From sequence record PX915677.1: a stretch of DNA of 64,000 nucleotides; one strand, written 5' to 3'. The notes below the pieces were generated by a model that made no database searches, was not told the origin of the DNA, and was given only the letters and a program-made list of their open reading frames with translations. Origin of the DNA: a phage. Made by a program: the position numbers and the translations under genes. Positions 1-64,000 of the stretch are shown one piece after another. Position 1 is the stretch's first letter. Every line of letters begins with the position of its first letter.

Positions 1-198
1 CCATCAATGCCATCTTTACCATCAATGCCATCTTTACCATCAATGCCATCTTTACCATCAATGCCATCTTTACCATCAATGCCATCTTTACCATCAATGC
101 CATCTTTACCATCAATGCCATCTTTACCATCAATGCCATCTTTACCATCAATGCCATCTTTACCATCAATGCCATCTTTACCATCAATGCCATTAGCG
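1..198. repeat. Perfect 18-bp tandem repeat (ccatcaatgccatcttta), about 11 copies, running off the window start
   Basis: Direct reading of positions 1-198; unit repeats without mismatch; encodes (GIDGKD)n on the minus strand. Confidence 0.95.
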
Positions 199-383
199 CC
201 AGTGTCGCCTTTCTCTCCCTGATCACCTTTTTCACCTTTAAACCAATCTCCGATACCGCAACCATTGGTAGATTGACCTACACCACAACCTCCATTGCCA
301 TTGCCATTGTTTCCACTTTTAGCAATAACAGGCGATGCCATTACGGACAGAGCTAGGATTGAGGATAATACAATTGCTTTCAT
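1..383 (-). CDS. Secreted collagen-like (Gly-X-Y) repeat protein, partial (C-terminal part lies beyond window start)
   Basis: Minus-strand ATG at 383..381 with AGGAA upstream; translation MKAIVLSSILALSVMASPVIAKSGNNGNGNGGCGVGQSTNGCGIGDWFKGEKGDQGEKGDTGANGIDGKDGIDG...; Sec-type signal peptide then uninterrupted Gly-X-Y triplets; absent from ORF track because no stop inside window. Confidence 0.6.
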   Translation of the reverse strand, partial: MKAIVLSSILALSVMASPVIAKSGNNGNGNGGCGVGQSTNGCGIGDWFKGEKGDQGEKGDTGANGIDGKDGIDGKDGIDGKDGIDGKDGIDGKDGIDGKDGIDGKDGIDGKDGIDGKDGIDGKDGID

Positions 384-410
384 TTCATAGATTCCTATAC
401 AGTAGACATA

Positions 411-435
411 AAAAAGCCCCAGCCGTAGCCGGGGC
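411..435 (-). terminator. Candidate intrinsic terminator (5-bp GC stem, then T-run on minus strand)
   Basis: GCCCC(10 nt)GGGGC at 416-435 preceded on plus strand by AAAAA 411-415. Confidence 0.3.
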
Positions 436-600
436 AAACCTGAAAGCAACACATGACCGTTGCTATAAATACACTCGCAAATGCACTTACAGCAACGCAA
501 AAAGCCGCTCAAAGGCGGCTATGCGGAAGCTTCAAATGGGGAGAGGGCACGACGCTACAGAAAGAGCGTCACAGTACTAAAAGAGGGGGCTATATTCCTA

Positions 601-1044
601 CTACTTAACCCTTGCCTCTTTGATGGGGTCAATGTATTTCTCAACGCCCCACTTGTGTTTACTATCTGCGTAGAAAACATCAGGTGCACACTGGCTTGTC
701 TTAGGGAAAGCCTGCGGGTCTTTCGTGCTACCTTTAAACTTCTGTTTACCACGGGTGCGACCATTACAGAAGATTTCTAACTTCTTCTCCTCTTCTGTTT
801 TAGCTCCCCCGCTCTGTAACAAAGAACGTTTATGATCAGCTAACAACAACGCATCAGCCCGATGGACACGATGGCCTACACGCTTTGCAACACTGGAAGG
901 AACATGGGATTCAGCCTCAGCTTTTGCAGCACGACGTTTTAAACTACGCTTACTAATGTGATTAGTTGCCTTCGGTTTCTCTTTCTCCAGTTCAGAGATA
1001 GAAAAACAACGCCCGCCCTTCATGCTGATTTTAGATTTAGCCAC
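601..1044 (-). CDS. Hypothetical basic protein (147 aa)
   Basis: ORF track; GTG start at 1044 with AAGGAA 7 nt upstream; Lys/Arg-rich. Confidence 0.5.
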   Translation of the reverse strand: MAKSKISMKGGRCFSISELEKEKPKATNHISKRSLKRRAAKAEAESHVPSSVAKRVGHRVHRADALLLADHKRSLLQSGGAKTEEEKKLEIFCNGRTRGKQKFKGSTKDPQAFPKTSQCAPDVFYADSKHKWGVEKYIDPIKEARVK

Positions 1045-1113
1045 AATCTTATTCCTTTTAGTGATAAGTTATATCGGGCAAGCCCATCAAGGCGATAGGC
1101 TTGAACAAATAAC

Positions 1114-1323
1114 TTAATCAAGTAAACTAAACGATTTCCAACTACGTAGAAGGATTGTACCGTCATCCATAGTTACACATAATTTTAGTAGTTTCTTATT
1201 GGCACTACTCACCGTTGTAATTCGTCCGGTTGTACATTTACCTTTATTGCTATAAAGATACACTACACGACGGCCTAACAGACGAGAGGGAGCTTTCTTA
1301 AACTCTGAAATATTAGTGATCAT
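1114..1323 (-). CDS. Hypothetical protein (69 aa)
   Basis: ORF track; start overlaps stop of upstream gene (ATGA coupling at 1320-1323). Confidence 0.5.
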   Translation of the reverse strand: MITNISEFKKAPSRLLGRRVVYLYSNKGKCTTGRITTVSSANKKLLKLCVTMDDGTILLRSWKSFSLLD

Positions 1324-1544
1324 GATGCTTGATACCTTTGAATGTGTTCAATACGGGTGGATTGAGCAAATGACGCTTTAACAGCCATTTTCCTAACTTC
1401 TTCTTTACGCTGGTTAGTGTGTACAGTATCCCAATGTTTGTTATCACGTTGGCGCTGTAATATCTTACTACATTTGCGATGGTTTCCCGTGCTGCGATGT
1501 TTCTCACAAATAGGACACTTGCCAAAATTACTACTGAATATCAT
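1320..1544 (-). CDS. Hypothetical Cys-containing small protein (74 aa)
   Basis: ORF track; CPIC motif; ATGA coupling on both sides favours this frame over overlapping 1313..1525. Confidence 0.5.
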   Translation of the reverse strand: MIFSSNFGKCPICEKHRSTGNHRKCSKILQRQRDNKHWDTVHTNQRKEEVRKMAVKASFAQSTRIEHIQRYQAS

Positions 1545-1768
1545 TTTCTCAATCCCAGCTTTCTTAAGATACGGCCTAACGTTGTTTCTTGCGTGATAAT
1601 ATAACTGATCGCTTCACGTTCCAGCGTTTCAATCTTCATTGGCGACGGATACCATTCACCGGTAATAACACATTTACATTCAACGCCATATTTTTTAGAT
1701 AGGCGGTAATGTTGACCGTTGACAAGATTCCGATAAATCGTGGTATGCGTAATTAACATGATCATCAC
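1541..1768 (-). CDS. Hypothetical protein (75 aa)
   Basis: ORF track; translationally coupled to 1320..1544. Confidence 0.5.
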   Translation of the reverse strand: MMIMLITHTTIYRNLVNGQHYRLSKKYGVECKCVITGEWYPSPMKIETLEREAISYIITQETTLGRILRKLGLRK

Positions 1769-1870
1769 CTTTGATTAGATTCTTTGATTAATGCACTGAA
1801 TCAATGCACTGATAAAAGAAAAGGCGCTACCCGTTAAGATAGCGCCTTATGTTTATTCAAATTGTCTTAC

Positions 1871-2779
1871 TTATGCCGCCTGACGTGCCGCCATAATTTC
1901 AGCCGCTTTACGCAATACTTCTTCCTCTTCTGCTTTCGCCGCTTGTTCACTACGGGTAGCAACCGTTGAAGAGATACGACCGCGCAGACTTTCTAACTTC
2001 TCCTGCATAGCTGCAACAGTCTTTTCCATTTCATCAGCGTATGAATCGAGTGATTCTAATTCCTTGCTTGATGCGTTCATCAGATAATCATCCGAGATCG
2101 CTACCGTTGAGGCCGTGACTTTCTTGATGAGTGAGTCGAAAGATTTTTTAACCTTGCCAACTTCTTCACTTAAGGCGATAGTATTATCGCTGGTAGCGCC
2201 ATTGCGCTCATCAGCCAGTAATTTGGCTTCAATACGGATTGCATTCAAGCGTTCAACTAAAGCGTAAATATCCTGATTAAAATCTTCCTTGTTTTTCGCC
2301 GGAATTTGCAGATGTGCCGCCACGTTGTCATTACAACCCTTGTAAAAGTTAGGGTTATCAACTTCAATTTCACGGCCTAAAGCAAAGTTTTCGAAAGCGT
2401 TTGACCAGCGAGCGCGGTTTTGTTCCATTTTGGCCTTAATTTGTGCTTCTTTCGCGTCTTCTTTAGCTTTCGCCTCACCTTCCAGATTAATCCACTTTTT
2501 ACGACCATTTGCCGCATCGGTGTTAAACTTGATAGGAGTTAAGAAAGTAATTGCAGTGGCAATCACATCCATATCACGAAAACGTTCAGTTAACAAGAAG
2601 TCAACCGCCGTCTGCAATACGTCCAGCTTTTTACCGTTACTGCGGAAGTGCTGCAAGTGCCCTAACAGGAAGTTAGAAACATCTTGTTTGATCGCCGCGT
2701 TATTGCTACGAATGTTGTTAGCCAGTGCGTTAAAACCAGATTCTTTTACCAGATTAAAGATTTTAGCCATGATATTCAC
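1871..2779 (-). CDS. Hypothetical protein, coiled-coil rich (about 300 aa)
   Basis: ORF track; long ORF with AAGGTG upstream of the MAKIFNL start; Ala/Glu/Lys-rich C-terminal region. Confidence 0.6.
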   Translation of the reverse strand: MNIMAKIFNLVKESGFNALANNIRSNNAAIKQDVSNFLLGHLQHFRSNGKKLDVLQTAVDFLLTERFRDMDVIATAITFLTPIKFNTDAANGRKKWINLEGEAKAKEDAKEAQIKAKMEQNRARWSNAFENFALGREIEVDNPNFYKGCNDNVAAHLQIPAKNKEDFNQDIYALVERLNAIRIEAKLLADERNGATSDNTIALSEEVGKVKKSFDSLIKKVTASTVAISDDYLMNASSKELESLDSYADEMEKTVAAMQEKLESLRGRISSTVATRSEQAAKAEEEEVLRKAAEIMAARQAA

Positions 2780-2789
2780 CTTTCAATTG

Positions 2790-4272
2790 TAAGGGCGCTA
2801 TTGCCCCGCTCTCTATGAGCTTGTTTAAGTCACTATTAACTTAACTATAACCGCTAACTATTCAGTAGTTATAGGTAAGTGGGGCGGTCTTATCAGGAGT
2901 TAACCTTGCCGCCCCCTTATCCGTGATGTTTCATCTGGTATCTTTAATTAGTCGCTATAAACGAAGCCGACCTGATAGCGATGATCAATCATCACAATAA
3001 GGCTATGCGTCCGACTCTATTTAATTACATTACTGTAACCGTCGGCAATATCGTCTACTTTGTTTTCGCTCCCGCTTATCCTTTTGTATCAGCTCTCTAT
3101 CGCTAGTCATCGCCCACTACGGGATACTATTGCGAAAGAGTCACTAACCGCCTAGTATTCCGGCGTTTTATATCTTTCAGCAGGTTTACTACATAACCCG
3201 ACTATGTACTTTCATCTTGTGATGAATCTCAAGCCGTTCACATCGTAAACGTTCGCATTAAACCTTATTGTTAAATAGCAATTTGCCACTTTTTAACCAC
3301 TCCCCGCCGCCCTCAATTGGGCGTTAATTCTTCGGGATTGCCTACCCTGATTAACTTCTTTCACTGTAGCACCTTGTTAGCGATGGCCGCCGCTACCCTT
3401 AACCGTGGGCGATTAGTTTAAGCCGTTGCGTGTACTCAATGAATCCGTTTATCAATGGTGACGTTTCCAGTAAGGGAATGTAAAACTGTTTACCCTGATA
3501 ATTTAGGGAGTTTTACGCCGTTTTATCTGGTATGCTTTCCGATGGTTATTATCATCAAGCATATTCAACCGATATAGGAGAATGTTTAAATTATTAAAGA
3601 GCGGTAAATCTATCAGTGTGCTTTCTCACACTATGCAACTGTTAGCCGTTGTTACGCTTTTCACTGAAGCGATGATTTGCTTAGTGAGTGCTCATTATGA
3701 ATCATGTTGTTTTCGCTGTCAACCGCTTTTTAGTCTTTTTTCGTCGTTCCCGCTATTGGGAGGATATATCAATCAGCTTTATTTGATTGAAGATTAAGCG
3801 GTGAGGCTTAACTTATGACTCATATTGTTAAAGAGCGTTTAGCCTTTTAAAGTGTCTGCTAATCACTGTCACATTGAAGGCTTACTGATTCATTAACAGG
3901 CCGCCTACACCTGAACTAATCGCTGCACTATGTGCCACCTTTCCCGCGATACGTTGATTTGGGAACTAGTTAGCGATGTTTTGCTAACTTGTGGTTAGTA
4001 TGGACTACTTTAACCACGTTTGCAACTCTTTTTATCATCTTCTTTTAATTCCTTTCCCTTATCTCGCGTGAATCTATGCGAAAGGGCAAGATGATAAGTT
4101 TTTAAAGAGCGGGATTTTTTAAGTCATCGCTGACTATGCTCACTATATATCAGGCTTTTTCCGGTGTCAATACTCTTTTTTGAGAATATTTTCACTTTCT
4201 AGCCTGATTTTTAAAGAGCGGGGGCAAGTTTCCTTGCCTTGTATGTTTTACATCGTACCCGATGAATTGAAG
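2790..4272. other. Large ORF-free region (about 1.5 kb) with four direct copies of TTAAAGAGCG(G)
   Basis: No ORF of 60 aa or more with a credible RBS on either strand; motif copies near 3591, 3823, 4097, 4210; lies downstream (minus orientation) of a TAATGTATA motif at 4273-4281. Confidence 0.6.
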
Positions 4273-4281
4273 TATACATTA
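4273..4281 (-). promoter_or_regulatory. TAATGTATA promoter-like motif, minus orientation
   Basis: Plus strand tatacatta at 4273-4281; same 9-mer found upstream of four other genes in this window. Confidence 0.35.
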
Positions 4282-4456
4282 ACCAATGATGGTTGCAATA
4301 GGGTAAAGCAAATTATTTTAAACTTTTTTATAGTGGGATAGATAAAAGAACGGGCGCGCGTGATACATCATAGGAAACGGCTTGTAAAGCAACAATAAGC
4401 GTCCTAAAACGCATCACAACGAGCTAAAAGGGAGTAAGGCATACAATCACCTCATA

Positions 4457-4482
4457 AAAGAGAAAAGCCTCACTAGGAGGCT
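4457..4482 (-). terminator. Candidate intrinsic terminator after the 6265-4559 operon
   Basis: AGCCTC(actag)GAGGCT hairpin 4466-4482 flanked on plus strand by an A-rich run 4457-4465 (T-rich on minus strand). Confidence 0.4.
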
Positions 4483-4558
4483 TACAGGAAGGATTAGAGA
4501 ATCAGATAAATTATGACCATAGGCATGACTACGGCACAATACAGGAGAAAGATTAAGC

Positions 4559-4933
4559 CTATGGATTTACACATTGACCGTTACCGGATGCCATTTCATT
4601 CATGGACTCATCAAAGAGCGTCAACGATGAGCGCATCAAGTGATCGACCGTAATTTGCTTACCAGTGGTTTCATTTACCAGTTGAATAGTTTTATCATAT
4701 GATTGTACATGTTCAAAATCATTTACATGTAAAATAATAACCTTAGGTGACTTTTTACCAGTTTCATAGTTTTCTACAATATAGGTGCACTGTAAACCGT
4801 CAACCGTAGCAGGGGAGAACGTTGCAGCCTTAACGCTACCCATAGATGACAGCAGGACACCTAACAGGAGAACAACCAGAAAGAAGCCTACAAATACTTT
4901 CACTACGAATTTAATAATACCCATGATAATCAA
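4559..4933 (-). CDS. Membrane-anchored small protein (N-terminal hydrophobic segment)
   Basis: ORF track; N-terminus IIKFVVKVFVGFFLVVLLLGVLLSSMGSVKA is signal/anchor-like. Confidence 0.55.
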   Translation of the reverse strand: MIIMGIIKFVVKVFVGFFLVVLLLGVLLSSMGSVKAATFSPATVDGLQCTYIVENYETGKKSPKVIILHVNDFEHVQSYDKTIQLVNETTGKQITVDHLMRSSLTLFDESMNEMASGNGQCVNP

Positions 4934-5023
4934 CCTTTAGTTAGAGAATGTAAGAATACAGCATATCAGCGACGAATAACGCCACCGTAGCAACGAACAA
5001 GCAACGCCAAAAATAATCATGAA

Positions 5024-5299
5024 TCATTGGTTGCTATCCTCGCCAAAAAATGATACGCTGATTTGTTCCACTTCTTCCAGCGACAGAAGAATCCCGCGTT
5101 GGGCTAAATACTTCCCAATAGTTAGATAATCTTGCACTAAGCAGACAATAGGAAAGCGTATATTTTGTATCTCACCTTTGGAAAGAAAAGACAAATAACC
5201 AACGTCGGTTGATTCATCAAAGGATAGTGTAACGCCACCGTAATTATGCGTGTCAATCAGCGCAATAGTTTCATTCCCCATAACGTTTCCAATCCTCAT
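5024..5299 (-). CDS. Hypothetical protein
   Basis: ORF track; in operon with neighbours, short overlaps. Confidence 0.45.
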   Translation of the reverse strand: MRIGNVMGNETIALIDTHNYGGVTLSFDESTDVGYLSFLSKGEIQNIRFPIVCLVQDYLTIGKYLAQRGILLSLEEVEQISVSFFGEDSNQ

Positions 5300-5501
5300 A
5301 ATGATTAACTAGTGCCTGATAATCGTCAGATGATAACTCACCGCCTAAATAGGCAACGGTTATGCGTGCTTTGTATTCTGACAAATTGCATAGCGCGGGA
5401 GCGGATAACCTGCTTTCGCCATAACATCCTAGCACTTCAACGATACAACCGTTTAAAGATACTGATTTATTAATCACGATACGGTTAGCCATTAATATCA
5501 T
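5271..5501 (-). CDS. Hypothetical protein
   Basis: ORF track; operon context. Confidence 0.45.
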   Translation of the reverse strand: MILMANRIVINKSVSLNGCIVEVLGCYGESRLSAPALCNLSEYKARITVAYLGGELSSDDYQALVNHYEDWKRYGE

Positions 5502-5748
5502 CCTTAATTAGCCCATGATTGAGCAGGTTAGCCAGCGACAAATCACCGTCAATATAGATTGATTTGAAATCTTCACGGGTAATTTCGAAATCAGCAAAGG
5601 CTAGCCAATCTTTAAGAGGCTGATATTCCATCCTGCAAAAAGTGATAACAGGCAAGATTATCTGACCATCAAGTGTATTAAACAGGATAGATTGCCCACC
5701 AACAAAACAAGAAAAGCCGTTTGATAACTTAACTTCTTTGATAGCCAT
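5485..5748 (-). CDS. Hypothetical protein
   Basis: ORF track; operon context. Confidence 0.45.
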   Translation of the reverse strand: MAIKEVKLSNGFSCFVGGQSILFNTLDGQIILPVITFCRMEYQPLKDWLAFADFEITREDFKSIYIDGDLSLANLLNHGLIKDDING

Positions 5749-5773
5749 TTTTACACTCCTGAAAATAGGTTAT

Positions 5774-6265
5774 TTACTTACTAGCCTTAATACAGTTGGC
5801 TAAATTAACGTGAACGGTATAAACAGCGTTATTAGCGTTATTATAAACAGTTGTAGCAATCATCGACTCATTGATCGGGCCATAACTCACTAGATTGGTT
5901 ACAGCTTTAACGTCTCCGTAACGTTGTACAGTGCCAAATGTCACCATATCCGCATCGTTATCGGTACGCTTAAGCACCAAATCATTGTTAGGCTGATTAT
6001 CTAACGTTTTAGATTGAAAGAGAACGCCATCATTAGTAACGTTGCTAAATTTCATCTTTAGCACGATATTATTGCTGTCACTATCCGCACCGTTGCAAAT
6101 CATCCAACCCTTATTGATGGAATTAGAGAAGACACTAGCCGCATCAGTTGCAGGAGCAGGACTAGCGATAGCCTTATCAGAAAGAGATGTGACCAGTGCA
6201 CTAACACCGATCGCGGCAATCAGTGCATAACTTGCCAGATTAACTACCTGCATTGCTTTAGCCAT
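5774..6265 (-). CDS. Secreted protein with Sec-type signal peptide (163 aa)
   Basis: ORF track; AAGGAA RBS; N-terminus MAKAMQVVNLASYALIAAIGVSALVTSLSDKAIA then polar mature region. Confidence 0.6.
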   Translation of the reverse strand: MAKAMQVVNLASYALIAAIGVSALVTSLSDKAIASPAPATDAASVFSNSINKGWMICNGADSDSNNIVLKMKFSNVTNDGVLFQSKTLDNQPNNDLVLKRTDNDADMVTFGTVQRYGDVKAVTNLVSYGPINESMIATTVYNNANNAVYTVHVNLANCIKASK

Positions 6266-6303
6266 TTCGTTATTCCTTAGATAGATTCAATCAACTGTCA
6301 TCA

Positions 6304-6331
6304 ACTATATAATAAAGGAAAAGACTGTCAA
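6304..6331 (-). promoter_or_regulatory. Sigma70-like promoter for the 6265-4559 operon (-35 TTGACA, 16-bp spacer, -10 TATAGT)
   Basis: Minus-strand TTGACA = plus 6326-6331; TATAGT = plus 6304-6309; about 35 nt upstream of start codon at 6265. Confidence 0.4.
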
Positions 6332-6439
6332 CCATCTATTTTCTAACTTTCTTGCATCCTACTGAAAACTAAAGGAATTTAATTTGCTAAACTTTCCATA
6401 CTCAGAGAATCAGCTTACTTCTTATTGTTACTTTATAAC

Positions 6440-6900
6440 ACTACGGGTAACAGACCAACAGACCAGGACAAACGGGGATACAACAACCGCAGGACAGACC
6501 ACGGGGAAACATAGCAAGATAGTGCGGTAATAATATACCACTTAAATAATTGTATAACTCAAACATCAAAGACGTTCGTACTTCGTACTCACAAAGGCAC
6601 GCTGAAAAAGGAAAGTAATAAAAGAATAATAACATACAACCATTATCCACTTAATTAATACATATATCATTATTGCACTCATAATCATTACTATTGAAAC
6701 TATTTACACTCAAACTATGGGGAGCTGTGACCATCATTAATGGCATTATTAGTATGCTAATTAGTTGGCCTGTACAGTGCTAGCCTTTCTCTCACTCTTT
6801 AAAGGGGAACTAAATAAACGGGTAGGTAATGTATTGGGTAGTATACACGGGGAAAGAATAACGGGGAGTAGGCACGGGGAAAGGTGGAACGTTGAAAGGG
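6440..6900. repeat. Short direct repeats in control region: ACGGGGA (5 copies) and CAGACCA (3 copies)
   Basis: Read directly near 6448-6510 and 6845-6885. Confidence 0.4.
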
Positions 6901-7033
6901 AAGGTAAAGGCATTGCCAATAACCCTTTTTTAAATGAGGACTCCCCCTTTTTGAGAAACACGCGGCGAGCGGCTAGCCCCACTCGGTCAAATCAGAATTT
7001 TAAACTCTTATATATAAGGTTGAAAGAGAACTT

Positions 7034-7198
7034 ATGTGGAAAATTAAGTTAATCATTAAGCAATTCAAATGTGATCATGAGTACTATCGGATACGCAAAG
7101 CTTACGGGGATGAAAGAGTTCACACCCTTTATAAGTCCACTTGGAGATGTAGTAAATGTGGTAAGCTTAAACACAGCACATGGATGGACAGGCCTTAA
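7034..7198 (+). CDS. Small zinc-ribbon-like protein (54 aa), below ORF-track size cutoff
   Basis: ATG 7034, stop TAA 7196-7198; MWKIKLIIKQFKCDHEYYRIRKAYGDERVHTLYKSTWRCSKCGKLKHSTWMDRP; C-x-H and C-x2-C pairs. Confidence 0.3.
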   Translation: MWKIKLIIKQFKCDHEYYRIRKAYGDERVHTLYKSTWRCSKCGKLKHSTWMDRP

Positions 7199-7385
7199 CG
7201 TGACATAGCCTTTATGGGGGTGCCTTAATGTGAAGTAGTCATCAAAGATGACGTCCCCTTTATGTCTTAACTTTATCAGAGGGATGTATGACAGAAGATG
7301 AATACGGTAGCTTCTCTGAAGAAGACTACGAAAATGAATACAGGTATTCTCACGGGTGTTAATGTGAGGTGGCCTTTACGGGTAG
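7193..7385 (+). promoter_or_regulatory. Three copies of a ~30-bp element, CCTTAA(C/T)GTGA..T.G followed in copies a and c by GCCTTTA(T/C)GGG
   Basis: Copies at 7193-7220, 7223-7238, 7357-7385; located just upstream of the first plus-strand genes. Confidence 0.35.
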
Positions 7386-7430
7386 GTCTTATGATGTGCC
7401 CTCTATACTCTTATTCAGAGGAGAAGAATT

Positions 7431-7685
7431 ATGAATTTAGTATTAGACTTTTTATCAGAGATGGTGCCTCGGTTTAGAACGGAGACATACGCTTTCGTGG
7501 TCAACAGTGACTCTGAAGAAGGGATGGAAGCTACATGCTTAGGTCGACTTGTTGATTTAGATGATGAAACAGATTTCGATATTACAATTGATGTGAGTAG
7601 CTTAGGTTGGCTCTTCTTCAGAGCATTCCGCACTTACAAAGTAGAAACATACAAAGATTATAGCAAGGGAGAGACAGATGAATAA
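7431..7685 (+). CDS. Hypothetical acidic protein (84 aa)
   Basis: ORF track; AGGAGAAG RBS; Asp/Glu-rich. Confidence 0.55.
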   Translation: MNLVLDFLSEMVPRFRTETYAFVVNSDSEEGMEATCLGRLVDLDDETDFDITIDVSSLGWLFFRAFRTYKVETYKDYSKGETDE

Positions 7686-8310
7686 TTTAATCAAAGCGAT
7701 GGACCTTAACGAGTATAATTCACAGCTGTGTCGCTCTGGTTGTAGCTTACAGCATTTAGAGACTATGGGAAATGTTTCAGGATTGGCTGTACAAGATTTA
7801 TATAGTGGAAGTATTCTTAAACCAACTATTACGGAGAAGAAAGATATGATGAGTTTAGTAGAACAATACCGTGGACTTCAAGTCGGTACTATTGGTGATA
7901 AATATGAGAACTACTACAAAGATCGCTCAAAAGTACTTGAAGAAGTTGCACGGGCTAAGCCTTCTACTCTGGAGGTAGTTGAATATGAATCTACTAAACA
8001 TGATCACCTCCCTGACTACGCTCGTGCAATGATTGAGATGATTGAAGAAGCTGAATATGAAATGCTCCATGATTACATTACCTCCAAAGACGAATGGCAT
8101 CGTGATGTTCGAATCGAAGAAGATGGTACAGAAACTATTACGTGGATTCACAAGAGTGAGTTAGTAGACGACGCACTGCGAGACTACGAAAAATTTTTGG
8201 TCGACGGCTCTATTCTTTTAGAGGAAGAGAAGGGTGCAGAACTTCCGTGGGAAGGTGAGACGATTGCTCTAGGTAAGATGTTTAACCTGTCCGTTGGTGA
8301 TTGTAAGTAA
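7678..8310 (+). CDS. Hypothetical acidic protein (210 aa)
   Basis: ORF track; AAGGGAGAG RBS. Confidence 0.6.
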   Translation: MNNLIKAMDLNEYNSQLCRSGCSLQHLETMGNVSGLAVQDLYSGSILKPTITEKKDMMSLVEQYRGLQVGTIGDKYENYYKDRSKVLEEVARAKPSTLEVVEYESTKHDHLPDYARAMIEMIEEAEYEMLHDYITSKDEWHRDVRIEEDGTETITWIHKSELVDDALRDYEKFLVDGSILLEEEKGAELPWEGETIALGKMFNLSVGDCK

Positions 8311-8315
8311 TATTT

Positions 8316-8336
8316 GCCTCCGTTGGGAGGCTTTTT
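8316..8336 (+). terminator. Intrinsic terminator
   Basis: GCCTCC(gttg)GGAGGC then TTTTT. Confidence 0.6.
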
Positions 8337-8366
8337 GTGTTGTTGATAATGTAGAAGGAGTATAAA

Positions 8367-8837
8367 ATGTTTGGAGAAAACGGAGAACTCACGCCTGCAC
8401 AGGTAGCTGAGATTACAGGAAGATTACCCGGAGTAACGGAAGAACTTGAAGGCCGTGGTATGAACCCAAGCAATGGGAAGTTTCAAAAGGGAAATAAATT
8501 CGGACGACCCAGAGGTAGTAGAGGTAAACTGACACAATTAATGTTGGACCGTGTTGCTGCAAGTCATTTGTCTCCTGATGAAGTGTTAATTCAAATTTAC
8601 GAAGATCCTAATATTCCACCTGATCTTAGATTCAAGGCTGCATCAAAAGTTGCAGATCTGGTATATCCTAAGGCGGCCTCTGTTGAAGTTAAGATTGAGG
8701 AAGAGAATGTAATCAACGAAGAATCATTGAATGCACAAATCAAGGACTTCTTGACTGGAGCACTTGGTATCGACGTTATGCCTCCAGAAGATAACTCTGA
8801 GGACGCTGAAAAGGGGGAGGAAGCGGACGAGAGTTAA
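8367..8837 (+). CDS. Candidate terminase small subunit (156 aa)
   Basis: Position immediately upstream of terminase large subunit; basic central segment, acidic C-terminus; call by position only. Confidence 0.4.
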   Translation: MFGENGELTPAQVAEITGRLPGVTEELEGRGMNPSNGKFQKGNKFGRPRGSRGKLTQLMLDRVAASHLSPDEVLIQIYEDPNIPPDLRFKAASKVADLVYPKAASVEVKIEEENVINEESLNAQIKDFLTGALGIDVMPPEDNSEDAEKGEEADES

Positions 8838-8906
8838 GTAAAGGAAAGAAGGGGAGGTTCTTTGACGAAGGGACTTTCCCTTTTCTATTTTTAAACTGGA
8901 GGAAGT

Positions 8907-10448
8907 ATGTCATTAGATAAACAAATTTATGAAGCTCTAACTGGTAACAATCTTAGTGTAGATGAAAAGAAAGCACTATTGAATATGTTGAAAGAGCGTG
9001 ACCAATGGAGGAAGTATAATAAGATTTTGTCTTTCAAGGCGTATGACTTCCAAAAGAAATTTTATGCAGCAGGATTGAAGCATCGCTTTAGATTCTTGTG
9101 TGCAGCGAACCGTGTTGGTAAATCTTATAGCGAGGCATACGAGTTTGCTTGTCATGTCACAGGTCGCTACCCAACTTGGTGGACAGGATATAAATTTAAA
9201 AGACCTATCTTAGCATGGGCAGTTGGTATTACAGGGGATTCCACAAGGAAAGTATTGCAAAAGGAATTGTTTGGTACACCTATCGGAAAGGATACAAACT
9301 TATTGGGGACAGGTGTCATTCCTCGTGATGCTATCGTCATTGACACGATAGAACGAGATGGTAACAAACTTCAAATCGTACAAATCAAACATCAAAACGA
9401 AAGAGGGGAGTTTGACGGTTTAAGTACATTAGAATTCCGTTCAACCCAACAGGGTGAACACACATTGATGGGTGCAACAGTTGACTACATTTGGTTAGAC
9501 GAAGAAGATCCATACGAGTCTATGGCTATATTCGCACAGTGCGTCACACGTACACTCACAACTAAAGGTCTAGTTACAATTACAGCTACACCAGAGAACG
9601 GTTTAACTGAACTGGTAGATAAATTTATGAAAGGTGAAGGGGATGAGAACACAGGTTCTCTATATTTCCAGAATGCTTCTTGGTGGGATGCTCATGCAGA
9701 CCTAGGTGGACATATCACTGACCAAGATATAAAAGATATGACTGAAGGTATTCCAGCGTGGCAGTTAGAGATGCGTTCGAAAGGTATGCCATTGTTAGGA
9801 AGTGGTTTGATTTATGATGTATCGGATGACACAATTAAATGTGAACCATTCGAAATTCCTGATACGTGGAAACGTGTCTGTGCAATTGATATTGGTATTG
9901 ATCACCCAACTGCTGCTGTTTGGACAGCTTACGACGCAAACACGGATACTATCTATGTTTACGACTCATATAAAGAAGGTGGCTTTACTCCAGTGTATCA
10001 TGCTCCAGCTATTAATGGTCGTGGTCAGTGGATTCCTGTCATCCTGCCGCACGATGCGGACAATATTGAGAAAGGTAGTGGCTCATCTGTTGCTCAATTC
10101 TATAAGAATGCAGGAGTTAACGTACAGAGTGAGACCTTCTACAACAAAATTGGAATGGATGGTAAAAAGAACTTCTTTGTAGAACCGGGAATCACAGATA
10201 TCCGAGAAAGAATGATGAGTGGACGCTTTAAAATCTTTAACACAGCCACTAATGCTAAGCTATTCGAAGAGAAAGCTAGATATCACCGTAAGGTTGGTAA
10301 GATTATTAAAGAACATGATGACTTAATGGATGCAATGCGCTATTCAGCGTGCTCTGTTACACATCGTGGTCGCTCTAAGCATGACGTTAGCTACGGAAGT
10401 GCTTCTCTGTATGAGGCAAACGTAAGCAGATGGAATCAGAGCTACTAA
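8907..10448 (+). CDS. Terminase large subunit (513 aa)
   Basis: P-loop-like NRVGKS, acidic Walker-B-like IWLDEED, C-terminal nuclease-like region (CAIDIGIDHPT); directly precedes portal. Confidence 0.8.
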   Translation: MSLDKQIYEALTGNNLSVDEKKALLNMLKERDQWRKYNKILSFKAYDFQKKFYAAGLKHRFRFLCAANRVGKSYSEAYEFACHVTGRYPTWWTGYKFKRPILAWAVGITGDSTRKVLQKELFGTPIGKDTNLLGTGVIPRDAIVIDTIERDGNKLQIVQIKHQNERGEFDGLSTLEFRSTQQGEHTLMGATVDYIWLDEEDPYESMAIFAQCVTRTLTTKGLVTITATPENGLTELVDKFMKGEGDENTGSLYFQNASWWDAHADLGGHITDQDIKDMTEGIPAWQLEMRSKGMPLLGSGLIYDVSDDTIKCEPFEIPDTWKRVCAIDIGIDHPTAAVWTAYDANTDTIYVYDSYKEGGFTPVYHAPAINGRGQWIPVILPHDADNIEKGSGSSVAQFYKNAGVNVQSETFYNKIGMDGKKNFFVEPGITDIRERMMSGRFKIFNTATNAKLFEEKARYHRKVGKIIKEHDDLMDAMRYSACSVTHRGRSKHDVSYGSASLYEANVSRWNQSY

Positions 10449-10454
10449 AGTAGG

Positions 10455-10479
10455 GGGAGGTTTGTCCTCCCTTCTTTTA
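10455..10479 (+). terminator. Hairpin with T-rich tail after terminase gene
   Basis: GGGAGG(tttgt)CCTCCC then TTCTTTTAT. Confidence 0.5.
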
Positions 10480-10508
10480 TTTAAGCTATCAACCGAGGGA
10501 GAGAATAG

Positions 10509-12752
10509 ATGGCTAAGCAAAAATATAGTGAAGAGGTGTTGGACGAGTTACGTGTTGACCTTCAACGTCGTTTTAATTACGCTCAAGGCTACGTGGACAT
10601 GGCTGTTAAGGGCTATGCTCGTGAAGCTTGGGAATATTTCTATGGTAACTTACCTGCACCAGTAACTGCTGGCAGCTCTAGTTGGGTAGATCGTACTGTT
10701 TGGGAATCTGTTAACGGTACATTGCAAGATATTATTAACGTATTCTGTTCTGGTGATGAAGCAGTTACTTTCGTAGCTGACAACCAACAGGATTCTGACG
10801 CTGCTGATGTAGCAACTAAATTAGTTAACCAAATTCTTCTGCGTGATAATCCGGGATACAATATTATCTCTTCTGCTGCACAAGAATGTCTGGTTACTCG
10901 TAACTCTTTTATCAAGTATTATTGGGATGAGCAAACTTCTACTCAAACTGAAGAGGCTGAAGGTGTACCACCGGAAGCATTGGCTGCATATGTTCAGGGA
11001 TTAGAAGCTGGTGGACTCAAGAATCTGGAAGTCTTCACTGAAGAAAATGAAGACGGTACAGTTGATGTTAAAGTTACTTACGAACAAACTGTTAAACGTG
11101 TGAAAGTTGAATATGTTCCTTCAGAGCAAATCTTTGTTGATGAACATGCTACCTCTTTTGCAGATGCACAATACTTCTGTCATCGTGTACGTCGTTCTAA
11201 AGAAGATCTGGTTGCTATGGGCTTCCCTAAAGATGAGATTGAAGCATTCAACGACTGGACAGATACGATGGATACCACTCAATCTACAGTTGCTTGGTCT
11301 CGTACTGACTGGCGTCAGGATATTGATGCTGATATTGGTACAGATACCGAAGATATCGCTTCTATGGTTTGGGTTTATGAGCACTATATTCGTACTGGTG
11401 TTCTAGATAAGAATAAAGAGTCTAAACTCTATCAGGTTATTCAAGCTGGTGAGCATATCCTTCACACTGAAGAAGTAACTCACATTCCGTTTGTAACCTT
11501 CTGCCCGTATCCGATTCCGGGTTCCTTCTATGGTCAATCGGTCTATGACATTACGAAAGATATTCAAGATTTACGTACCGCGTTAGTTCGTGGTTATATT
11601 GATAACGTCAACAATGCTAACTATGGTCGATACAAAGCTCTTGTTGGTGCATACGACCGTCGCTCTCTGCTTGATAACCGTCCCGGTGGAGTGGTTGAAA
11701 TGGAACGTCAGGACGCTATTGACCTGTTCCCATACCATAACCTACCTCAAGGTATTGATGGCCTCCTAGGCATGTCTGAGGAGCTTAAAGAGACACGTAC
11801 AGGTGTAACCAAACTAGGCATGGGTATCAACCCTGATGTGTTTAAGAATGATAACGCTTATGCAACTGTAGGCTTGATGATGAATGCTGCACAGAACCGC
11901 CTCCGTATGGTATGTCGTAACATTGCTCACAACGGTATGGTTGAATTGATGCGTGGTATTTACAACCTTATCAGAGAAAATGGTGAAGTTCCTATCGAGG
12001 TACAAACCCCTCGTGGTATGATTCAGGTAAATCCGAAACAGTTGCCAGCTCGTCATAATCTTCAAGTTGTTGTAGCTATCTCTCCTAACGAGAAAGCAGA
12101 ACGTGCACAGAAACTGATTAGCTTGAAACAGCTGATTGCAGCAGATGCACAGTTAGCACCTCTCTTTGGTTTGGAGCAAGACCGTTACATGACTGCACAG
12201 ATCTTTGAGTTGATGGGTATTAAAGATACACATAAATACCTTCTGCCTCTGGAACAGTATCAGCCTCCTGAACCTTCTCCGATGGAAATCCTCCAGCTCG
12301 AGATGACTAAAGCTCAGGTTGAGAACGTACAGGCTTCTTCTCAGAAGATGATTGCTGATGCATTCGACCAACGTGAACGTACTACATTCGAACAGCAGAA
12401 AGCTGCGGATGAATTAAGTCTGCGTCAGGAAGAGTTGCAGTTCAAGCAAGAAAATGCAGCAGATGCAATGACTCTGGAAAACCGTAAAGAAGATAACAAT
12501 GCTACTCTGGAACAAGCTAAGCACAAGTTAGCTCTTATGCAACAGCAGGTCCGTCAGTATGAATCTGTACTGAAAGAGTTGCAGATGGTTATGTCTCATC
12601 AGGTAGACCAAGAGAAGATTGTTCAGCAAGCTCGTGTTCAGGACAAAACTTTGGAACTCCAAAAGAAAGAAGCTAATGTAACTAAGAAAGAGCAACAAGC
12701 TTCTCTCAAAGATTCACGGATTCCAGGCAAACGTCTTGGAAGTAAAAAGTAA
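10509..12752 (+). CDS. Portal protein (747 aa)
   Basis: Size, position between terminase and scaffold/capsid, C-terminal coiled-coil Gln/Glu-rich tail. Confidence 0.75.
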   Translation: MAKQKYSEEVLDELRVDLQRRFNYAQGYVDMAVKGYAREAWEYFYGNLPAPVTAGSSSWVDRTVWESVNGTLQDIINVFCSGDEAVTFVADNQQDSDAADVATKLVNQILLRDNPGYNIISSAAQECLVTRNSFIKYYWDEQTSTQTEEAEGVPPEALAAYVQGLEAGGLKNLEVFTEENEDGTVDVKVTYEQTVKRVKVEYVPSEQIFVDEHATSFADAQYFCHRVRRSKEDLVAMGFPKDEIEAFNDWTDTMDTTQSTVAWSRTDWRQDIDADIGTDTEDIASMVWVYEHYIRTGVLDKNKESKLYQVIQAGEHILHTEEVTHIPFVTFCPYPIPGSFYGQSVYDITKDIQDLRTALVRGYIDNVNNANYGRYKALVGAYDRRSLLDNRPGGVVEMERQDAIDLFPYHNLPQGIDGLLGMSEELKETRTGVTKLGMGINPDVFKNDNAYATVGLMMNAAQNRLRMVCRNIAHNGMVELMRGIYNLIRENGEVPIEVQTPRGMIQVNPKQLPARHNLQVVVAISPNEKAERAQKLISLKQLIAADAQLAPLFGLEQDRYMTAQIFELMGIKDTHKYLLPLEQYQPPEPSPMEILQLEMTKAQVENVQASSQKMIADAFDQRERTTFEQQKAADELSLRQEELQFKQENAADAMTLENRKEDNNATLEQAKHKLALMQQQVRQYESVLKELQMVMSHQVDQEKIVQQARVQDKTLELQKKEANVTKKEQQASLKDSRIPGKRLGSKK

Positions 12753-12761
12753 GGACGTCGA

Positions 12762-12998
12762 ATGAACATTAGGCATCAATTCAATAAAGAGCACGCCGCC
12801 GCTTTGGCGGCTCTCAATCTTAACGGCAGTCTTGACGCAGCATTAGAGGCATTGAAAGAAAGACTCATGACAGAGATAGTTCAAACCGAACCTCATGAGA
12901 ATAAGAAACGCGAAGATTGTTATCAAAAGTATAAAATGGTGGGTAGCTTAAAAGAGGTCATAAAAGCTGCTATCAATAGTGCAGGAGATGTTTCATAA
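12762..12998 (+). CDS. Hypothetical small protein (78 aa)
   Basis: ORF track; ATGA coupling to scaffold gene. Confidence 0.5.
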   Translation: MNIRHQFNKEHAAALAALNLNGSLDAALEALKERLMTEIVQTEPHENKKREDCYQKYKMVGSLKEVIKAAINSAGDVS

Positions 12999-14074
12999 TG
13001 CCACAAGATAATTATATTGACCCGAACGATTTTAAATCTTTCCTCCAACTGGATGACCTGAAAGGTTCTTTCAAAGAAGAACTCGGTCGATTAGAATCTG
13101 AACAAGAACCAGAAGTGGACATTGACGATGAGTTCCCGGAAAAAGACGGTGACGATTTCGACTTTGATACCGACCTTCTCGGTGAAAGCGATGAGCTTAA
13201 GTTCGAAGATGAAGATGGTTGGGAAGATCGTGAAGAGGAAGGCGAAGTCGAAGAAGATGAAGATGAATCCTCTGAAGCAGAAGAACAAGAGGAAGAAGAT
13301 TCAAGCGATGCAGAGTATGAAGATGATTCTGCTGACGGTGAAGGTGAAGTCTTTGATGTAGACTACGAAACCGTTATCACCCTTCCTGATGGACGTGAGA
13401 TGACTATTGAAGAACTTTCTAATGGCTATCTTACTGGTGCTGATATGACAGAACGAGAATCAACTCTTCAGCGTCATATGGAAGCATTCGAGGAACGTGT
13501 AGTAGGTTTGAAGGATGTATTAGAACTAGCGTCTTTAGAAGCAGACCGAGTAATTGAAGATTATAACGGTTTTGATTGGGACAAGCTTGCAGTAGAAGAT
13601 CCTCAAGCATATGTTGAAAACAAACGTTTCCTAGAGAAGTACACAGCTCGCCGTCAACAGCTTGAACAGGCTCAGGTCCGTATTAAGCAGGAAGCAGCAG
13701 CTAAAGAGCAGGAAGCTTTCCAAGCCAAGAGTATTGAATGTGTTAATATTCTGAAACGTGAGATTCCAAATTGGGATGAAAACTTATATCAAAACTTAAT
13801 GCAATACGCAATTGACTTAGGTGCTACTGAAGAAGAAGTATTGAAGGAAAACCGTCCGTCTATTTTCCTAGCTCTCCATAAAGCATACCAATTTGATAAA
13901 GGTAAGCAACAGGTGATGGCTAAGATTAAACGTCCCGGTGCTCCACGCAAGGTTGTGAAGTCTGATGCTGCAAAGTCTCGCACTTCCAATAAGCCCGACA
14001 ACGCTAAGGTTGCCAAGGCATTCGCAGAGGGTCGCGTTAGTCACGAAGACGCATTCAAATTCCTCGTAGATTAA
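12998..14074 (+). CDS. Scaffolding protein (358 aa)
   Basis: Very acidic N-terminal region, helical coiled-coil character, located immediately upstream of major capsid gene. Confidence 0.6.
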   Translation: MPQDNYIDPNDFKSFLQLDDLKGSFKEELGRLESEQEPEVDIDDEFPEKDGDDFDFDTDLLGESDELKFEDEDGWEDREEEGEVEEDEDESSEAEEQEEEDSSDAEYEDDSADGEGEVFDVDYETVITLPDGREMTIEELSNGYLTGADMTERESTLQRHMEAFEERVVGLKDVLELASLEADRVIEDYNGFDWDKLAVEDPQAYVENKRFLEKYTARRQQLEQAQVRIKQEAAAKEQEAFQAKSIECVNILKREIPNWDENLYQNLMQYAIDLGATEEEVLKENRPSIFLALHKAYQFDKGKQQVMAKIKRPGAPRKVVKSDAAKSRTSNKPDNAKVAKAFAEGRVSHEDAFKFLVD

Positions 14075-14115
14075 TCGACAAATTAAATTATTAATAGTAT
14101 AGGAGCTAACATAAC

Positions 14116-15174
14116 ATGGCTAATCCAACTTTATTTGTATCGTATGACCAGAATGGTAAAAAACTTTCTTTTGCTAACTGGATTTCTGTTCTGTCCCCTC
14201 AGGATACCCCGTTCGTATCTATGACCGGTAAAGAGTCTATCAACCAGACTATCTTTAGCTGGCAGACCGATGCACTGGCAAGCGTTGACGGTAATAACGC
14301 ACACGTCGAAGGCTCTCGTGCTGAAGACGGCGAAATGAAACCGACTGTTATCAAATCTAACGTTACTCAGATTCTGCGTAAGGTTGTTCGTGTTTCTGAT
14401 ACTGCTAACACCACCGCTAACTACGGTCGTGGTCGTGAACTGATGTATCAGCTGGAGAAGAAAGGTAAAGAGATCAAGCGTGACCTCGAGAAAATCCTTC
14501 TGTCCGGTCAGGCTCGTACCGACGTTCTGGCTGACCAGTACCTGACTAACTCTGCAACTGATCCTGCTGTTGTTGGTCTGAATGACACCCATGCAGCTCG
14601 TAAGACTGGTGCATTCCAGTTCCTGTGTGCTCACGGTGGTCTGGCTGGTGGCGTTGTTGACAAGACCAAGAATGGTCCTGCTGACCCGGATACTGGTGCA
14701 GTAACTGTTAAAGTTGCACAGAATGCTTCTAACCCGACCACTAACATTGGTTTTGATGAAGCTGATATCTTTGATATGACCCTGCAACTGTATACCGCTG
14801 GTTCTGAAGCAGATATCATCATGATTAACCCAGCTCATGCTAAGATCTTCGCTGGTCTGCAAGAAAATACTCAGGGTTCACGTAAGCGTATCTTTGAGAA
14901 CACCAAGCAGTTCATCTACGAAGTTAACAGCATCACTGACCCGCTGGGCCAGAGCTACAAAATCATCGTTAACCGTTGGATGCCTACCGATGCAGTTTAC
15001 TTCTTCCGTAGCGCTGACTGGACTCAGATGGTTCTGCGTGCTCCGAAACGTACTGAACTGGCTAAAGACGGTTCTTACGAGAAGTGGATGATTGAAATGG
15101 AAGTTGGTCTGCGTCACCGCAACCCGTATGCTTCCGGCGTTCTGTTCACTGCTGCGGGAAAGGTGGCGGCGTAA
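14116..15174 (+). CDS. Major capsid protein (352 aa), short isoform
   Basis: Position after portal and scaffold; strong RBS; followed by frameshift site and Ig-like domain ORF. Confidence 0.75.
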   Translation: MANPTLFVSYDQNGKKLSFANWISVLSPQDTPFVSMTGKESINQTIFSWQTDALASVDGNNAHVEGSRAEDGEMKPTVIKSNVTQILRKVVRVSDTANTTANYGRGRELMYQLEKKGKEIKRDLEKILLSGQARTDVLADQYLTNSATDPAVVGLNDTHAARKTGAFQFLCAHGGLAGGVVDKTKNGPADPDTGAVTVKVAQNASNPTTNIGFDEADIFDMTLQLYTAGSEADIIMINPAHAKIFAGLQENTQGSRKRIFENTKQFIYEVNSITDPLGQSYKIIVNRWMPTDAVYFFRSADWTQMVLRAPKRTELAKDGSYEKWMIEMEVGLRHRNPYASGVLFTAAGKVAA

Positions 15175-15698
15175 CAGTAGACAGTGTGACTGTTAGCCCT
15201 GCGTCTTTAGCAAGTCTAGAGACAGGGGCTACTCGGCAGTTCACTGCAAGCGCGGAGAAAAGTGATGGTTCTACCGAAACAACTGGCTTTACTTGGTCAG
15301 TGACAGGAGGTGGTTCTATCACTCAGTCGGGTTTGTATACTGCTCCGAGTGCGTCTCAATCCACTGATGTATCCATTACTGCAACTTTAGAAGGTGTTTC
15401 TGGTACAGCAACCATTTCTGAAATTGTTGCTCCTGCTCCTACTATTGTGAGTCGTGGGCCAATTACAGGTAAAGTAGGTGGTACTACCACTAACTTCAAC
15501 ACCATGTTTACTGTAACTAATTCTATTGCTGATGATTACACACTTGTTGTAACTCCCGCAGAAGCTGGTACAATAAGCGCTAATAATTCGTTAAAATTAG
15601 ATGCTGCTGCAAGTGGCGAAGTTACTGTTCAAGCTAGTTTGACAGCTGACCCGTCCATCAATGCAACATGCACTTTTACTGGTGTAACACCTGCTTAA
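14116..15698 (+). CDS. Major capsid protein long isoform: predicted -1 frameshift at G GGA AAG (15156-15162) fusing an Ig-like (Big_2-type) domain
   Basis: Slippery heptamer in capsid frame 4 codons before stop; -1 frame open 15096-15698 with no ATG; junction ...TAAGK/GGGVTVDSVTVSPASLASLETGATRQFTA. Confidence 0.55.
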
Positions 15699-15705
15699 AA
15701 TTAGA

Positions 15706-15729
15706 CCCTGCCTTCGGGCGGGGTTTTTT
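15706..15729 (+). terminator. Intrinsic terminator
   Basis: CCCTGCC(ttcg)GGCGGGG then TTTTTT. Confidence 0.7.
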
Positions 15730-15757
15730 CGTTTTAAGACCTATACAAGCTAGTGTG

Positions 15758-15766
15758 TAATGTATA
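15758..15766 (+). promoter_or_regulatory. TAATGTATA promoter motif (phage sigma factor-type, by recollection of phiEco32 literature)
   Basis: Exact 9-mer 34 nt upstream of start codon at 15800, just after a terminator. Confidence 0.45.
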
Positions 15767-15799
15767 TTCTTTGTCTACATATAACAAGGAGGACAACCT

Positions 15800-16312
15800 A
15801 TGGCAATGCCAGATTTCAGAGGGGCTTTTACATATAACCCAAATACAGGGCATCTTTTCTGGTCTATGAGTAACGTATTCAATAAACAGAAAGGGAAACG
15901 TGCTGGATGTATTAATAATAAAGGATATCGTGTATTAACCTTCAAGAAGAAATCATACCTAGAGCATAAGGTCATAGCTGAACTCTTTCTTCCTAAAGTA
16001 GAAGGGAAGGATTATGTCAACCATAAGAATGGAATAAAAGACGATAACAGGATTGAGAATCTAGAGTGGTGTACTCAACAAGAAAACTGTACACATGCTT
16101 TTGAAACAGGCCTCTCAACACCTAGGAGTCTTGAGGATAACCCTAATTCCAAACTCACTAAAGAGCAAGTTCTCTTTTGTTTGGAGAACTACAAACCGAG
16201 AGATAGAGAGTTTGGAGCTAGAGCCTTAGCTAGAAAGTTTGGGGTCTCTAAAAGCACAATATCTCTCATTACTAAAGGCGTAAACTGGAAGGAGGTTTAT
16301 TATGATGCCTGA
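15800..16312 (+). CDS. HNH homing endonuclease (170 aa)
   Basis: HNH motif region VNHKNGIKDDNRIENLEWCTQQENCTH; inserted between capsid and downstream virion genes. Confidence 0.7.
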   Translation: MAMPDFRGAFTYNPNTGHLFWSMSNVFNKQKGKRAGCINNKGYRVLTFKKKSYLEHKVIAELFLPKVEGKDYVNHKNGIKDDNRIENLEWCTQQENCTHAFETGLSTPRSLEDNPNSKLTKEQVLFCLENYKPRDREFGARALARKFGVSKSTISLITKGVNWKEVYYDA

Positions 16313-17051
16313 CGTCCAATACCCCATCAATACCTATGGGTGGCTAAAGAAGGCCGTGGCCCTCTGGGCAGATAGGGACGATGACGAATTTGTTAATCAA
16401 ATTCCAAACTTTATTAACTTTGCAGAGAAAGAGATTTATCGTAACTTACGAATCCCTCCTCTGGAAAAAGAAGTGTATTTAGATATCAAAGATGGAGTAG
16501 CTTATATTCCTCCTGATTACTTAGAAGCTCAATGGATGATGAGAGCCAAAGATGGTACAATCTTCCAAGTAACCTCTCCTGAGGAGATTAGCTATCGTAG
16601 ACAGCATGGAACAATTAATCCATCTCACTGGAATAACCAACCTGTTAACTTTGCTCGTTTCGGGAGTCGTTTCATTTTCTACCCTAGTATTGAAGCAGAT
16701 ACTCCTGTTTATCCTGATGATGGAAGCCCTTTAATTCCAGCAGAAAACTCAGTGATTCTTAGCTATTATGCAGACCCACCGGAATTCCACGAAGATACAG
16801 ATACCAGTGCTATTCTTACTATCGCACCAGAACTTCTTCTGTACTTCACCCTACGTCATGCTTGTCTCTTTGTTCAAGATGATAACGGTGTTCAGAAATG
16901 GTCAGCATTAGGAAAAGCTATCCTTGATGAAATGGTAGAGCAGAATAAGAAACAAGAGTACTCAGGTTCACCTATCGCAATTCCGAATAACATGACTCGG
17001 CTTCAGAGCAGCTTGCCTGATATTTATGGTATTCGTACTTCTCGTGTATAA
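16302..17051 (+). CDS. Hypothetical virion protein (249 aa)
   Basis: ORF track; GGAGG RBS; structural module context. Confidence 0.55.
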   Translation: MMPDVQYPINTYGWLKKAVALWADRDDDEFVNQIPNFINFAEKEIYRNLRIPPLEKEVYLDIKDGVAYIPPDYLEAQWMMRAKDGTIFQVTSPEEISYRRQHGTINPSHWNNQPVNFARFGSRFIFYPSIEADTPVYPDDGSPLIPAENSVILSYYADPPEFHEDTDTSAILTIAPELLLYFTLRHACLFVQDDNGVQKWSALGKAILDEMVEQNKKQEYSGSPIAIPNNMTRLQSSLPDIYGIRTSRV

Positions 17052-17060
17052 GGAGATAAT

Positions 17061-19337
17061 ATGATCGTTTATAATAACCAAGCACCTGATGCAGTGAATA
17101 ACGTTGGGCAGTTTGGTGCTACTGAAGGCTCTATCGGAGCTTACAAGCAAGCAGCAGAATATGCAGCTGACTCCAAATATTGGGCACTGCTAGCAGAATC
17201 TAAGTTTGGTACAATTGATGATTTAACCGCTGAAGTAGAACGTCTATATCAACAGGGTGTTCTGATGAAGCAGGATATTGAAGATCTTAAGCAGGATTTT
17301 AAGGATCAAGATGCTCGTTTGATGACTCTGATTGCCCAAACCAACGCAGCAGTATCGGATGCTAATAATGCCGTTGCTCTCATTAACCAAAAACTTATTG
17401 AAGTCCAGAATCAGCTTGATGTTCTGTTAGGAATGTCTGTTGATGTAACAACTCTCCCTCCGGGAACTCCGGCTACTGGCTCTTTTAATCCTAACACTGG
17501 TGTAATCTCTTTAGGTATTCCAGAAGGTGATCCCGGAAAAGATGGTTCTGTTAAGGATTTGGATACAGCACCTACAGGTGTTCCAGAGCTAGGTGATTTA
17601 GGTTTCTATGTTGACAAAGATGACAATACCGTCCACAAAACTACTCTAGATAACATTGCTAACTTAATCCCATCTGTCCGTTCTGTCTCTATTAACGGCG
17701 GTCCAGCTCTTGATGGAGAGGTTGCTCTAACGCTTAACAAAGAGACGGTAGGTTTAGGAAATGTTCTGAACGTTGCTCAGTACAGTCGTCAAGAGATTAA
17801 TGACAAGTTTGATAAAACCACCAAGACATATCAATCTAAAGCAGAAGCTGATGCTGACGCTCAATATCGTCAAGTTGGAGAGAAAGTCTTAGTTTGGGAA
17901 GCTACTAAGTATGAGTTCTACACTGTTGCTGCTAACAAAACATTAACTCCTGTTAAAACTGAAGGTAGAATTCTTACTGTTAATTCCCGTTCTCCAGACT
18001 CCAGTGGTAATATTGACATTACCATTCCAACAGGAAACCCTTCTCTATATCTTGGTGAGATGGTAATGTTCCCTTATGACCCAACAAAGAATATCTCCTA
18101 TCCGGGCGTTCTTCCAGCCGATGGTCGTCTAGTGTCTAAAGAGTCTGCTTCAGATTTAGGCCCATCCCTTGTCAGTGGACAACTTCCTGTTGTTTCTGAA
18201 ACTGAATGGCAAGCAGGGGCTAAACAATACTTCTCTTGGGGTAAATTGGCAGATGGTATTACCGATGCAGATTCTACTAATTTTATCAACATTCGACTTC
18301 CTGATTGGACTGGAGGGGAGGCAATAAGAGCACCAGATTCTGATAAAGACTCTCAGTACAATGGGTCTGTACAGGCTCAGAAACCTTATGTTGTTACTGT
18401 AAATAACCAAGCTCCTGATGAGATTACTGGTAATGTGAACATCTCCAGATCAATTTTAGGTGCTGCCGCTTCTGGTACAAACTCTGATATAACATCCCTC
18501 ACGGGACTCACTACAGCACTGTCTGTCACACAAGGAGGCACTGGAGCTAAAAATGCTGCTAGTGCTCGTTCTAATCTAGGGTTGGGAAGTGTTTCTACTC
18601 TGGATAATGTACCTATTGCTAATGGTGGGACAGGGGCTGGAGATGCTGCTGGTGCAAGGTTCAATATTGGAGCGCTAAGTAACACCCCAGCAAATTCAGG
18701 CGTAGGTGGTACTGGGGATCGTGTCCAACATGCCTCCGGGAACGGCCTGTTTACTTTAGACTTGTTTAACTGCTACTGGTATATGCAGCCAGAGGATACT
18801 AACTTCTGGATTGCCCACGGTGTGTCATATGCAGGGTCTGGTGGCGAAGCCTCACAATACGGTCGCATATCTTACGCAATAAAGATTGCAGACGGAACAA
18901 TAAAATATGTCCATTGTCTTACAAACAAAAACACCACTGTTGATGTAAACGGATTTATCAAAGCGGCATCTCCGGTAGTTCATATTTACTCCGACGGTCG
19001 ATATGAGACGAACGAGGAATCTGAGGGGGTTAATGTCATTCGGCAAGGTGTTGGTGAGTACTTGATTACCGGTTGCCTTGGCTTAAACGCAGATGCAAAA
19101 TGGGGAGGCATTGACGGCGGCTTTGAAATCCCTACTGACCGCAACAAACAACCTAGGGTTTGGCTGGACTATGAGATTAAAGAAGATGGTTCTATTTTAG
19201 TTAAAACCTATCACAGAACCCATCCAACCTCTCCGGTTTTTGCTAGAAATGAGATAGAAGGTTTTTCTGACGGTGATCCTATTGATATCCCGAGTGATGC
19301 TTTTATTTCAGTTCGTGTTGAAATGCCTTCTGAGTAA
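17061..19337 (+). CDS. Tail fibre protein (758 aa) with phage tail-fibre repeats
   Basis: Repeated GGTGA...ARSNLGL-type motifs (TQGGTGAKNAASARSNLGLGS, ANGGTGAGDAAGARFNIGA). Confidence 0.7.
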   Translation: MIVYNNQAPDAVNNVGQFGATEGSIGAYKQAAEYAADSKYWALLAESKFGTIDDLTAEVERLYQQGVLMKQDIEDLKQDFKDQDARLMTLIAQTNAAVSDANNAVALINQKLIEVQNQLDVLLGMSVDVTTLPPGTPATGSFNPNTGVISLGIPEGDPGKDGSVKDLDTAPTGVPELGDLGFYVDKDDNTVHKTTLDNIANLIPSVRSVSINGGPALDGEVALTLNKETVGLGNVLNVAQYSRQEINDKFDKTTKTYQSKAEADADAQYRQVGEKVLVWEATKYEFYTVAANKTLTPVKTEGRILTVNSRSPDSSGNIDITIPTGNPSLYLGEMVMFPYDPTKNISYPGVLPADGRLVSKESASDLGPSLVSGQLPVVSETEWQAGAKQYFSWGKLADGITDADSTNFINIRLPDWTGGEAIRAPDSDKDSQYNGSVQAQKPYVVTVNNQAPDEITGNVNISRSILGAAASGTNSDITSLTGLTTALSVTQGGTGAKNAASARSNLGLGSVSTLDNVPIANGGTGAGDAAGARFNIGALSNTPANSGVGGTGDRVQHASGNGLFTLDLFNCYWYMQPEDTNFWIAHGVSYAGSGGEASQYGRISYAIKIADGTIKYVHCLTNKNTTVDVNGFIKAASPVVHIYSDGRYETNEESEGVNVIRQGVGEYLITGCLGLNADAKWGGIDGGFEIPTDRNKQPRVWLDYEIKEDGSILVKTYHRTHPTSPVFARNEIEGFSDGDPIDIPSDAFISVRVEMPSE

Positions 19338-19346
19338 TTTAACAAT

Positions 19347-19365
19347 GCTCCCTTCGGGGGGCTTT
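19347..19365 (+). terminator. Hairpin with TTCG loop (weak T-tract)
   Basis: GCTCCC(ttcg)GGGGGC then TTTAA. Confidence 0.35.
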
Positions 19366-19377
19366 AAGGAGATTTAA

Positions 19378-21576
19378 ATGTCTAGAGAATTAATGCCCAA
19401 ATCTGGTATAATGATGCCTCATGTGGTTGTAACCAGAGACGCGGCTGTTGTTGGGGTTTCTACTGTAGATGGACAGGCTGGAGCTATTAACCTCACCGGA
19501 AAATATTTACAGAAAACCGACGCAGCTGCTACCTATCAAACTAAAACAGAGGGTGCATCTAAAGATTTTGTGCTGGATTCGATTCAACCTATTATGTCTG
19601 GTGCGCTGTTCCGAGAAGACCCTTGGGTTGTTAATGATACCCCATTCCGTTCTACTGGAGCTAATGGTGTAGAATCAGTTGATATGATGAAAGTTACTAC
19701 TGATAACTCAATCAAGATTGGTAGTTATGCCTCTTCAGTTCAAGGTGTAGAGATTCATTCTGCTGGTCGTCTTCAGGTTGTTGACCAGAATGACTCTGGG
19801 GTAGAAACTAAGTATCCAGTTTATTCTAAACGTTACCGTCCTGAGATTGAGGATTTGCCTTTTGCTGCAATTGGTTCTTATGTTAAAGACTCTAAAGGTC
19901 GTACGGTAGGTGTTACTCGTACAGGGATTAACTCTGATATCAAACAGCTCACACAGAAAGTTACTTTCACTCAACCAGTAACTGTCCCTGATGCAGTTGG
20001 TGATCATGATGCGGTTACTTTGAGACAGCTTCGAAACAGTGGTGGTGGCTCTGGTGGTCCTACGATGAGCGGTATCTCTAACTTTGGTATTGGTGATTTC
20101 CATTTACGTGACAGTCGAGCTTTTATTCCAGCTTTTGAGGTAACGTCAGACGGTCAGCTTCTTAATCGTTCAGAGTACCCAGATCTCTGGGCTTATGCAC
20201 AGCTGTTATCCCCTATCTCAGATTCTGAATGGCTTAGTGATGCCCAAAAACGTGGACAGTACTCTACTGGTGATGGTTCTACTACTTTCCGCGTTCCAGA
20301 CCGCAACGGGGTTCAGGTCGGTTCTATTAGGGAGCTATTTGGTCGCGGTGATGGTGGTACATCATCCAACGATGGTGTTATCTATGATTCTGCTGCACCT
20401 AATATCAAAGGTAAGGTCGCTGGTGTATCAGCCGGGACTTATGCAGGGATATTCGGGACGTCTGTGCAAGATTCATTCTATACGGATAACAGTTTGTATC
20501 CGGCTGGTGGAGGGGACACTATACCTCCGGGGTCCGGTGCAGTTGATGGACGTAATAATACTCTAGTCTTCGACGCAAGCCAGTCCAACCCAGTTTATGG
20601 TCGTTATAGTATCTCTGACAACATTATACCGAGAAACTTTGTGGGGGTTTGGACTATTCGTGCTCATGGTGGATTTGTTGCTGCTAATACTTCTTGGTCT
20701 GTTATTAATAGTGACACCACACGACCTTCCAACGGAACGAAAGTTTCTAGTGGGTCAGTTGTCTCTGAGTATAAAATCGGTTCAGAAGTAGAAGCTTCTA
20801 CTACTCTCAAAACTGATGCCTACATCAACGGAGCTTACTATGGAATCATTGACGTCTACAATAAAACTAAAGGAGTTACCAAGCAGTTAGCTTTCGACGA
20901 TTCTGGTACACTGAATTCTGATAGGTATGTTTCTAGATTTGGCACTTTGATGTCTTGGAGTGAAACAGGAGCTAGGAAAGGAACATTCTCCATGGACAAC
21001 CAAGGGCTAGGGTCTAACTTCTCCTTCAATTCCATACTAAGTGCTTCTCAATCATCTAGTGGGGGATACAAGACCACCACTCATGTTGGCATGATTCACA
21101 ACGACGCCGGAACTTTTGCCGATTCTTGCTGGCACGTTGCAGGTGATGAAGACAACAAATACGGTTGCCGTCTAACACTTCGACCAAACAGGAATGAGAT
21201 TTTATATTATACTTGGCAACCCGGCTCTACTGGAACATACACTCTTGCTCTGAATCCCGTGTCAGATGAAAGATTAAAACATGATATCCAAGATATTTCC
21301 CCTGAGAAAGCTATCAAAGCTATTAAAGGTTTGGATTTCAAATCATTTGTGTATAACAATGATGAGCAAGGAAGAACTCGTCGTGGTATTATTGCACAGC
21401 AAGCAGAAAAGGTAGAACCTCTTTATGTTAAGACTCGTAGGTTCCACGACAATGATGGTGTAGAGCAAGAACAGAAAGAGCTAGACTCAGCTCCTATGCT
21501 CCTTGATACTATGCAGGTTGTTCAAGACCTTCTGAAGCGTATTGAAGTTCTAGAAGCAAAACTAGCAGAGAGGTAA
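19378..21576 (+). CDS. Tail fibre/spike protein (732 aa) with C-terminal intramolecular chaperone (peptidase S74-like) domain
   Basis: C-terminal SDERLKHDIQDI motif matching the SDxRxKxNI signature of self-cleaving chaperone domains, followed by coiled coil. Confidence 0.7.
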   Translation: MSRELMPKSGIMMPHVVVTRDAAVVGVSTVDGQAGAINLTGKYLQKTDAAATYQTKTEGASKDFVLDSIQPIMSGALFREDPWVVNDTPFRSTGANGVESVDMMKVTTDNSIKIGSYASSVQGVEIHSAGRLQVVDQNDSGVETKYPVYSKRYRPEIEDLPFAAIGSYVKDSKGRTVGVTRTGINSDIKQLTQKVTFTQPVTVPDAVGDHDAVTLRQLRNSGGGSGGPTMSGISNFGIGDFHLRDSRAFIPAFEVTSDGQLLNRSEYPDLWAYAQLLSPISDSEWLSDAQKRGQYSTGDGSTTFRVPDRNGVQVGSIRELFGRGDGGTSSNDGVIYDSAAPNIKGKVAGVSAGTYAGIFGTSVQDSFYTDNSLYPAGGGDTIPPGSGAVDGRNNTLVFDASQSNPVYGRYSISDNIIPRNFVGVWTIRAHGGFVAANTSWSVINSDTTRPSNGTKVSSGSVVSEYKIGSEVEASTTLKTDAYINGAYYGIIDVYNKTKGVTKQLAFDDSGTLNSDRYVSRFGTLMSWSETGARKGTFSMDNQGLGSNFSFNSILSASQSSSGGYKTTTHVGMIHNDAGTFADSCWHVAGDEDNKYGCRLTLRPNRNEILYYTWQPGSTGTYTLALNPVSDERLKHDIQDISPEKAIKAIKGLDFKSFVYNNDEQGRTRRGIIAQQAEKVEPLYVKTRRFHDNDGVEQEQKELDSAPMLLDTMQVVQDLLKRIEVLEAKLAER

Positions 21577-21580
21577 TATA

Positions 21581-21598
21581 AGCCCCTTCGGGGGCTTT
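21581..21598 (+). terminator. Hairpin with TTCG loop
   Basis: AGCCCC(ttcg)GGGGCT then TTAG. Confidence 0.4.
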
Positions 21599-21668
21599 AG
21601 TAGTGAGTACCCTTAGTAAGTAATGAAACTAATATATCCCAAGAGGTTAATATATAGGAGACACTCAA

Positions 21669-21887
21669 ATGAAAATGATGAAACAAGCTGCATATGGTTT
21701 AATATGTTTAGGCGCAGGTGTTGTGGTATCCACCGCAGTTCCTGTAGGCGCAGTTCATCCATTAGTAACTGTCCCTGCTCCAGTAGAGAAGCTTAGCTCT
21801 CAATGCAAGCAGAGAACAATTCAAAATAACTTAGTTGTTATTTGCCCTGATGCTGAATCTAACGCTCTGAGAAAGATACTACCTTAA
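21669..21887 (+). CDS. Small protein with one N-terminal hydrophobic segment (72 aa)
   Basis: ORF track; RBS AGGAGA; immediately upstream of lysozyme gene. Confidence 0.45.
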   Translation: MKMMKQAAYGLICLGAGVVVSTAVPVGAVHPLVTVPAPVEKLSSQCKQRTIQNNLVVICPDAESNALRKILP

Positions 21888-21916
21888 TTTAAAGGGACTA
21901 CAAAAGGAGGTTAGAA

Positions 21917-22408
21917 ATGGATAACGTCGCATTGCCACCTGTACAACTAAACTTAAGCCCAGCTGGAATGGAATTCATCATGAAGCATGAGGGTATGAGA
22001 ACAAAGGCTTATAAAGATTCCGCAGGTATCTGGACTATATGTGTAGGGGCTACGCGCGATATGAATGGTTATCCGGTTAGACAAGGATTAACGTATTCTA
22101 TAGAGGATTGTCTAGCTCTGCTAGATAGAGACACACAAGACTCTGTTCGTGCTACTCAGAAGAACATAAAGGTTCCTTTACTGGTTCATGAGTTTGATGC
22201 ACTCACTTCTTTCAACTTCAATGTTGGCAGTGGGGCTTTAAGCACATCTAAGTTAAGGAAGGTAATCAATGGAGATGTTAAGGGGGATGTTTATTCCGAA
22301 TTTCTTCGTTGGGATAAAATAACGGTCAAGGGAGAGAAGCAGAGAAGTCAGGGTCTTCATAATAGAAGAGTTGCAGAAGCTAATCTTTACACCGAAGGTA
22401 AATATTAA
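21917..22408 (+). CDS. Lysozyme, T4/P22 gp19-type (glycoside hydrolase family 24)
   Basis: HEGMRTKAYKDSAGIWTICVGAT matches the E...D...T catalytic region of GH24 lysozymes; no SAR-type N-terminus. Confidence 0.8.
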   Translation: MDNVALPPVQLNLSPAGMEFIMKHEGMRTKAYKDSAGIWTICVGATRDMNGYPVRQGLTYSIEDCLALLDRDTQDSVRATQKNIKVPLLVHEFDALTSFNFNVGSGALSTSKLRKVINGDVKGDVYSEFLRWDKITVKGEKQRSQGLHNRRVAEANLYTEGKY

Positions 22409-22420
22409 TGGAGGTGCCTT

Positions 22421-23224
22421 TTGGCTATCGAAACTAATGCGGTAGTTATTACCGACTTAAACCCACTCTATCCTAGAGACAGGGATTACATCTACGAAGG
22501 GGCGGCTCAAATCCGCCTCATTAAACAAACGTTACAGAACACATTCCCCAATGTTACAGAGCCAGTTGATATAGATTCTGACACCTTTAAGATCATGTCA
22601 GAGAAGCTCAAATTTACTGGTGATGCAATGGATGTTGGTGGTCTTATGATCAAGAACGTTACTCCGGGAACTGGTGACAAGGACGTTGTTACTAAAGGCC
22701 AGATGGAAGCGTTCATGAAGAACTGGATGGAGAATAAAGTATTCCGTATTGGTGCTTACTATATCACTGAAGAAGACATTAACCCCGGTGATTCTATCTC
22801 CTTAGGGTTTGGTTCTTGGGCTAAAGTGACTGGTGTCATTATGGGTACTGGTGTAGTAAACCCTGATGGTTCTGTCCCTAATGCTCAGAGAGTTGAGTTC
22901 CAAGCAGGTGGTACTGGTGGTCGTGTCTTCAATACCATTCGAACAGAGAACGTACCTTTGATGACAGTTAATGGCTCCAGCTTCTCTCTGTCCAGTAATA
23001 CTCATAGTCACAATATGGTGTTTGGTCGTGGAGATGCTAGTGGTCATAACAGCTCGCCAAACTGGTATAGTCCGGGTGGTGGATATAGTCAGAGAACTGA
23101 TAATGACACACATACTCATACAATCTCTGGTAGTGTAAGTCTTGGTCGTGATGATATTTCTCGTCAACCTATTAACACTTTGCCACCATTCAGAGCAGCT
23201 CACATTTGGAGACGTATTAGCTAA
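22421..23224 (+). CDS. Tail fibre tip-like protein with His-x-His repeats (267 aa)
   Basis: TTG start with GGAGGTG upstream; C-terminal SNTHSHNMV, THTHTISG motifs. Confidence 0.5.
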   Translation: MAIETNAVVITDLNPLYPRDRDYIYEGAAQIRLIKQTLQNTFPNVTEPVDIDSDTFKIMSEKLKFTGDAMDVGGLMIKNVTPGTGDKDVVTKGQMEAFMKNWMENKVFRIGAYYITEEDINPGDSISLGFGSWAKVTGVIMGTGVVNPDGSVPNAQRVEFQAGGTGGRVFNTIRTENVPLMTVNGSSFSLSSNTHSHNMVFGRGDASGHNSSPNWYSPGGGYSQRTDNDTHTHTISGSVSLGRDDISRQPINTLPPFRAAHIWRRIS

Positions 23225-23233
23225 GGAGGAATT

Positions 23234-26200
23234 ATGGCGCTGTATCCAATAAAGTCACTAGGTGCTGTAGGCGTTATCGCTGACCAAGCTCCGACAGACT
23301 TAGCTCCTAATGCTTTCACTAATGCTATAAATGCTCGATTTGTTGAGCAGAGAGTATTTAAGACGGGGGGCAATGCCCCTCTTTCTTATGTAGATGAAGA
23401 TAAGGATTTAACCCCTCTGTCTTTCGTTTCTATGCCTTTCGATTATTATAGCGCAGGTAATAGCTTTCTTGTTGTAGGTACTAATAAGAAGTTATATAAA
23501 CTGACAGATGAAAGCTTGACTGATATTAGCCGTAAGGTTGCTACAGTCACTAAGAAGGCTTCTGCCTCAATTAAGATTTATCCAGTTGTTTCTCAGATCG
23601 TTCCTAAAGAATCAACTATCTCAATGAACTTCAATCAGACCAAGAATCTAGAGGTTTCTCTTCTCCCTGCTGATGCTAACAATACCGATCTTATTTGGGA
23701 GGTTAGTAACTCATCCTATGGAAGTATTACGGTAGACCCTAGTGACTCTAAACTTGCTACTCTAACATCTTTTGAGAAAGAGGGTAATCTTGTAGTAACT
23801 ATCTCTACTGCCAATGAATCCGTAGTGGCTCAGATTGCTGTTAATATCATCGATGGTGATTCAGGCATCTTCTTGAGTCAAGATACTGTTACAATTCGTA
23901 AAGGAGGGACTACTACTCTCACGGCTGTTACTGGTAAAACTCCTGTAACTTGGTCCAGCAATAATGCTTCTATTGTATCCGTAACCCCTAACGCCAACTC
24001 TTTAACTGCTGTCATCACAGCGAACGGAGAAGGTAATGTAACAATCACTGCTGATAACGGGACTAAGACTGCTTCTTGTGAGATTGTTTCTATCCCTCAG
24101 ATTGATAGTATCTCTTTAAGCCAGTCAGATGTTACTGTGAGTAGAGGTTCTCAGTATATCTTAACTGCTACCCTTTCTCCTGCTAACGCCCCTAATCAAA
24201 ATATTACTTGGACCTCTTCTAACCCAAATATTGCAACAGTATCAGGGACTAGCACACAAGGGACGATCAACGCTCTGCTTGCTGGTTTTACTGAGATTAC
24301 AGCTACCACTGAAGAAGGTAACAGAGTTGCTGTCTGTACTGTACGTGTGGATTTAGCTGGAAGGACAATGAGAACAAGTGCTATGGCATTTGCCGCTCCT
24401 GTGTCAGAGTCAGTAGAAACTCAAGAGGAAGAAGTAGTAACTCCTCCTGAAAGTGAAGAGACGGTTTATTTTGCTGAGCCTACATCCGGTATTGATACGT
24501 CAGGGATGTATGAAGGTAACAACTTCTATGACTACTCTAACGTGAATGATATTGAAGGTTTTGCAAGAGCTTCTTTACTGGCAACCCCTTTGTCATCTGT
24601 AACCTTAGATATTGTCAGCGCTTCTCTTGATGTTGGTGAAGAGATTGTCATTACAGCCACAGCTTCTCCAGAAGGTGAGTACTCTTATCAGTGGTCTGTT
24701 GATAAAACTGGTTATGTTTCTACAACTTCAGTTACTGGTAAATCTATCAAACTGGTTGCTCTTCGTAAAGGAGAGATTAACGTAACATGTACTGTCAGTC
24801 AGATGACTCAGAAAGATTACGATGCTTTTGATGACTATCCTTGGTATCACGCTGTTATCTCTAACTGTGCAGTTGCTACAACTCACTATGAAACTCCTCA
24901 GGTAAAAGAATTCGAATCAGAATACTTTGTAGATCTTCCGGGATGGGGTGAGCAAACAGTTGTTGATAATGACGGAAACCCTTCAGTCAAGAAGTTTAAC
25001 TGGAAATGTGAGAGAGTAAGATCTTTTAACAACCGTCTTTTTGCTCTGAATATGAGAGAGGCTAATGCTTCTGGTGTTACCACTAACTACCCGCTTCGTC
25101 TTCGTTGGTCTAACTTTGCCAATGAGAACAAGGCTCCTACACTGTGGGATGACTTTGCCTATGATCGAGTTGTGTCTTCGGACTTAGCTTCTAACATCGT
25201 AGGGCAGACTCAGGCTCTAGAGAATGGGTATGCTGGTTACATTGACTTAGCAGATTCTAATGGTAGCTTGATTGATATCCTACCTCTTAAGGATTACTTG
25301 TTCGTTTATACAGAGTTTGAAACGTATATTGGTTCTCCGACTAATAACACGTACCAACCTCTAATGTTCAAGAAGCTCTTTAACGACTCTGGTATCCTTG
25401 CTCCCGAGTGTGTGGTTGAAGTAGAAGGTAGTCACTTCGTAGTTACTCAGAACGATGTAATCTTACACAACGGTGCAACTAAGAAGTCAATTGCATCTAA
25501 CCGTGTCAAGAACATGCTGATTAACGAGGTGTGTCTGGTTAATCCTTTAGCAACTCGAGTACACTTGCATCAGGATAAGAAAGAAGTTTGGGTTCTCTAT
25601 GTAGGACCGGGGGAGCCAAAAGAAAGCTTCGCTTGTACTAAAGCTGCTGTATGGAATTACGAGTTTGATACTTGGTCTTTCCGTACTATCCCATATGCTC
25701 AGTGTATTGGTCTGGTTGATCCTCCTGTTTTAGAAAGAGGTCCAATCTGGTCTGACTTCCAAGAAATCACTTGGGATGACCCATCTATTAAAGAACTCGT
25801 TTGGAGAAAGGATGCAACAAACTTTAGACAGAGGGTTACGATAGTAGGTTCATTCTTGAAGGGATTCTATCAGGTGGATGTAGGCGCTCTTGATTATTTC
25901 TATGACAGGCTAAATGATGTTGTTATAGAGAAGCCTCTGGAAATGAGGTTGGAGAGGACTGGTATAGATTTTGATAATGTGACGAATGAGTGGAATCAGA
26001 AGCATATTAATAGATTCCGACCTCAGACAACTGGTTCAGGTACTTACATATTTGAAGCTGGTGGTAGTCAATTCTCAAATGAATATGGACACCCACACAC
26101 ATCTAAGACATATACGATCGGTGTTGACAGGCATGTCTCGGTGAGACTGAACCATCCATACCTTTTCTATAATGTTATAGATAATGATGTTAACAGTAAT

Positions 26201-26251
26201 GCTGCTATCAATGGTTTAACGATAGAGTTTGCTGTTGGCGGGCGGAGATAA
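23234..26251 (+). CDS. Large virion/tail protein with multiple bacterial Ig-like (Big_2-type) domains (1005 aa)
   Basis: Several segments of the form VTxSxxxxTLxxGxTxxLTATxxPANA. Confidence 0.65.
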   Translation: MALYPIKSLGAVGVIADQAPTDLAPNAFTNAINARFVEQRVFKTGGNAPLSYVDEDKDLTPLSFVSMPFDYYSAGNSFLVVGTNKKLYKLTDESLTDISRKVATVTKKASASIKIYPVVSQIVPKESTISMNFNQTKNLEVSLLPADANNTDLIWEVSNSSYGSITVDPSDSKLATLTSFEKEGNLVVTISTANESVVAQIAVNIIDGDSGIFLSQDTVTIRKGGTTTLTAVTGKTPVTWSSNNASIVSVTPNANSLTAVITANGEGNVTITADNGTKTASCEIVSIPQIDSISLSQSDVTVSRGSQYILTATLSPANAPNQNITWTSSNPNIATVSGTSTQGTINALLAGFTEITATTEEGNRVAVCTVRVDLAGRTMRTSAMAFAAPVSESVETQEEEVVTPPESEETVYFAEPTSGIDTSGMYEGNNFYDYSNVNDIEGFARASLLATPLSSVTLDIVSASLDVGEEIVITATASPEGEYSYQWSVDKTGYVSTTSVTGKSIKLVALRKGEINVTCTVSQMTQKDYDAFDDYPWYHAVISNCAVATTHYETPQVKEFESEYFVDLPGWGEQTVVDNDGNPSVKKFNWKCERVRSFNNRLFALNMREANASGVTTNYPLRLRWSNFANENKAPTLWDDFAYDRVVSSDLASNIVGQTQALENGYAGYIDLADSNGSLIDILPLKDYLFVYTEFETYIGSPTNNTYQPLMFKKLFNDSGILAPECVVEVEGSHFVVTQNDVILHNGATKKSIASNRVKNMLINEVCLVNPLATRVHLHQDKKEVWVLYVGPGEPKESFACTKAAVWNYEFDTWSFRTIPYAQCIGLVDPPVLERGPIWSDFQEITWDDPSIKELVWRKDATNFRQRVTIVGSFLKGFYQVDVGALDYFYDRLNDVVIEKPLEMRLERTGIDFDNVTNEWNQKHINRFRPQTTGSGTYIFEAGGSQFSNEYGHPHTSKTYTIGVDRHVSVRLNHPYLFYNVIDNDVNSNAAINGLTIEFAVGGRR

Positions 26252-26257
26252 CAACAA

Positions 26258-26277
26258 GGGGCTTCGTGCCCCTTTTA
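26258..26277 (+). terminator. Intrinsic terminator
   Basis: GGGGC(ttcgt)GCCCC then TTTTATTG. Confidence 0.55.
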
Positions 26278-26294
26278 TTGTTTTGGAGGAACTT

Positions 26295-27263
26295 ATGGGT
26301 GCAGGTGGTTTTCGTAAGAACACTGGTCGCAACAACACCACACTCCCGTACAACGTTGGGTTTCTCAATAATGTACAGGACACAGAAACATATAACGTAG
26401 CCGTATATGATGAGCTACAAAAAGTCAGTACAGCTACTAACCAAATGTTCCAAGCTATTGATGAGATTCACGATGAGATTGATGTTCGTATCAAAGCTCT
26501 CCATGCGATGAACTTACAATTTGATGAGCTTGAGAATAGAATTACTACAGAGATAGAGACAGCTATTGCCGATATCCAAACACAGATGGGGAATCTCTCC
26601 ACTGAAGATATTTGGGATAATTCTGTTCAACCTCCTGTGAAATTAGAAAGCACTGTATCTGGTTTTAAAACAAGTATTGAAGGTAACACAACCAAGATTC
26701 AAACGGTAGAAGGTATTGTCAACGATCAAGGTCAAGAGATTGCTTTTGTTCAGACAGAGATTCAAAATATTAATGGAAGCCTATCTCAGTATATGAAGCT
26801 CTCTGAGTATGAAGCTACGTGGGGTGTTAACTCTACAGTCAACGGAAGATATGCTGGGGTCAAGTTAACTAACAACGGAACAAACAGCCAATTCCAAGTA
26901 ACAGCTAACAAATTTATTGTTGGTGATGGCAACTCTGGTAATACTCCCTTCGTGTTTGAAGGTGGGCGAGCTAGGATGGAATTCGCTGATATAAAGAACG
27001 TCAATATCACAACAGCTCAGATTGCTAACGCTAGAATCCAATGGGCACAGATTGATAACGTATCCATCTCCAACGCCCAGATTCAGAACTTATCAGCGGA
27101 TAAAATCACTGCTGGTTCTATGTGGGGTTCTAACTGGAGACTAACTGTTGGTGGTGACTTTGTTATGGGTGGTACAGGTGGGGCGCAGTTGTGGATGAAT
27201 GGTAACAGAATCGACTTCTACGATGGAAGTGGTGCTCTGAGAATTAGAATAGGGAGTTGGTAA
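26295..27263 (+). CDS. Tail fibre-like protein (about 322 aa; start moved to ATG 26295 with GGAGGAA RBS)
   Basis: ORF-track start 26229 overlaps upstream gene and terminator hairpin; internal ATG has strong RBS. Confidence 0.55.
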   Translation: MGAGGFRKNTGRNNTTLPYNVGFLNNVQDTETYNVAVYDELQKVSTATNQMFQAIDEIHDEIDVRIKALHAMNLQFDELENRITTEIETAIADIQTQMGNLSTEDIWDNSVQPPVKLESTVSGFKTSIEGNTTKIQTVEGIVNDQGQEIAFVQTEIQNINGSLSQYMKLSEYEATWGVNSTVNGRYAGVKLTNNGTNSQFQVTANKFIVGDGNSGNTPFVFEGGRARMEFADIKNVNITTAQIANARIQWAQIDNVSISNAQIQNLSADKITAGSMWGSNWRLTVGGDFVMGGTGGAQLWMNGNRIDFYDGSGALRIRIGSW

Positions 27264-27264
27264 T

Positions 27265-28284
27265 ATGGCATATGGAATATGGTGTCAACCTGTAGGTCCG
27301 GGGCCAGCTGCCCCTGCCCCTCTTTTTATTGACAGTAATCTAACATTTCCACAATACCTAGGGGCATACAGCATATCCCCTTCGTGGAGTGCTAGAAACG
27401 CTTCATTTAATGTCGGCTCTTTTGATGGTCAAGGAGAGTTATTAATTGTCCCAACTAGTAGACTTATTCAAGACTATTACGTAGGGACGGATTTAATGCC
27501 TAGTTTTAGCTATGTAACAGGTATAGGGACTTCTGGACAAACAGTAAATATTAACATAGAGCCTGCTGGAGCTAGCGGTAATAACAATAGAAGCTTCCCA
27601 ATGTCTTTCCAAGCATATAAACTATGGCCTAGAGGTAATAGAAGTTATGGAATAACTTTCTCCAACTCAGCAGATTTCTTCTCTATCTCTGATAGTGGGG
27701 TTGTTGGTCAATGTGTTTGGGCGTACAGAGGGGCTGTAGGAGATGGTTTTACTGTTCCTAATGCTGGTCCTAACGCTCTTGTGTTTGCTAATTGGAATCA
27801 GGGTGGGGTGTGTGCTTCTTACAATGCAAGCAATGGTCAAATGATCATAACCCACAACAGATCAAACCAGTCCGGAAGTAACAGGGGTGCAGTAATAAAT
27901 GATATGAGGATCGCTGTTTTTGCCAGTGGAGTGGGTGTGCCAGAACATAATGGGGGTTTGAATATTTATTCTCCCGGAACTACTGCTTGCGTATTCTCTA
28001 CTTACAGGACTCCTTTTGCTATTAGCAGGTTCTTCCCATCTAGTGGGGGTGATACAGGTCTAGGTATTCCTATGATGTGTATGAACGTTACCAATGGAGC
28101 TATAACAGCGCAAGGGGGTGGGTGGATGTGGGTTCATGAAAGATCCCATACAATGAGTGGTACATCGGTAGGAACAGGATTTGGACCACTTGTGGCTAAC
28201 TGGACTGATCAATACCCAATCAATGTTAACATAAACCTAGGATTCAATTACCCAATGTTGGAAGGTTCTTTAATTTATGCATAA
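27265..28284 (+). CDS. Hypothetical tail protein (339 aa)
   Basis: ORF track; structural module. Confidence 0.55.
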   Translation: MAYGIWCQPVGPGPAAPAPLFIDSNLTFPQYLGAYSISPSWSARNASFNVGSFDGQGELLIVPTSRLIQDYYVGTDLMPSFSYVTGIGTSGQTVNINIEPAGASGNNNRSFPMSFQAYKLWPRGNRSYGITFSNSADFFSISDSGVVGQCVWAYRGAVGDGFTVPNAGPNALVFANWNQGGVCASYNASNGQMIITHNRSNQSGSNRGAVINDMRIAVFASGVGVPEHNGGLNIYSPGTTACVFSTYRTPFAISRFFPSSGGDTGLGIPMMCMNVTNGAITAQGGGWMWVHERSHTMSGTSVGTGFGPLVANWTDQYPINVNINLGFNYPMLEGSLIYA

Positions 28285-28293
28285 GGAGATATT

Positions 28294-29076
28294 ATGGCAA
28301 TCAGAATGGGTATCGAAGAACTAGACCCAATGGTTCAACAGGCTTCAAAGAAGTATGGGATTCCTGCTGCTTTAATTCATGCTGTCATCCAAAGAGAGTC
28401 CAGTGGTCGTCCTACAGTGGCCTCTGGAACTGGTCCTGTAGGTTTAATGCAGATCAGTAAAGGGTTGGCTAAAGATTACGGTTACAAACTAGAAGATAGA
28501 CTTGACCCAGCAAAGAATATTGATATGGGCGCTCGTTACATAAGAGATAACTTAAAAGCTTTTAATGGTGATGTTAAGAAAGCAATGGTTGGTTATTCAG
28601 AAGGTATCGGTGGAGCTAAGCAAATGTTCGCTGGTAAAAAGGGGTTTACTCCACAAGCTCTTGACTCCATGAACAATAAACACTTTCTTCCTTTCTATGG
28701 TGATGCAGCCTCTCAGATTGCTAACCCTGTTGGAGCTTTGCAAGCTGTTCAACCAGTCAATCAGTTTAGTCCTGACTTGTTAGATAGAGAGAAGGCCGCA
28801 CAAGCTCCAACTCAGGCAGAGATTGCTGCTTCTAAGACAGGTGCTTTAGGTGGAAATCCAGTAGAGTTTTACTCTGATGAAGTGCAGGAAGGCGAAAATC
28901 AGAAACCTCAACAGAACTTTGGTAATGCAGTATTAGGGGTAGCTGCTATGCTTGCTGGTAAACCTCCCACTTCTCAAACAGTTCAGAGGGCAAGTGCACC
29001 ACATGCAGCAGGTTCTCAGTACAGTCCACAAACACAAGCAGTGCTCAGACGTCTGGCTAGCATTGGTGTAAAGTAA
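28294..29076 (+). CDS. Virion-associated lytic transglycosylase (SLT domain)
   Basis: QRESSGRPTVASGTGPVGLMQI matches SLT catalytic region (ES...GLMQ). Confidence 0.75.
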   Translation: MAIRMGIEELDPMVQQASKKYGIPAALIHAVIQRESSGRPTVASGTGPVGLMQISKGLAKDYGYKLEDRLDPAKNIDMGARYIRDNLKAFNGDVKKAMVGYSEGIGGAKQMFAGKKGFTPQALDSMNNKHFLPFYGDAASQIANPVGALQAVQPVNQFSPDLLDREKAAQAPTQAEIAASKTGALGGNPVEFYSDEVQEGENQKPQQNFGNAVLGVAAMLAGKPPTSQTVQRASAPHAAGSQYSPQTQAVLRRLASIGVK

Positions 29077-29095
29077 TAATCTTTAAGGAGGACTT

Positions 29096-30148
29096 ATGTC
29101 TTTATTTGGAAAATCAGCTTCTAGCAAAACCACAGTGGCCCCTTCCTCTCAGGTTGATGCCCTGCTGAAGCAGATTGTTGCTAATGCTCAGAATATGCAG
29201 AACAACGATCCGGGATTCATCTCCCAACAACTGGCTGGGTTTAATGGCAACCAACAGGGTGCTCTGAACAACTTAGCAGCTTCTACTACTCAGAAGAAAC
29301 TAGCTGATATGTATACACCACGTACACAGCAAGGGTTGGACCAATTAAACTCTCTTGCACAGCAGTATCAGAATATTGTCAATGGTGGTGGTCTAACTGC
29401 TGATGGTGTTAATAACTTCAGTAAAGGACTAAACAGCTCAGCTCTTGCTCAAGCGACTAGTAAGGCAGCTTCCAATGTATCTCTCGGAAATGGTTCTGAT
29501 TCAGGTTCTCTCCGTAGAGCTGCTGCTCAAGGTGCTGCTCTGAACAGTGCTAATACAAACTTAGCTCGTACTATCAGTGGCAAGAATATGGGAATCAGTG
29601 CTCTTCAACAAGACCAAAACTTCCAGAGGGGGTTACTTGGTGCTCAGTCAGGATTGGCTGGACAGAATCTCAATCTTGGTGCTCAAGGTGTTCAGGCAAC
29701 TCAACAAGCTATCCAGAATCAACTCATGGCTGGTAATCTACAACAGCAACAAGCCCAAGCTCAAGCTGATATTAATTGGCAGAACGCTATTGGCTCTCAA
29801 CAGTATGGGTGGAATCAGCTTAACAACCAACTTAATGTATTAAATAGTGTAAGCCCAATGGCTGGGTACACGATTAAGAATGCTGCTCCGGGGGTTAATA
29901 CTGGACAACAGCTCCTAGGTGCTGGTATCACTGGATTAGGTATTGCAGGTCGTATGGGTGCTTTCTCTCCTAATCAACAGACTCAGAATGCTTGGAGTTC
30001 CTATAACAACTCAGGTGGGCAATCTGGAATGGCTGGTCCTATGATTGGTGGTTCTAATCTTTCTCAACAGAAAGGTCAGTCTAACTGGTTATCCACAGCA
30101 GGTAGTAATATCTTAGGTGGTGTCTTAGGGGCATTTGGAGCAAACTAA
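29096..30148 (+). CDS. Gln/Asn/Gly-rich low-complexity internal virion protein (350 aa)
   Basis: ORF track; Gly-rich hydrophobic C-terminus; paralogous to next gene. Confidence 0.55.
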   Translation: MSLFGKSASSKTTVAPSSQVDALLKQIVANAQNMQNNDPGFISQQLAGFNGNQQGALNNLAASTTQKKLADMYTPRTQQGLDQLNSLAQQYQNIVNGGGLTADGVNNFSKGLNSSALAQATSKAASNVSLGNGSDSGSLRRAAAQGAALNSANTNLARTISGKNMGISALQQDQNFQRGLLGAQSGLAGQNLNLGAQGVQATQQAIQNQLMAGNLQQQQAQAQADINWQNAIGSQQYGWNQLNNQLNVLNSVSPMAGYTIKNAAPGVNTGQQLLGAGITGLGIAGRMGAFSPNQQTQNAWSSYNNSGGQSGMAGPMIGGSNLSQQKGQSNWLSTAGSNILGGVLGAFGAN

Positions 30149-30160
30149 AGGAGATTTGAT

Positions 30161-31129
30161 ATGGGACTTTTCGGAGGCGGGGGTAGTAAAACTACTTCCC
30201 AAATGATTCGCCCTGAATACATTCAACAGTATATTGACCAGCTTAACCAACAGATTGGTAATACTAGTTCAGGGGATTATGTTTATCGTGACAGTGTAGG
30301 GTTTAATAACAATCAGACAGAGGCACTTAACAACCTAGCACAATCTGGCGCTCTAGGTACTCTCTCACAGCAGTATATGGATGCAGCAGGTCAAGGCTTG
30401 GGTTATCTAGATAATGCCTATAAAGGTTATCAGAGCCTCTCTGGACAAGGTGGGATTACTGGAGAGCAGATTGGTGCTCTCGCTGGTCAACTGTATGATG
30501 ATGACGCTGTGCAAGCAGCCATTACAGCTAATAATGAACAGGTTCAACAGAACTTGGCACGTAATGCTCTTCCTCAGTTGGCTCAACAGTTTGCCGGTCA
30601 ACAAGGTTCAGGTGCTCGTATGGCTAAGTCTTTTGCCCAAGGTGATGCTCTGAATCAGATGCAAGGGCAAGCAACAGATATTACCAATAGTGCATATAAC
30701 TCGGCTATCAGCCAAGCTGAAAGCATCCTCTCTGGTAATAGACAGAATCAGGCAGCTGCTCTCTCTGGTCTTTCTAATATTGGTTCTAACCTTTCTAACC
30801 TAGGTCAGCAGGGTGCTAATTTGTCTCAACAGCAAATAATGAATCAATGGAATGCAGGGTTGCAGCAACAACAGCAACAACAGAATGAATATGATAATGC
30901 CTACCAGAATGCTCAGAACGCAGCTAATTGGGGATGGCAAGATATCAATAACCAACTCGGTGCAGCAGGTGTACTTAACGGTGCTCTCGGACAAACTACA
31001 ACTACTAAAACATCTGGTGGCAAAGGTGGTTTCCTTGGTGGAGCTATGAGTGGTGCAGCAGCTGGCTCTTCCTTTGGACCTTGGGGTGCATTAGCTGGGG
31101 GTGTAATCGGTGGGTTGGCTAGTACTTAA
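30161..31129 (+). CDS. Gln/Asn/Gly-rich low-complexity internal virion protein, paralogue (322 aa)
   Basis: Shared N-terminal motif (FNxNQxxALNNLAxS) and glycine-zipper-like C-terminus with 29096..30148. Confidence 0.55.
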   Translation: MGLFGGGGSKTTSQMIRPEYIQQYIDQLNQQIGNTSSGDYVYRDSVGFNNNQTEALNNLAQSGALGTLSQQYMDAAGQGLGYLDNAYKGYQSLSGQGGITGEQIGALAGQLYDDDAVQAAITANNEQVQQNLARNALPQLAQQFAGQQGSGARMAKSFAQGDALNQMQGQATDITNSAYNSAISQAESILSGNRQNQAAALSGLSNIGSNLSNLGQQGANLSQQQIMNQWNAGLQQQQQQQNEYDNAYQNAQNAANWGWQDINNQLGAAGVLNGALGQTTTTKTSGGKGGFLGGAMSGAAAGSSFGPWGALAGGVIGGLAST

Positions 31130-31142
31130 TTAGGAGATAAAT

Positions 31143-32792
31143 ATGCAACAGACAACTTACGCTCAGGTCAGAAGTCGTGACCCGAGAAATACTTTCTATG
31201 GTGTTAATCCGGGAGCGGCTTCGGCCTCTCCTTATATGGCTAGACCAACTCAGACAGCAGATATTTCTATGTATCAACGTCCTGCTATACCTGCTGGGCT
31301 TTCCTCTCTTGTAGGTCAAACTTCAGTAGATTATCAGAATATGTTGAATCCTGTTCAGAGTAATGGTCTTCCTTCTGATATCCCAAATGATGTACAACCT
31401 CAAGCACAACAGGCTGTAACTCTTCCTGAGTTTGAGAATCAAGAAACCATGCAAACTGCTGGACTTTCCCCTTCTTCTATTCCTCCAGAATCAGAACCTC
31501 TTCCGGTAACACCTCCTACTAAACCGTTAGAAGCTGGTCCTATGGAGTTTACTCCTTCTCAGGTGGAACAGGCACAAGGTGTGATTAATACTCTTGCTCA
31601 AGGACAAGACGCTGGTGATGGAATGACTGCTGCTACTCGTGCTAAAGATCAGGAACGTGTTAACAACGATATCTTGCAAGTTGCGAAAGCTAAAGACCCT
31701 TCGGAAGCTTGGAACAAACTACAGAAAGAACCATTCTATCAGAACTCTAGTTTCTACACAGGTTTGATGGGTGTAGGTCTTTCCATTATGTCAGGTAAGT
31801 CTCCTATTGAAGCTTTCCAGATTGGTCAGGGAATGGCTAATCAAGATGAGACTAAGAAGCAACTGGAAGCTAACCGTGATGCTCTGATTGAACAAGGCTT
31901 CTCTCAAGACTCGATCGCAGCTGCTATTGCTAACGGAGATCCATCTCTACTGAAGATGAGAGCTGTAGACCCTGCTCAGAAAGAAGCGCTGTATGCTGCT
32001 CGTGAAGAACGACAAAATGCTGAATGGGATAGACGTCAACAGATTCAAGAGCAAACTATGCGTGAGCGTGCTGATGAAACTCGTCGTGCCGCTGAAGAAA
32101 GGGCTAACATGAACTTTGAACGTCAGAAAGAGTTGATTGGTTATCGTGATAAGGTTAAGGCTGAACGTGCTGAACAAGCTGCTCAGAGTTTTAACTTTAA
32201 CCCGAAAGAAGTTCGTCTTGCTCAGAATACAGCTGAAGGTACGGTTGCTAAGCAGTGGGCAGAGAAAGGTGGCCTGTTTAACCAGTCTAACAAAGACTTG
32301 GATTTGGCTGATAAGGCTGTTAAGGATAAAGACTATCAGACAGCTCGTTCTGCTTACATGCAGGCTATCATGAACTCCGCAAGGGCTGAAATCGGTGCTA
32401 CTCGTTCTCTTACCGAAGAAGACTTGGGGCACTTTGCAGAAGACCCATCAATCTTCGTTCGTGTTGGCAACAAGTTTGCACTGAAATCTGGATGGCGTCC
32501 TACTGATTCTGCTCTTGCTTATGCTCGTAAGCAAGCTAACGTTGGTCACACCTCTGCAATGAAAGGTGTTGCTGATGCTAAGAGAGCTACGATTGAAGCT
32601 TACATCGGTTCTGGTATGGATAAGAAGAGAGCTACTGCATTGGTTAACCGTGCAATCCCTTCTGGTGGTTTCTATGACCCTCTAGGTGTTTTCTCTGAAC
32701 AAGCAGAAGAAGCAGTTGGTGGTGCAGCAACCAATCCTAAGCTTAATGGTGCTTTATCAGCTGTCGAAGACACTAGCTGGTTTACTCAATAA
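31143..32792 (+). CDS. Hypothetical internal virion protein (549 aa)
   Basis: ORF track; strong RBS. Confidence 0.55.
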   Translation: MQQTTYAQVRSRDPRNTFYGVNPGAASASPYMARPTQTADISMYQRPAIPAGLSSLVGQTSVDYQNMLNPVQSNGLPSDIPNDVQPQAQQAVTLPEFENQETMQTAGLSPSSIPPESEPLPVTPPTKPLEAGPMEFTPSQVEQAQGVINTLAQGQDAGDGMTAATRAKDQERVNNDILQVAKAKDPSEAWNKLQKEPFYQNSSFYTGLMGVGLSIMSGKSPIEAFQIGQGMANQDETKKQLEANRDALIEQGFSQDSIAAAIANGDPSLLKMRAVDPAQKEALYAAREERQNAEWDRRQQIQEQTMRERADETRRAAEERANMNFERQKELIGYRDKVKAERAEQAAQSFNFNPKEVRLAQNTAEGTVAKQWAEKGGLFNQSNKDLDLADKAVKDKDYQTARSAYMQAIMNSARAEIGATRSLTEEDLGHFAEDPSIFVRVGNKFALKSGWRPTDSALAYARKQANVGHTSAMKGVADAKRATIEAYIGSGMDKKRATALVNRAIPSGGFYDPLGVFSEQAEEAVGGAATNPKLNGALSAVEDTSWFTQ

Positions 32793-32812
32793 GACCTAAG
32801 TCCTGCCTTCTA

Positions 32813-32821
32813 TAATGTATA
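32813..32821 (+). promoter_or_regulatory. TAATGTATA promoter motif
   Basis: Exact 9-mer 39 nt upstream of ATG 32860. Confidence 0.45.
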
Positions 32822-32859
32822 TAGGGGGTAGGACATTTTTATTTATAAAAGGAGACGTT

Positions 32860-35800
32860 ATGGCTAACATTAAACCGTGGGAAGAAGCTTCCAAAGCTCC
32901 TGCGTATCTGAATGCCTCTCCGGAGCAACAAGCTCAAATGAGAGAACAATATAAGGCAGCAGGTGGCTCTATTCCTGAGGAACAACCAGTAGCACAACCA
33001 CAACAAGAAGAACGTGGTGCTATAGGTGAGTTTGCTCAAGGTGTGTCAAATGCTCTTCAATCTGGTGGTGCAAATATTGCAGCTAGTGCTGCTAAAGGTA
33101 TTGGTGGTTTAGTTGAGATTGGTGAGAATCTAGCTGGAGCACAAACTAGTTATGGTAAGCGTATCCAAGAGAACTCTCAGAACCTTCTGAAAGAACGTAT
33201 GGATAAGATTGAGGATGGGATTGGTAAAACTGTCGGTCAGTATGCTGGCGTTGCTGGTGATATCGGTTTGACAGTTGCTAACCCATTGGCTGCTGCTGCT
33301 ATCATCGCAGGTCGTGAGACAGGTCGTGCATATGCAGACCAAACCCCTGAAGAGGGAGAGGATAAGTCTATTCTAGATGCAGCCTTAGTTGGTGGTGCTA
33401 ACTATGCAGCTCAGAGAATCCTTCCGGGTGCTGTTGGTACAGCTGAGTCCACACTTGGACGTATTGGTCAGAACGTTGCTAGTAACGCAGTGGCTGGTGC
33501 TAAAGGTGGTGCTCTTGTGGGTGCTGCTGAAGTTCAGAACAAGTATGGCGACGACAACGATCTAGCTAAGACATTGGAAGGTGTTATCGAAGAAGGGGCT
33601 ATGGGTGCTGCATTTGGTGGCGCAGTTGGTGGGGTTCATGGTTTGATTAGCCGTCCAGATTCTGCTGTCTTCAAGAACACTCCAGAGTATGCGAAGACTG
33701 ATATTGCTGCTGATGATGAACTGATTCGTAGTGCTAAGAATATTGATGAACTGAAAGAAGCTTATTCTAAAGCTGAAACTGCTAATGCTGCTTCTGCTCT
33801 GAACCTTCTGGATGAGAATGGATTCCGTATTACAGATGCTGTTGCTGTAGACTCCCCTGCTGCTCAGCGTATTCTTAATACTGACCAAGCTCGTGCTGAG
33901 AAAGCTGCTTCCGTTCAGAAAGAACATTCCAACATTCCGGGCCTCAACCCTTTAGCTTCTCCTGCTAAGACTCGTGGTAAAGCATTCGCTGACAACGAGC
34001 ACAACCAGAAGCAGGCTGTTGCTATGAAGGATGCAATGGCTGATTACACCAAAGACAATACGAAAGCTCTTACAGATGTTCTAGATAACCTAGACCGTGA
34101 ATTAACTTCTCTCCGAGCTTCTGGTGATTTTACTGGTAGTCCGATTGATATTAAGAACCGTACACAAGCCGACCGTGATTTCATTGATGCTTACAAGACT
34201 TTCTACAATGAAGCAAATCGATTCAAAGCTCGTGATGGTGAAGACTTTAATAACTTTGTAGAGAAAGCTGCTGAACTACAGAAGATGGCTGATAATGTTT
34301 CTCCAGAGATGAAGAAAGCTATCGGTGGGTTGAAGAAACTGAAAGGTATGCCTGAAGGTTTTAATCCTATCCAAGATGCTTACACTCTGAACAATACAGC
34401 TAAGTTCATGAGCAATCAAGACCGTGGTTGGACTTCCCTGACTGATGATGGATTCCGTGAGGCTTCTTCACCTAGTCTGGTAATGAACACTCTCGGTGCT
34501 GCTAAGTATGCTCTGAATCGCTTCTCTTCTCAGCGTGCTCGCTCTCAACGTGTTAAGCAACAAGAATCTAACAGTGAAGCTATCCGCTCTCTAGCTCGCG
34601 GTGATTTGGAAGTTGCTCGTGCTAAGTCTACTGCTGATGAAGCTCGTGCTAAAATGGAAGAAGAACCAGTTGTTGATGACATTAAATTTAAGACGCAAAA
34701 TGACGTGGAAACCGAACCGGTTCGGGAGTCTTCTTCTAGTACTGTGACGGAAGAAAATCTTCCTTCTTCTGCTCCTCAAGAAGCCCCTCTTACAGCTCGT
34801 GATTTAGTTGCGCAAAGACGTGCTATCCGTCAGGCTGAACAGCGTCGCGCTGAAGAAGAGGCATTGGCTGCTCAAGAAGCTCCGGTCGAACAAGCTCCAC
34901 AGGCTGAACCTCTCCCTGCTCGTAACCCTTTAGAGGAACGTCGTGCAATGGAACAGCAACGTGCTCAAGAAGAGGCCGCACAGGCTCCAGAACCAACCGT
35001 AGAGGAACCAACAGTCAAAGCTGAGCCATTACCTGCCCGTGCTCCTAAAGCTCCTAAGGAAGCTGTACAGGACGTTAAACCGGCAAGTGGTGTAGAACGT
35101 TTAGCTGCTATGTCTAGTGCTGCTCGTCAGGCTACTAAAGATCGTGCAGAACGTTTTGCTCGTTCTCTGTACTCTAAGGCTGCTAAAGCTAAAGCTACTG
35201 CTGAAAACTTCTTGGCCTATAAAGGTGATCCTAAGGAACTGATGCGTCGTATTCGTCAGGAAGATAATGCTATCAACACTGAACGTCATGAAGAAATGGC
35301 TCGTAACCAGCTGGCCTCTCAGCAAGGTATTGCTACTGCTAAGAACAACACTGTACGAACTAATTTTGCTGAATGGGTTAAAGAACGTGGTCTGCCAGAA
35401 GACATTGCTACTAAGGCATTACGTGCTGAAGAGAAAGGTTTAGGTGGGAACGTAACTAACTTGGATAGTCTGAAACGTCGTGCTGAAAGGTTGTATCAGA
35501 AGCAGCGTGAGGATGAGTTTGATAGGCTGTACCAACAGGCTCTAGAAGAGAACAAAGCTTTCGATAATAAGAATGCTCCTAAACTGGTTGACCAGAAGAA
35601 AGAGCTTCAGTCTGAGATTGATGCTTTGATTGATTCAGAACCTTTACGTCCTGCTCAGAAAGATGCTATGCGTAAGCTGATGAATGACTTTGTAGATGGG
35701 AAGTTTAAATCTTCAGAGAAGGCTGGTAGGGAAGAGGCTTTGGAAGTTGGTCAGATGAAGGATATTTGGGATGGGTTTATTAACACCTATAACAGAGAAG

Positions 35801-37281
35801 TGAATGCCTTCAACAAAGCTAACAAGAACTCTCAGTACGAAGCTGCTGCTAAGCATTTACAGGCTCGTGAAGAACGTCTTGCTACACTCAGGAAAAAGGC
35901 TCAGGCTCGTTCGGATGCTAAAGCTGCTGTTGAGAATGAACGTAAAACTCTAGAGGCTATTGCAGCTCAGAAGAGTGAGATTGAGAAGATGATGGAAGGT
36001 TTACCTAAACCTGTTCGTGAGGCTCAGGAATCTCGTACATTGAAACAGTTGGCTGCTCACCACGATAAGAACTCTCCAGTTCCTCCAGAGAAGTTCCGTA
36101 GTTACATTGAACGTATCCATAACGCCGAGTCAGACTACCTTGATCGTCAGCGTCGTTTAACTGATGCAGAGGAAGATGCTCGTCAGGCTAAGTGGAACAA
36201 GATGTATGAGCAAGCGGAAGAGATGAACCGTAAGTTTGATGTGGACAAGAGAGTTAAGCGCAGTGAAGAGCTTAAAGCGGCCCAAGAGCGTGAGAATGAC
36301 CTTATGGCAGTACAACGTCAACGTGATGACATTCATCGCCGCCTGATGCGTACTATGGAAGATAAGGGCATATCTAGAGAGGATGCTGAAGCATTTGCTG
36401 GTTCCTATATGGATAACCGTTATGCACTTCTTGAGAAGCCTATGACTCCTACTGAACATCAGAATGCTCGTTCTCGTATCGAAGCTGATGTTGAGAAGTT
36501 TGCTAAGAAGTACGAATCAATGACTCCTATCGAGAAAGAGATTGTTAAGGTTACTGGAGATACTGAAGGTAAGCTTGATAACTTGGATGCGGATACTAGG
36601 AAGGCTATTGAGGAGGCTCAGAAGGTTGACTCTGATATTAAGAAACTGCAAGAGGAAGAGTTGGAGATGGAGAAGATTCGTTCTGCTCTGCCTGATGATG
36701 AAAGATCTCAAGCAAATTCTGATATCTTGGAAAGCATTAAACAACAGGAAGAGGTCTTTGCTGATAAAGTAGAGAAAGCTTTCTTGAGTGGGAAGAGCTT
36801 GGATGAGTTGGCTAGTGTGGCTGAAGTTTTAGACAGGGTTCATGGTGCAGATAAGGCTGGTAACAACCGTCGCTTTGTACGTGCATTGCAGACTGCTGCT
36901 AAAAACAAGAAGAAGTATGGTGATAATCCAGTAGCTTGGTTTAGTGCTGATGATTACTCTGCCATTGCTAAACTTGGTGCTTCTTCCGCAGGTGGTAACA
37001 AATCCAGAGCACTGGAGAAGATCTTTGGTTCTACAGCTGAACAGGCTAAGAGTAAGTTGCTTGGTAGGGATGATGTAGCGAAGATGAGACGTGTGATTGA
37101 AGAGAACCCTGATATCAAGATTCCTTCTTACAAGACAACAAATCGTACTGAGTACTTGCAGTTCTTGGAGAAGTTTAATGACGAAGGGAAGCCTAAGATT
37201 AAACGTGGCTCATTGTCAGAGAAGCTTGAACGCAGTAAGCGTCAATCGAGACTCCGTGTAAGAGTTCGACCTAAGGAGTGA
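32860..37281 (+). CDS. Very large coiled-coil-rich virion protein (about 1470 aa), likely internal/ejection protein
   Basis: Start moved to ATG 32860 (AAAGGAGA RBS); internal AEPLPAR repeats; long Ala/Glu/Lys/Arg-rich helical regions. Confidence 0.6.
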   Translation: MANIKPWEEASKAPAYLNASPEQQAQMREQYKAAGGSIPEEQPVAQPQQEERGAIGEFAQGVSNALQSGGANIAASAAKGIGGLVEIGENLAGAQTSYGKRIQENSQNLLKERMDKIEDGIGKTVGQYAGVAGDIGLTVANPLAAAAIIAGRETGRAYADQTPEEGEDKSILDAALVGGANYAAQRILPGAVGTAESTLGRIGQNVASNAVAGAKGGALVGAAEVQNKYGDDNDLAKTLEGVIEEGAMGAAFGGAVGGVHGLISRPDSAVFKNTPEYAKTDIAADDELIRSAKNIDELKEAYSKAETANAASALNLLDENGFRITDAVAVDSPAAQRILNTDQARAEKAASVQKEHSNIPGLNPLASPAKTRGKAFADNEHNQKQAVAMKDAMADYTKDNTKALTDVLDNLDRELTSLRASGDFTGSPIDIKNRTQADRDFIDAYKTFYNEANRFKARDGEDFNNFVEKAAELQKMADNVSPEMKKAIGGLKKLKGMPEGFNPIQDAYTLNNTAKFMSNQDRGWTSLTDDGFREASSPSLVMNTLGAAKYALNRFSSQRARSQRVKQQESNSEAIRSLARGDLEVARAKSTADEARAKMEEEPVVDDIKFKTQNDVETEPVRESSSSTVTEENLPSSAPQEAPLTARDLVAQRRAIRQAEQRRAEEEALAAQEAPVEQAPQAEPLPARNPLEERRAMEQQRAQEEAAQAPEPTVEEPTVKAEPLPARAPKAPKEAVQDVKPASGVERLAAMSSAARQATKDRAERFARSLYSKAAKAKATAENFLAYKGDPKELMRRIRQEDNAINTERHEEMARNQLASQQGIATAKNNTVRTNFAEWVKERGLPEDIATKALRAEEKGLGGNVTNLDSLKRRAERLYQKQREDEFDRLYQQALEENKAFDNKNAPKLVDQKKELQSEIDALIDSEPLRPAQKDAMRKLMNDFVDGKFKSSEKAGREEALEVGQMKDIWDGFINTYNREVNAFNKANKNSQYEAAAKHLQAREERLATLRKKAQARSDAKAAVENERKTLEAIAAQKSEIEKMMEGLPKPVREAQESRTLKQLAAHHDKNSPVPPEKFRSYIERIHNAESDYLDRQRRLTDAEEDARQAKWNKMYEQAEEMNRKFDVDKRVKRSEELKAAQERENDLMAVQRQRDDIHRRLMRTMEDKGISREDAEAFAGSYMDNRYALLEKPMTPTEHQNARSRIEADVEKFAKKYESMTPIEKEIVKVTGDTEGKLDNLDADTRKAIEEAQKVDSDIKKLQEEELEMEKIRSALPDDERSQANSDILESIKQQEEVFADKVEKAFLSGKSLDELASVAEVLDRVHGADKAGNNRRFVRALQTAAKNKKKYGDNPVAWFSADDYSAIAKLGASSAGGNKSRALEKIFGSTAEQAKSKLLGRDDVAKMRRVIEENPDIKIPSYKTTNRTEYLQFLEKFNDEGKPKIKRGSLSEKLERSKRQSRLRVRVRPKE

Positions 37282-37285
37282 TAAA

Positions 37286-37326
37286 AGAAAAGCCCTCAAG
37301 GAGAAATCCAAGAGGGCTTTATTTGT
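37286..37326. terminator. Bidirectional terminator at convergence of plus and minus modules
   Basis: AAAGCCCTC(14 nt)GAGGGCTTT flanked by A-run on left and T-run on right. Confidence 0.6.
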
Positions 37327-37373
37327 TTCTAAGTTTTAAAAACCATCAAATTCGTCATACATCCCAATTCTCT

Positions 37374-37466
37374 TCAGAAGTCTGGATGTTCATCTTCAAA
37401 GCATCCTGAGATGCCTCCATAGAACCAATCCGATTTACTTCCAAGGATAACAACTTCTTCATTCAT
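37374..37466 (-). CDS. Small ORF (30 aa) with strong RBS
   Basis: AGGAGG 5 nt upstream of ATG 37466; MNEEVVILGSKSDWFYGGISGCFEDEHPDF. Confidence 0.3.
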   Translation of the reverse strand: MNEEVVILGSKSDWFYGGISGCFEDEHPDF

Positions 37467-37474
37467 ATACCCTC

Positions 37475-37636
37475 CTAGATTGTGTTTATAAAATTAGTAA
37501 GTTTCTCTTCACTTTCATCAAAAGCTTTTCCAGCTGCTTCCATCTCCCAAGTATCGGCATTATCAATAAAGCTCTGAGCTTCTAGTAGGTCATGGATTAA
37601 GTCGAAGAGCTTGTTTTTATCTGCTTGTGTGATCAT
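37475..37636 (-). CDS. Small ORF (53 aa)
   Basis: AGGAA upstream of ATG 37636; acidic helical peptide. Confidence 0.3.
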   Translation of the reverse strand: MITQADKNKLFDLIHDLLEAQSFIDNADTWEMEAAGKAFDESEEKLTNFINTI

Positions 37637-37644
37637 GTCAGTTC

Positions 37645-37872
37645 CTAGATTAAATCGTAATACTGAATAATGTCAGAGAGTTTGAACTCTCGAATCTCAT
37701 CTTTCTCTACATCTATCGCTGTCATAATCCAACAAGGTTTGCCACCGTTATGAAAACGGGAGCTAGCAACGGAGGTTCGGAGTGGAATAACGGACCGGTC
37801 AGCAACCTCGCCTCTCCAATTGCGATAGCGAAAGCGAAGCACTTGTTGCGTAGATTTTTGATCATCACTCAT
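37645..37872 (-). CDS. Hypothetical small protein (75 aa; start moved to internal Met)
   Basis: ORF track 37645..38007 trimmed to MSDDQK start to remove long overlap with HNH gene. Confidence 0.4.
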   Translation of the reverse strand: MSDDQKSTQQVLRFRYRNWRGEVADRSVIPLRTSVASSRFHNGGKPCWIMTAIDVEKDEIREFKLSDIIQYYDLI

Positions 37873-38266
37873 TTCCTTTTTTGAATTGTTTTCTTGCATC
37901 ATTCTCTTCTTTTGTTTTAATCTTATGACAAGGGTCTTTACACAGAACTTGAAATCCCTCTTTCTCACACAGAGCACGAGAGATGATTTCATCCCAAGTT
38001 GCTTCATGATCTAAGGGAACTATAGGTTCTATGTGGTCAATAGCCATATCCTTTACAGGGTGGTCAGAACCACACATGGCACACTTAAAGTGCATTGCCA
38101 ATCTACCTGTCTTTGGATTAATCTTCTGCTCTGTCTTGGCGTCTGCTAGTGCATCGAACATGGGCTTCCACTTTCTAGTCAGAGAACGAATCCCTGACTT
38201 GATGAAAGAGTTATAACGAGCTTCAGTCCACATTCCACTACAGCGTATCTTCTCAGACTTCGCCAT
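37865..38266 (-). CDS. HNH endonuclease (133 aa)
   Basis: HFKCAMCG...AIDHIEPI zinc-finger HNH pattern. Confidence 0.65.
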   Translation of the reverse strand: MAKSEKIRCSGMWTEARYNSFIKSGIRSLTRKWKPMFDALADAKTEQKINPKTGRLAMHFKCAMCGSDHPVKDMAIDHIEPIVPLDHEATWDEIISRALCEKEGFQVLCKDPCHKIKTKEENDARKQFKKGNE

Positions 38267-38432
38267 AATCAGCTTCTTCCCAAACTCGTTTGTTTACACG
38301 ATGACTTACTTTGCCCTCACGAGGAATACGACCAGTCCGCTGATCAAACAGTTGGTGCTTAATCTTTTGGTCTTTACGAGATTCACGATTAGAGGAGTTT
38401 TCATCATATGAACGATAATCAAATTTACCCAT
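38256..38432 (-). CDS. Small basic ORF (58 aa)
   Basis: AAGGA RBS; stop overlaps HNH start. Confidence 0.3.
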
Positions 38433-38442
38433 TATAATATCC

Positions 38443-38955
38443 TTATTTTATCCAGTCTCTTTCTATATAGGAGGTTGTGAGCTTACGTCTCTCTGCTTCA
38501 GTGGAGAAGATGACTACTACACTTCCTTTAGTGTTACCACTAACACTTTGCTGTGTATCTGCTCTTGTGAAACTCACACGACCACCTGTTATGAAAACAA
38601 TCTCATCAGCATGGTTTATACACTTAGTAAACCACTTAACAGAAGTATCAGCTGGTAGCAATAAAACTGTACCAACTTTAAGTTTCTTGTTTTTGATTGC
38701 CAAGTCAACCCAAGGAGTTATGTCTGAATATGGAGGATTACACCAAGTGTAAGTGTTTCTGAACTCAGAGAAATCATAGGTTAGAGAATCCATTTCCTCT
38801 GTTATATATTTTTCTAGTAGATGATTCTTGTCACTAGATGCTATATCACAGGAGAATTCAAACCTTGTGTTAAAGAAATCAAACAGCCATTTAGGGGTTT
38901 GCCATAAATCTCTAATGTCTTCTGGGGTATTACTAGATCTATAATCTGTTACCAT
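38443..38955 (-). CDS. DNA N6-adenine methyltransferase, phage Dam type
   Basis: WQTPxxLF N-terminal motif, catalytic NPPY (WCNPPYSDI), conserved LLLPADTSVKWF block. Confidence 0.8.
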   Translation of the reverse strand: MVTDYRSSNTPEDIRDLWQTPKWLFDFFNTRFEFSCDIASSDKNHLLEKYITEEMDSLTYDFSEFRNTYTWCNPPYSDITPWVDLAIKNKKLKVGTVLLLPADTSVKWFTKCINHADEIVFITGGRVSFTRADTQQSVSGNTKGSVVVIFSTEAERRKLTTSYIERDWIK

Positions 38956-39791
38956 TCTCTATCCAACCATGTCCAATCAAATAAATCTTCCGGAGTTTGA
39001 CCAACAAAGAGCAGCCGAGCATTCTCAAGCATCTTCTCTTCATCTTCAGTATCGAACTTCTTATAATATTCCATTCGTACTATATGATACATGGTCCACT
39101 TATCTGTAACATCAGCTAGTAATTTAGCTGCTGCCTTCTTCCCTATACCTTGACGTCGAAGCTGAAGCTTACCACCCCACATAACCTCTTTACGTTCCCC
39201 ACATCCGGGGATATTATCCGTACCGTCTCCAATCAACATTTGATAGAAGAAGTTTTGCCATGAGATTAAATCAGATACGTAGTGAGGGGGAACCTCTTTC
39301 TGCCTTTCTCCACAAGCCCAGCGATAATGCCATCCGGGAGTTATCAACAAATCCTTGTCTCTAGTACAGATGATAGTATTCTTATCCCTACGTTGTCTTT
39401 CAGCTAGTGCATCATCAGCTTCTCTCCCAAAGACCTCAATGTATTCGTACTTGGCTTTAATGTAATCACCAACGTTTTGCCAGTGAAAAGGTCTTTCTCC
39501 GGGAGGTCTGTTTGCCTTGTAATCTTGCTGCTTAGCAACATCAAAACGGAAGTTACCACCTTCGCTGAAGTAGAACACAACCTTACTGCAACCTGAGCGA
39601 GCAATGATTGTATCTATCTTGTACTGAAGTCGTTCAATCATGAAATTGTAATCAACTGGAACACGTCCTGTGTCAAGAAAGGGATGCTCCTGAGTAAGAG
39701 CACCCACTTCATATCGAAGAACGTCAGCATCCACTATAGCAACTTCAGGGAGCTTAACTTCTTCCATAAATATCATCCTGAGCTTGAGCAA
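38949..39791 (-). CDS. 5-prime to 3-prime exonuclease / flap endonuclease
   Basis: IVDADVLRY, EADDALA, TRDKDL, GDGTDNIPG acidic clusters typical of FEN/Pol I 5-prime nuclease domain. Confidence 0.8.
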   Translation of the reverse strand: MLKLRMIFMEEVKLPEVAIVDADVLRYEVGALTQEHPFLDTGRVPVDYNFMIERLQYKIDTIIARSGCSKVVFYFSEGGNFRFDVAKQQDYKANRPPGERPFHWQNVGDYIKAKYEYIEVFGREADDALAERQRRDKNTIICTRDKDLLITPGWHYRWACGERQKEVPPHYVSDLISWQNFFYQMLIGDGTDNIPGCGERKEVMWGGKLQLRRQGIGKKAAAKLLADVTDKWTMYHIVRMEYYKKFDTEDEEKMLENARLLFVGQTPEDLFDWTWLDREW

Positions 39792-40643
39792 TAATCCAAT
39801 CTAGATCTGAGACTGCTGATTCGATGGTTGAGTCATTAAACAGTAGATATGTTTTTCTCTGTTCGCCTTCAATATATGAACGAGAGTCTCCATCAAAAGA
39901 GCAACCATCTCTAAGAACTTGGACAACTTGGACATGGAAATTCTTTTCTAGTTCTCGTACCTCTGCATCAAAACCTCCGTCAGTAAACACGACAATATCA
40001 TCCTGACCTAGCCCTTCTTGTTTGATACTTTTTACAGCAAGATTCCCCATATGATTGTTGCCAAACATAGGTTTTAAGAAGTCTTCACTTGTAGAAATCA
40101 TCAAATCTCTTACAGACTTCCCTCCCCATTCTGGTCTAGGTTTTTCTTTCCATTCACGATCTTCATAGCGTGCTAGAAAATTTTCTAGAGGTATTCCTAG
40201 TGCAGCAGCAGCTACTCTGTACATTGGCTCCTTGAAGGATTTGGTTGAATATCCGTGGTGGTATGAATGGGCATTGACCCAAGCATTGGCTATCGTATCT
40301 TTACCACAACCCGGAGGCCCATTAAGAATTACTACTAAAGGCTTATAGTGGGAATCTCCCACCATATTGGTCAGTGTTGGATTGCCTTGAGATTCCATTT
40401 CTAATTGCTCCGTGTGGTCATGTGAGTAATCTACTGGAGAAGTTTTGTTACCAGTAACTTTAGGTAAAATCGCTCTAGTTGTTTCTACGTACCTACCGCC
40501 ATCAACATTGATTTGAAACTCTACAAGTTCATTCTGTAATTCATACCCTGATAAGTTGGATAGCTCCTCCAACTCATCTCTGACGAAATTTAAATGTTTG
40601 ATTTTAATTGCAAGAGCTTTCTTTAAAGCTTTTACCTCTTCAT

Positions 40644-40653
<10 letters not shown>
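39754..40653 (-). CDS. P-loop kinase, dNMP-kinase-like, with N-terminal coiled-coil extension
   Basis: Walker A GPPGCGKDT; specificity not assignable from sequence alone. Confidence 0.55.
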
Positions 40654-42139
<1,486 letters not shown>

Positions 42140-42140
<1 letters not shown>

Positions 42141-42406
42141 TATTCTATTCCACGCTCTTTAAGAGCTTCTAACAATCCGTTGTGATTAGCAGCACATTCT
42201 GTGTACTGGTCCTGATACCACTCCAACGTAGTGGCTAGTGCTTTTCCTTGAGCACTCTCTAAAAGAGGTAGGTCAACCCTACATTCAGCTTTTAGGTTTG
42301 TTGGTAAGGGCATTGATTGCCTGCTGTTGTCGCTCGTTGAACAAGCTGATAAACTAAAAGCTAGCAAAATCCCCGTACAACTCAATAGCTTTTTCTTTAT
42401 ATGCAC
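42140..42406 (-). CDS. Lipoprotein (lipobox LSAC), candidate outer-membrane spanin subunit
   Basis: GTG start at 42406 with GGAAGGAG RBS; signal MHIKKKLLSCTGILLAFSLSAC; N-terminal coding overlaps 3-prime end of HNH gene. Confidence 0.5.
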
Positions 42407-42812
42407 ACCTAGCTCCTTCCAGTGTATCATGAAAACCAAGCCAAATAACCTTATCCTCGAATCCTATTCGAGCAGTCCATTTGTTAACATCCTTCCTATA
42501 CCCGACACCTTTTATGCCTGTTATAGAATTCTTCTGAGCAGATGTATTCATCTGATTCTGCGCATTGGTTGCTTTTCTTAGGTTAGTCCAAGAGTTGTTA
42601 GATTTAATCTGATCTTTGTGGTCAATATCAGTATCAGGGATTTCCCCTGTTTTTAAATACCAAGCCACTCTGTGCGCTTTATGCGCTTTTCCATTAAATC
42701 TAATAATAATGTATCCAGCATCTATCAAACAACCGGCTTCTTTTCCAGCAAACCTAGAGTTCCATTGATTGCTCTTCTTTTCAGAGCTTCTCCATGTTAG
42801 CTTTCCTGACAC
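42354..42812 (-). CDS. HNH homing endonuclease with AP2-type DNA-binding domain
   Basis: HNH region DIDHKDQIKSNNSWTNLRKATNAQN; AP2-like C-terminus (GVGYRKDVNKWTARIGF...LGFHDTLEGARCAY). Confidence 0.7.
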   Translation of the reverse strand: MSGKLTWRSSEKKSNQWNSRFAGKEAGCLIDAGYIIIRFNGKAHKAHRVAWYLKTGEIPDTDIDHKDQIKSNNSWTNLRKATNAQNQMNTSAQKNSITGIKGVGYRKDVNKWTARIGFEDKVIWLGFHDTLEGARCAYKEKAIELYGDFASF

Positions 42813-42835
42813 TTCATCATAGGATAAAAACTCTT

Positions 42836-43180
42836 CTATTCCTTCGATTTTAAAACCCTCTCAGCTTCTTTCTGTCTCTGGTTAAATAGAGAGACATACT
42901 CATCACTAGCGCAGACATTATAAAAAACTGGTTTAGTTTTCTCATAATGCATCTCTTTATAAATGGTTTCCGTGTTCTTCTTCCAGTTAGATAAACCGGT
43001 AAGAACCCTCTGAGCAACTTCATCAGCTGCTCTATTTCTTTCAATCTCTAACTCTTGTTGATGTTTCTCTTTGTCCAGATTACTGCTGTCTGTTTGATAT
43101 TCGTTAAACTTCATACCACCAAAGAATACAAGAGCTGAGAAAACGATAAACCCTAAGTTATCACTTAATGTGTTTTGCAT
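42836..43180 (-). CDS. N-terminal TM plus periplasmic coiled-coil protein, candidate inner-membrane spanin subunit
   Basis: Start moved to ATG 43180 (GGAGA RBS; track start lies inside terminator hairpin); TM segment GFIVFSALVFFGG. Confidence 0.45.
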   Translation of the reverse strand: MQNTLSDNLGFIVFSALVFFGGMKFNEYQTDSSNLDKEKHQQELEIERNRAADEVAQRVLTGLSNWKKNTETIYKEMHYEKTKPVFYNVCASDEYVSLFNQRQKEAERVLKSKE

Positions 43181-43193
43181 GTTGTCTCCAACG

Positions 43194-43215
43194 AAAAAAG
43201 CCACCCGGAGGTGGC
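43194..43215 (-). terminator. Intrinsic terminator after SSB-like gene
   Basis: GCCACC(cgga)GGTGGC hairpin followed on minus strand by TTTTTT. Confidence 0.6.
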
Positions 43216-43237
43216 TAAGCTATAACAAGGAGAGTTA

Positions 43238-43984
43238 TTAGAATGGGCTATCGTTGTCGTCTTCGTAAGTAGAAGCAGGCTCTTTATCAATCGTAGGGAT
43301 TGAAGGAGTAGCTTCTTTCTGCTCTGTTTCAGAAGCACGAGTAATTTCACGACCAGCCAGAGGCATGTTCTTAGCGTCATTAGCTTGAGTAAGCAGGTTG
43401 CGCTGGAACGGGAACATCAGTTGATAGGATGCTACGTTCTCATCGGTTTCCGCATACGGTTCGAAGAATACCAGAGGACTACGAGCTTCACCAACTGCTG
43501 CACGATATTTGGTTGGGATTGGAGAAATGGTCTTGATGGAGTTTTTAACTTCACCAGCTTTGTTAGTGTAAGAGTTAACCAGAATGTTAACAGGCTGACC
43601 TAACAGAACATCCTTGAACCAAGACAGATCACCTTTCAGTGCTTGAATGCTTGGGTCAATCATCTTGCAAAGATCAAGAATACCAGAGTTCTTAGCTCGT
43701 GGGTTTACATCATAGCTCTTGAACTGGCAAGCCGGACGTGGTTCTAATGCCTTACCATCGGAATCTTTACCAGTAGCATCAACACCAATCAGCTCGAAAG
43801 CCAAATCCATACGGAAAGCCGGATTCTTAGGAGTTACTGCTTTGGTCTTCGGGTCAATCCAAGGGTCACGATTGTGAACACCCAAACCTACTACACGAAC
43901 GATACGAGCTTCGTATTCACCATCAGGGATTACATCGTAGTTGGATTTACGAGAAGAAGTTGCGATAGTTGGAATCATAGACAT
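43238..43984 (-). CDS. Candidate single-stranded DNA-binding protein (T7 gp2.5-like), 248 aa
   Basis: Acidic C-terminal tail ending in Phe (YEDDNDSPF); dedicated promoter motif and terminator; adjacent to replication genes. Confidence 0.5.
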   Translation of the reverse strand: MSMIPTIATSSRKSNYDVIPDGEYEARIVRVVGLGVHNRDPWIDPKTKAVTPKNPAFRMDLAFELIGVDATGKDSDGKALEPRPACQFKSYDVNPRAKNSGILDLCKMIDPSIQALKGDLSWFKDVLLGQPVNILVNSYTNKAGEVKNSIKTISPIPTKYRAAVGEARSPLVFFEPYAETDENVASYQLMFPFQRNLLTQANDAKNMPLAGREITRASETEQKEATPSIPTIDKEPASTYEDDNDSPF

Positions 43985-44043
43985 ATTTTAATTTCCTTAT
44001 TTAATTTGAAAGATTGTTGCTCTCTTTGAGCGGTTATGTATAG

Positions 44044-44052
44044 TATACATTA
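44044..44052 (-). promoter_or_regulatory. TAATGTATA promoter motif, minus orientation, within a near-palindrome
   Basis: Plus strand TTATGTATAGTATACATTA at 44034-44052; 60 nt upstream of start at 43984. Confidence 0.45.
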
Positions 44053-44115
44053 CGCTTATACCGATAAGAGTACTATATAATATAAGTATCTTTGGTAGTA
44101 GATATAACACACTAA

Positions 44116-44124
44116 TAATGTATA
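44116..44124 (+). promoter_or_regulatory. TAATGTATA motif, plus orientation, pointing into an ORF-free 280-bp region
   Basis: Exact 9-mer; no plus-strand ORF downstream. Confidence 0.3.
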
Positions 44125-44400
44125 TATTGTATAGCTGATAAAGTTATTGCAGGCTTGTATATTGGGCAATTCACAGAATCCCTTGCAAGTACCGAAGGGC
44201 AGGAGCCACCTGCGAGATAAAAATAGAGAATTAAGGAATCCTTGATTTAGGTTGTAGGGACTCCTAGGGACTTTGATTCTCTATTTAAAAGAATATTAAT
44301 TACTTATTACCTAAATAATTAACTAACTTACTTAAACCAAATTCAAGAATAATAGATAAAAAGATTATTCCTAAGAAAGCTAAAAAGTAAAGGATATAAG

Positions 44401-44649
44401 TTACCATTCAAGTAAACCTTTAAAGTTAGATTGTTCTACTATCCTCTGATAACGAAGATTAGAGTCAGCTTGTTTCTTTAACATCTCATTATATTTATCT
44501 CTGATAGAGTCTTTATATACTACAGGTTCTTTAAATAACGAGATCTTGTTCTTTTCTTCTTTCATCGAAAACCTTCCTAATCTCTTGCAGAGAAACAGCT
44601 TTATAATTAATTTGCTCCATTGATGTACAGAAATATCTCCAATCATCAA
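44401..44649 (-). CDS. Hypothetical small protein (true start likely internal)
   Basis: ORF track; overlaps 3-prime end of upstream gene. Confidence 0.4.
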   Translation of the reverse strand: MMIGDISVHQWSKLIIKLFLCKRLGRFSMKEEKNKISLFKEPVVYKDSIRDKYNEMLKKQADSNLRYQRIVEQSNFKGLLEW

Positions 44650-45034
44650 TTACATGATTATGGGTATGAGCATAAATATTAAACCTTCCTCTCATTTCAT
44701 CAGCGTGGATAGGAATATGAGTTACCCAAAACTCTTTATATTTATAATCACCAGAGATTCTACGGAAGACTTTCATCATATCAGGGAGAAGTTCTAACCT
44801 GTCATGGTTTCCTAAGACTAGATGCTTCTCTCCTTTTACTTCAGCGATGATATCAAGGGCATACTTTTCAAACACCCAATCACCGGTAAAGAAGATTTTA
44901 TCTCGCTTAGTTACATGATCAAATGCAGCTAGGATTGCTTTGTCATGTTCTTCGATGGTTTTAAATTGCTTACGAAAACTACAGATGTTGCGATGACCTA
45001 AGTGACCATCTCCTGCAAAATAAACTTCAGCCAT
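44531..45034 (-). CDS. Calcineurin-like metallophosphoesterase
   Basis: GDGHLGH, GDWV, GNHD motifs in order. Confidence 0.7.
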   Translation of the reverse strand: MAEVYFAGDGHLGHRNICSFRKQFKTIEEHDKAILAAFDHVTKRDKIFFTGDWVFEKYALDIIAEVKGEKHLVLGNHDRLELLPDMMKVFRRISGDYKYKEFWVTHIPIHADEMRGRFNIYAHTHNHVIDDWRYFCTSMEQINYKAVSLQEIRKVFDERRKEQDLVI

Positions 45035-45043
45035 AAAGACCTC

Positions 45044-45259
45044 TTAGATAGTGCACCCATCGCAAGTTAAATCACCTAGAAGGGATAGAGAAAGTAATCT
45101 GGATTGCTCATCACTATATAATTGATCAATCTCTTCTTTAAGTTTTGCCAACTCTATGAAATTGATAAGTTGACCATGTTCAAGACAGTCTGTTTTTAGT
45201 ATAAATAAAACTTCAGCGTCTGTTGAATCTTCACTTGAATATTTATCAATGTATTCCAT
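45044..45259 (-). CDS. Hypothetical small acidic protein
   Basis: ORF track. Confidence 0.45.
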   Translation of the reverse strand: MEYIDKYSSEDSTDAEVLFILKTDCLEHGQLINFIELAKLKEEIDQLYSDEQSRLLSLSLLGDLTCDGCTI

Positions 45260-45261
45260 TT

Positions 45262-45483
45262 TTATGCCACATCTCCTTGTTTGTTGTTAATAACATCCAG
45301 TGCTGTATAAGCTTTACCTGTTCCTAAGTATTCCAAAACTGGAGGACTCTTCTTTTCTTCAGCGACTACATAAGGTGTGATCTTCCCTTTCAGTACAGCC
45401 TGAGATGCTTTAGCACTGTCTTCAGAGGTATGAATAGTGGTAAGCTCTTTCTTTCCAATCTTATAAGTGTGAATCCAAATCAT
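45262..45483 (-). CDS. Hypothetical small protein
   Basis: ORF track. Confidence 0.45.
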   Translation of the reverse strand: MIWIHTYKIGKKELTTIHTSEDSAKASQAVLKGKITPYVVAEEKKSPPVLEYLGTGKAYTALDVINNKQGDVA

Positions 45484-45647
45484 ACTTCTTCCTTATATTC
45501 CCAATTTCTTTCATAATACCCAGAGTTGTAGTTTAGGGCGCACTTCTCGGCCTCTTCTATATCATCAGTGTTTAGAATATTCACCCATCCTCCGGCTTCA
45601 TCAAAACCTTCTTCTTCCTCATTAATCCATACACTATATTTCTTCAT
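45480..45647 (-). CDS. Hypothetical small acidic protein (start moved to MKKYSVW)
   Basis: ATGA coupling with upstream small membrane-protein ORF. Confidence 0.4.
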   Translation of the reverse strand: MKKYSVWINEEEEGFDEAGGWVNILNTDDIEEAEKCALNYNSGYYERNWEYKEEV

Positions 45648-45820
45648 CGAGAAGTTCTTCCCCAATCTTTTACATAGCATCGACCGTTAACCCACTTTGT
45701 CTCTGACTTAAATTCCTGAGACAATCTCACCTCACAGTCTTCTCTACTGGCATCTCCTCCGATATCAATCAGATACAGGAATAGAGCTATACCTAAAGCC
45801 CAAAGAATTATCTTCTTCAT
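45644..45820 (-). CDS. Small membrane protein (58 aa), below ORF-track cutoff
   Basis: ATGA coupling at both ends; MKKIILWALGIALFLYLIDIGG hydrophobic N-terminus. Confidence 0.4.
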   Translation of the reverse strand: MKKIILWALGIALFLYLIDIGGDASREDCEVRLSQEFKSETKWVNGRCYVKDWGRTSR

Positions 45821-46209
45821 CGAATCACCAAAGGCTCTTCAGAGTACACAGGAGCGGCTATTTCTACAGGAGGTGCTGCCCTAAGGTCATTAAGTCTTAC
45901 GCCCTTCAGCATGCCGTCTAGGTGGTCCTTTTTGGGGATTCCAACAGGGAAGTCGTCAATCCAGATATCGACGAAGAAACCTAGCTGTCGACAGACCTCA
46001 TCCTTCTGCACACCATTACAAAAGATAATAGGAATCTGCAAACACTCTGCATCAATCTTAATGTCGTGGTTATCGTACCCATTAGGCTCTGCAAAGCGAT
46101 AAGTTACAAAGCGTACATCGTAGCCCTTTTCTTGCATTAATGCCACCACAGAGCGCCACAGCTTTTTATCTGAGGTGTAAGTGTCATCGTAATCTAAACC
46201 AATATTCAT
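45817..46209 (-). CDS. HAD-like phosphatase/nucleotidase (start moved to ATG 46209)
   Basis: DxDxT motif (GLDYDDT) near N-terminus; AAAGGA RBS. Confidence 0.5.
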   Translation of the reverse strand: MNIGLDYDDTYTSDKKLWRSVVALMQEKGYDVRFVTYRFAEPNGYDNHDIKIDAECLQIPIIFCNGVQKDEVCRQLGFFVDIWIDDFPVGIPKKDHLDGMLKGVRLNDLRAAPPVEIAAPVYSEEPLVIR

Positions 46210-46224
46210 GTCAAATCCTTTAGA

Positions 46225-46249
46225 CAAGAAAAGCCGCCCGAAGGCAGCT
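46225..46249 (-). terminator. Hairpin with TTCG loop and T-rich tail (minus strand)
   Basis: AGCTGCC(ttcg)GGCGGCT on minus strand with one G-U pair, then TTTTCTT. Confidence 0.4.
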
Positions 46250-46255
46250 TCTTAT

Positions 46256-46432
46256 TTAACTGTTCACTTTAGCTTCAAGTGTTTCGTTTTCAATACTCAA
46301 GTCAATCACTACACCAGTAAGCTCAACGACTGCTTGGCGAAGGGCATCTTTACCCATAGAGTGTACTTGAGATAAGAAGAAAGCTTTACCTTCTTCAGTG
46401 GATAGGGTTTCTTTTAATTCAGAAGCAGTCAT
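46256..46432 (-). CDS. Small ORF (58 aa)
   Basis: AAGGAA RBS; MTASELKETLSTEEGKAFFLSQVHSMGKDALRQAVVELTGVVIDLSIENETLEAKVNS. Confidence 0.35.
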   Translation of the reverse strand: MTASELKETLSTEEGKAFFLSQVHSMGKDALRQAVVELTGVVIDLSIENETLEAKVNS

Positions 46433-46441
46433 TGATATTCC

Positions 46442-46636
46442 TTATGTTATGTTATAAATTCGCATGATTGTACCACCATTGGCTTCAATAGCAGCAACCA
46501 TTTGGTTTCGTTCTTCATCCGTGTAAACTAACACACTTCTAAACTCGCCTGTTGCATCAGTATAAAGGATGTTATATTTTGGAGGCGGTTTACGGTAAAT
46601 ACCTTCCATCACTCTTTCTCCTCTCGTTCTTTCCAC
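46442..46636 (-). CDS. Hypothetical small protein
   Basis: ORF track; likely true start at internal MEGIYRK. Confidence 0.45.
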   Translation of the reverse strand: MERTRGERVMEGIYRKPPPKYNILYTDATGEFRSVLVYTDEERNQMVAAIEANGGTIMRIYNIT

Positions 46637-46792
46637 AGTTCGGCTAGCTCTAGATAGAACTCAGCCTCATCAAGACGACCTTGTTCATTACAGATGGCGC
46701 TCTGACGATAACACCAATCCGATGGCATCTCTTCCACTTCAATCTCCTTGTTACGAACCAATCAATAAGAATAGTTCATTCGTCTTATTTAT

Positions 46793-46987
46793 TCACTCTA
46801 CCAATGCAGGTACTTCTATCCTTTTAACTGTGAATGTCTTGTTTGGAAACTTTCGAACTAGCTCTGCTGCTTTGGTTATTGCTAAGTTCTCTGTCTCAAA
46901 GATACACAGTTGACCATTTAATGCTACGAGAGTGGAGCCACCACTGAAGACGGCCCAAGATTCATAATAACCACGAACACTCATCAC
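46793..46987 (-). CDS. Hypothetical small protein
   Basis: ORF track; ATGA coupling. Confidence 0.45.
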   Translation of the reverse strand: MMSVRGYYESWAVFSGGSTLVALNGQLCIFETENLAITKAAELVRKFPNKTFTVKRIEVPALVE

Positions 46988-47352
46988 TCAACCTCAATAT
47001 TATATAGAGTTTTCAGTGTATCTTTAATCCAAGCACGTCGTTTTGGATTCTTATGATGTGCCCCGTTTTCCCTATCTCTAAAATATTGATCACATCCGAA
47101 TGGGTATGTTGGGTCAAAAAACTTTTCTTGATTAAACATATTCTTCATGTCGTCAATATCTAAATGCTTTGTGAAATAGTAATACCTCTTATAACAGCGA
47201 AAGTTGAAGCATAATCCTTGATCTTCACTAAACCATTTTGGATAAATTCCAGTCTTAGCTATTTCATAATATTGGAGGAGGAAATCCTCCATCCCCCTCT
47301 CTTTAGCTAAACATCTCAATGTTCTGTAGATGATATTGGTTTCTTTCATCAC
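46984..47352 (-). CDS. Hypothetical protein (122 aa)
   Basis: ORF track. Confidence 0.5.
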   Translation of the reverse strand: MMKETNIIYRTLRCLAKERGMEDFLLQYYEIAKTGIYPKWFSEDQGLCFNFRCYKRYYYFTKHLDIDDMKNMFNQEKFFDPTYPFGCDQYFRDRENGAHHKNPKRRAWIKDTLKTLYNIEVE

Positions 47353-47357
47353 TCACC

Positions 47358-49202
47358 TTAGTGTGTATGCATCCAGTTAAGTCCAATCTGACAATCAGAT
47401 GCCAGAGGACATTCCATATTCAGATACTCGCCAGCTTTCTTAACACAAAGCTCGGTGTGCTCTTTGAGTTTCTGTACATCATTACGGTTTACTGAGAATT
47501 GACCTTCATCGTGCATATCAATTACCTTAGCACAACGAACCTTATCTTTCTCAATCCACTTGTTAAGGAACATCATAGCATATTTCATAACAACAGCACC
47601 AGCACATTGCAGGAGTGTGTTAAGGGCTTTATGAACCATAACCTTACCAGTGGCATCCCGTCTCATTGTAATCTTACGACCATCAACTCCAATCAAGTAT
47701 CCTTGAGCAGCTTTCTCTGTCATACGATCAATGAGGATTGCAATACATGGGTTCTCTGCTAAGAAACGTGCTCGCATCACTGAACCTTCGTCAGCCCCAC
47801 CACCTACAATTGAACCAAGCTTAGCATCACCAGCACCATAGTTGAATGCGTAGATAAACGTCTTAGCGTTGTCACGAGTAGGAAGACCAGCAAGTTTCTG
47901 GTTGTGGGAGTGGATATCACCTTCAAGGAGAATATCACGATACATAATAGCAGAAGCTAAACCACGTTCTGCCAGAGCTTTCTTAGCTGGGTTGTTCTCT
48001 TCAATTGCCTCAGCAAGCATATCCCTACACTCTTTAATGAGGTAGTGAGCGAGCATACGAAGTTCAAGTCCAGAACCATCATACCCTAAGAATACTTCTT
48101 TACCAGCGGGTATGTAATATTTGTAAGCACCTATAGGTTTATCTTTCTTCCCCGGCTTACCTTTCTCGTAAATTACGTTAGTACCTTTTCGTATATAACA
48201 ACCATCAGGAACAACGTTAGTAATAACGAAAGGACGAGAGTGATCACTGTCTGAGTTATAGTCAGACTCAAACAAACTGCGACACTCGTGACCAAACAGA
48301 CCACGGGAGGGAATATTAACCACGATACGATGTTTGAATCGAAAAGTCGGCGTAGCGCAGCTGTTAGCTTCTGCCGAAAGTTTACCATCTTCGCGTTCCT
48401 TTGCTATGAGTCCACTGATAAGACCTAGCCTGTGAGCCGCTACAACGCGTCTCTTAAGCAAACTTCCGACACTCCCTAGCTCACCCCCTAACCCTTCTTC
48501 AAGAGTCTCCTCGAGGTTTGTAGGAGCTGTAGGCCACTTGTTTGATGTGGCTAGTGCTTTCTTAATCTCATCAAACGTTACAGGATTACGGCGATTAGGG
48601 TTCAACCCCAAACCAAATACGTAAGCCTTCATGTAATTCTTAGTCTTAAACCTGAAATGCTTTTCTAAGAACTTCTTAATATCAGCGTCAACCATCTCGG
48701 CTGTCTGCTTCTGCTTAGCATTGCCTCGCATCCAAGCAGTATACCATGCTTGGTATGTTCCATACTTTCTCATATCTTTCTTAATTTCGAAAGTATTCCA
48801 AGGCTTCTTAGATACGTTAAACTCTGGAGGAAGGAAGCCCTCATCCATAAGAGCTTCTTTAACTCGTGCATCTTTAGATGGGTCAAAGTCTACATATTCG
48901 ACACAGGTGAAAGCTCCACCAATATCTTCTCTCTTCAGCCCAACCCTATCACAATAGGCTTGAGGCCACTTCTGTAAAGCTCCAGACTTCTTAAACGGCT
49001 TCATATAAGTAGAGCCATCTAATCTCATCTTAGGTAAGAGAGGAATCAACTCTCTGTCAATATTAACAATAATCTCTTTAAGGAGGTGAACATACCACCG
49101 AGCATTTCTTCGGTTGAAACTCACTCCGTGCTTTGCTTGCTTAGAGATTATATCAGCGACAGTCATCTCTGTCAAAAATGGAAGAGCGTCCGGGTTGCTC
49201 AC
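47358..49202 (-). CDS. DNA polymerase, family A, polymerase domain only (614 aa)
   Basis: Motif A region LGYDGSGLELRMLAHY, motif B RDNAKTFIYAFNYGAG, motif C VIDMHDEGQF; no exonuclease motifs in this ORF. Confidence 0.85.
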   Translation of the reverse strand: MSNPDALPFLTEMTVADIISKQAKHGVSFNRRNARWYVHLLKEIIVNIDRELIPLLPKMRLDGSTYMKPFKKSGALQKWPQAYCDRVGLKREDIGGAFTCVEYVDFDPSKDARVKEALMDEGFLPPEFNVSKKPWNTFEIKKDMRKYGTYQAWYTAWMRGNAKQKQTAEMVDADIKKFLEKHFRFKTKNYMKAYVFGLGLNPNRRNPVTFDEIKKALATSNKWPTAPTNLEETLEEGLGGELGSVGSLLKRRVVAAHRLGLISGLIAKEREDGKLSAEANSCATPTFRFKHRIVVNIPSRGLFGHECRSLFESDYNSDSDHSRPFVITNVVPDGCYIRKGTNVIYEKGKPGKKDKPIGAYKYYIPAGKEVFLGYDGSGLELRMLAHYLIKECRDMLAEAIEENNPAKKALAERGLASAIMYRDILLEGDIHSHNQKLAGLPTRDNAKTFIYAFNYGAGDAKLGSIVGGGADEGSVMRARFLAENPCIAILIDRMTEKAAQGYLIGVDGRKITMRRDATGKVMVHKALNTLLQCAGAVVMKYAMMFLNKWIEKDKVRCAKVIDMHDEGQFSVNRNDVQKLKEHTELCVKKAGEYLNMECPLASDCQIGLNWMHTH

Positions 49203-49218
49203 TTTATACTCCTTTAAA

Positions 49219-49641
49219 TTATTGGTAAAGTAAATCTGTAAATGCTTGATTATCTTCTACTACATTCAGCATAGTTGCTTCATCACTATAAGCCCTAACC
49301 GTCCCATTGACAACTGTCCAAGGAGGGGGCGGAGGGGGTGTATGTGTAGCTCTGGCTTCACGAGGTTGTTCTCGTACCAGATGAGCCACTACTCTCTGAT
49401 TAGCAACCTCTTCCCTTTCTCGAATAGCTCTTTGAATGTAAGCCAGCTTCATACCCCAAGCTTCTTCAAACTCCTGAGGGTGCTTATCACTGATAACCAC
49501 ATACTGACGTTCAGGAATACCAGAGCGAATCTCTGATAATAATTCATGAAACAAATCCAGTTCATGCTCAGTGAGATTCATTTCAATATCATCCCACTTT
49601 AGAACTAGGAAACGGTTTTGGTGTCTAGCTGGTAATGGCAT
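49219..49641 (-). CDS. Hypothetical protein with poly-Pro linker
   Basis: ORF track. Confidence 0.5.
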   Translation of the reverse strand: MPLPARHQNRFLVLKWDDIEMNLTEHELDLFHELLSEIRSGIPERQYVVISDKHPQEFEEAWGMKLAYIQRAIREREEVANQRVVAHLVREQPREARATHTPPPPPPWTVVNGTVRAYSDEATMLNVVEDNQAFTDLLYQ

Positions 49642-49644
49642 AAC

Positions 49645-49929
49645 TCAACCTCTTGGGAATGGCATCAAAAATTCCACAGCAGATTTAATTTCATTATTGA
49701 TTCTTGAATCACGATAAGAGATAAACTTACCTTTACTATCACGTAACATTACATGGGTTCTGGCTGTTTTGTGAGGGAGCAATGTGATACTAGTTGGAAT
49801 GGCATCAATCCCTACAGCGTATTTGTCAATAGTCTTACTTTCAGCCAACAGATAAGACCAAGTACGCGGTTTCTGCTCCGGGCGGTTAGGGTATGTGTCC
49901 CGAATCTGAACCATAGCTAATTTATTCAT
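49645..49929 (-). CDS. Small protein, paralogue pair member A
   Basis: Shares KTARTxVxLRxxxGKFISY...AVExLxPFP with 49931..50185. Confidence 0.55.
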   Translation of the reverse strand: MNKLAMVQIRDTYPNRPEQKPRTWSYLLAESKTIDKYAVGIDAIPTSITLLPHKTARTHVMLRDSKGKFISYRDSRINNEIKSAVEFLMPFPRG

Positions 49930-49930
49930 A

Positions 49931-50185
49931 TTAAACTCCTTTAGGGAATGGGATGAGATTTTCTACTGCAACACGGAAAGATTTTTCTACGTTCTTATTC
50001 TTATAAGAAATGAATTTACCATCAGCACCACGAAGGATTACATTAGTGCGAGCTGTTTTTGGGTTAATCCCAATCATCCGTTCGATGATCTTGTTTGATT
50101 TGTTGTGGTGGTTAGTGAAAGTCCACTTAACAATCTTGCCATCTCTGGTTACATCAAAAATATTTACGATTTTTACAATAGACAT
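49931..50185 (-). CDS. Small protein, paralogue pair member B
   Basis: See 49645..49929. Confidence 0.55.
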   Translation of the reverse strand: MSIVKIVNIFDVTRDGKIVKWTFTNHHNKSNKIIERMIGINPKTARTNVILRGADGKFISYKNKNVEKSFRVAVENLIPFPKGV

Positions 50186-50220
50186 ATTTATTACCTAAGA
50201 AGTTTATTTTGGTTTATATA

Positions 50221-50248
50221 AAAGAAAAGGCCACCCATTTGGGTAGCC
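50221..50248 (-). terminator. Intrinsic terminator (minus strand)
   Basis: GGCTACCC(aaat)GGGTGGCC with one G-U pair, then TTTTCTTT on minus strand. Confidence 0.5.
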
Positions 50249-50253
50249 TCATA

Positions 50254-50571
50254 TTACGATGAGCTTAAAGCTCCTTTGCGTGCTCCAGCTGCTTTTCCAG
50301 CTCGATCACCACTTTTGCCGCCGTTTGAACGGTTTGAGCTGACTGATTCAACACGTAAGTTGCTTGACGCATTAGAGCCTCCAGACTTGACAGCTCGTTT
50401 GTGTCCAACGTCTTTACCTCTGACAGCAGCTTTTCCATCGCGCTTTTCAACGATGCGACGTGCACGGTGGCGCTGAGCATCTCCGCTCTTGCTCCCAACG
50501 CCTGTTTCACCACGGGCAATTGCGGTACGTCTTTCTTGTGCATAATCTCTCTTTCCTACATGATCTGCCAT
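50254..50571 (-). CDS. Highly basic Gly/Ser/Arg/Lys-rich low-complexity protein (105 aa)
   Basis: AAGGAG RBS 7 nt upstream; own promoter motif and terminator; resembles KGG-repeat stress proteins (weak, by eye). Confidence 0.6.
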   Translation of the reverse strand: MADHVGKRDYAQERRTAIARGETGVGSKSGDAQRHRARRIVEKRDGKAAVRGKDVGHKRAVKSGGSNASSNLRVESVSSNRSNGGKSGDRAGKAAGARKGALSSS

Positions 50572-50607
50572 TTAAAACTCCTTAATATATCAGTGTACAC
50601 TAAGGAG

Positions 50608-50616
50608 TATACATTA
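50608..50616 (-). promoter_or_regulatory. TAATGTATA promoter motif, minus orientation
   Basis: Plus strand tatacatta; 37 nt upstream of start at 50571. Confidence 0.45.
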
Positions 50617-50627
50617 TAAGTTACTGT

Positions 50628-51365
50628 TTAAGCTTTCTTTTCCATTGCTTTAACAATCGCCTTACAGAAACCAGAACGAACAATATCATCTGATTCACCA
50701 TCTACAATCTCAGCAAACTCATACAGATCGTGTTCATCAATAAAGTTAGTAGCCCAAGTTAGACCACTCTCGCGACCACGCATATCATGCTGGTTTGTAT
50801 CACCCATACAGAACAATTGAGAGGTTTCTCCCAATCGAGTCATGATGGAGAAGGCTTCATCCTTAGTTGTGTTCTGGAACTCATCAACAATAACAATAGC
50901 ATCATTGAAAGAACGACCACGGAGATATTCCAGAGGTACAAACTCAATGTTACCATTTCCGATTTGGCATTCATAGAATCCCTTACCATATCGCTGAGTA
51001 ATAACATCAATGATAGGCATCAGGTAAGGCTCAAACTTCTCACGCATTCCTCCCGGAAGTAACCCAAGAGAGTTTCCCATGCCAACCGAAGGGCGACTCA
51101 GAATGATCTTCTGAATCTTACCACTCTTCAGTGCATCGATAACCGTGGAAGTGATTACAAAGGTCTTACCACAGCCCGCAGGAGCGTCTGTGAACACAAC
51201 TTGTTTAGTCTTAATAGCATTGAGTAGCTCAGACTGAAACTGGTTCTGAGGGACTACAGGCTTTGCTAAAACCACCTCTTCATACTCTCGCTTACCTTTA
51301 CGAGTAACAAGTGCTTCCCGACGAAGGTCTTTCCGTGATTCTTTCCGTGATTGACGACGACTCAT
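50628..51365 (-). CDS. phoH: PhoH-like ATPase
   Basis: Walker A APAGCGKTF, Walker B IVIVDEFQN, size and pattern typical of phage PhoH. Confidence 0.7.
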   Translation of the reverse strand: MSRRQSRKESRKDLRREALVTRKGKREYEEVVLAKPVVPQNQFQSELLNAIKTKQVVFTDAPAGCGKTFVITSTVIDALKSGKIQKIILSRPSVGMGNSLGLLPGGMREKFEPYLMPIIDVITQRYGKGFYECQIGNGNIEFVPLEYLRGRSFNDAIVIVDEFQNTTKDEAFSIMTRLGETSQLFCMGDTNQHDMRGRESGLTWATNFIDEHDLYEFAEIVDGESDDIVRSGFCKAIVKAMEKKA

Positions 51366-51547
51366 TTACGCTCTCCAATTTCTTCGTAATGACACTCAGT
51401 AGTTAAGCAGTCTTTACAGATTGCTGTATAAACCCTGACGTTAGTAAATCGTTTGTTCTTCCCTTTGGTTGGAGAGCCTTTGGCAAGCTCTCTGATAACC
51501 TTGTTACTTAAGTGAAGGTTTGTTCCTTCACATTTAGAGCACTTCAT
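51362..51547 (-). CDS. Small zinc-ribbon protein
   Basis: CSKCEG ... CKDC pairs. Confidence 0.5.
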   Translation of the reverse strand: MKCSKCEGTNLHLSNKVIRELAKGSPTKGKNKRFTNVRVYTAICKDCLTTECHYEEIGERK

Positions 51548-51863
51548 GGTTCATATCTTTATGAATCCTGTAAACAGCTGTCGCCATACAAGCAACAGCC
51601 TCGTTGTGTGGGAGGTGCATCCCTGTAGAACCATCCCAATCTTTGAACTCATTGTCAAAGACTCCGGTAGGCTCTGGATATAGAGCTTGCAGCTCCACTA
51701 GATCATTAGCAACTTGTTGCCATTTATCATCAGACCAGATAGGGTCATCCAACCAGTAATACAAATAGGAATGGATGATCAATTGCCTTCTATGCCGATT
51801 TATTACTTCAGCGGGACTTATCTCACTTCCATTTGAAGTCCTAAATGTATTACTGTCAATCAT
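51534..51863 (-). CDS. Hypothetical protein with segment resembling NAD-dependent ligase domain Ia
   Basis: HSYLYYWLDDPIWSDDKWQQVANDLVEL compared by eye with LigA N-terminus [28 protein letters not shown]. Confidence 0.45.
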   Translation of the reverse strand: MIDSNTFRTSNGSEISPAEVINRHRRQLIIHSYLYYWLDDPIWSDDKWQQVANDLVELQALYPEPTGVFDNEFKDWDGSTGMHLPHNEAVACMATAVYRIHKDMNHEVL

Positions 51864-52114
51864 TTTACAACCTTAAATTTGAATGTTGTTGGGTGGTAAT
51901 AGTGCAATCTATTGATAGTGTGCTTTGTTTCAAGGTATATCCTGCAAGAGTGGCACATGACATGGGTCAGACCAGTTACAGGGTTAGGTTTGAAGTTGGC
52001 GACAGGCTTCTCTTTCTTACAGAAGCTACAGACTTTCTTTTCCATCTTTTCTCCAGTGGTCAACGAATTGCTGAAACACTTTATGGTCGAATGTGAAACC
52101 GCGAGCAATCCCAC
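51860..52114 (-). CDS. Small zinc-finger protein (true start probably internal)
   Basis: CSFC...CHSC pairs; ORF-track start overlaps neighbouring gene. Confidence 0.45.
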   Translation of the reverse strand: MGLLAVSHSTIKCFSNSLTTGEKMEKKVCSFCKKEKPVANFKPNPVTGLTHVMCHSCRIYLETKHTINRLHYYHPTTFKFKVVK

Positions 52115-52259
52115 ATTCTACGAAAGTAGAAGGCATATAGTCTACATCATCTTTAGATGTATGACCATAAACTTGAATAAGCTTTTTAATCTTATCCTTC
52201 TCTCTTCGAGGAAGCATCCTAAATGCCTCCTGAATATCTGTAATATGTTTGATTTTCAT
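52026..52259 (-). CDS. Hypothetical small protein
   Basis: ORF track; AGGAA RBS. Confidence 0.5.
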   Translation of the reverse strand: MKIKHITDIQEAFRMLPRREKDKIKKLIQVYGHTSKDDVDYMPSTFVECGIARGFTFDHKVFQQFVDHWRKDGKESL

Positions 52260-52271
52260 CAGAAATTCCTG

Positions 52272-52406
52272 CTAATCCTCTGGATTATGAGAACAGCAAT
52301 ACTCACATACCCCGCAACATGGACAAATTTCTACACTTGGGTCATATGCATCATCCACTGTCATTCCGCACTTGGTACAGAACACGTCGTCATCTTCTTC
52401 CAACAT
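52272..52406 (-). CDS. Cys-rich mini-protein (44 aa), below ORF-track cutoff
   Basis: TAATG stop-start coupling with upstream gene; MLEEDDDVFCTKCGMTVDDAYDPSVEICPCCGVCEYCCSHNPED. Confidence 0.4.
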   Translation of the reverse strand: MLEEDDDVFCTKCGMTVDDAYDPSVEICPCCGVCEYCCSHNPED

Positions 52407-52654
52407 TAATTCTCCAAACAAGAATCATTCATCAGTAGCTCCAAACTATCAAGTGTGTAGTAATAACCAAAGAATGGGGCTGTTGACTTGGAAACCTTTT
52501 TATCAAAAAGAGATTGAGAAAGATTTATTTCTACTCCAGCATCTTCAAGCTGTTGTTTTGTAGGGTAGTCAGTGAAAGAGCAAAGTACTTCTCTGTCCTC
52601 CCCTCTGTCCGTTTCTTCGACACGACTCAGAATCCAAATACTTTTACTAGCCAT
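52406..52654 (-). CDS. Hypothetical small protein (start moved to MASKSIW)
   Basis: GGAGAG RBS; sits 2 nt after ThyX stop. Confidence 0.45.
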   Translation of the reverse strand: MASKSIWILSRVEETDRGEDREVLCSFTDYPTKQQLEDAGVEINLSQSLFDKKVSKSTAPFFGYYYTLDSLELLMNDSCLEN

Positions 52655-52656
52655 TT

Positions 52657-53313
52657 TTAACTCTCCACAGTTTTCTTCAGAGCTGCCCATGAGATTGGGT
52701 AGAGTTTAGCCATCTCTTCATCCAGAGATTTAGCAAACACTCGAACTTCATATTGAGCGTGAGATGAGAGTCGCTGACGACACAACTCAAACCAGCCATA
52801 CAAAGAACCAGTCCACACCCACTCAGTGATCATCCCCTGAGGAAGAACAAATCGAGCTTGCTCTGGTGCAATAAATTCAATCAACTTGTCATATGCTGCT
52901 AGAGAAGCTTCATATGCATCGTTAATCAGCATTAATGCTTCAGCTCGCTCTCCGTTGATGAGTTGAATCCCTGAACCTGCATGGAGGTCCGAAGGTCTCG
53001 CAAAAATCTCTTTAGGGATGAAGACTTCAACTGCTCCATCTTTATACCGCCGGGACATTTCGTTCCACGAGAATCCAACCTGATGCTTCTGTAGTTGACG
53101 AGCGATTGCAATTGGAGCCTTACAACGAAAGGACACTTGTGGGTGACGGAACGGAGTGCAGTGTTTCTCTCTAGCCAAGAAGTTAATCAGCCTAGTATCA
53201 CGATCATTCAAATCACCCTCTCGTACAACACCAAAAGAAACTCTTGCAGCATTAACAACAGTTTTATCACTGCCCATAGCTTCAATCAATGTTGCTTGCA
53301 ATTGTTCATTCAT
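52657..53313 (-). CDS. thyX: ThyX-like (flavin-dependent thymidylate synthase family) protein with altered signature motif
   Basis: VNAARVSFG, TPFRHPQVSF, KAPIAIARQL, SHAQYEV blocks align with ThyX; signature position reads KHQ-x8-S where ThyX has RHR-x7-S. Confidence 0.65.
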   Translation of the reverse strand: MNEQLQATLIEAMGSDKTVVNAARVSFGVVREGDLNDRDTRLINFLAREKHCTPFRHPQVSFRCKAPIAIARQLQKHQVGFSWNEMSRRYKDGAVEVFIPKEIFARPSDLHAGSGIQLINGERAEALMLINDAYEASLAAYDKLIEFIAPEQARFVLPQGMITEWVWTGSLYGWFELCRQRLSSHAQYEVRVFAKSLDEEMAKLYPISWAALKKTVES

Positions 53314-53785
53314 ACTTCAACTTCTCCTTGTTATAAGCAATCTCTGCTTCCTCTGGAGTATGGAAAGTTCCTAAATGCTTAGTCTTTCCGTTAACTCCGA
53401 TTATAGCTCTGAATTTTGTACCACTAGCCGTCTCTCTGATGTAAACACCCATTGGAAGTTTTCCAGCTTTTCCGGCTCTATTGTATTGTTTTCTGTTATG
53501 ACAGTTTGTAGATGGGTCAACATCTCTTAGGTTTTTAAGAGAGTCATCCAGTTTAATCTGGTTGATGTGATCAATCTCAAACTCAGGCATCTTTCCATAA
53601 GAGAAAAACCAAGCTAATCGACATGCTCTGTAAGATTTCCCTTCATAATAGATGTACCTGTAACCTAATGTTGAGACACACCCAGCAATGTTCCCTGATA
53701 CTCTCCTACCTTTGGTATTCTTCCACCTAAAGATTCCAGTATCAGGGTCATATGCTAAGTCTTCTTTTATCTTATCAGTTAACAC
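53306..53785 (-). CDS. HNH homing endonuclease with AP2-type domain
   Basis: FEIDHINQIKLDDSLKNLRDVDPSTNCHN plus AP2-like C-terminus. Confidence 0.7.
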   Translation of the reverse strand: MLTDKIKEDLAYDPDTGIFRWKNTKGRRVSGNIAGCVSTLGYRYIYYEGKSYRACRLAWFFSYGKMPEFEIDHINQIKLDDSLKNLRDVDPSTNCHNRKQYNRAGKAGKLPMGVYIRETASGTKFRAIIGVNGKTKHLGTFHTPEEAEIAYNKEKLKYE

Positions 53786-54050
53786 CTAAAGCTGTATCCA
53801 AAAATGCTTTCAGGTTTGCTTCAGTCTGCATACCAGAGAGGCTGTAATGTGTTCCACTGTTACGGTCAGGTACAACAAAAGCAGGGATGCTTCGTACACC
53901 ATACTTAACAGCTTGTTCACGACCATCACCTTCAAGGATGTTAATCTCTTCCACTTCTACATCAAACTCCTTAACAACCTTCTCAAAGGTAGGAGCCATT
54001 GCTTTACATGGAGCACACTGATCACTATAAAACTTAATTACTTTAGGCAT
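53775..54050 (-). CDS. Thioredoxin-fold protein (CxxC = CAPC)
   Basis: KFYSDQCAPCKAMAP near N-terminus, about 90 aa. Confidence 0.65.
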   Translation of the reverse strand: MPKVIKFYSDQCAPCKAMAPTFEKVVKEFDVEVEEINILEGDGREQAVKYGVRSIPAFVVPDRNSGTHYSLSGMQTEANLKAFLDTALGVN

Positions 54051-54058
54051 GTAAATCC

Positions 54059-54238
54059 TTATGCAGTCAGGAGGTGAAGCAGGAATGGGATAACAACAGC
54101 TACGATAACCATGATAGTTGATGCTGTTTGAATCTCACCTTTCTTATCAGGAGTTTCTTCAATAAGCTTACCAGAAGCCCAATAAATACCACCACCAATA
54201 AAGATAGCCCAAATACCCCATACGATTGCTGATAACAT
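54059..54238 (-). CDS. Small two-TM membrane protein (59 aa), below ORF-track cutoff
   Basis: AAGGA RBS; MLSAIVWGIWAIFIGGGIYWASGKLIEETPDKKGEIQTASTIMVIVAVVIPFLLHLLTA. Confidence 0.35.
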   Translation of the reverse strand: MLSAIVWGIWAIFIGGGIYWASGKLIEETPDKKGEIQTASTIMVIVAVVIPFLLHLLTA

Positions 54239-54298
54239 ATATCTATATCCTTATAAATAAGTTCGCCCCACCTCGGGTTAGGAGACAGGGCGGAGGTT

Positions 54299-54862
54299 TT
54301 AGTAAGACACGTCACCACTTGAATGGGACATGTTGCTCTTGACGAAGTAGCAATACTTGCCAAGACCTTCATTAATTTCTTGAAGCATACTCTGATCGAC
54401 AGGGTAAGTGGCTAAATCGCCATCAAACTCATCCATCTTCTCAATAATACACATCAAGGTCATGCACATATCAGAGAGCATACCGTCCATGTCTAGATCA
54501 GCATTACCCTCTGAGAACCAAGCGTGGGATAGGTAGTTAGCTGCTGTAGCATCCACTTTAACACAGTGGTATCGCATACGTTCAGCAATACGATCTCCTA
54601 CTTGTCGTGCGTAATCTTCCAGCTCATCAAACATACCATGAACACCCTGAAATCCTGCACCAGAAACGTTCCAGTGGTAGTTCTTAGCTTTGATATGCAA
54701 GAGTTCCATGTTAGCTTGTAAGCAGCTCAGGATGTGTTCTAGGCTGTTTGCACTAATCATGCCTTGCATTGTTTCAAGGCGAGAGATTGAAAGCTCAGAC
54801 CGGTCTAACATACTATAACTGTCACGACCAATCTCAGGTAAATCAAAGACATTCTTATGCAT
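54299..54862 (-). CDS. Dps/ferritin-like protein (start moved to Met with GGAGAA RBS)
   Basis: NYHWNVSGAGFQGVHGMFDE matches Dps ferroxidase-site region (E. coli Dps AHWNMRGANFIAVHEMLDG, from memory). Confidence 0.55.
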   Translation of the reverse strand: MHKNVFDLPEIGRDSYSMLDRSELSISRLETMQGMISANSLEHILSCLQANMELLHIKAKNYHWNVSGAGFQGVHGMFDELEDYARQVGDRIAERMRYHCVKVDATAANYLSHAWFSEGNADLDMDGMLSDMCMTLMCIIEKMDEFDGDLATYPVDQSMLQEINEGLGKYCYFVKSNMSHSSGDVSY

Positions 54863-55184
54863 TTGGGTTTTCTCCATCAAGTTCAACTGAGTTAGCAACA
54901 TTACGTGCAATATTATCCATTACCTGCTGGGTAATTACGATGCAGTTCTGTGGGTCTACTGACTTAGAACGCCCCATTTCAGGGTCATACACCTTAACTC
55001 GCTTAGCAGTTGAACCTGTGACCTGAAGAACCTTCAACAGATATCCCTGATTACCAATAGACCAAGCAACAACATCACGATTCTTGATAAAGCGACCAAG
55101 CATATCACGATGATAAAACTGTTGCATCACCTTGGATTTTGTAATCTCTTCAGTGGGCGGGGCCACTTTACTCAAATCTAACAT
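54855..55184 (-). CDS. Hypothetical protein (109 aa)
   Basis: ORF track; AAATGTATA variant motif about 45 nt upstream. Confidence 0.5.
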   Translation of the reverse strand: MLDLSKVAPPTEEITKSKVMQQFYHRDMLGRFIKNRDVVAWSIGNQGYLLKVLQVTGSTAKRVKVYDPEMGRSKSVDPQNCIVITQQVMDNIARNVANSVELDGENPNA

Positions 55185-55256
55185 AACTCTCTCCTGTAAA
55201 ATACAAATTCTTATTGTACTCTATATACATTTGAGAGTTATCATATCTACTACCAA

Positions 55257-55466
55257 TCAGTAGTAAATTACTTTAGACATAAAAGAACCAGTGTTAGGGT
55301 CTTCATACCAGCGATGTATGTCAGCGCTTTTTACTATTGTGCCCAGAGTCTTCAACTGTTTCTTAGCAATACGAGCCTCTTTGCGAGTGTCAAACAATTT
55401 GATGTTATCTTTTCTCATGTGTTGCTCAAGATTCCAAACAACATGAATAGCCCACATCTTTTTCAT
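55257..55466 (-). CDS. Small protein, member 3 of tandem triplicated family
   Basis: Shared TRxxARxxKK core and C-terminal SKV(I/Y)Y. Confidence 0.55.
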   Translation of the reverse strand: MKKMWAIHVVWNLEQHMRKDNIKLFDTRKEARIAKKQLKTLGTIVKSADIHRWYEDPNTGSFMSKVIYY

Positions 55467-55675
55467 TAGTAATGTACCTTTCCGCTAATATAAACACGAC
55501 CAGAGGAATACTCTCTGGCCTTATGAATACTGATGCTCTTGATCATATCCATATTAAACATAGATTTTTTAAAATCTCGAGCTTGTTGGCGAGTGGGTAG
55601 TGCAGTCATAGTCATGCCACCTGATGCCCACTTAATCTTTGCTAACCAAAATTGTCTCATGGTGATTGGTCTCAT
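55466..55675 (-). CDS. Small protein, member 2 of tandem triplicated family
   Basis: Shared core, C-terminal GKVHY. Confidence 0.55.
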   Translation of the reverse strand: MRPITMRQFWLAKIKWASGGMTMTALPTRQQARDFKKSMFNMDMIKSISIHKAREYSSGRVYISGKVHY

Positions 55676-55872
55676 TAATAATAAACCTTACTGTTAACAC
55701 AAAAAGCACCTTCACTATTCACGATAGCTTTTCCTAGTGTAACCTTATTAAGTCTAAAAGTAGATTTGTATTGATTTTTGACCCTACGTGCGTGCTCTCG
55801 AGTCTTAACAAAATCTACAGCTACTAACTCTCCAGTCGTGTTGTCATGTACACGAACAATCCACTTTTTCAT
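55675..55872 (-). CDS. Small protein, member 1 of tandem triplicated family
   Basis: Shared core, C-terminal SKVYY; translationally coupled to dcd. Confidence 0.55.
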   Translation of the reverse strand: MKKWIVRVHDNTTGELVAVDFVKTREHARRVKNQYKSTFRLNKVTLGKAIVNSEGAFCVNSKVYY

Positions 55873-56406
55873 TTACACACCTTTAGATGCAACCACACCT
55901 TCAGAGTTATTATAACGACCCTTCACTGCGTAGGAATGTTCCCCTGCATGAGAGTGCTCAAACATAACCATTTGACCAACACGCATACCAGCACGAACTC
56001 GTAAGCTGTGGTGCTTGGTTACGTTATGGAATTCAAATGTCAGCTTACTGCTATTAAATCCTGCATCTGCCCAACCGGCGTGAAGGTGGTTCAAACCACA
56101 ACGAGCCATAGACGAACGCAAAACAAACAGGCTTGAGATGTTATCTGGAAGGTTAAACTCCTCCATAGAGTGAGCCAAGAAGAACTGACCCGGAGTGATA
56201 ACCAAACCCTCTTCAGGAATCTTTACTTCCTTCCACTGAAGATTCTCTTTCGCATCAATATCAACGATGCCATCAGCCTGTTCTTCAACAAGGATAGTAT
56301 CACCAATACGGATATCCACACTAGCAGCGTTAACATATTTATGCTCCGCATCCAGATAACCATTGTCAATTACATCGTGCAGTTCAATACTTCCTAGTAA
56401 ACCCAT
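55873..56406 (-). CDS. dcd: dCTP deaminase family protein
   Basis: NAASVDIRIG and GWADAGFNSSKLTFEFHN match Dcd-family motifs. Confidence 0.75.
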   Translation of the reverse strand: MGLLGSIELHDVIDNGYLDAEHKYVNAASVDIRIGDTILVEEQADGIVDIDAKENLQWKEVKIPEEGLVITPGQFFLAHSMEEFNLPDNISSLFVLRSSMARCGLNHLHAGWADAGFNSSKLTFEFHNVTKHHSLRVRAGMRVGQMVMFEHSHAGEHSYAVKGRYNNSEGVVASKGV

Positions 56407-56415
56407 TCTTATTCC

Positions 56416-57729
56416 TTAGTTATTTTCGTCTATTTCAAAAGAGATTCCACGACCCGCTTCATCGGCAAACCGAACTGTACGGGTTTGAGGCTGCAACACT
56501 TCAGGGTTGTTGGCAACAAATTGATCAGCGAGACTATCTCCCAAATCCTGTTCCATATCTTCATCAGTCCACACAGCCCTAACAGGTGCGTTGATATCAC
56601 CAACAGCGAAACCCTGACCAGAGAACTGACGTGCGCTAACAGTTAAGCCGTTTGGTCGACCACGAGAGGGTCTAGCCATCCATCGCTCCATAGAATCACT
56701 TGTAATACCAAGAGCTTCTTCAAAAGATGTTCTACGAGTAGGGCTTTCTCTTCGTGACTCTTGTGCTCGACGCATTGCAGGGGCTACAAACACCCCTTCA
56801 ATTGCATTGTGTCGGTTAGGTTCCTCTTCTCGACCAAGCAGATCACCACCCGTGTTAGTCGTTAAATTTGTCAACCCCTCAGACCAATACGCATGAATCT
56901 GACCAGAACCGTGAAGACTAGACATAATCTGAATCTCTTCATAAGGGATTCCAAAGAATCGACTCATGTCTCGGTTAACACAATATAGAGCACTTGTTGT
57001 ATCTTCAATAAGAGAAACCTGACCTAATCCATTGACTAGATGACTAACTGGCTGAGGTGTGGGAAGATATCGAGTTTGGGCCATGTATTGATGCGCAACT
57101 GCTGGAGAGGAAAATCTCAACACTTGTGAGTTAGGCCACTTCTTGTGAACATACCTGATTTCACGACTAGAAACAACCACTGGACAAGGGGAAGTCATAG
57201 CCAAATATCCGTGAGAAGTCATGAATAAGTTGTCAAGAGTCATCGCACCACGGCACATCATAGGAAAATTATCCAATACCTCTTCAATAGAAGTAGGATA
57301 ATTAAACATGAATTGGATACGAACCCCATTCCACTGAAACTCAATAATATCAGTGAATGTTAATTGAGAACCCCCAGCATAGGATTCGTTTGTAGCTTCA
57401 GCAAGAAGTGATGCATATTCAATATCTTGTGACTCTAGCCATTCCTTCACATTACTTTCAATCTCCCGTCCAAGCTCTTGCCAACGATCAGTTGGGATGA
57501 AAGTGTTTTGAGTTCTTGGTGTTTGTCCTCTGACAATAAAGATATCAATGTCATGTGGAGCTATGTTATTAAGGACAGCATCACGAACAGCCCCACCAGT
57601 AATGATGGGACAGATACCATCTGGAATCAAGTTGTTGTTAATCAACTGTTCAATGAAGTGACGACCAACAGTGATATCAGGTTGTTGAGCAACCTTATCT
57701 TCAATTTGGTTAATCGGGATAACAATCAT
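56416..57729 (-). CDS. Pol-beta superfamily nucleotidyltransferase with CCA-enzyme/poly(A)-polymerase-like head motif
   Basis: ITGGAVRDAVLNNIAPHDIDIF (GGxVRD ... DxD); remainder lacks recognisable CCA-enzyme neck/body motifs; Arg-rich C-terminal region; start moved to ATG 57729. Confidence 0.6.
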   Translation of the reverse strand: MIVIPINQIEDKVAQQPDITVGRHFIEQLINNNLIPDGICPIITGGAVRDAVLNNIAPHDIDIFIVRGQTPRTQNTFIPTDRWQELGREIESNVKEWLESQDIEYASLLAEATNESYAGGSQLTFTDIIEFQWNGVRIQFMFNYPTSIEEVLDNFPMMCRGAMTLDNLFMTSHGYLAMTSPCPVVVSSREIRYVHKKWPNSQVLRFSSPAVAHQYMAQTRYLPTPQPVSHLVNGLGQVSLIEDTTSALYCVNRDMSRFFGIPYEEIQIMSSLHGSGQIHAYWSEGLTNLTTNTGGDLLGREEEPNRHNAIEGVFVAPAMRRAQESRRESPTRRTSFEEALGITSDSMERWMARPSRGRPNGLTVSARQFSGQGFAVGDINAPVRAVWTDEDMEQDLGDSLADQFVANNPEVLQPQTRTVRFADEAGRGISFEIDENN

Positions 57730-57730
57730 T

Positions 57731-58288
57731 TTACATTTTCCAATATAATGAAGGTGGGTCGTAAGGGTCAAATCCCGTGAGTTCACACAAGAAAAGATAA
57801 ACCTTAACAGTCAAGTTAACGTCCTGTTCACAATAAGTAAACATATCTTCAGTGAAAGCATCCCATGCTTCCTCTTGCTCACCGTAGTCACCTTTAAGTT
57901 CCTCTAAGAACTCACCCCATTGCTTCAAGCCGTGACCTCTTGGGCCACGTCTAGGGTCGCCTTTCGGATACTCAGGACTGTCGCCAATACGGTCAGGTTT
58001 AAGATATCGACTAAGACATAAAGTGTCAAAGACGTTAAAATTATATTTAATCAAAGAGGGATACATCTTCTTCAGAGCAGGTAAGTCGAAGTCAATAATA
58101 TTATGACCCACTAGTACATCTGCTTCTGTCAGTTTACGAATCCCGTCTTCAATTTGGTGAGGCCGATAGCCCCACCTTTCACCAGTTTCAACATCGAAGA
58201 TATAAATACACCATACTTTAGTTATGTCATCGTACAGTGCATTACTCTCGATATCGAATGCAAACACTTTCTTCTTTTTCTTTACCAC
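57731..58288 (-). CDS. Stand-alone DEDD (DnaQ-like) 3-prime to 5-prime exonuclease
   Basis: Exo I FAFDIESN, Exo [12 protein letters not shown], Exo III YCEQDV. Confidence 0.8.
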
Positions 58289-60072
58289 GGTGAAGCTCCA
58301 TCTGCTTGGTTGACGAGAGAAGCTGCATCCTCTCCGTTAGTTAAAACGAATGGATTATCTTCATCAACTTCAAAGTCTTCCCTTTCTACAAGTCTACCGG
58401 TTTCGCTGATATACTTAGTATAACAGACACCTGTCTGACCGTAGTTACGTTCTTTCAGTAATCGAATGACTGAGAGGTTCTTAGCTAAGCCGTCAGCTTG
58501 CTTATCACGCTCAAAGCCAATGATACACTGACACCAACGCATAAGAGAACGAGAGCCAGTGAACTGTACTTCACGTACCTGTCCACCTTCTTCATGAGGA
58601 GCACCACCTGCCGGAGCATTAAGGTGAGATAACACGAAAGCGGTAAAGTCTAATTCTTTACACATACCAGCAAGCTCGGAAGCAATCTTACTGATTTCAG
58701 TGTTAATCTCTGAAGGTGTTAAATGAGATACCAGAGCGGTAATGTTATCAAGGATGATGAACTTACACTGGTTTTCAACTACCCAGAAACGGATACACTG
58801 TTTAATGTCTTCCCATTCATTCTGTCCGAAGTTGTCATACAAGAAGAATTTGTCTGCATAACGAAGTGCTTCATTACGCAAATCTTCCTCGTCATATTCA
58901 ACATCAGGTCGGTGGAAAGGAATTGATGCTGACTTACCAGCAATGTTCTTAACAGACATGCCTACCTTCTCTTCCAAGAAGAAGCCACCTCCATTAAAAC
59001 CATGCTCTAAGCACAGATGAGCAACCAGCTCGTGAGCAATGAGTGTTTTACCACTCCCTACTCCACCACCAATTGCTACCACCTCTCCCCATCGAATACC
59101 GAAGGTCATCTCATTCAGAGTCTTCCACGGATACGGGATACCCCACTCCGCTTTCTTCAGAGCATCATCAAGACAATCAAAGATTGTTACAGCACCAGCA
59201 GGAGATTCCCGCTTTGCTGAATACTTGAGAATGTTGAATAACTCTTGACCACGACCAGACAGAAGCATGTCATTCGCATCCTTAATCTCTTTCTCCACAC
59301 CGTTGTATGGGAAGGTTCCTTTAGGAATACGAGCAAACTTGACATGAGGGAATAAAGAACGACCTTTTGTTAAAGCTATCTCACCTGCATCATCGTTGTC
59401 CATGCAGAGCACAACCTCCTCAAAACCATTTACGAAGTCTCGGTTACGAGACAACACAGAAGAGATTGAACCTGCACCGAACGGTAAAGAAACACATGCT
59501 GGTTTAATGTTTGTTGCATTTGTAAAAGCTGTAAGGACATGGAAACCTGACATACAGGATAGCGGGTCTTCAAAAATGAAGAGCTTCTTGTTGTACACAT
59601 CTCCACGTTGAGCTTGTGCCATACCAAACAAATCTGCTTCTTTCACACTGCCGACGTAATAGAACTTCTTACTATCTAGCAGCTTAACCTCGTACCCGAC
59701 AATGTTTCCATCACGTTCACGAGGAAAGAAGTAACTGTCTGGTGTCTGACCATCAGTTTGACTCAGACCAATGCGACACTCAAACCGCTCTGATACAGCT
59801 TTAGGGATTAAACGGCGAGTGAGTTCACCCTGAGGAAGCTCTAAGCAATCATCTAAGACTTCTCTCAACTCTTCAGGGGATAACTCTTTCTTCTCGTTTG
59901 GAGTAGGTGTAGTGCCCTTTTCGAACACTTCGTAATTCCCACAACGGTTACAACTTCCCCACTCCTCACCAGTCTCTTCGTTACGGAAGAGAATCATGTG
60001 GTTGTGGGTTTTATCACGACCATGAGAGATACATTCCTTACAACCTGTGTCTCCCAAAATGATCTTTGACAT
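58282..60072 (-). CDS. Primase-helicase (T7 gp4-like)
   Basis: N-terminal Cys4 zinc finger, TOPRIM-like acidic motifs (EDPLS, DNDDAGE), DnaB-type Walker [10 protein letters not shown] and Walker B IILDNI. Confidence 0.85.
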
Positions 60073-60098
60073 GCTCTTCCTCCTTGGAATCCTTGAGC

Positions 60099-60302
60099 TT
60101 AGTAGAACGAACGAATTTCATCCCACACTTGTTCCTGTTCTTTCCTATAAAAAGAAAGTTGGGTCTTGAACATCTCCACTGATGATTCAAAGTTTTTGGT
60201 TTGTGCAGCTTCAACGAAACGTTCATGTCGGTTGATTTTGCACCGTAGCATTAAATACTTGGCTTCAAGTCTCCGAAGAGCCTGCCTTTTCTCAAGATTC
60301 AC
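60099..60302 (-). CDS. Hypothetical small protein
   Basis: ORF track. Confidence 0.45.
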   Translation of the reverse strand: MNLEKRQALRRLEAKYLMLRCKINRHERFVEAAQTKNFESSVEMFKTQLSFYRKEQEQVWDEIRSFY

Positions 60303-60711
60303 TTTTCAGATACTCTGACCAGTCGCCAGATTCAACCAGAACATCTTGTTCTTCGTCGATGTGATAAATCCAAGCGATAACAGTTTCACCTGAGTCCATC
60401 TTAACAGCAATCTGAGTACGCTGATAGAAGCTGTCTTCAGGGCTACGTTTGTTGTAACCTTCCAGACGGTCATACGGACCTTCCAGACCTGCTTTGTCAG
60501 TAGCAAACACTTCTACACGAACAGGCTTATTGTTATTGCTGTGTGCGAGAGAGATGCTCGGGAAGTAGGAACCACCATAACGGAACAGATCAAAGTTGTC
60601 TTCAGTCCAACCTTCACCAATCGACTTAGCACCAGCTCGGTCATTAACTAAATAGTTAGCTTGACCACGACGAAGAGAACCATAAGTTGCTACGTAAATT
60701 ACTTCTGACAT
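60292..60711 (-). CDS. Gamma-glutamyl cyclotransferase-like (AIG2/GGCT fold) protein
   Basis: N-terminal VATYGSLRRGQANY matching the YGSL motif of GGCT/AIG2 family; 139 aa. Confidence 0.6.
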   Translation of the reverse strand: MSEVIYVATYGSLRRGQANYLVNDRAGAKSIGEGWTEDNFDLFRYGGSYFPSISLAHSNNNKPVRVEVFATDKAGLEGPYDRLEGYNKRSPEDSFYQRTQIAVKMDSGETVIAWIYHIDEEQDVLVESGDWSEYLKSES

Positions 60712-60712
60712 T

Positions 60713-60922
60713 TTAAATACCTTTCCAGTCTTTCATGATGTTTTCAATGTAAGCACACTGCTGATCAGTGGCTCCTGTTACAAACACTTCTAACCCCAAC
60801 TGCTCACAGAAGGGATTAAGAATCAATATTCTGGTTTGCCCATACGAGTGATGCTCTCGGTAGATAACACACCCAGCATCCCATACAGAATCAATGGCTT
60901 TACTCAATCTTTCATGTTTCAT
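60713..60922 (-). CDS. Hypothetical small protein
   Basis: ORF track. Confidence 0.45.
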   Translation of the reverse strand: MKHERLSKAIDSVWDAGCVIYREHHSYGQTRILILNPFCEQLGLEVFVTGATDQQCAYIENIMKDWKGI

Positions 60923-60975
60923 AAAACCTCCAGCTTATCCGAACTAGCCTCCTCTTTCGAAGAGGCTAAAGCAGA

Positions 60976-61161
60976 TTACTCTGTAATAAAGATTTTGATT
61001 ACACCACAGATTGCTGCACTCTCAAATACTGCAACAGCTTCACTCCCCTGAAAGAAGGCCACTTTGCCGTCAGAGAAGTTAAACATGTCAGCATCTAGGT
61101 CCATAGCTCGCATATCACCAGCGTCGTTAGTATCTTTAAACAGAACTTTATACTTATTCAC
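60976..61161 (-). CDS. Hypothetical small acidic protein
   Basis: ORF track. Confidence 0.4.
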   Translation of the reverse strand: MNKYKVLFKDTNDAGDMRAMDLDADMFNFSDGKVAFFQGSEAVAVFESAAICGVIKIFITE

Positions 61162-61406
61162 AGATAGGTCACTCCTTTGTCTTGTTGTGCTTCAGAGATG
61201 ATACGTTCTACACATTCCATAGAATACTTATCACCACGTTTCAGGAAAGTTACAATTGCAGAGAATTGATTACCAATCATTCGCTGATTAGTAATACCCC
61301 ACTCCTCACACAACTTACGCAACTCTTTACGAGAGCCTACAATCAGAGGCTCTTTTTGTTCCATCATTCCATTTTGTACTAGATCTTCCAATGAAAACAT
61401 ATCCAT
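61158..61406 (-). CDS. Hypothetical small protein
   Basis: ORF track; ATGA coupling. Confidence 0.45.
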   Translation of the reverse strand: MDMFSLEDLVQNGMMEQKEPLIVGSRKELRKLCEEWGITNQRMIGNQFSAIVTFLKRGDKYSMECVERIISEAQQDKGVTYL

Positions 61407-61412
61407 ATATCC

Positions 61413-62615
61413 TTAGTAGTTTACAACAGTGCCATCGTTCAGGGTAAGGCTATTAATCTGCAACACACGACCAAGCTGACGATCACTAATTGGTGCGTTC
61501 CATCCAGAGCGGTAGAAGTTACGACCACAGAAGAACAAGATCACATTACTTGCTACAGTCGAACCGTTTTCAGGATGCTTGATGTTAGCGATATAATAAC
61601 CACGACGCAGATTACGACGGGTTACTGGGTTGATCTCTAACCCTTGCTCTTCAACTTGCATTGTTTCAGGAACAGGTTCCGAAGATTCTTCAGCAACTGG
61701 CTCGGAGCTTTCCCCTGATAGTGCGTAATCCTCATCACCTGCTGGTGAAAATGTTTCTTCTACTTCTTCCACAGGAAGTTCGTATGCAACACGATAGTCA
61801 GGCTCAACACCAGAGAAGCTCTTAACAAACTCAACGATGTTGTGAGTGTAAGTTTCCAGAGTTGTTCCAGTCAGTCCCGGAGCTGTGTTAACTTCCAGAA
61901 CCCAAGCGTTAGTATTTTTACTAATCAGGTCAACAGCACCAAAGTTCAAACCCAGAGCAGATACAGCTTTGTGAGCTTGAATCAGAACTTGATCAGGAGG
62001 CGCGTCAGTGAAGGCGTTAGAATAAACCCAACCAGTATGATGGTTACGAATATCTTCACGATAGGTTGACAGATCGCGGTAACCGTTACGACGAATCTTC
62101 TTCTGAACGTAAGTGATAACACCTTCGAACACATGAACACGCCATTCACGACGTGGGCCTTGGATGCCTTTGGTGTACAGAGGAGCATCCGCAACACCTT
62201 CTCGCGCAAGACGAACAGTAATACCTTCTCCAGAGTGACCAGTTAAGGTTCCACGTTCATAAACAATTTCATTCCGGTTCCAGTTCTGAGCTACTTCACG
62301 ATCGACGGTGTATTCAACAGTTTTGACTTCAGCTAAACGCAGTGCGTTAAATGCTGCAACTTTGTTAGCCGCTCGGTTCAAGGCAACCACAGAGTTCAAC
62401 ACAGTTGCGCCACCGAAGAAAGCATCATTGTATCGACGGTTTCCGTAGTTGACAACAATATCACCAACACGAGAACGGTAACGAGAACCCTCTGATACCA
62501 GAGACATTACGTTAGCATTTAAGCGAAGTTCCTGAATCTTAGTGTTAATTGCAGAAGTAAGTTCACGAACTGAATCAGAAGGGCCATAAGGAAGAACACG
62601 GATACGAGTAGTCAT
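61413..62615 (-). CDS. ATP-grasp family ligase with acidic linker and extra C-terminal domain (400 aa)
   Basis: GAVDLISKNTNAWVLEVNTAPGL matches ATP-grasp C-terminal signature; substrate unknown. Confidence 0.6.
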   Translation of the reverse strand: MTTRIRVLPYGPSDSVRELTSAINTKIQELRLNANVMSLVSEGSRYRSRVGDIVVNYGNRRYNDAFFGGATVLNSVVALNRAANKVAAFNALRLAEVKTVEYTVDREVAQNWNRNEIVYERGTLTGHSGEGITVRLAREGVADAPLYTKGIQGPRREWRVHVFEGVITYVQKKIRRNGYRDLSTYREDIRNHHTGWVYSNAFTDAPPDQVLIQAHKAVSALGLNFGAVDLISKNTNAWVLEVNTAPGLTGTTLETYTHNIVEFVKSFSGVEPDYRVAYELPVEEVEETFSPAGDEDYALSGESSEPVAEESSEPVPETMQVEEQGLEINPVTRRNLRRGYYIANIKHPENGSTVASNVILFFCGRNFYRSGWNAPISDRQLGRVLQINSLTLNDGTVVNY

Positions 62616-62617
62616 TG

Positions 62618-62842
62618 TTAGATACCTTTAAGTTTAAGAATTTCGTTACGAGTTTTTTGAATCTGAGCTTCAATTTCGAAGTAGTCATTGAACGCATCGT
62701 TCTCTACTTCATCGGATGGTGCATCAATCAGACCGAAAGCGAACGGATACAGCTTTCGCTGCTCCGTTACTAATTCGATATGAACTCCTATGTAATACTG
62801 TAGGAGAGTAATCTTCGGTTTCTTAGGAACCAGATTTGACAT
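62618..62842 (-). CDS. Hypothetical small protein
   Basis: ORF track. Confidence 0.45.
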   Translation of the reverse strand: MSNLVPKKPKITLLQYYIGVHIELVTEQRKLYPFAFGLIDAPSDEVENDAFNDYFEIEAQIQKTRNEILKLKGI

Positions 62843-63056
62843 GAGGTTCTACCTTAATGCCTTTGATTTTTACATAATCAGCAAGCACGTTGTTGATCAC
62901 TGTTGGGAAAGGAACCTCAACCTGTGTTTCAAGTACTTGACCAATACCAGCTTGCATCCACTTTTGGATTGCACGAAGGTTATCACATCCTGTGCTCGTC
63001 ATCGGGATACGTCGAGTAGTTACAACGTTATCCAGCATCATCTTACGAATTTCCAT
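62823..63056 (-). CDS. Hypothetical small protein
   Basis: ORF track. Confidence 0.45.
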   Translation of the reverse strand: MEIRKMMLDNVVTTRRIPMTSTGCDNLRAIQKWMQAGIGQVLETQVEVPFPTVINNVLADYVKIKGIKVEPHVKSGS

Positions 63057-63058
63057 AC

Positions 63059-63952
63059 TTAACCTCTATTCAATGAACATTTAGGAGAATTACAATAAAC
63101 TTGATTCATAGAACCAAGCGTACAACTTTCAGCATCGCGCCACGGAATCTGCTTAAAACACTCTGAGCAGTATCCGAGGGTTGACCACATGGCTTTGGTG
63201 AAGTCAGTGCTTCGGTTTCCGTCGAAGCTGACAACAGTTTTTCGGAGAGCTGTTCGTGATTCAGGAAACACACCTGCTTTCTCAGCAGGTTCCTCCTTTT
63301 TTGGCTTAGTTGAGATTGCAAAAATACTGTTGCTACGTTTCTCAACATAAGCATCAACAACATCCTCCAGAGTGATGCCTGTCTGTTTCGCTGATGAAGG
63401 TAATATAGTCATACGACCAATCATTTCTTCAGTTACACGTAAAGCAAACTCGGGACGACGGGCGTTTGTTGTATCTGTTGCTTTAATCCATACATAACCA
63501 TCTTTGATCGTAGCATTAGATACTTTCTTCTTTACTTCTACAGCGCAGACTTTACAGATATCTTCACCACGAAGACGACTAAGTTCATCATCGAACTCAT
63601 TCTCTGTTTTAACTTCACCACAGATTTCACAAACACCAATAGGAGTTTCCTCCTCTTCTTCCTCTTTAGGTTTAGTCAAACCTTCCAGACATTCAGGATG
63701 CCAATAGCACTGATATGCGAAGACTGCTTTAGGTGCATCCTTCCAATCAATGTGTTTGTCACAACCACCACAATCACCATGAGAGTGTGCTTCCCAGAAT
63801 TTACGAGTGATAGTAACGCCGTTCTTGTTGACGAAACTATCATTCATATCAAAAGGGATATCATCATCGAAGTCAGCAGTAGTTGACTCAGGCTCCTTTT
63901 TCTCCAGAGATGGGTCAACAAAACGACCTGCTGTGATCACTAAGCGAACCAT
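63059..63952 (-). CDS. Cys-rich protein with multiple CxxC pairs (297 aa)
   Basis: ORF track; several zinc-finger-like Cys pairs. Confidence 0.55.
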   Translation of the reverse strand: MVRLVITAGRFVDPSLEKKEPESTTADFDDDIPFDMNDSFVNKNGVTITRKFWEAHSHGDCGGCDKHIDWKDAPKAVFAYQCYWHPECLEGLTKPKEEEEEETPIGVCEICGEVKTENEFDDELSRLRGEDICKVCAVEVKKKVSNATIKDGYVWIKATDTTNARRPEFALRVTEEMIGRMTILPSSAKQTGITLEDVVDAYVEKRSNSIFAISTKPKKEEPAEKAGVFPESRTALRKTVVSFDGNRSTDFTKAMWSTLGYCSECFKQIPWRDAESCTLGSMNQVYCNSPKCSLNRG

Positions 63953-64000
63953 AGCATTAACTTCGGAGATGCAGGATACTGTCCCACGGTAAACAATTTT

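Follow-up and report, generated by a model that had tools for sequence, protein, structure and literature searches.

The closest described counterpart of this locus is the amidoligase cassette of phage phiEco32, which was first described in 2009 (Iyer et al., Mol Biosyst 5:1636) and for which a role in modifying the peptides of peptidoglycan has been predicted (Iyer 2009; Hardies 2013, J Virol 87:9189), both as reported in PMC5498523 and PMC10580990. The Pfam entries for the cassette are PF14395, named after the phage (‘Phage phiEco32-like COOH.NH2 ligase-type 2’), and PF12224 (Amidoligase_2). Its genes are arranged in the order two unknowns, COOH-NH2 ligase, unknown, Amidoligase_2, class-II amidotransferase, ATP-grasp ligase and GGCT (gamma-glutamyl cyclotransferase), followed by the primase/helicase. 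Kuravirus, Salmonella phage 7-11, PaP3 and LUZ24 all share this order, while in the Zobellviridae HP1 and CW02 the cassette is rearranged yet still held together. About 8 kb of genome is retained across phage families despite an identity of 28-40%. The cassette is carried by several hundred sequenced phages infecting E. coli, Pseudomonas, Salmonella, Vibrio, Aeromonas, Proteus and marine bacteria, and the ATP-grasp ligase is found in 312 of 50,697 phage records. No biochemical or genetic tests of any cassette gene were found in the literature searched.

The stretch of DNA analysed here (the window; 64,000 nucleotides of record PX915677.1) belongs to a Kuravirus, i.e. a phiEco32/SU10-like E. 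coli podophage, and shares about 97% identity with published genomes of this genus. The initial annotation singled out an ATP-grasp ligase and a GGCT-like protein as a pair without a described function in this phage type. The two are, however, the last two enzymes of the phiEco32-type cassette, a system already known and provided with a predicted role in peptidoglycan, and the observation adds nothing new to the published description. Gene content and order match those of phiEco32 and SU10, and also of PaP3, LUZ24 and 7-11, with no substantive difference. As the window end cuts the cassette, only its last third is covered, from the amidotransferase C-terminus through the ATP-grasp ligase to the GGCT. 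Amidoligase_2 (PF12224) and COOH-NH2 ligase type 2 (PF14395) would fall beyond the end; both occur in SU10, whose match to the 6-kb stretch of the window is at 96% identity. Compared to SU10 and phiEco32, the ATP-grasp core represents a divergent allele (87-94% identity) while neighbouring genes are 99-100% identical. The dN/dS values of 0 to 0.35 for the ATP-grasp gene, the GGCT gene and the small ORFs between them show purifying selection. In SU10, gp82, gp85, gp78 and gp86 have been detected by mass spectrometry and classed as early gene products (PMC4281155). The PADLOC anti-phage defence models gave zero matches, and hhalign comparisons of the cassette unknowns gp087, gp089 and gp090 to the amidotransferase, GGCT and Peptidase_C26 (C26) revealed no homology.

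The cassette is located on the minus strand, immediately upstream of the primase/helicase and the split DNA polymerase genes, and, as initially annotated, shares this strand with replication genes (primase/helicase and DNA polymerase exonuclease subunit); the nucleotidyltransferase and Dcd genes are on it as well. The class-II glutamine amidotransferase gene (63059..64000) leaves the window end, with the C-terminal 313 residues, including a Cys-rich (zinc-ribbon-like) part, retained inside; the full protein comprises 676 aa in SU10 (gp085), where it matches GATase_6 (1e-14), and the N-terminal MCG nucleophile is retained in relatives. It is followed by a DUF7195 protein (62823..63056; 77 aa, Pfam PF23825, E=5e-17), the gene of which lies between the amidotransferase and the ATP-grasp ligase in 15 loci and whose strand-helix-helix pattern suggests a ribbon-helix-helix DNA binder, and by a gp083-like protein that is probably a coiled coil (62618..62842; 74 aa). 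The 3' end of the latter ORF (AAAGGTATCTAA) holds the ribosome-binding site of the ATP-grasp gene. Three small ORFs separate the ATP-grasp gene from the GGCT gene: one gp081-like (61158..61406; 82 aa, PHROG 8339), found only in Gordonclarkvirinae and three uncultured relatives, one gp080-like (60976..61161; 61 aa, PHROG 8591), found in close relatives only, and one gp079-like (60713..60922; 69 aa, PHROG 13365), the 3' end of which (AAAGGTATTTAA) holds the GGCT ribosome-binding site. All five ORFs from the ATP-grasp gene to the GGCT gene, annotated as such from the outset, occupy these coordinates, and the three small ones are annotated coding sequences in SU10; they are absent in PaP3 and LUZ24 and unconserved beyond close relatives. 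The placement of ribosome-binding sites inside upstream stop regions indicates a tight translational coupling of the genes. The recurring ‘KGI’ C-termini are simply such embedded ribosome-binding sites. The downstream neighbour of the cassette, the primase/helicase gene (58282..60072), is conserved in every lineage examined, and no tmRNA or tRNA genes are present in the window.

The ATP-grasp gene (61413..62615) encodes a protein of 400 aa equivalent to SU10 gp082. It matches PHROG 2599 (E=4e-185), a family whose label, ‘ribosomal protein S6 glutaminyl transferase’, is a transferred annotation only. All Pfam RimK/Ddl matches are below threshold, and the curated RimK thresholds are likewise missed (PF08443, 19.2 vs 21 bits; TIGR00768, 30.2 vs 143.4; PRK10446, 23.5 vs 331). 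The predicted structure (AlphaFold, mean pLDDT 86) has the three-domain ATP-grasp fold, and Foldseek searches of the PDB retrieve Ddl, ArgX/LysX, RimK and PsnB (probability 1.00, E about 1e-13 to 1e-11), with RimK (5zct) giving the best TM-scores and D-Ala-D-Ala ligases reaching structural scores just as good. A profile of 53 homologues reaches only RimK chains in the PDB (E=8e-7), with the VD...EVN segment aligned. Based on the homologue alignment, Foldseek and the RimK profile, the catalytic core spans aa 1-285 (61761..62615). All 53 homologues keep the Mg/ATP residues D229, E241 and N243 unchanged, together with K85, R121, H127-S-G-E-G131, E157, R159, Q171, K173 and R190-N191. Judged by these residues the ligase is catalytically intact, and its nearest family is RimK. 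The fold and the Mg/ATP residues are those of the RimK/MptN/CofF/LysX alpha-L-glutamate ligases, although the phage protein, unlike the RimK family, carries an extra linker and a beta-barrel domain. The linker (aa 286-333; 61617..61760) is acidic, proline-rich and disordered (pLDDT below 50 for residues 288-329) and, with the exception of one short motif, unalignable between lineages. The C-terminal domain (aa 334-400; 61416..61616) is confidently modelled as a small six-strand beta-barrel with a conserved G-x-Y...FYR-x-GWN-x-P signature and a dN/dS of 0.02-0.03 (vs SU10 and phiEco32). Whether phages with a short ATP-grasp encode the barrel in an ORF of its own was examined by a profile search, which recovered the domain in fusion with ATP-grasp proteins only.

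The GGCT gene (60292..60711), equivalent to SU10 gp078, encodes an AIG2/YtfP-type gamma-glutamyl(amine) cyclotransferase of 139 aa. It matches Pfam GGACT (PF06094, E=3e-17; 63.6 bits vs a gathering threshold of 22.8) and PHROG 2520 (E=1e-44), and its profile matches include E. coli YtfP (3e-11), B. subtilis YkqA and mammalian GGACT. The YGSL motif is found at residues 10-13, and Y10, G11, L13 and G85 are invariant in 12 sequences. Glu84 (LEGY) is kept in 11 of the 12 and lines up with the catalytic residue of mouse GGACT (1vkb), the Glu of LDDFED. With the characterised GGACT, YtfP and YkqA proteins of PF06094 the phage protein shares the YGSL motif, the catalytic-type Glu, size and fold class, but only about 20-30% identity, and it matches none of the NCBIfam equivalogs. 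By these signatures it is a GGACT/YtfP-type cyclotransferase, predicted to release 5-oxoproline. Profile and structure searches thus place both proteins in the classes initially proposed for them, and the acidic linker and C-terminal domain of the ligase, also recognized in the initial annotation, are real.

In order to assess co-occurrence, 25 ATP-grasp loci were compared. The class-II amidotransferase and the COOH-NH2 ligase accompany the ATP-grasp ligase in 25/25 loci, the amidoligase in 24/25 and the GGCT in 18/25. The wide co-occurrence of ATP-grasp and GGCT in relatives is thereby confirmed, but the two do not constitute a self-contained pair as had been assumed: it is the amidotransferase and the two glutamine-synthetase-like (GS-like) ligases that are the constant partners. 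Five of the seven loci without a GGCT carry a Peptidase_C26 gene of the gamma-glutamyl hydrolase type inside the cassette (17 loci have the GGCT only, five C26 only, one both and two neither). A similar relation is apparent in Pseudomonas phage records (120 ATP-grasps vs about 105 GGCT and 16 C26) and in Vibrio phage records (22 vs 4 and 15). The presence of a C26-type gene in place of the GGCT supports a required gamma-glutamyl removal step. In addition, amidoligases are paired with the same GGCT PHROG family in Clostridium prophages (PMC11318856).

Our tentative explanation, which we hold to be the best of those considered although it may well prove incorrect, is that the ATP-grasp ligase and the GGCT carry out steps of one conserved cytoplasmic multi-enzyme pathway that acts early in infection. 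A GS-like ligase (COOH-NH2 ligase or Amidoligase_2) would couple, at the expense of ATP, the gamma-carboxyl group of glutamate with a substrate amine, the RimK-like ATP-grasp would form a further ATP-dependent amide bond via an acyl-phosphate intermediate, most likely between a carboxylate and an added amino acid such as glutamate, and the class-II amidotransferase would provide ammonia or work as an amidohydrolase. The GGCT would finally take off the N-terminal gamma-glutamyl group as 5-oxoproline and free the amine, which would make the gamma-glutamyl group a transient handle or protecting group. The product would most likely be a small metabolite, a peptide or amine of the gamma-glutamyl type that is possibly a precursor of cell-wall peptides; the step order, the substrate and any gain for the phage are inferred. 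In the butirosin (BtrJ/BtrG), putrescine (PuuA/PuuD) and ergothioneine (EgtA/EgtC) pathways a gamma-glutamyl group is added and later removed. Phage cassettes resemble these in combining an ATP-dependent ligase with a gamma-glutamyl remover, and all three kinds of remover (GGCT, C26 hydrolase and class-II amidotransferase-like hydrolase) occur across them. This is an analogy of logic and not of membership, as the phage cassette, unlike these pathways, has no acyl carrier protein, decarboxylase or other such genes, and no BtrI-like carrier-protein or PLP-enzyme domains were found among the scanned neighbours.

Gamma-glutamyl addition and removal, as initially suggested, hence persists as the best reading, given the replacement of the GGCT by C26, but the ATP-grasp is not necessarily the step which the GGCT reverses. 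Gamma-glutamyl bonds are usually made by GS-like ligases, while the nearest relatives of the ATP-grasp are alpha-L-glutamate ligases (RimK, MptN). That these relatives make alpha-linked glutamate bonds, uncleavable by a GGCT, also speaks against the pathway as such. Moreover, with 7/25 loci lacking it, the GGCT cannot be strictly necessary, the co-occurrence could in large part stem from common descent with the replication module instead of functional coupling, and the barrel and linker motif of the large-phage ATP-grasps look like features for targeting macromolecules rather than for a small-molecule enzyme. The identity of the substrate would reveal an early effect on the host cell in a large group of therapeutic-candidate phages, and two results sharpen this question: the GGCT/C26 substitution and the presence in the ATP-grasp linker of a motif similar to the tmRNA tag.

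This motif, PAGDEDYALSG (61713..61745, minus strand), is similar to the tag encoded by E. coli tmRNA, (A)ANDENYALAA, with variants such as SADDENFALAA and PAGDENYALSA in relatives. Compared with AANDENYALAA, PAGDEDYALSG matches at 6/11 positions and the SADDENFALAA of relatives at 8/11, while PAGDENYALSA holds an exact DENYAL. A D-E-N-F/Y-A-L motif occurs in about 55 of 121 ATP-grasp homologues, that of Salmonella phage 7-11 included, and is confined to ATP-grasp proteins among 3601 six-frame ORFs. The observed score was reached by 0/300 shuffles for most sequences and by up to 6/300 for the weakest. A capture of ssrA DNA was considered as the origin of the motif and rejected, there being no nucleotide similarity and no tmRNA gene in the window.

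The motif bears on the foremost alternative, unlikely in our view, that the modification takes place at the protein level. Amino acids would be added to a host or phage protein, with the ATP-grasp acting on the C-terminus or acidic residues of its target, the barrel and motif directing it to SspB/ClpXP or to tagged proteins and the GS-like ligases serving as Pup-ligase-like taggers. RimK being the sole PDB match of the ATP-grasp family profile, the appearance of ArgX/LysX, enzymes with a carrier-protein substrate, among the top structural matches, the conservation of a motif similar to the E. coli tag peptide (ANDENYALAA) within an otherwise unalignable linker and the strongly conserved barrel are all consistent with this. 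However, the ATP-grasps of Bruynoghevirus and Zobellviridae have neither linker nor barrel and the whole cassette is still kept, no conserved small carrier or tag protein is found beside the ATP-grasp, and a glutamate with its amino group in a peptide bond would be uncleavable by the GGCT. A LysW- or Pup-like carrier or tag protein was also sought among the upstream ORFs; these encode the DUF7195 protein and the coiled coil, neither with a conserved acidic C-terminus. A narrower version, which we consider improbable, is that the motif mimics the ssrA tag and, with the barrel, steers the RimK-like ligase to SspB/ClpXP or to ssrA-tagged proteins. If so, protein C-termini or degradation tags would be altered in infection by the ATP-grasp, perhaps with the rest of the cassette involved, rather than a small metabolite being produced. 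ClpX requires a free C-terminal LAA, and tag position N3 is important for SspB binding. Against both versions, the phage motif is internal, about 100 residues before the C-terminus, the counterpart of N3 is G, D or A, and the barrel has no significant match to any solved barrel, SspB included.

A rather less probable alternative, itself a sub-case of the gamma-glutamyl pathway, is the published prediction that the cassette remodels peptidoglycan stems or their cytoplasmic precursors so as to block superinfection (Iyer 2009 and Hardies 2013, referred to in PMC5498523, PMC10580990 and PMC11318856). The top Foldseek matches of the ATP-grasp are D-Ala-D-Ala ligases, and the gamma-glutamyl bond and amidated carboxylates present in stems would be in line with the GS-like ligases and the amidotransferase. 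The scanned cassette, on the other hand, is devoid of Mur-ligase domains, signal peptides and membrane proteins. Furthermore, GGACT-type enzymes need an L-gamma-glutamyl group with a free alpha-amino group, whereas the D-isoglutamate of the stem is N-acylated. The receptor of these Kuravirus phages is the O-antigen (PMC11990801), and a change in the cell wall would thus not obviously prevent adsorption, which also counts against this prediction.

It is still more doubtful that the two enzymes are independent, the GGCT being a stand-alone host-metabolism gene (e.g. converting gamma-glutamyl peptides of the glutathione type to 5-oxoproline and free amino acids) that neighbours the ATP-grasp by descent. 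This would account for the 7/25 cassettes without a GGCT, for the 4-8 kb that separate it from the ATP-grasp in 7-11 and in Privateer-like phages and for the GGCT homologues carried by Bacillus phages. The nearest solved relative, E. coli YtfP, is likewise a stand-alone gene. Independence is, however, difficult to reconcile with the GGCT directly adjoining the ATP-grasp gene in PaP3 and LUZ24 and being adjacent to or overlapping it in Bruynoghevirus, with its retention within the rearranged cassette of HP1 and with the C26 hydrolase-type gene that fills in where it is missing.

The least credible alternative is one raised in the initial annotation, that the enzymes attach or process an amino-acid adduct of a nucleotide or of phage DNA, which would account for these phages resisting restriction; for although the cassette is always directly upstream of replication genes and viral metagenomes show amidoligase and amidotransferase genes together with thymidine hypermodification genes (PMC8989533), the DNA of the cassette-bearing phage tf is cut by RsaI, HpaI, EcoRV, SmaI and HaeIII and was then cloned (PMC3517423), no genes of the 5-hmU kinase, aGPT-Pplase or hydroxymethylase types are found in the SU10 annotations or by Pfam in ten larger early/middle ORFs, and the authors of PMC11990801 found no known DNA-modification pathway either. 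ThyX (PF02511, 1e-43), Dcd and a nucleotidyltransferase ORF are present as annotated, ThyX and Dcd being canonical; for the ‘kinase’, a PhoH-like ATPase is the only candidate found. The identity of the cassette substrate could nevertheless bear on the unexplained restriction resistance of the Gordonclarkvirinae. The window contains 34 EcoRV, 11 EcoRI and 8 EcoKI sites, of which only EcoRI is below expectation (11 vs about 22), and site avoidance alone can therefore hardly explain the resistance. Other sites are strongly avoided, with 2 CCWGG vs 84 expected, 116 GATC vs 252 expected and 0 PstI, BamHI and KpnI sites, which suggests that the DNA of the window has been exposed to restriction and counts against such an adduct.

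The ATP-grasp ligase gene (61413..62615, minus strand, 400 aa) and the GGCT gene, encoding an AIG2/YtfP-type gamma-glutamyl cyclotransferase (60292..60711, minus strand, 139 aa), are real and were correctly identified in the initial annotation, as judged from ORF calls, SU10 coding sequences, and profile and structure matches. Together they form part of a phage cassette already known from bioinformatic description, and only its last third lies inside the window. Upstream of the point corresponding to the window end, SU10 carries, in order, gp090, gp089, a COOH-NH2 ligase (PF14395, Pfam name 'Phage phiEco32-like COOH.NH2 ligase-type 2'), gp087, an Amidoligase_2 protein (PF12224) and a class-II glutamine amidotransferase of 676 aa, the C-terminal 313 residues of whose counterpart are encoded at 63059..64000 (minus strand). 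Two later papers credit a 'seven-gene peptidoglycan modification cassette' to Iyer et al. 2009 and Hardies et al. 2013, and name phiEco32, 7-11, PA11, tf, LUZ24, PaP3, CW02 and RIO-1 as carriers (PMC5498523, PMC10580990). The SU10 orthologues of the ATP-grasp protein, amidotransferase, GGCT and amidoligase have been seen by mass spectrometry as early gene products (PMC4281155), and no experiment testing one of the cassette genes turned up in the literature searched.

Over the 6-kb stretch around the two genes, the window matches some 60 published Kuravirus phages of Escherichia/Shigella (Gordonclarkvirinae; among them TH38, SGF2, SU10, NJ01 and phiEco32) at 95-97% identity; these relatives are prolate podophages of the C3 morphotype. 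Beyond about 38 kb every gene of the window is on the minus strand, and ORFs of 82, 61 and 69 aa stand between the ATP-grasp and GGCT genes, all five having annotated counterparts in SU10. Purifying selection acts on all genes (dN/dS 0-0.35). The ATP-grasp core (61761..62615, minus strand) differs from SU10/phiEco32 with a dS of 0.39-0.43 and a dN of 0.10, whereas the flanks (60099..61406 and 62618..63056) show a dS of at most 0.16 and a dN of about 0, which indicates mosaicism and suggests a recombinational exchange of the ATP-grasp allele within Kuravirus. The ORFs ahead of both enzymes close with an embedded Shine-Dalgarno sequence, AAAGGTAT(C/T)TAA (62618..62640 and 60713..60735, minus strand), 2-3 bases before the next ATG. 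These stop regions show translational coupling, and the embedded element accounts for the recurring 'KGI' C-termini of unrelated small proteins. PADLOC defence models gave no match.

Iterated profile searches of 25 fetched loci bearing an ATP-grasp homologue recovered the class-II amidotransferase and the COOH-NH2 ligase in every one, the amidoligase in 24 (the exception being interrupted by a contig end) and GGCT in 18. The obligate partners of the ATP-grasp protein are therefore the amidotransferase, the COOH-NH2 ligase and the amidoligase, while GGCT is frequent and dispensable; the pairing highlighted in the initial annotation recurs among relatives and is missing at seven loci. Across an annotated phage collection, ATP-grasp was found in 312 records and GGCT in 178 (window query) or 210 (PaP3 query), with equal counts for the two in Escherichia (94), Proteus (8), Salmonella (7), Cronobacter (6) and Shigella (3). 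Only Gordonclarkvirinae and close uncultured relatives carry the three small ORFs. PaP3 and LUZ24 share the gene order, which ends with ATP-grasp, GGCT, a small ORF, primase/helicase and a DNA polymerase exonuclease subunit; here GGCT lies immediately next to the ATP-grasp gene, with none of the three small ORFs. Salmonella phage 7-11 keeps this order too, but with 13 small ORFs inserted between ATP-grasp and GGCT. In Zobellviridae the cassette is rearranged yet kept together, GGCT coming first in HP1, and CW02 retains ATP-grasp, three small ORFs and GGCT.

The ATP-grasp protein belongs to PHROG 2599 (E=4e-185), matches Pfam RimK and Dala_Dala_lig_C below threshold only, and in NCBIfam matches MptN and the RimK family weakly (30-32 bits against cut-offs of 143-350). 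Its structural model (mean pLDDT 86) retrieved D-Ala-D-Ala ligases, ArgX/LysX, RimK and the RiPP ligase PsnB with a Foldseek probability of 1.00, the top TM-scores being those of RimK (5zct) and ArgX (3vpb). Homologues numbered 626, nearly all on phage-sized contigs; a profile of 53 of them matched only RimK chains in the PDB (E=8e-7), over an alignment covering the VD...EVN metal-binding segment, and the residues that bind nucleotide and metal do not vary in this alignment. Given these fold matches and invariant residues, the protein is a genuine ATP-grasp ligase, and probably an active one. It lies outside every characterised family, closest to the alpha-L-glutamate-ligase group.

Beyond the catalytic core, a disordered acidic linker (aa 286-333) leads to a C-terminal small beta-barrel (aa 334-400), divergent copies of which occur in Salmonella phage 7-11, Privateer-like phages and one further locus (L011); it was not found in Bruynoghevirus and Zobellviridae, whose ATP-grasps measure 250-296 aa. 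The linker is otherwise unalignable, but about 55 of 121 homologues, from several lineages at 37-60% identity and from phage 7-11, contain the motif (S/A)A(D/G/A)DEN(F/Y)AL(A/T/S/P)A, a variant of which occurs in Aeromonas phage BUCT695. The window copy reads PAGDEDYALSG (61713..61745, minus strand), where relatives have SADDENFALAA or PAGDENYALSA. Likeness to AANDENYALAA was equalled by none of 300 tail shuffles for most motif sequences (at most 6 of 300 for the weakest), and among 3601 six-frame ORFs the motif is confined to ATP-grasp proteins. The E. coli K-12 tmRNA tag predicted by ARAGORN is ANDENYALAA; compared with this tag, the phage motif is internal and has another residue in place of the Asn of tag position 3. 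As many homologues also lack the motif, mimicry of an SspB/ClpX degron is put forward as a hypothesis only. The conservation of both the motif and the barrel suggests that ATP-grasps of the larger phages may dock onto a macromolecule.

The GGCT protein scores above the Pfam cut-off for GGACT (63.6 bits), and its family profile matches E. coli YtfP (3e-11), B. subtilis YkqA and mammalian GGACT. Both the YGSL motif and the glutamate of LEG are retained, and the latter lines up with the active-site glutamate of GGACT. GGCT-less cassettes of TC6/PA11, RHph_N3_19 and KpnP_VR7901 carry instead a protein of about 205 aa of the Peptidase_C26/class-I amidotransferase type (C26; Pfam E=1e-12 to 1e-17); gamma-glutamyl hydrolase and PuuD belong to this family. 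C26 is present at L014, L015, L022 (CW02), L023 (TC6), L024 (Rhizobium phage RHph_N3_19) and L025 (Klebsiella phage KpnP_VR7901), so that 17 of the 25 loci have GGCT only, five C26 only, one (CW02) both and two neither. Collection-wide counts, which are sums over related genomes and not independent events, fit this near-complementarity: Pseudomonas records number 120 for ATP-grasp against about 105 for GGCT plus 16 for C26, and Vibrio records 22 against 4 plus 15. All three states occur within Zobellviridae, and the pattern is therefore more than a deep phylogenetic split. The substitution is the best evidence here for gamma-glutamyl amide cleavage as a putative integral step of the pathway, a step at the heart of the chemistry suggested in the initial annotation. 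Gamma-glutamyl amides are typically made by ligases of the glutamine-synthetase fold (GS, GshA/GCS2, PuuA), and the cassette contains two such ligases. RimK and MptN attach glutamate via its amino group, a bond that GGCT cannot cut, while LysX and BtrJ are ATP-grasp enzymes making gamma-glutamyl-type bonds. Since two glutamine-synthetase-fold ligases are present and the nearest relatives of the ATP-grasp protein make GGCT-resistant bonds, the proposed addition and removal of gamma-glutamyl groups, itself reasonable and somewhat strengthened by the GGCT/C26 substitution, probably applies to the cassette as a whole and need not hold for the ATP-grasp and GGCT proteins as a pair.

It had also been proposed that these enzymes make or process an adduct on DNA or a nucleotide, which now appears very improbable. 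Some viral contigs do carry amidoligase and amidotransferase genes beside thymidine hypermodification genes (PMC8989533), and since only EcoRI sites are scarce (about two-fold) among the 34 EcoRV, 11 EcoRI and 8 EcoKI sites of the window, a lack of sites is unlikely by itself to account for the restriction resistance of these phages. However, DNA of the cassette-bearing phage tf is cut by RsaI, HpaI, EcoRV, SmaI and HaeIII (PMC3517423), the ThyX (PF02511, 1e-43), Dcd and PhoH of the window look ordinary, and no known modification enzymes were found among the annotations and domain matches examined. Over the whole window (1..64000), CCWGG (2 seen against about 84 expected), PstI (0 against 17), BamHI (0 against 10), KpnI (0 against 7) and GATC (116 against 252) are strongly avoided, which implies that the DNA is exposed to restriction. 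GGCC is likewise scarce (50 against 112), and EcoRV (34 against 16) and CAGCAG (79 against 35) are over-represented.

Several smaller proteins of the region also deserve mention. A DUF7195 protein (62823..63056, minus strand) lies between the amidotransferase and ATP-grasp genes in 15 loci; with its pattern VVTTRRIPM...GCDNLRAIQKWM...PFPTVINNVLADYVK and strand-helix-helix arrangement it looks like a candidate ribbon-helix-helix DNA-binding protein, and PaP3 orf44 and LUZ24 gp20, in the same position, may be divergent homologues. Several CxxC pairs lie in the long extension that makes up the C-terminal half of the amidotransferase (63059..63952, minus strand); its terminal W-x-D...C...CxxC element, conserved from Kuravirus to PaP3 and TC6-like phages, is probably a zinc ribbon. 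The unannotated proteins that open the cassette, SU10 gp089 and gp090 (18696..20877 of locus L001, outside the window), share a conserved Cys-Phe/Tyr-Gly motif some 20-30 residues into the chain, and no relationship between them and the amidotransferase, GGCT or C26 families was detected. Directly upstream of thyX lies an HNH endonuclease ORF (53306..53785, minus strand), and a nearby 203-aa protein (54299..54910, minus strand) has a weak ferritin-like domain match (E=3e-7).
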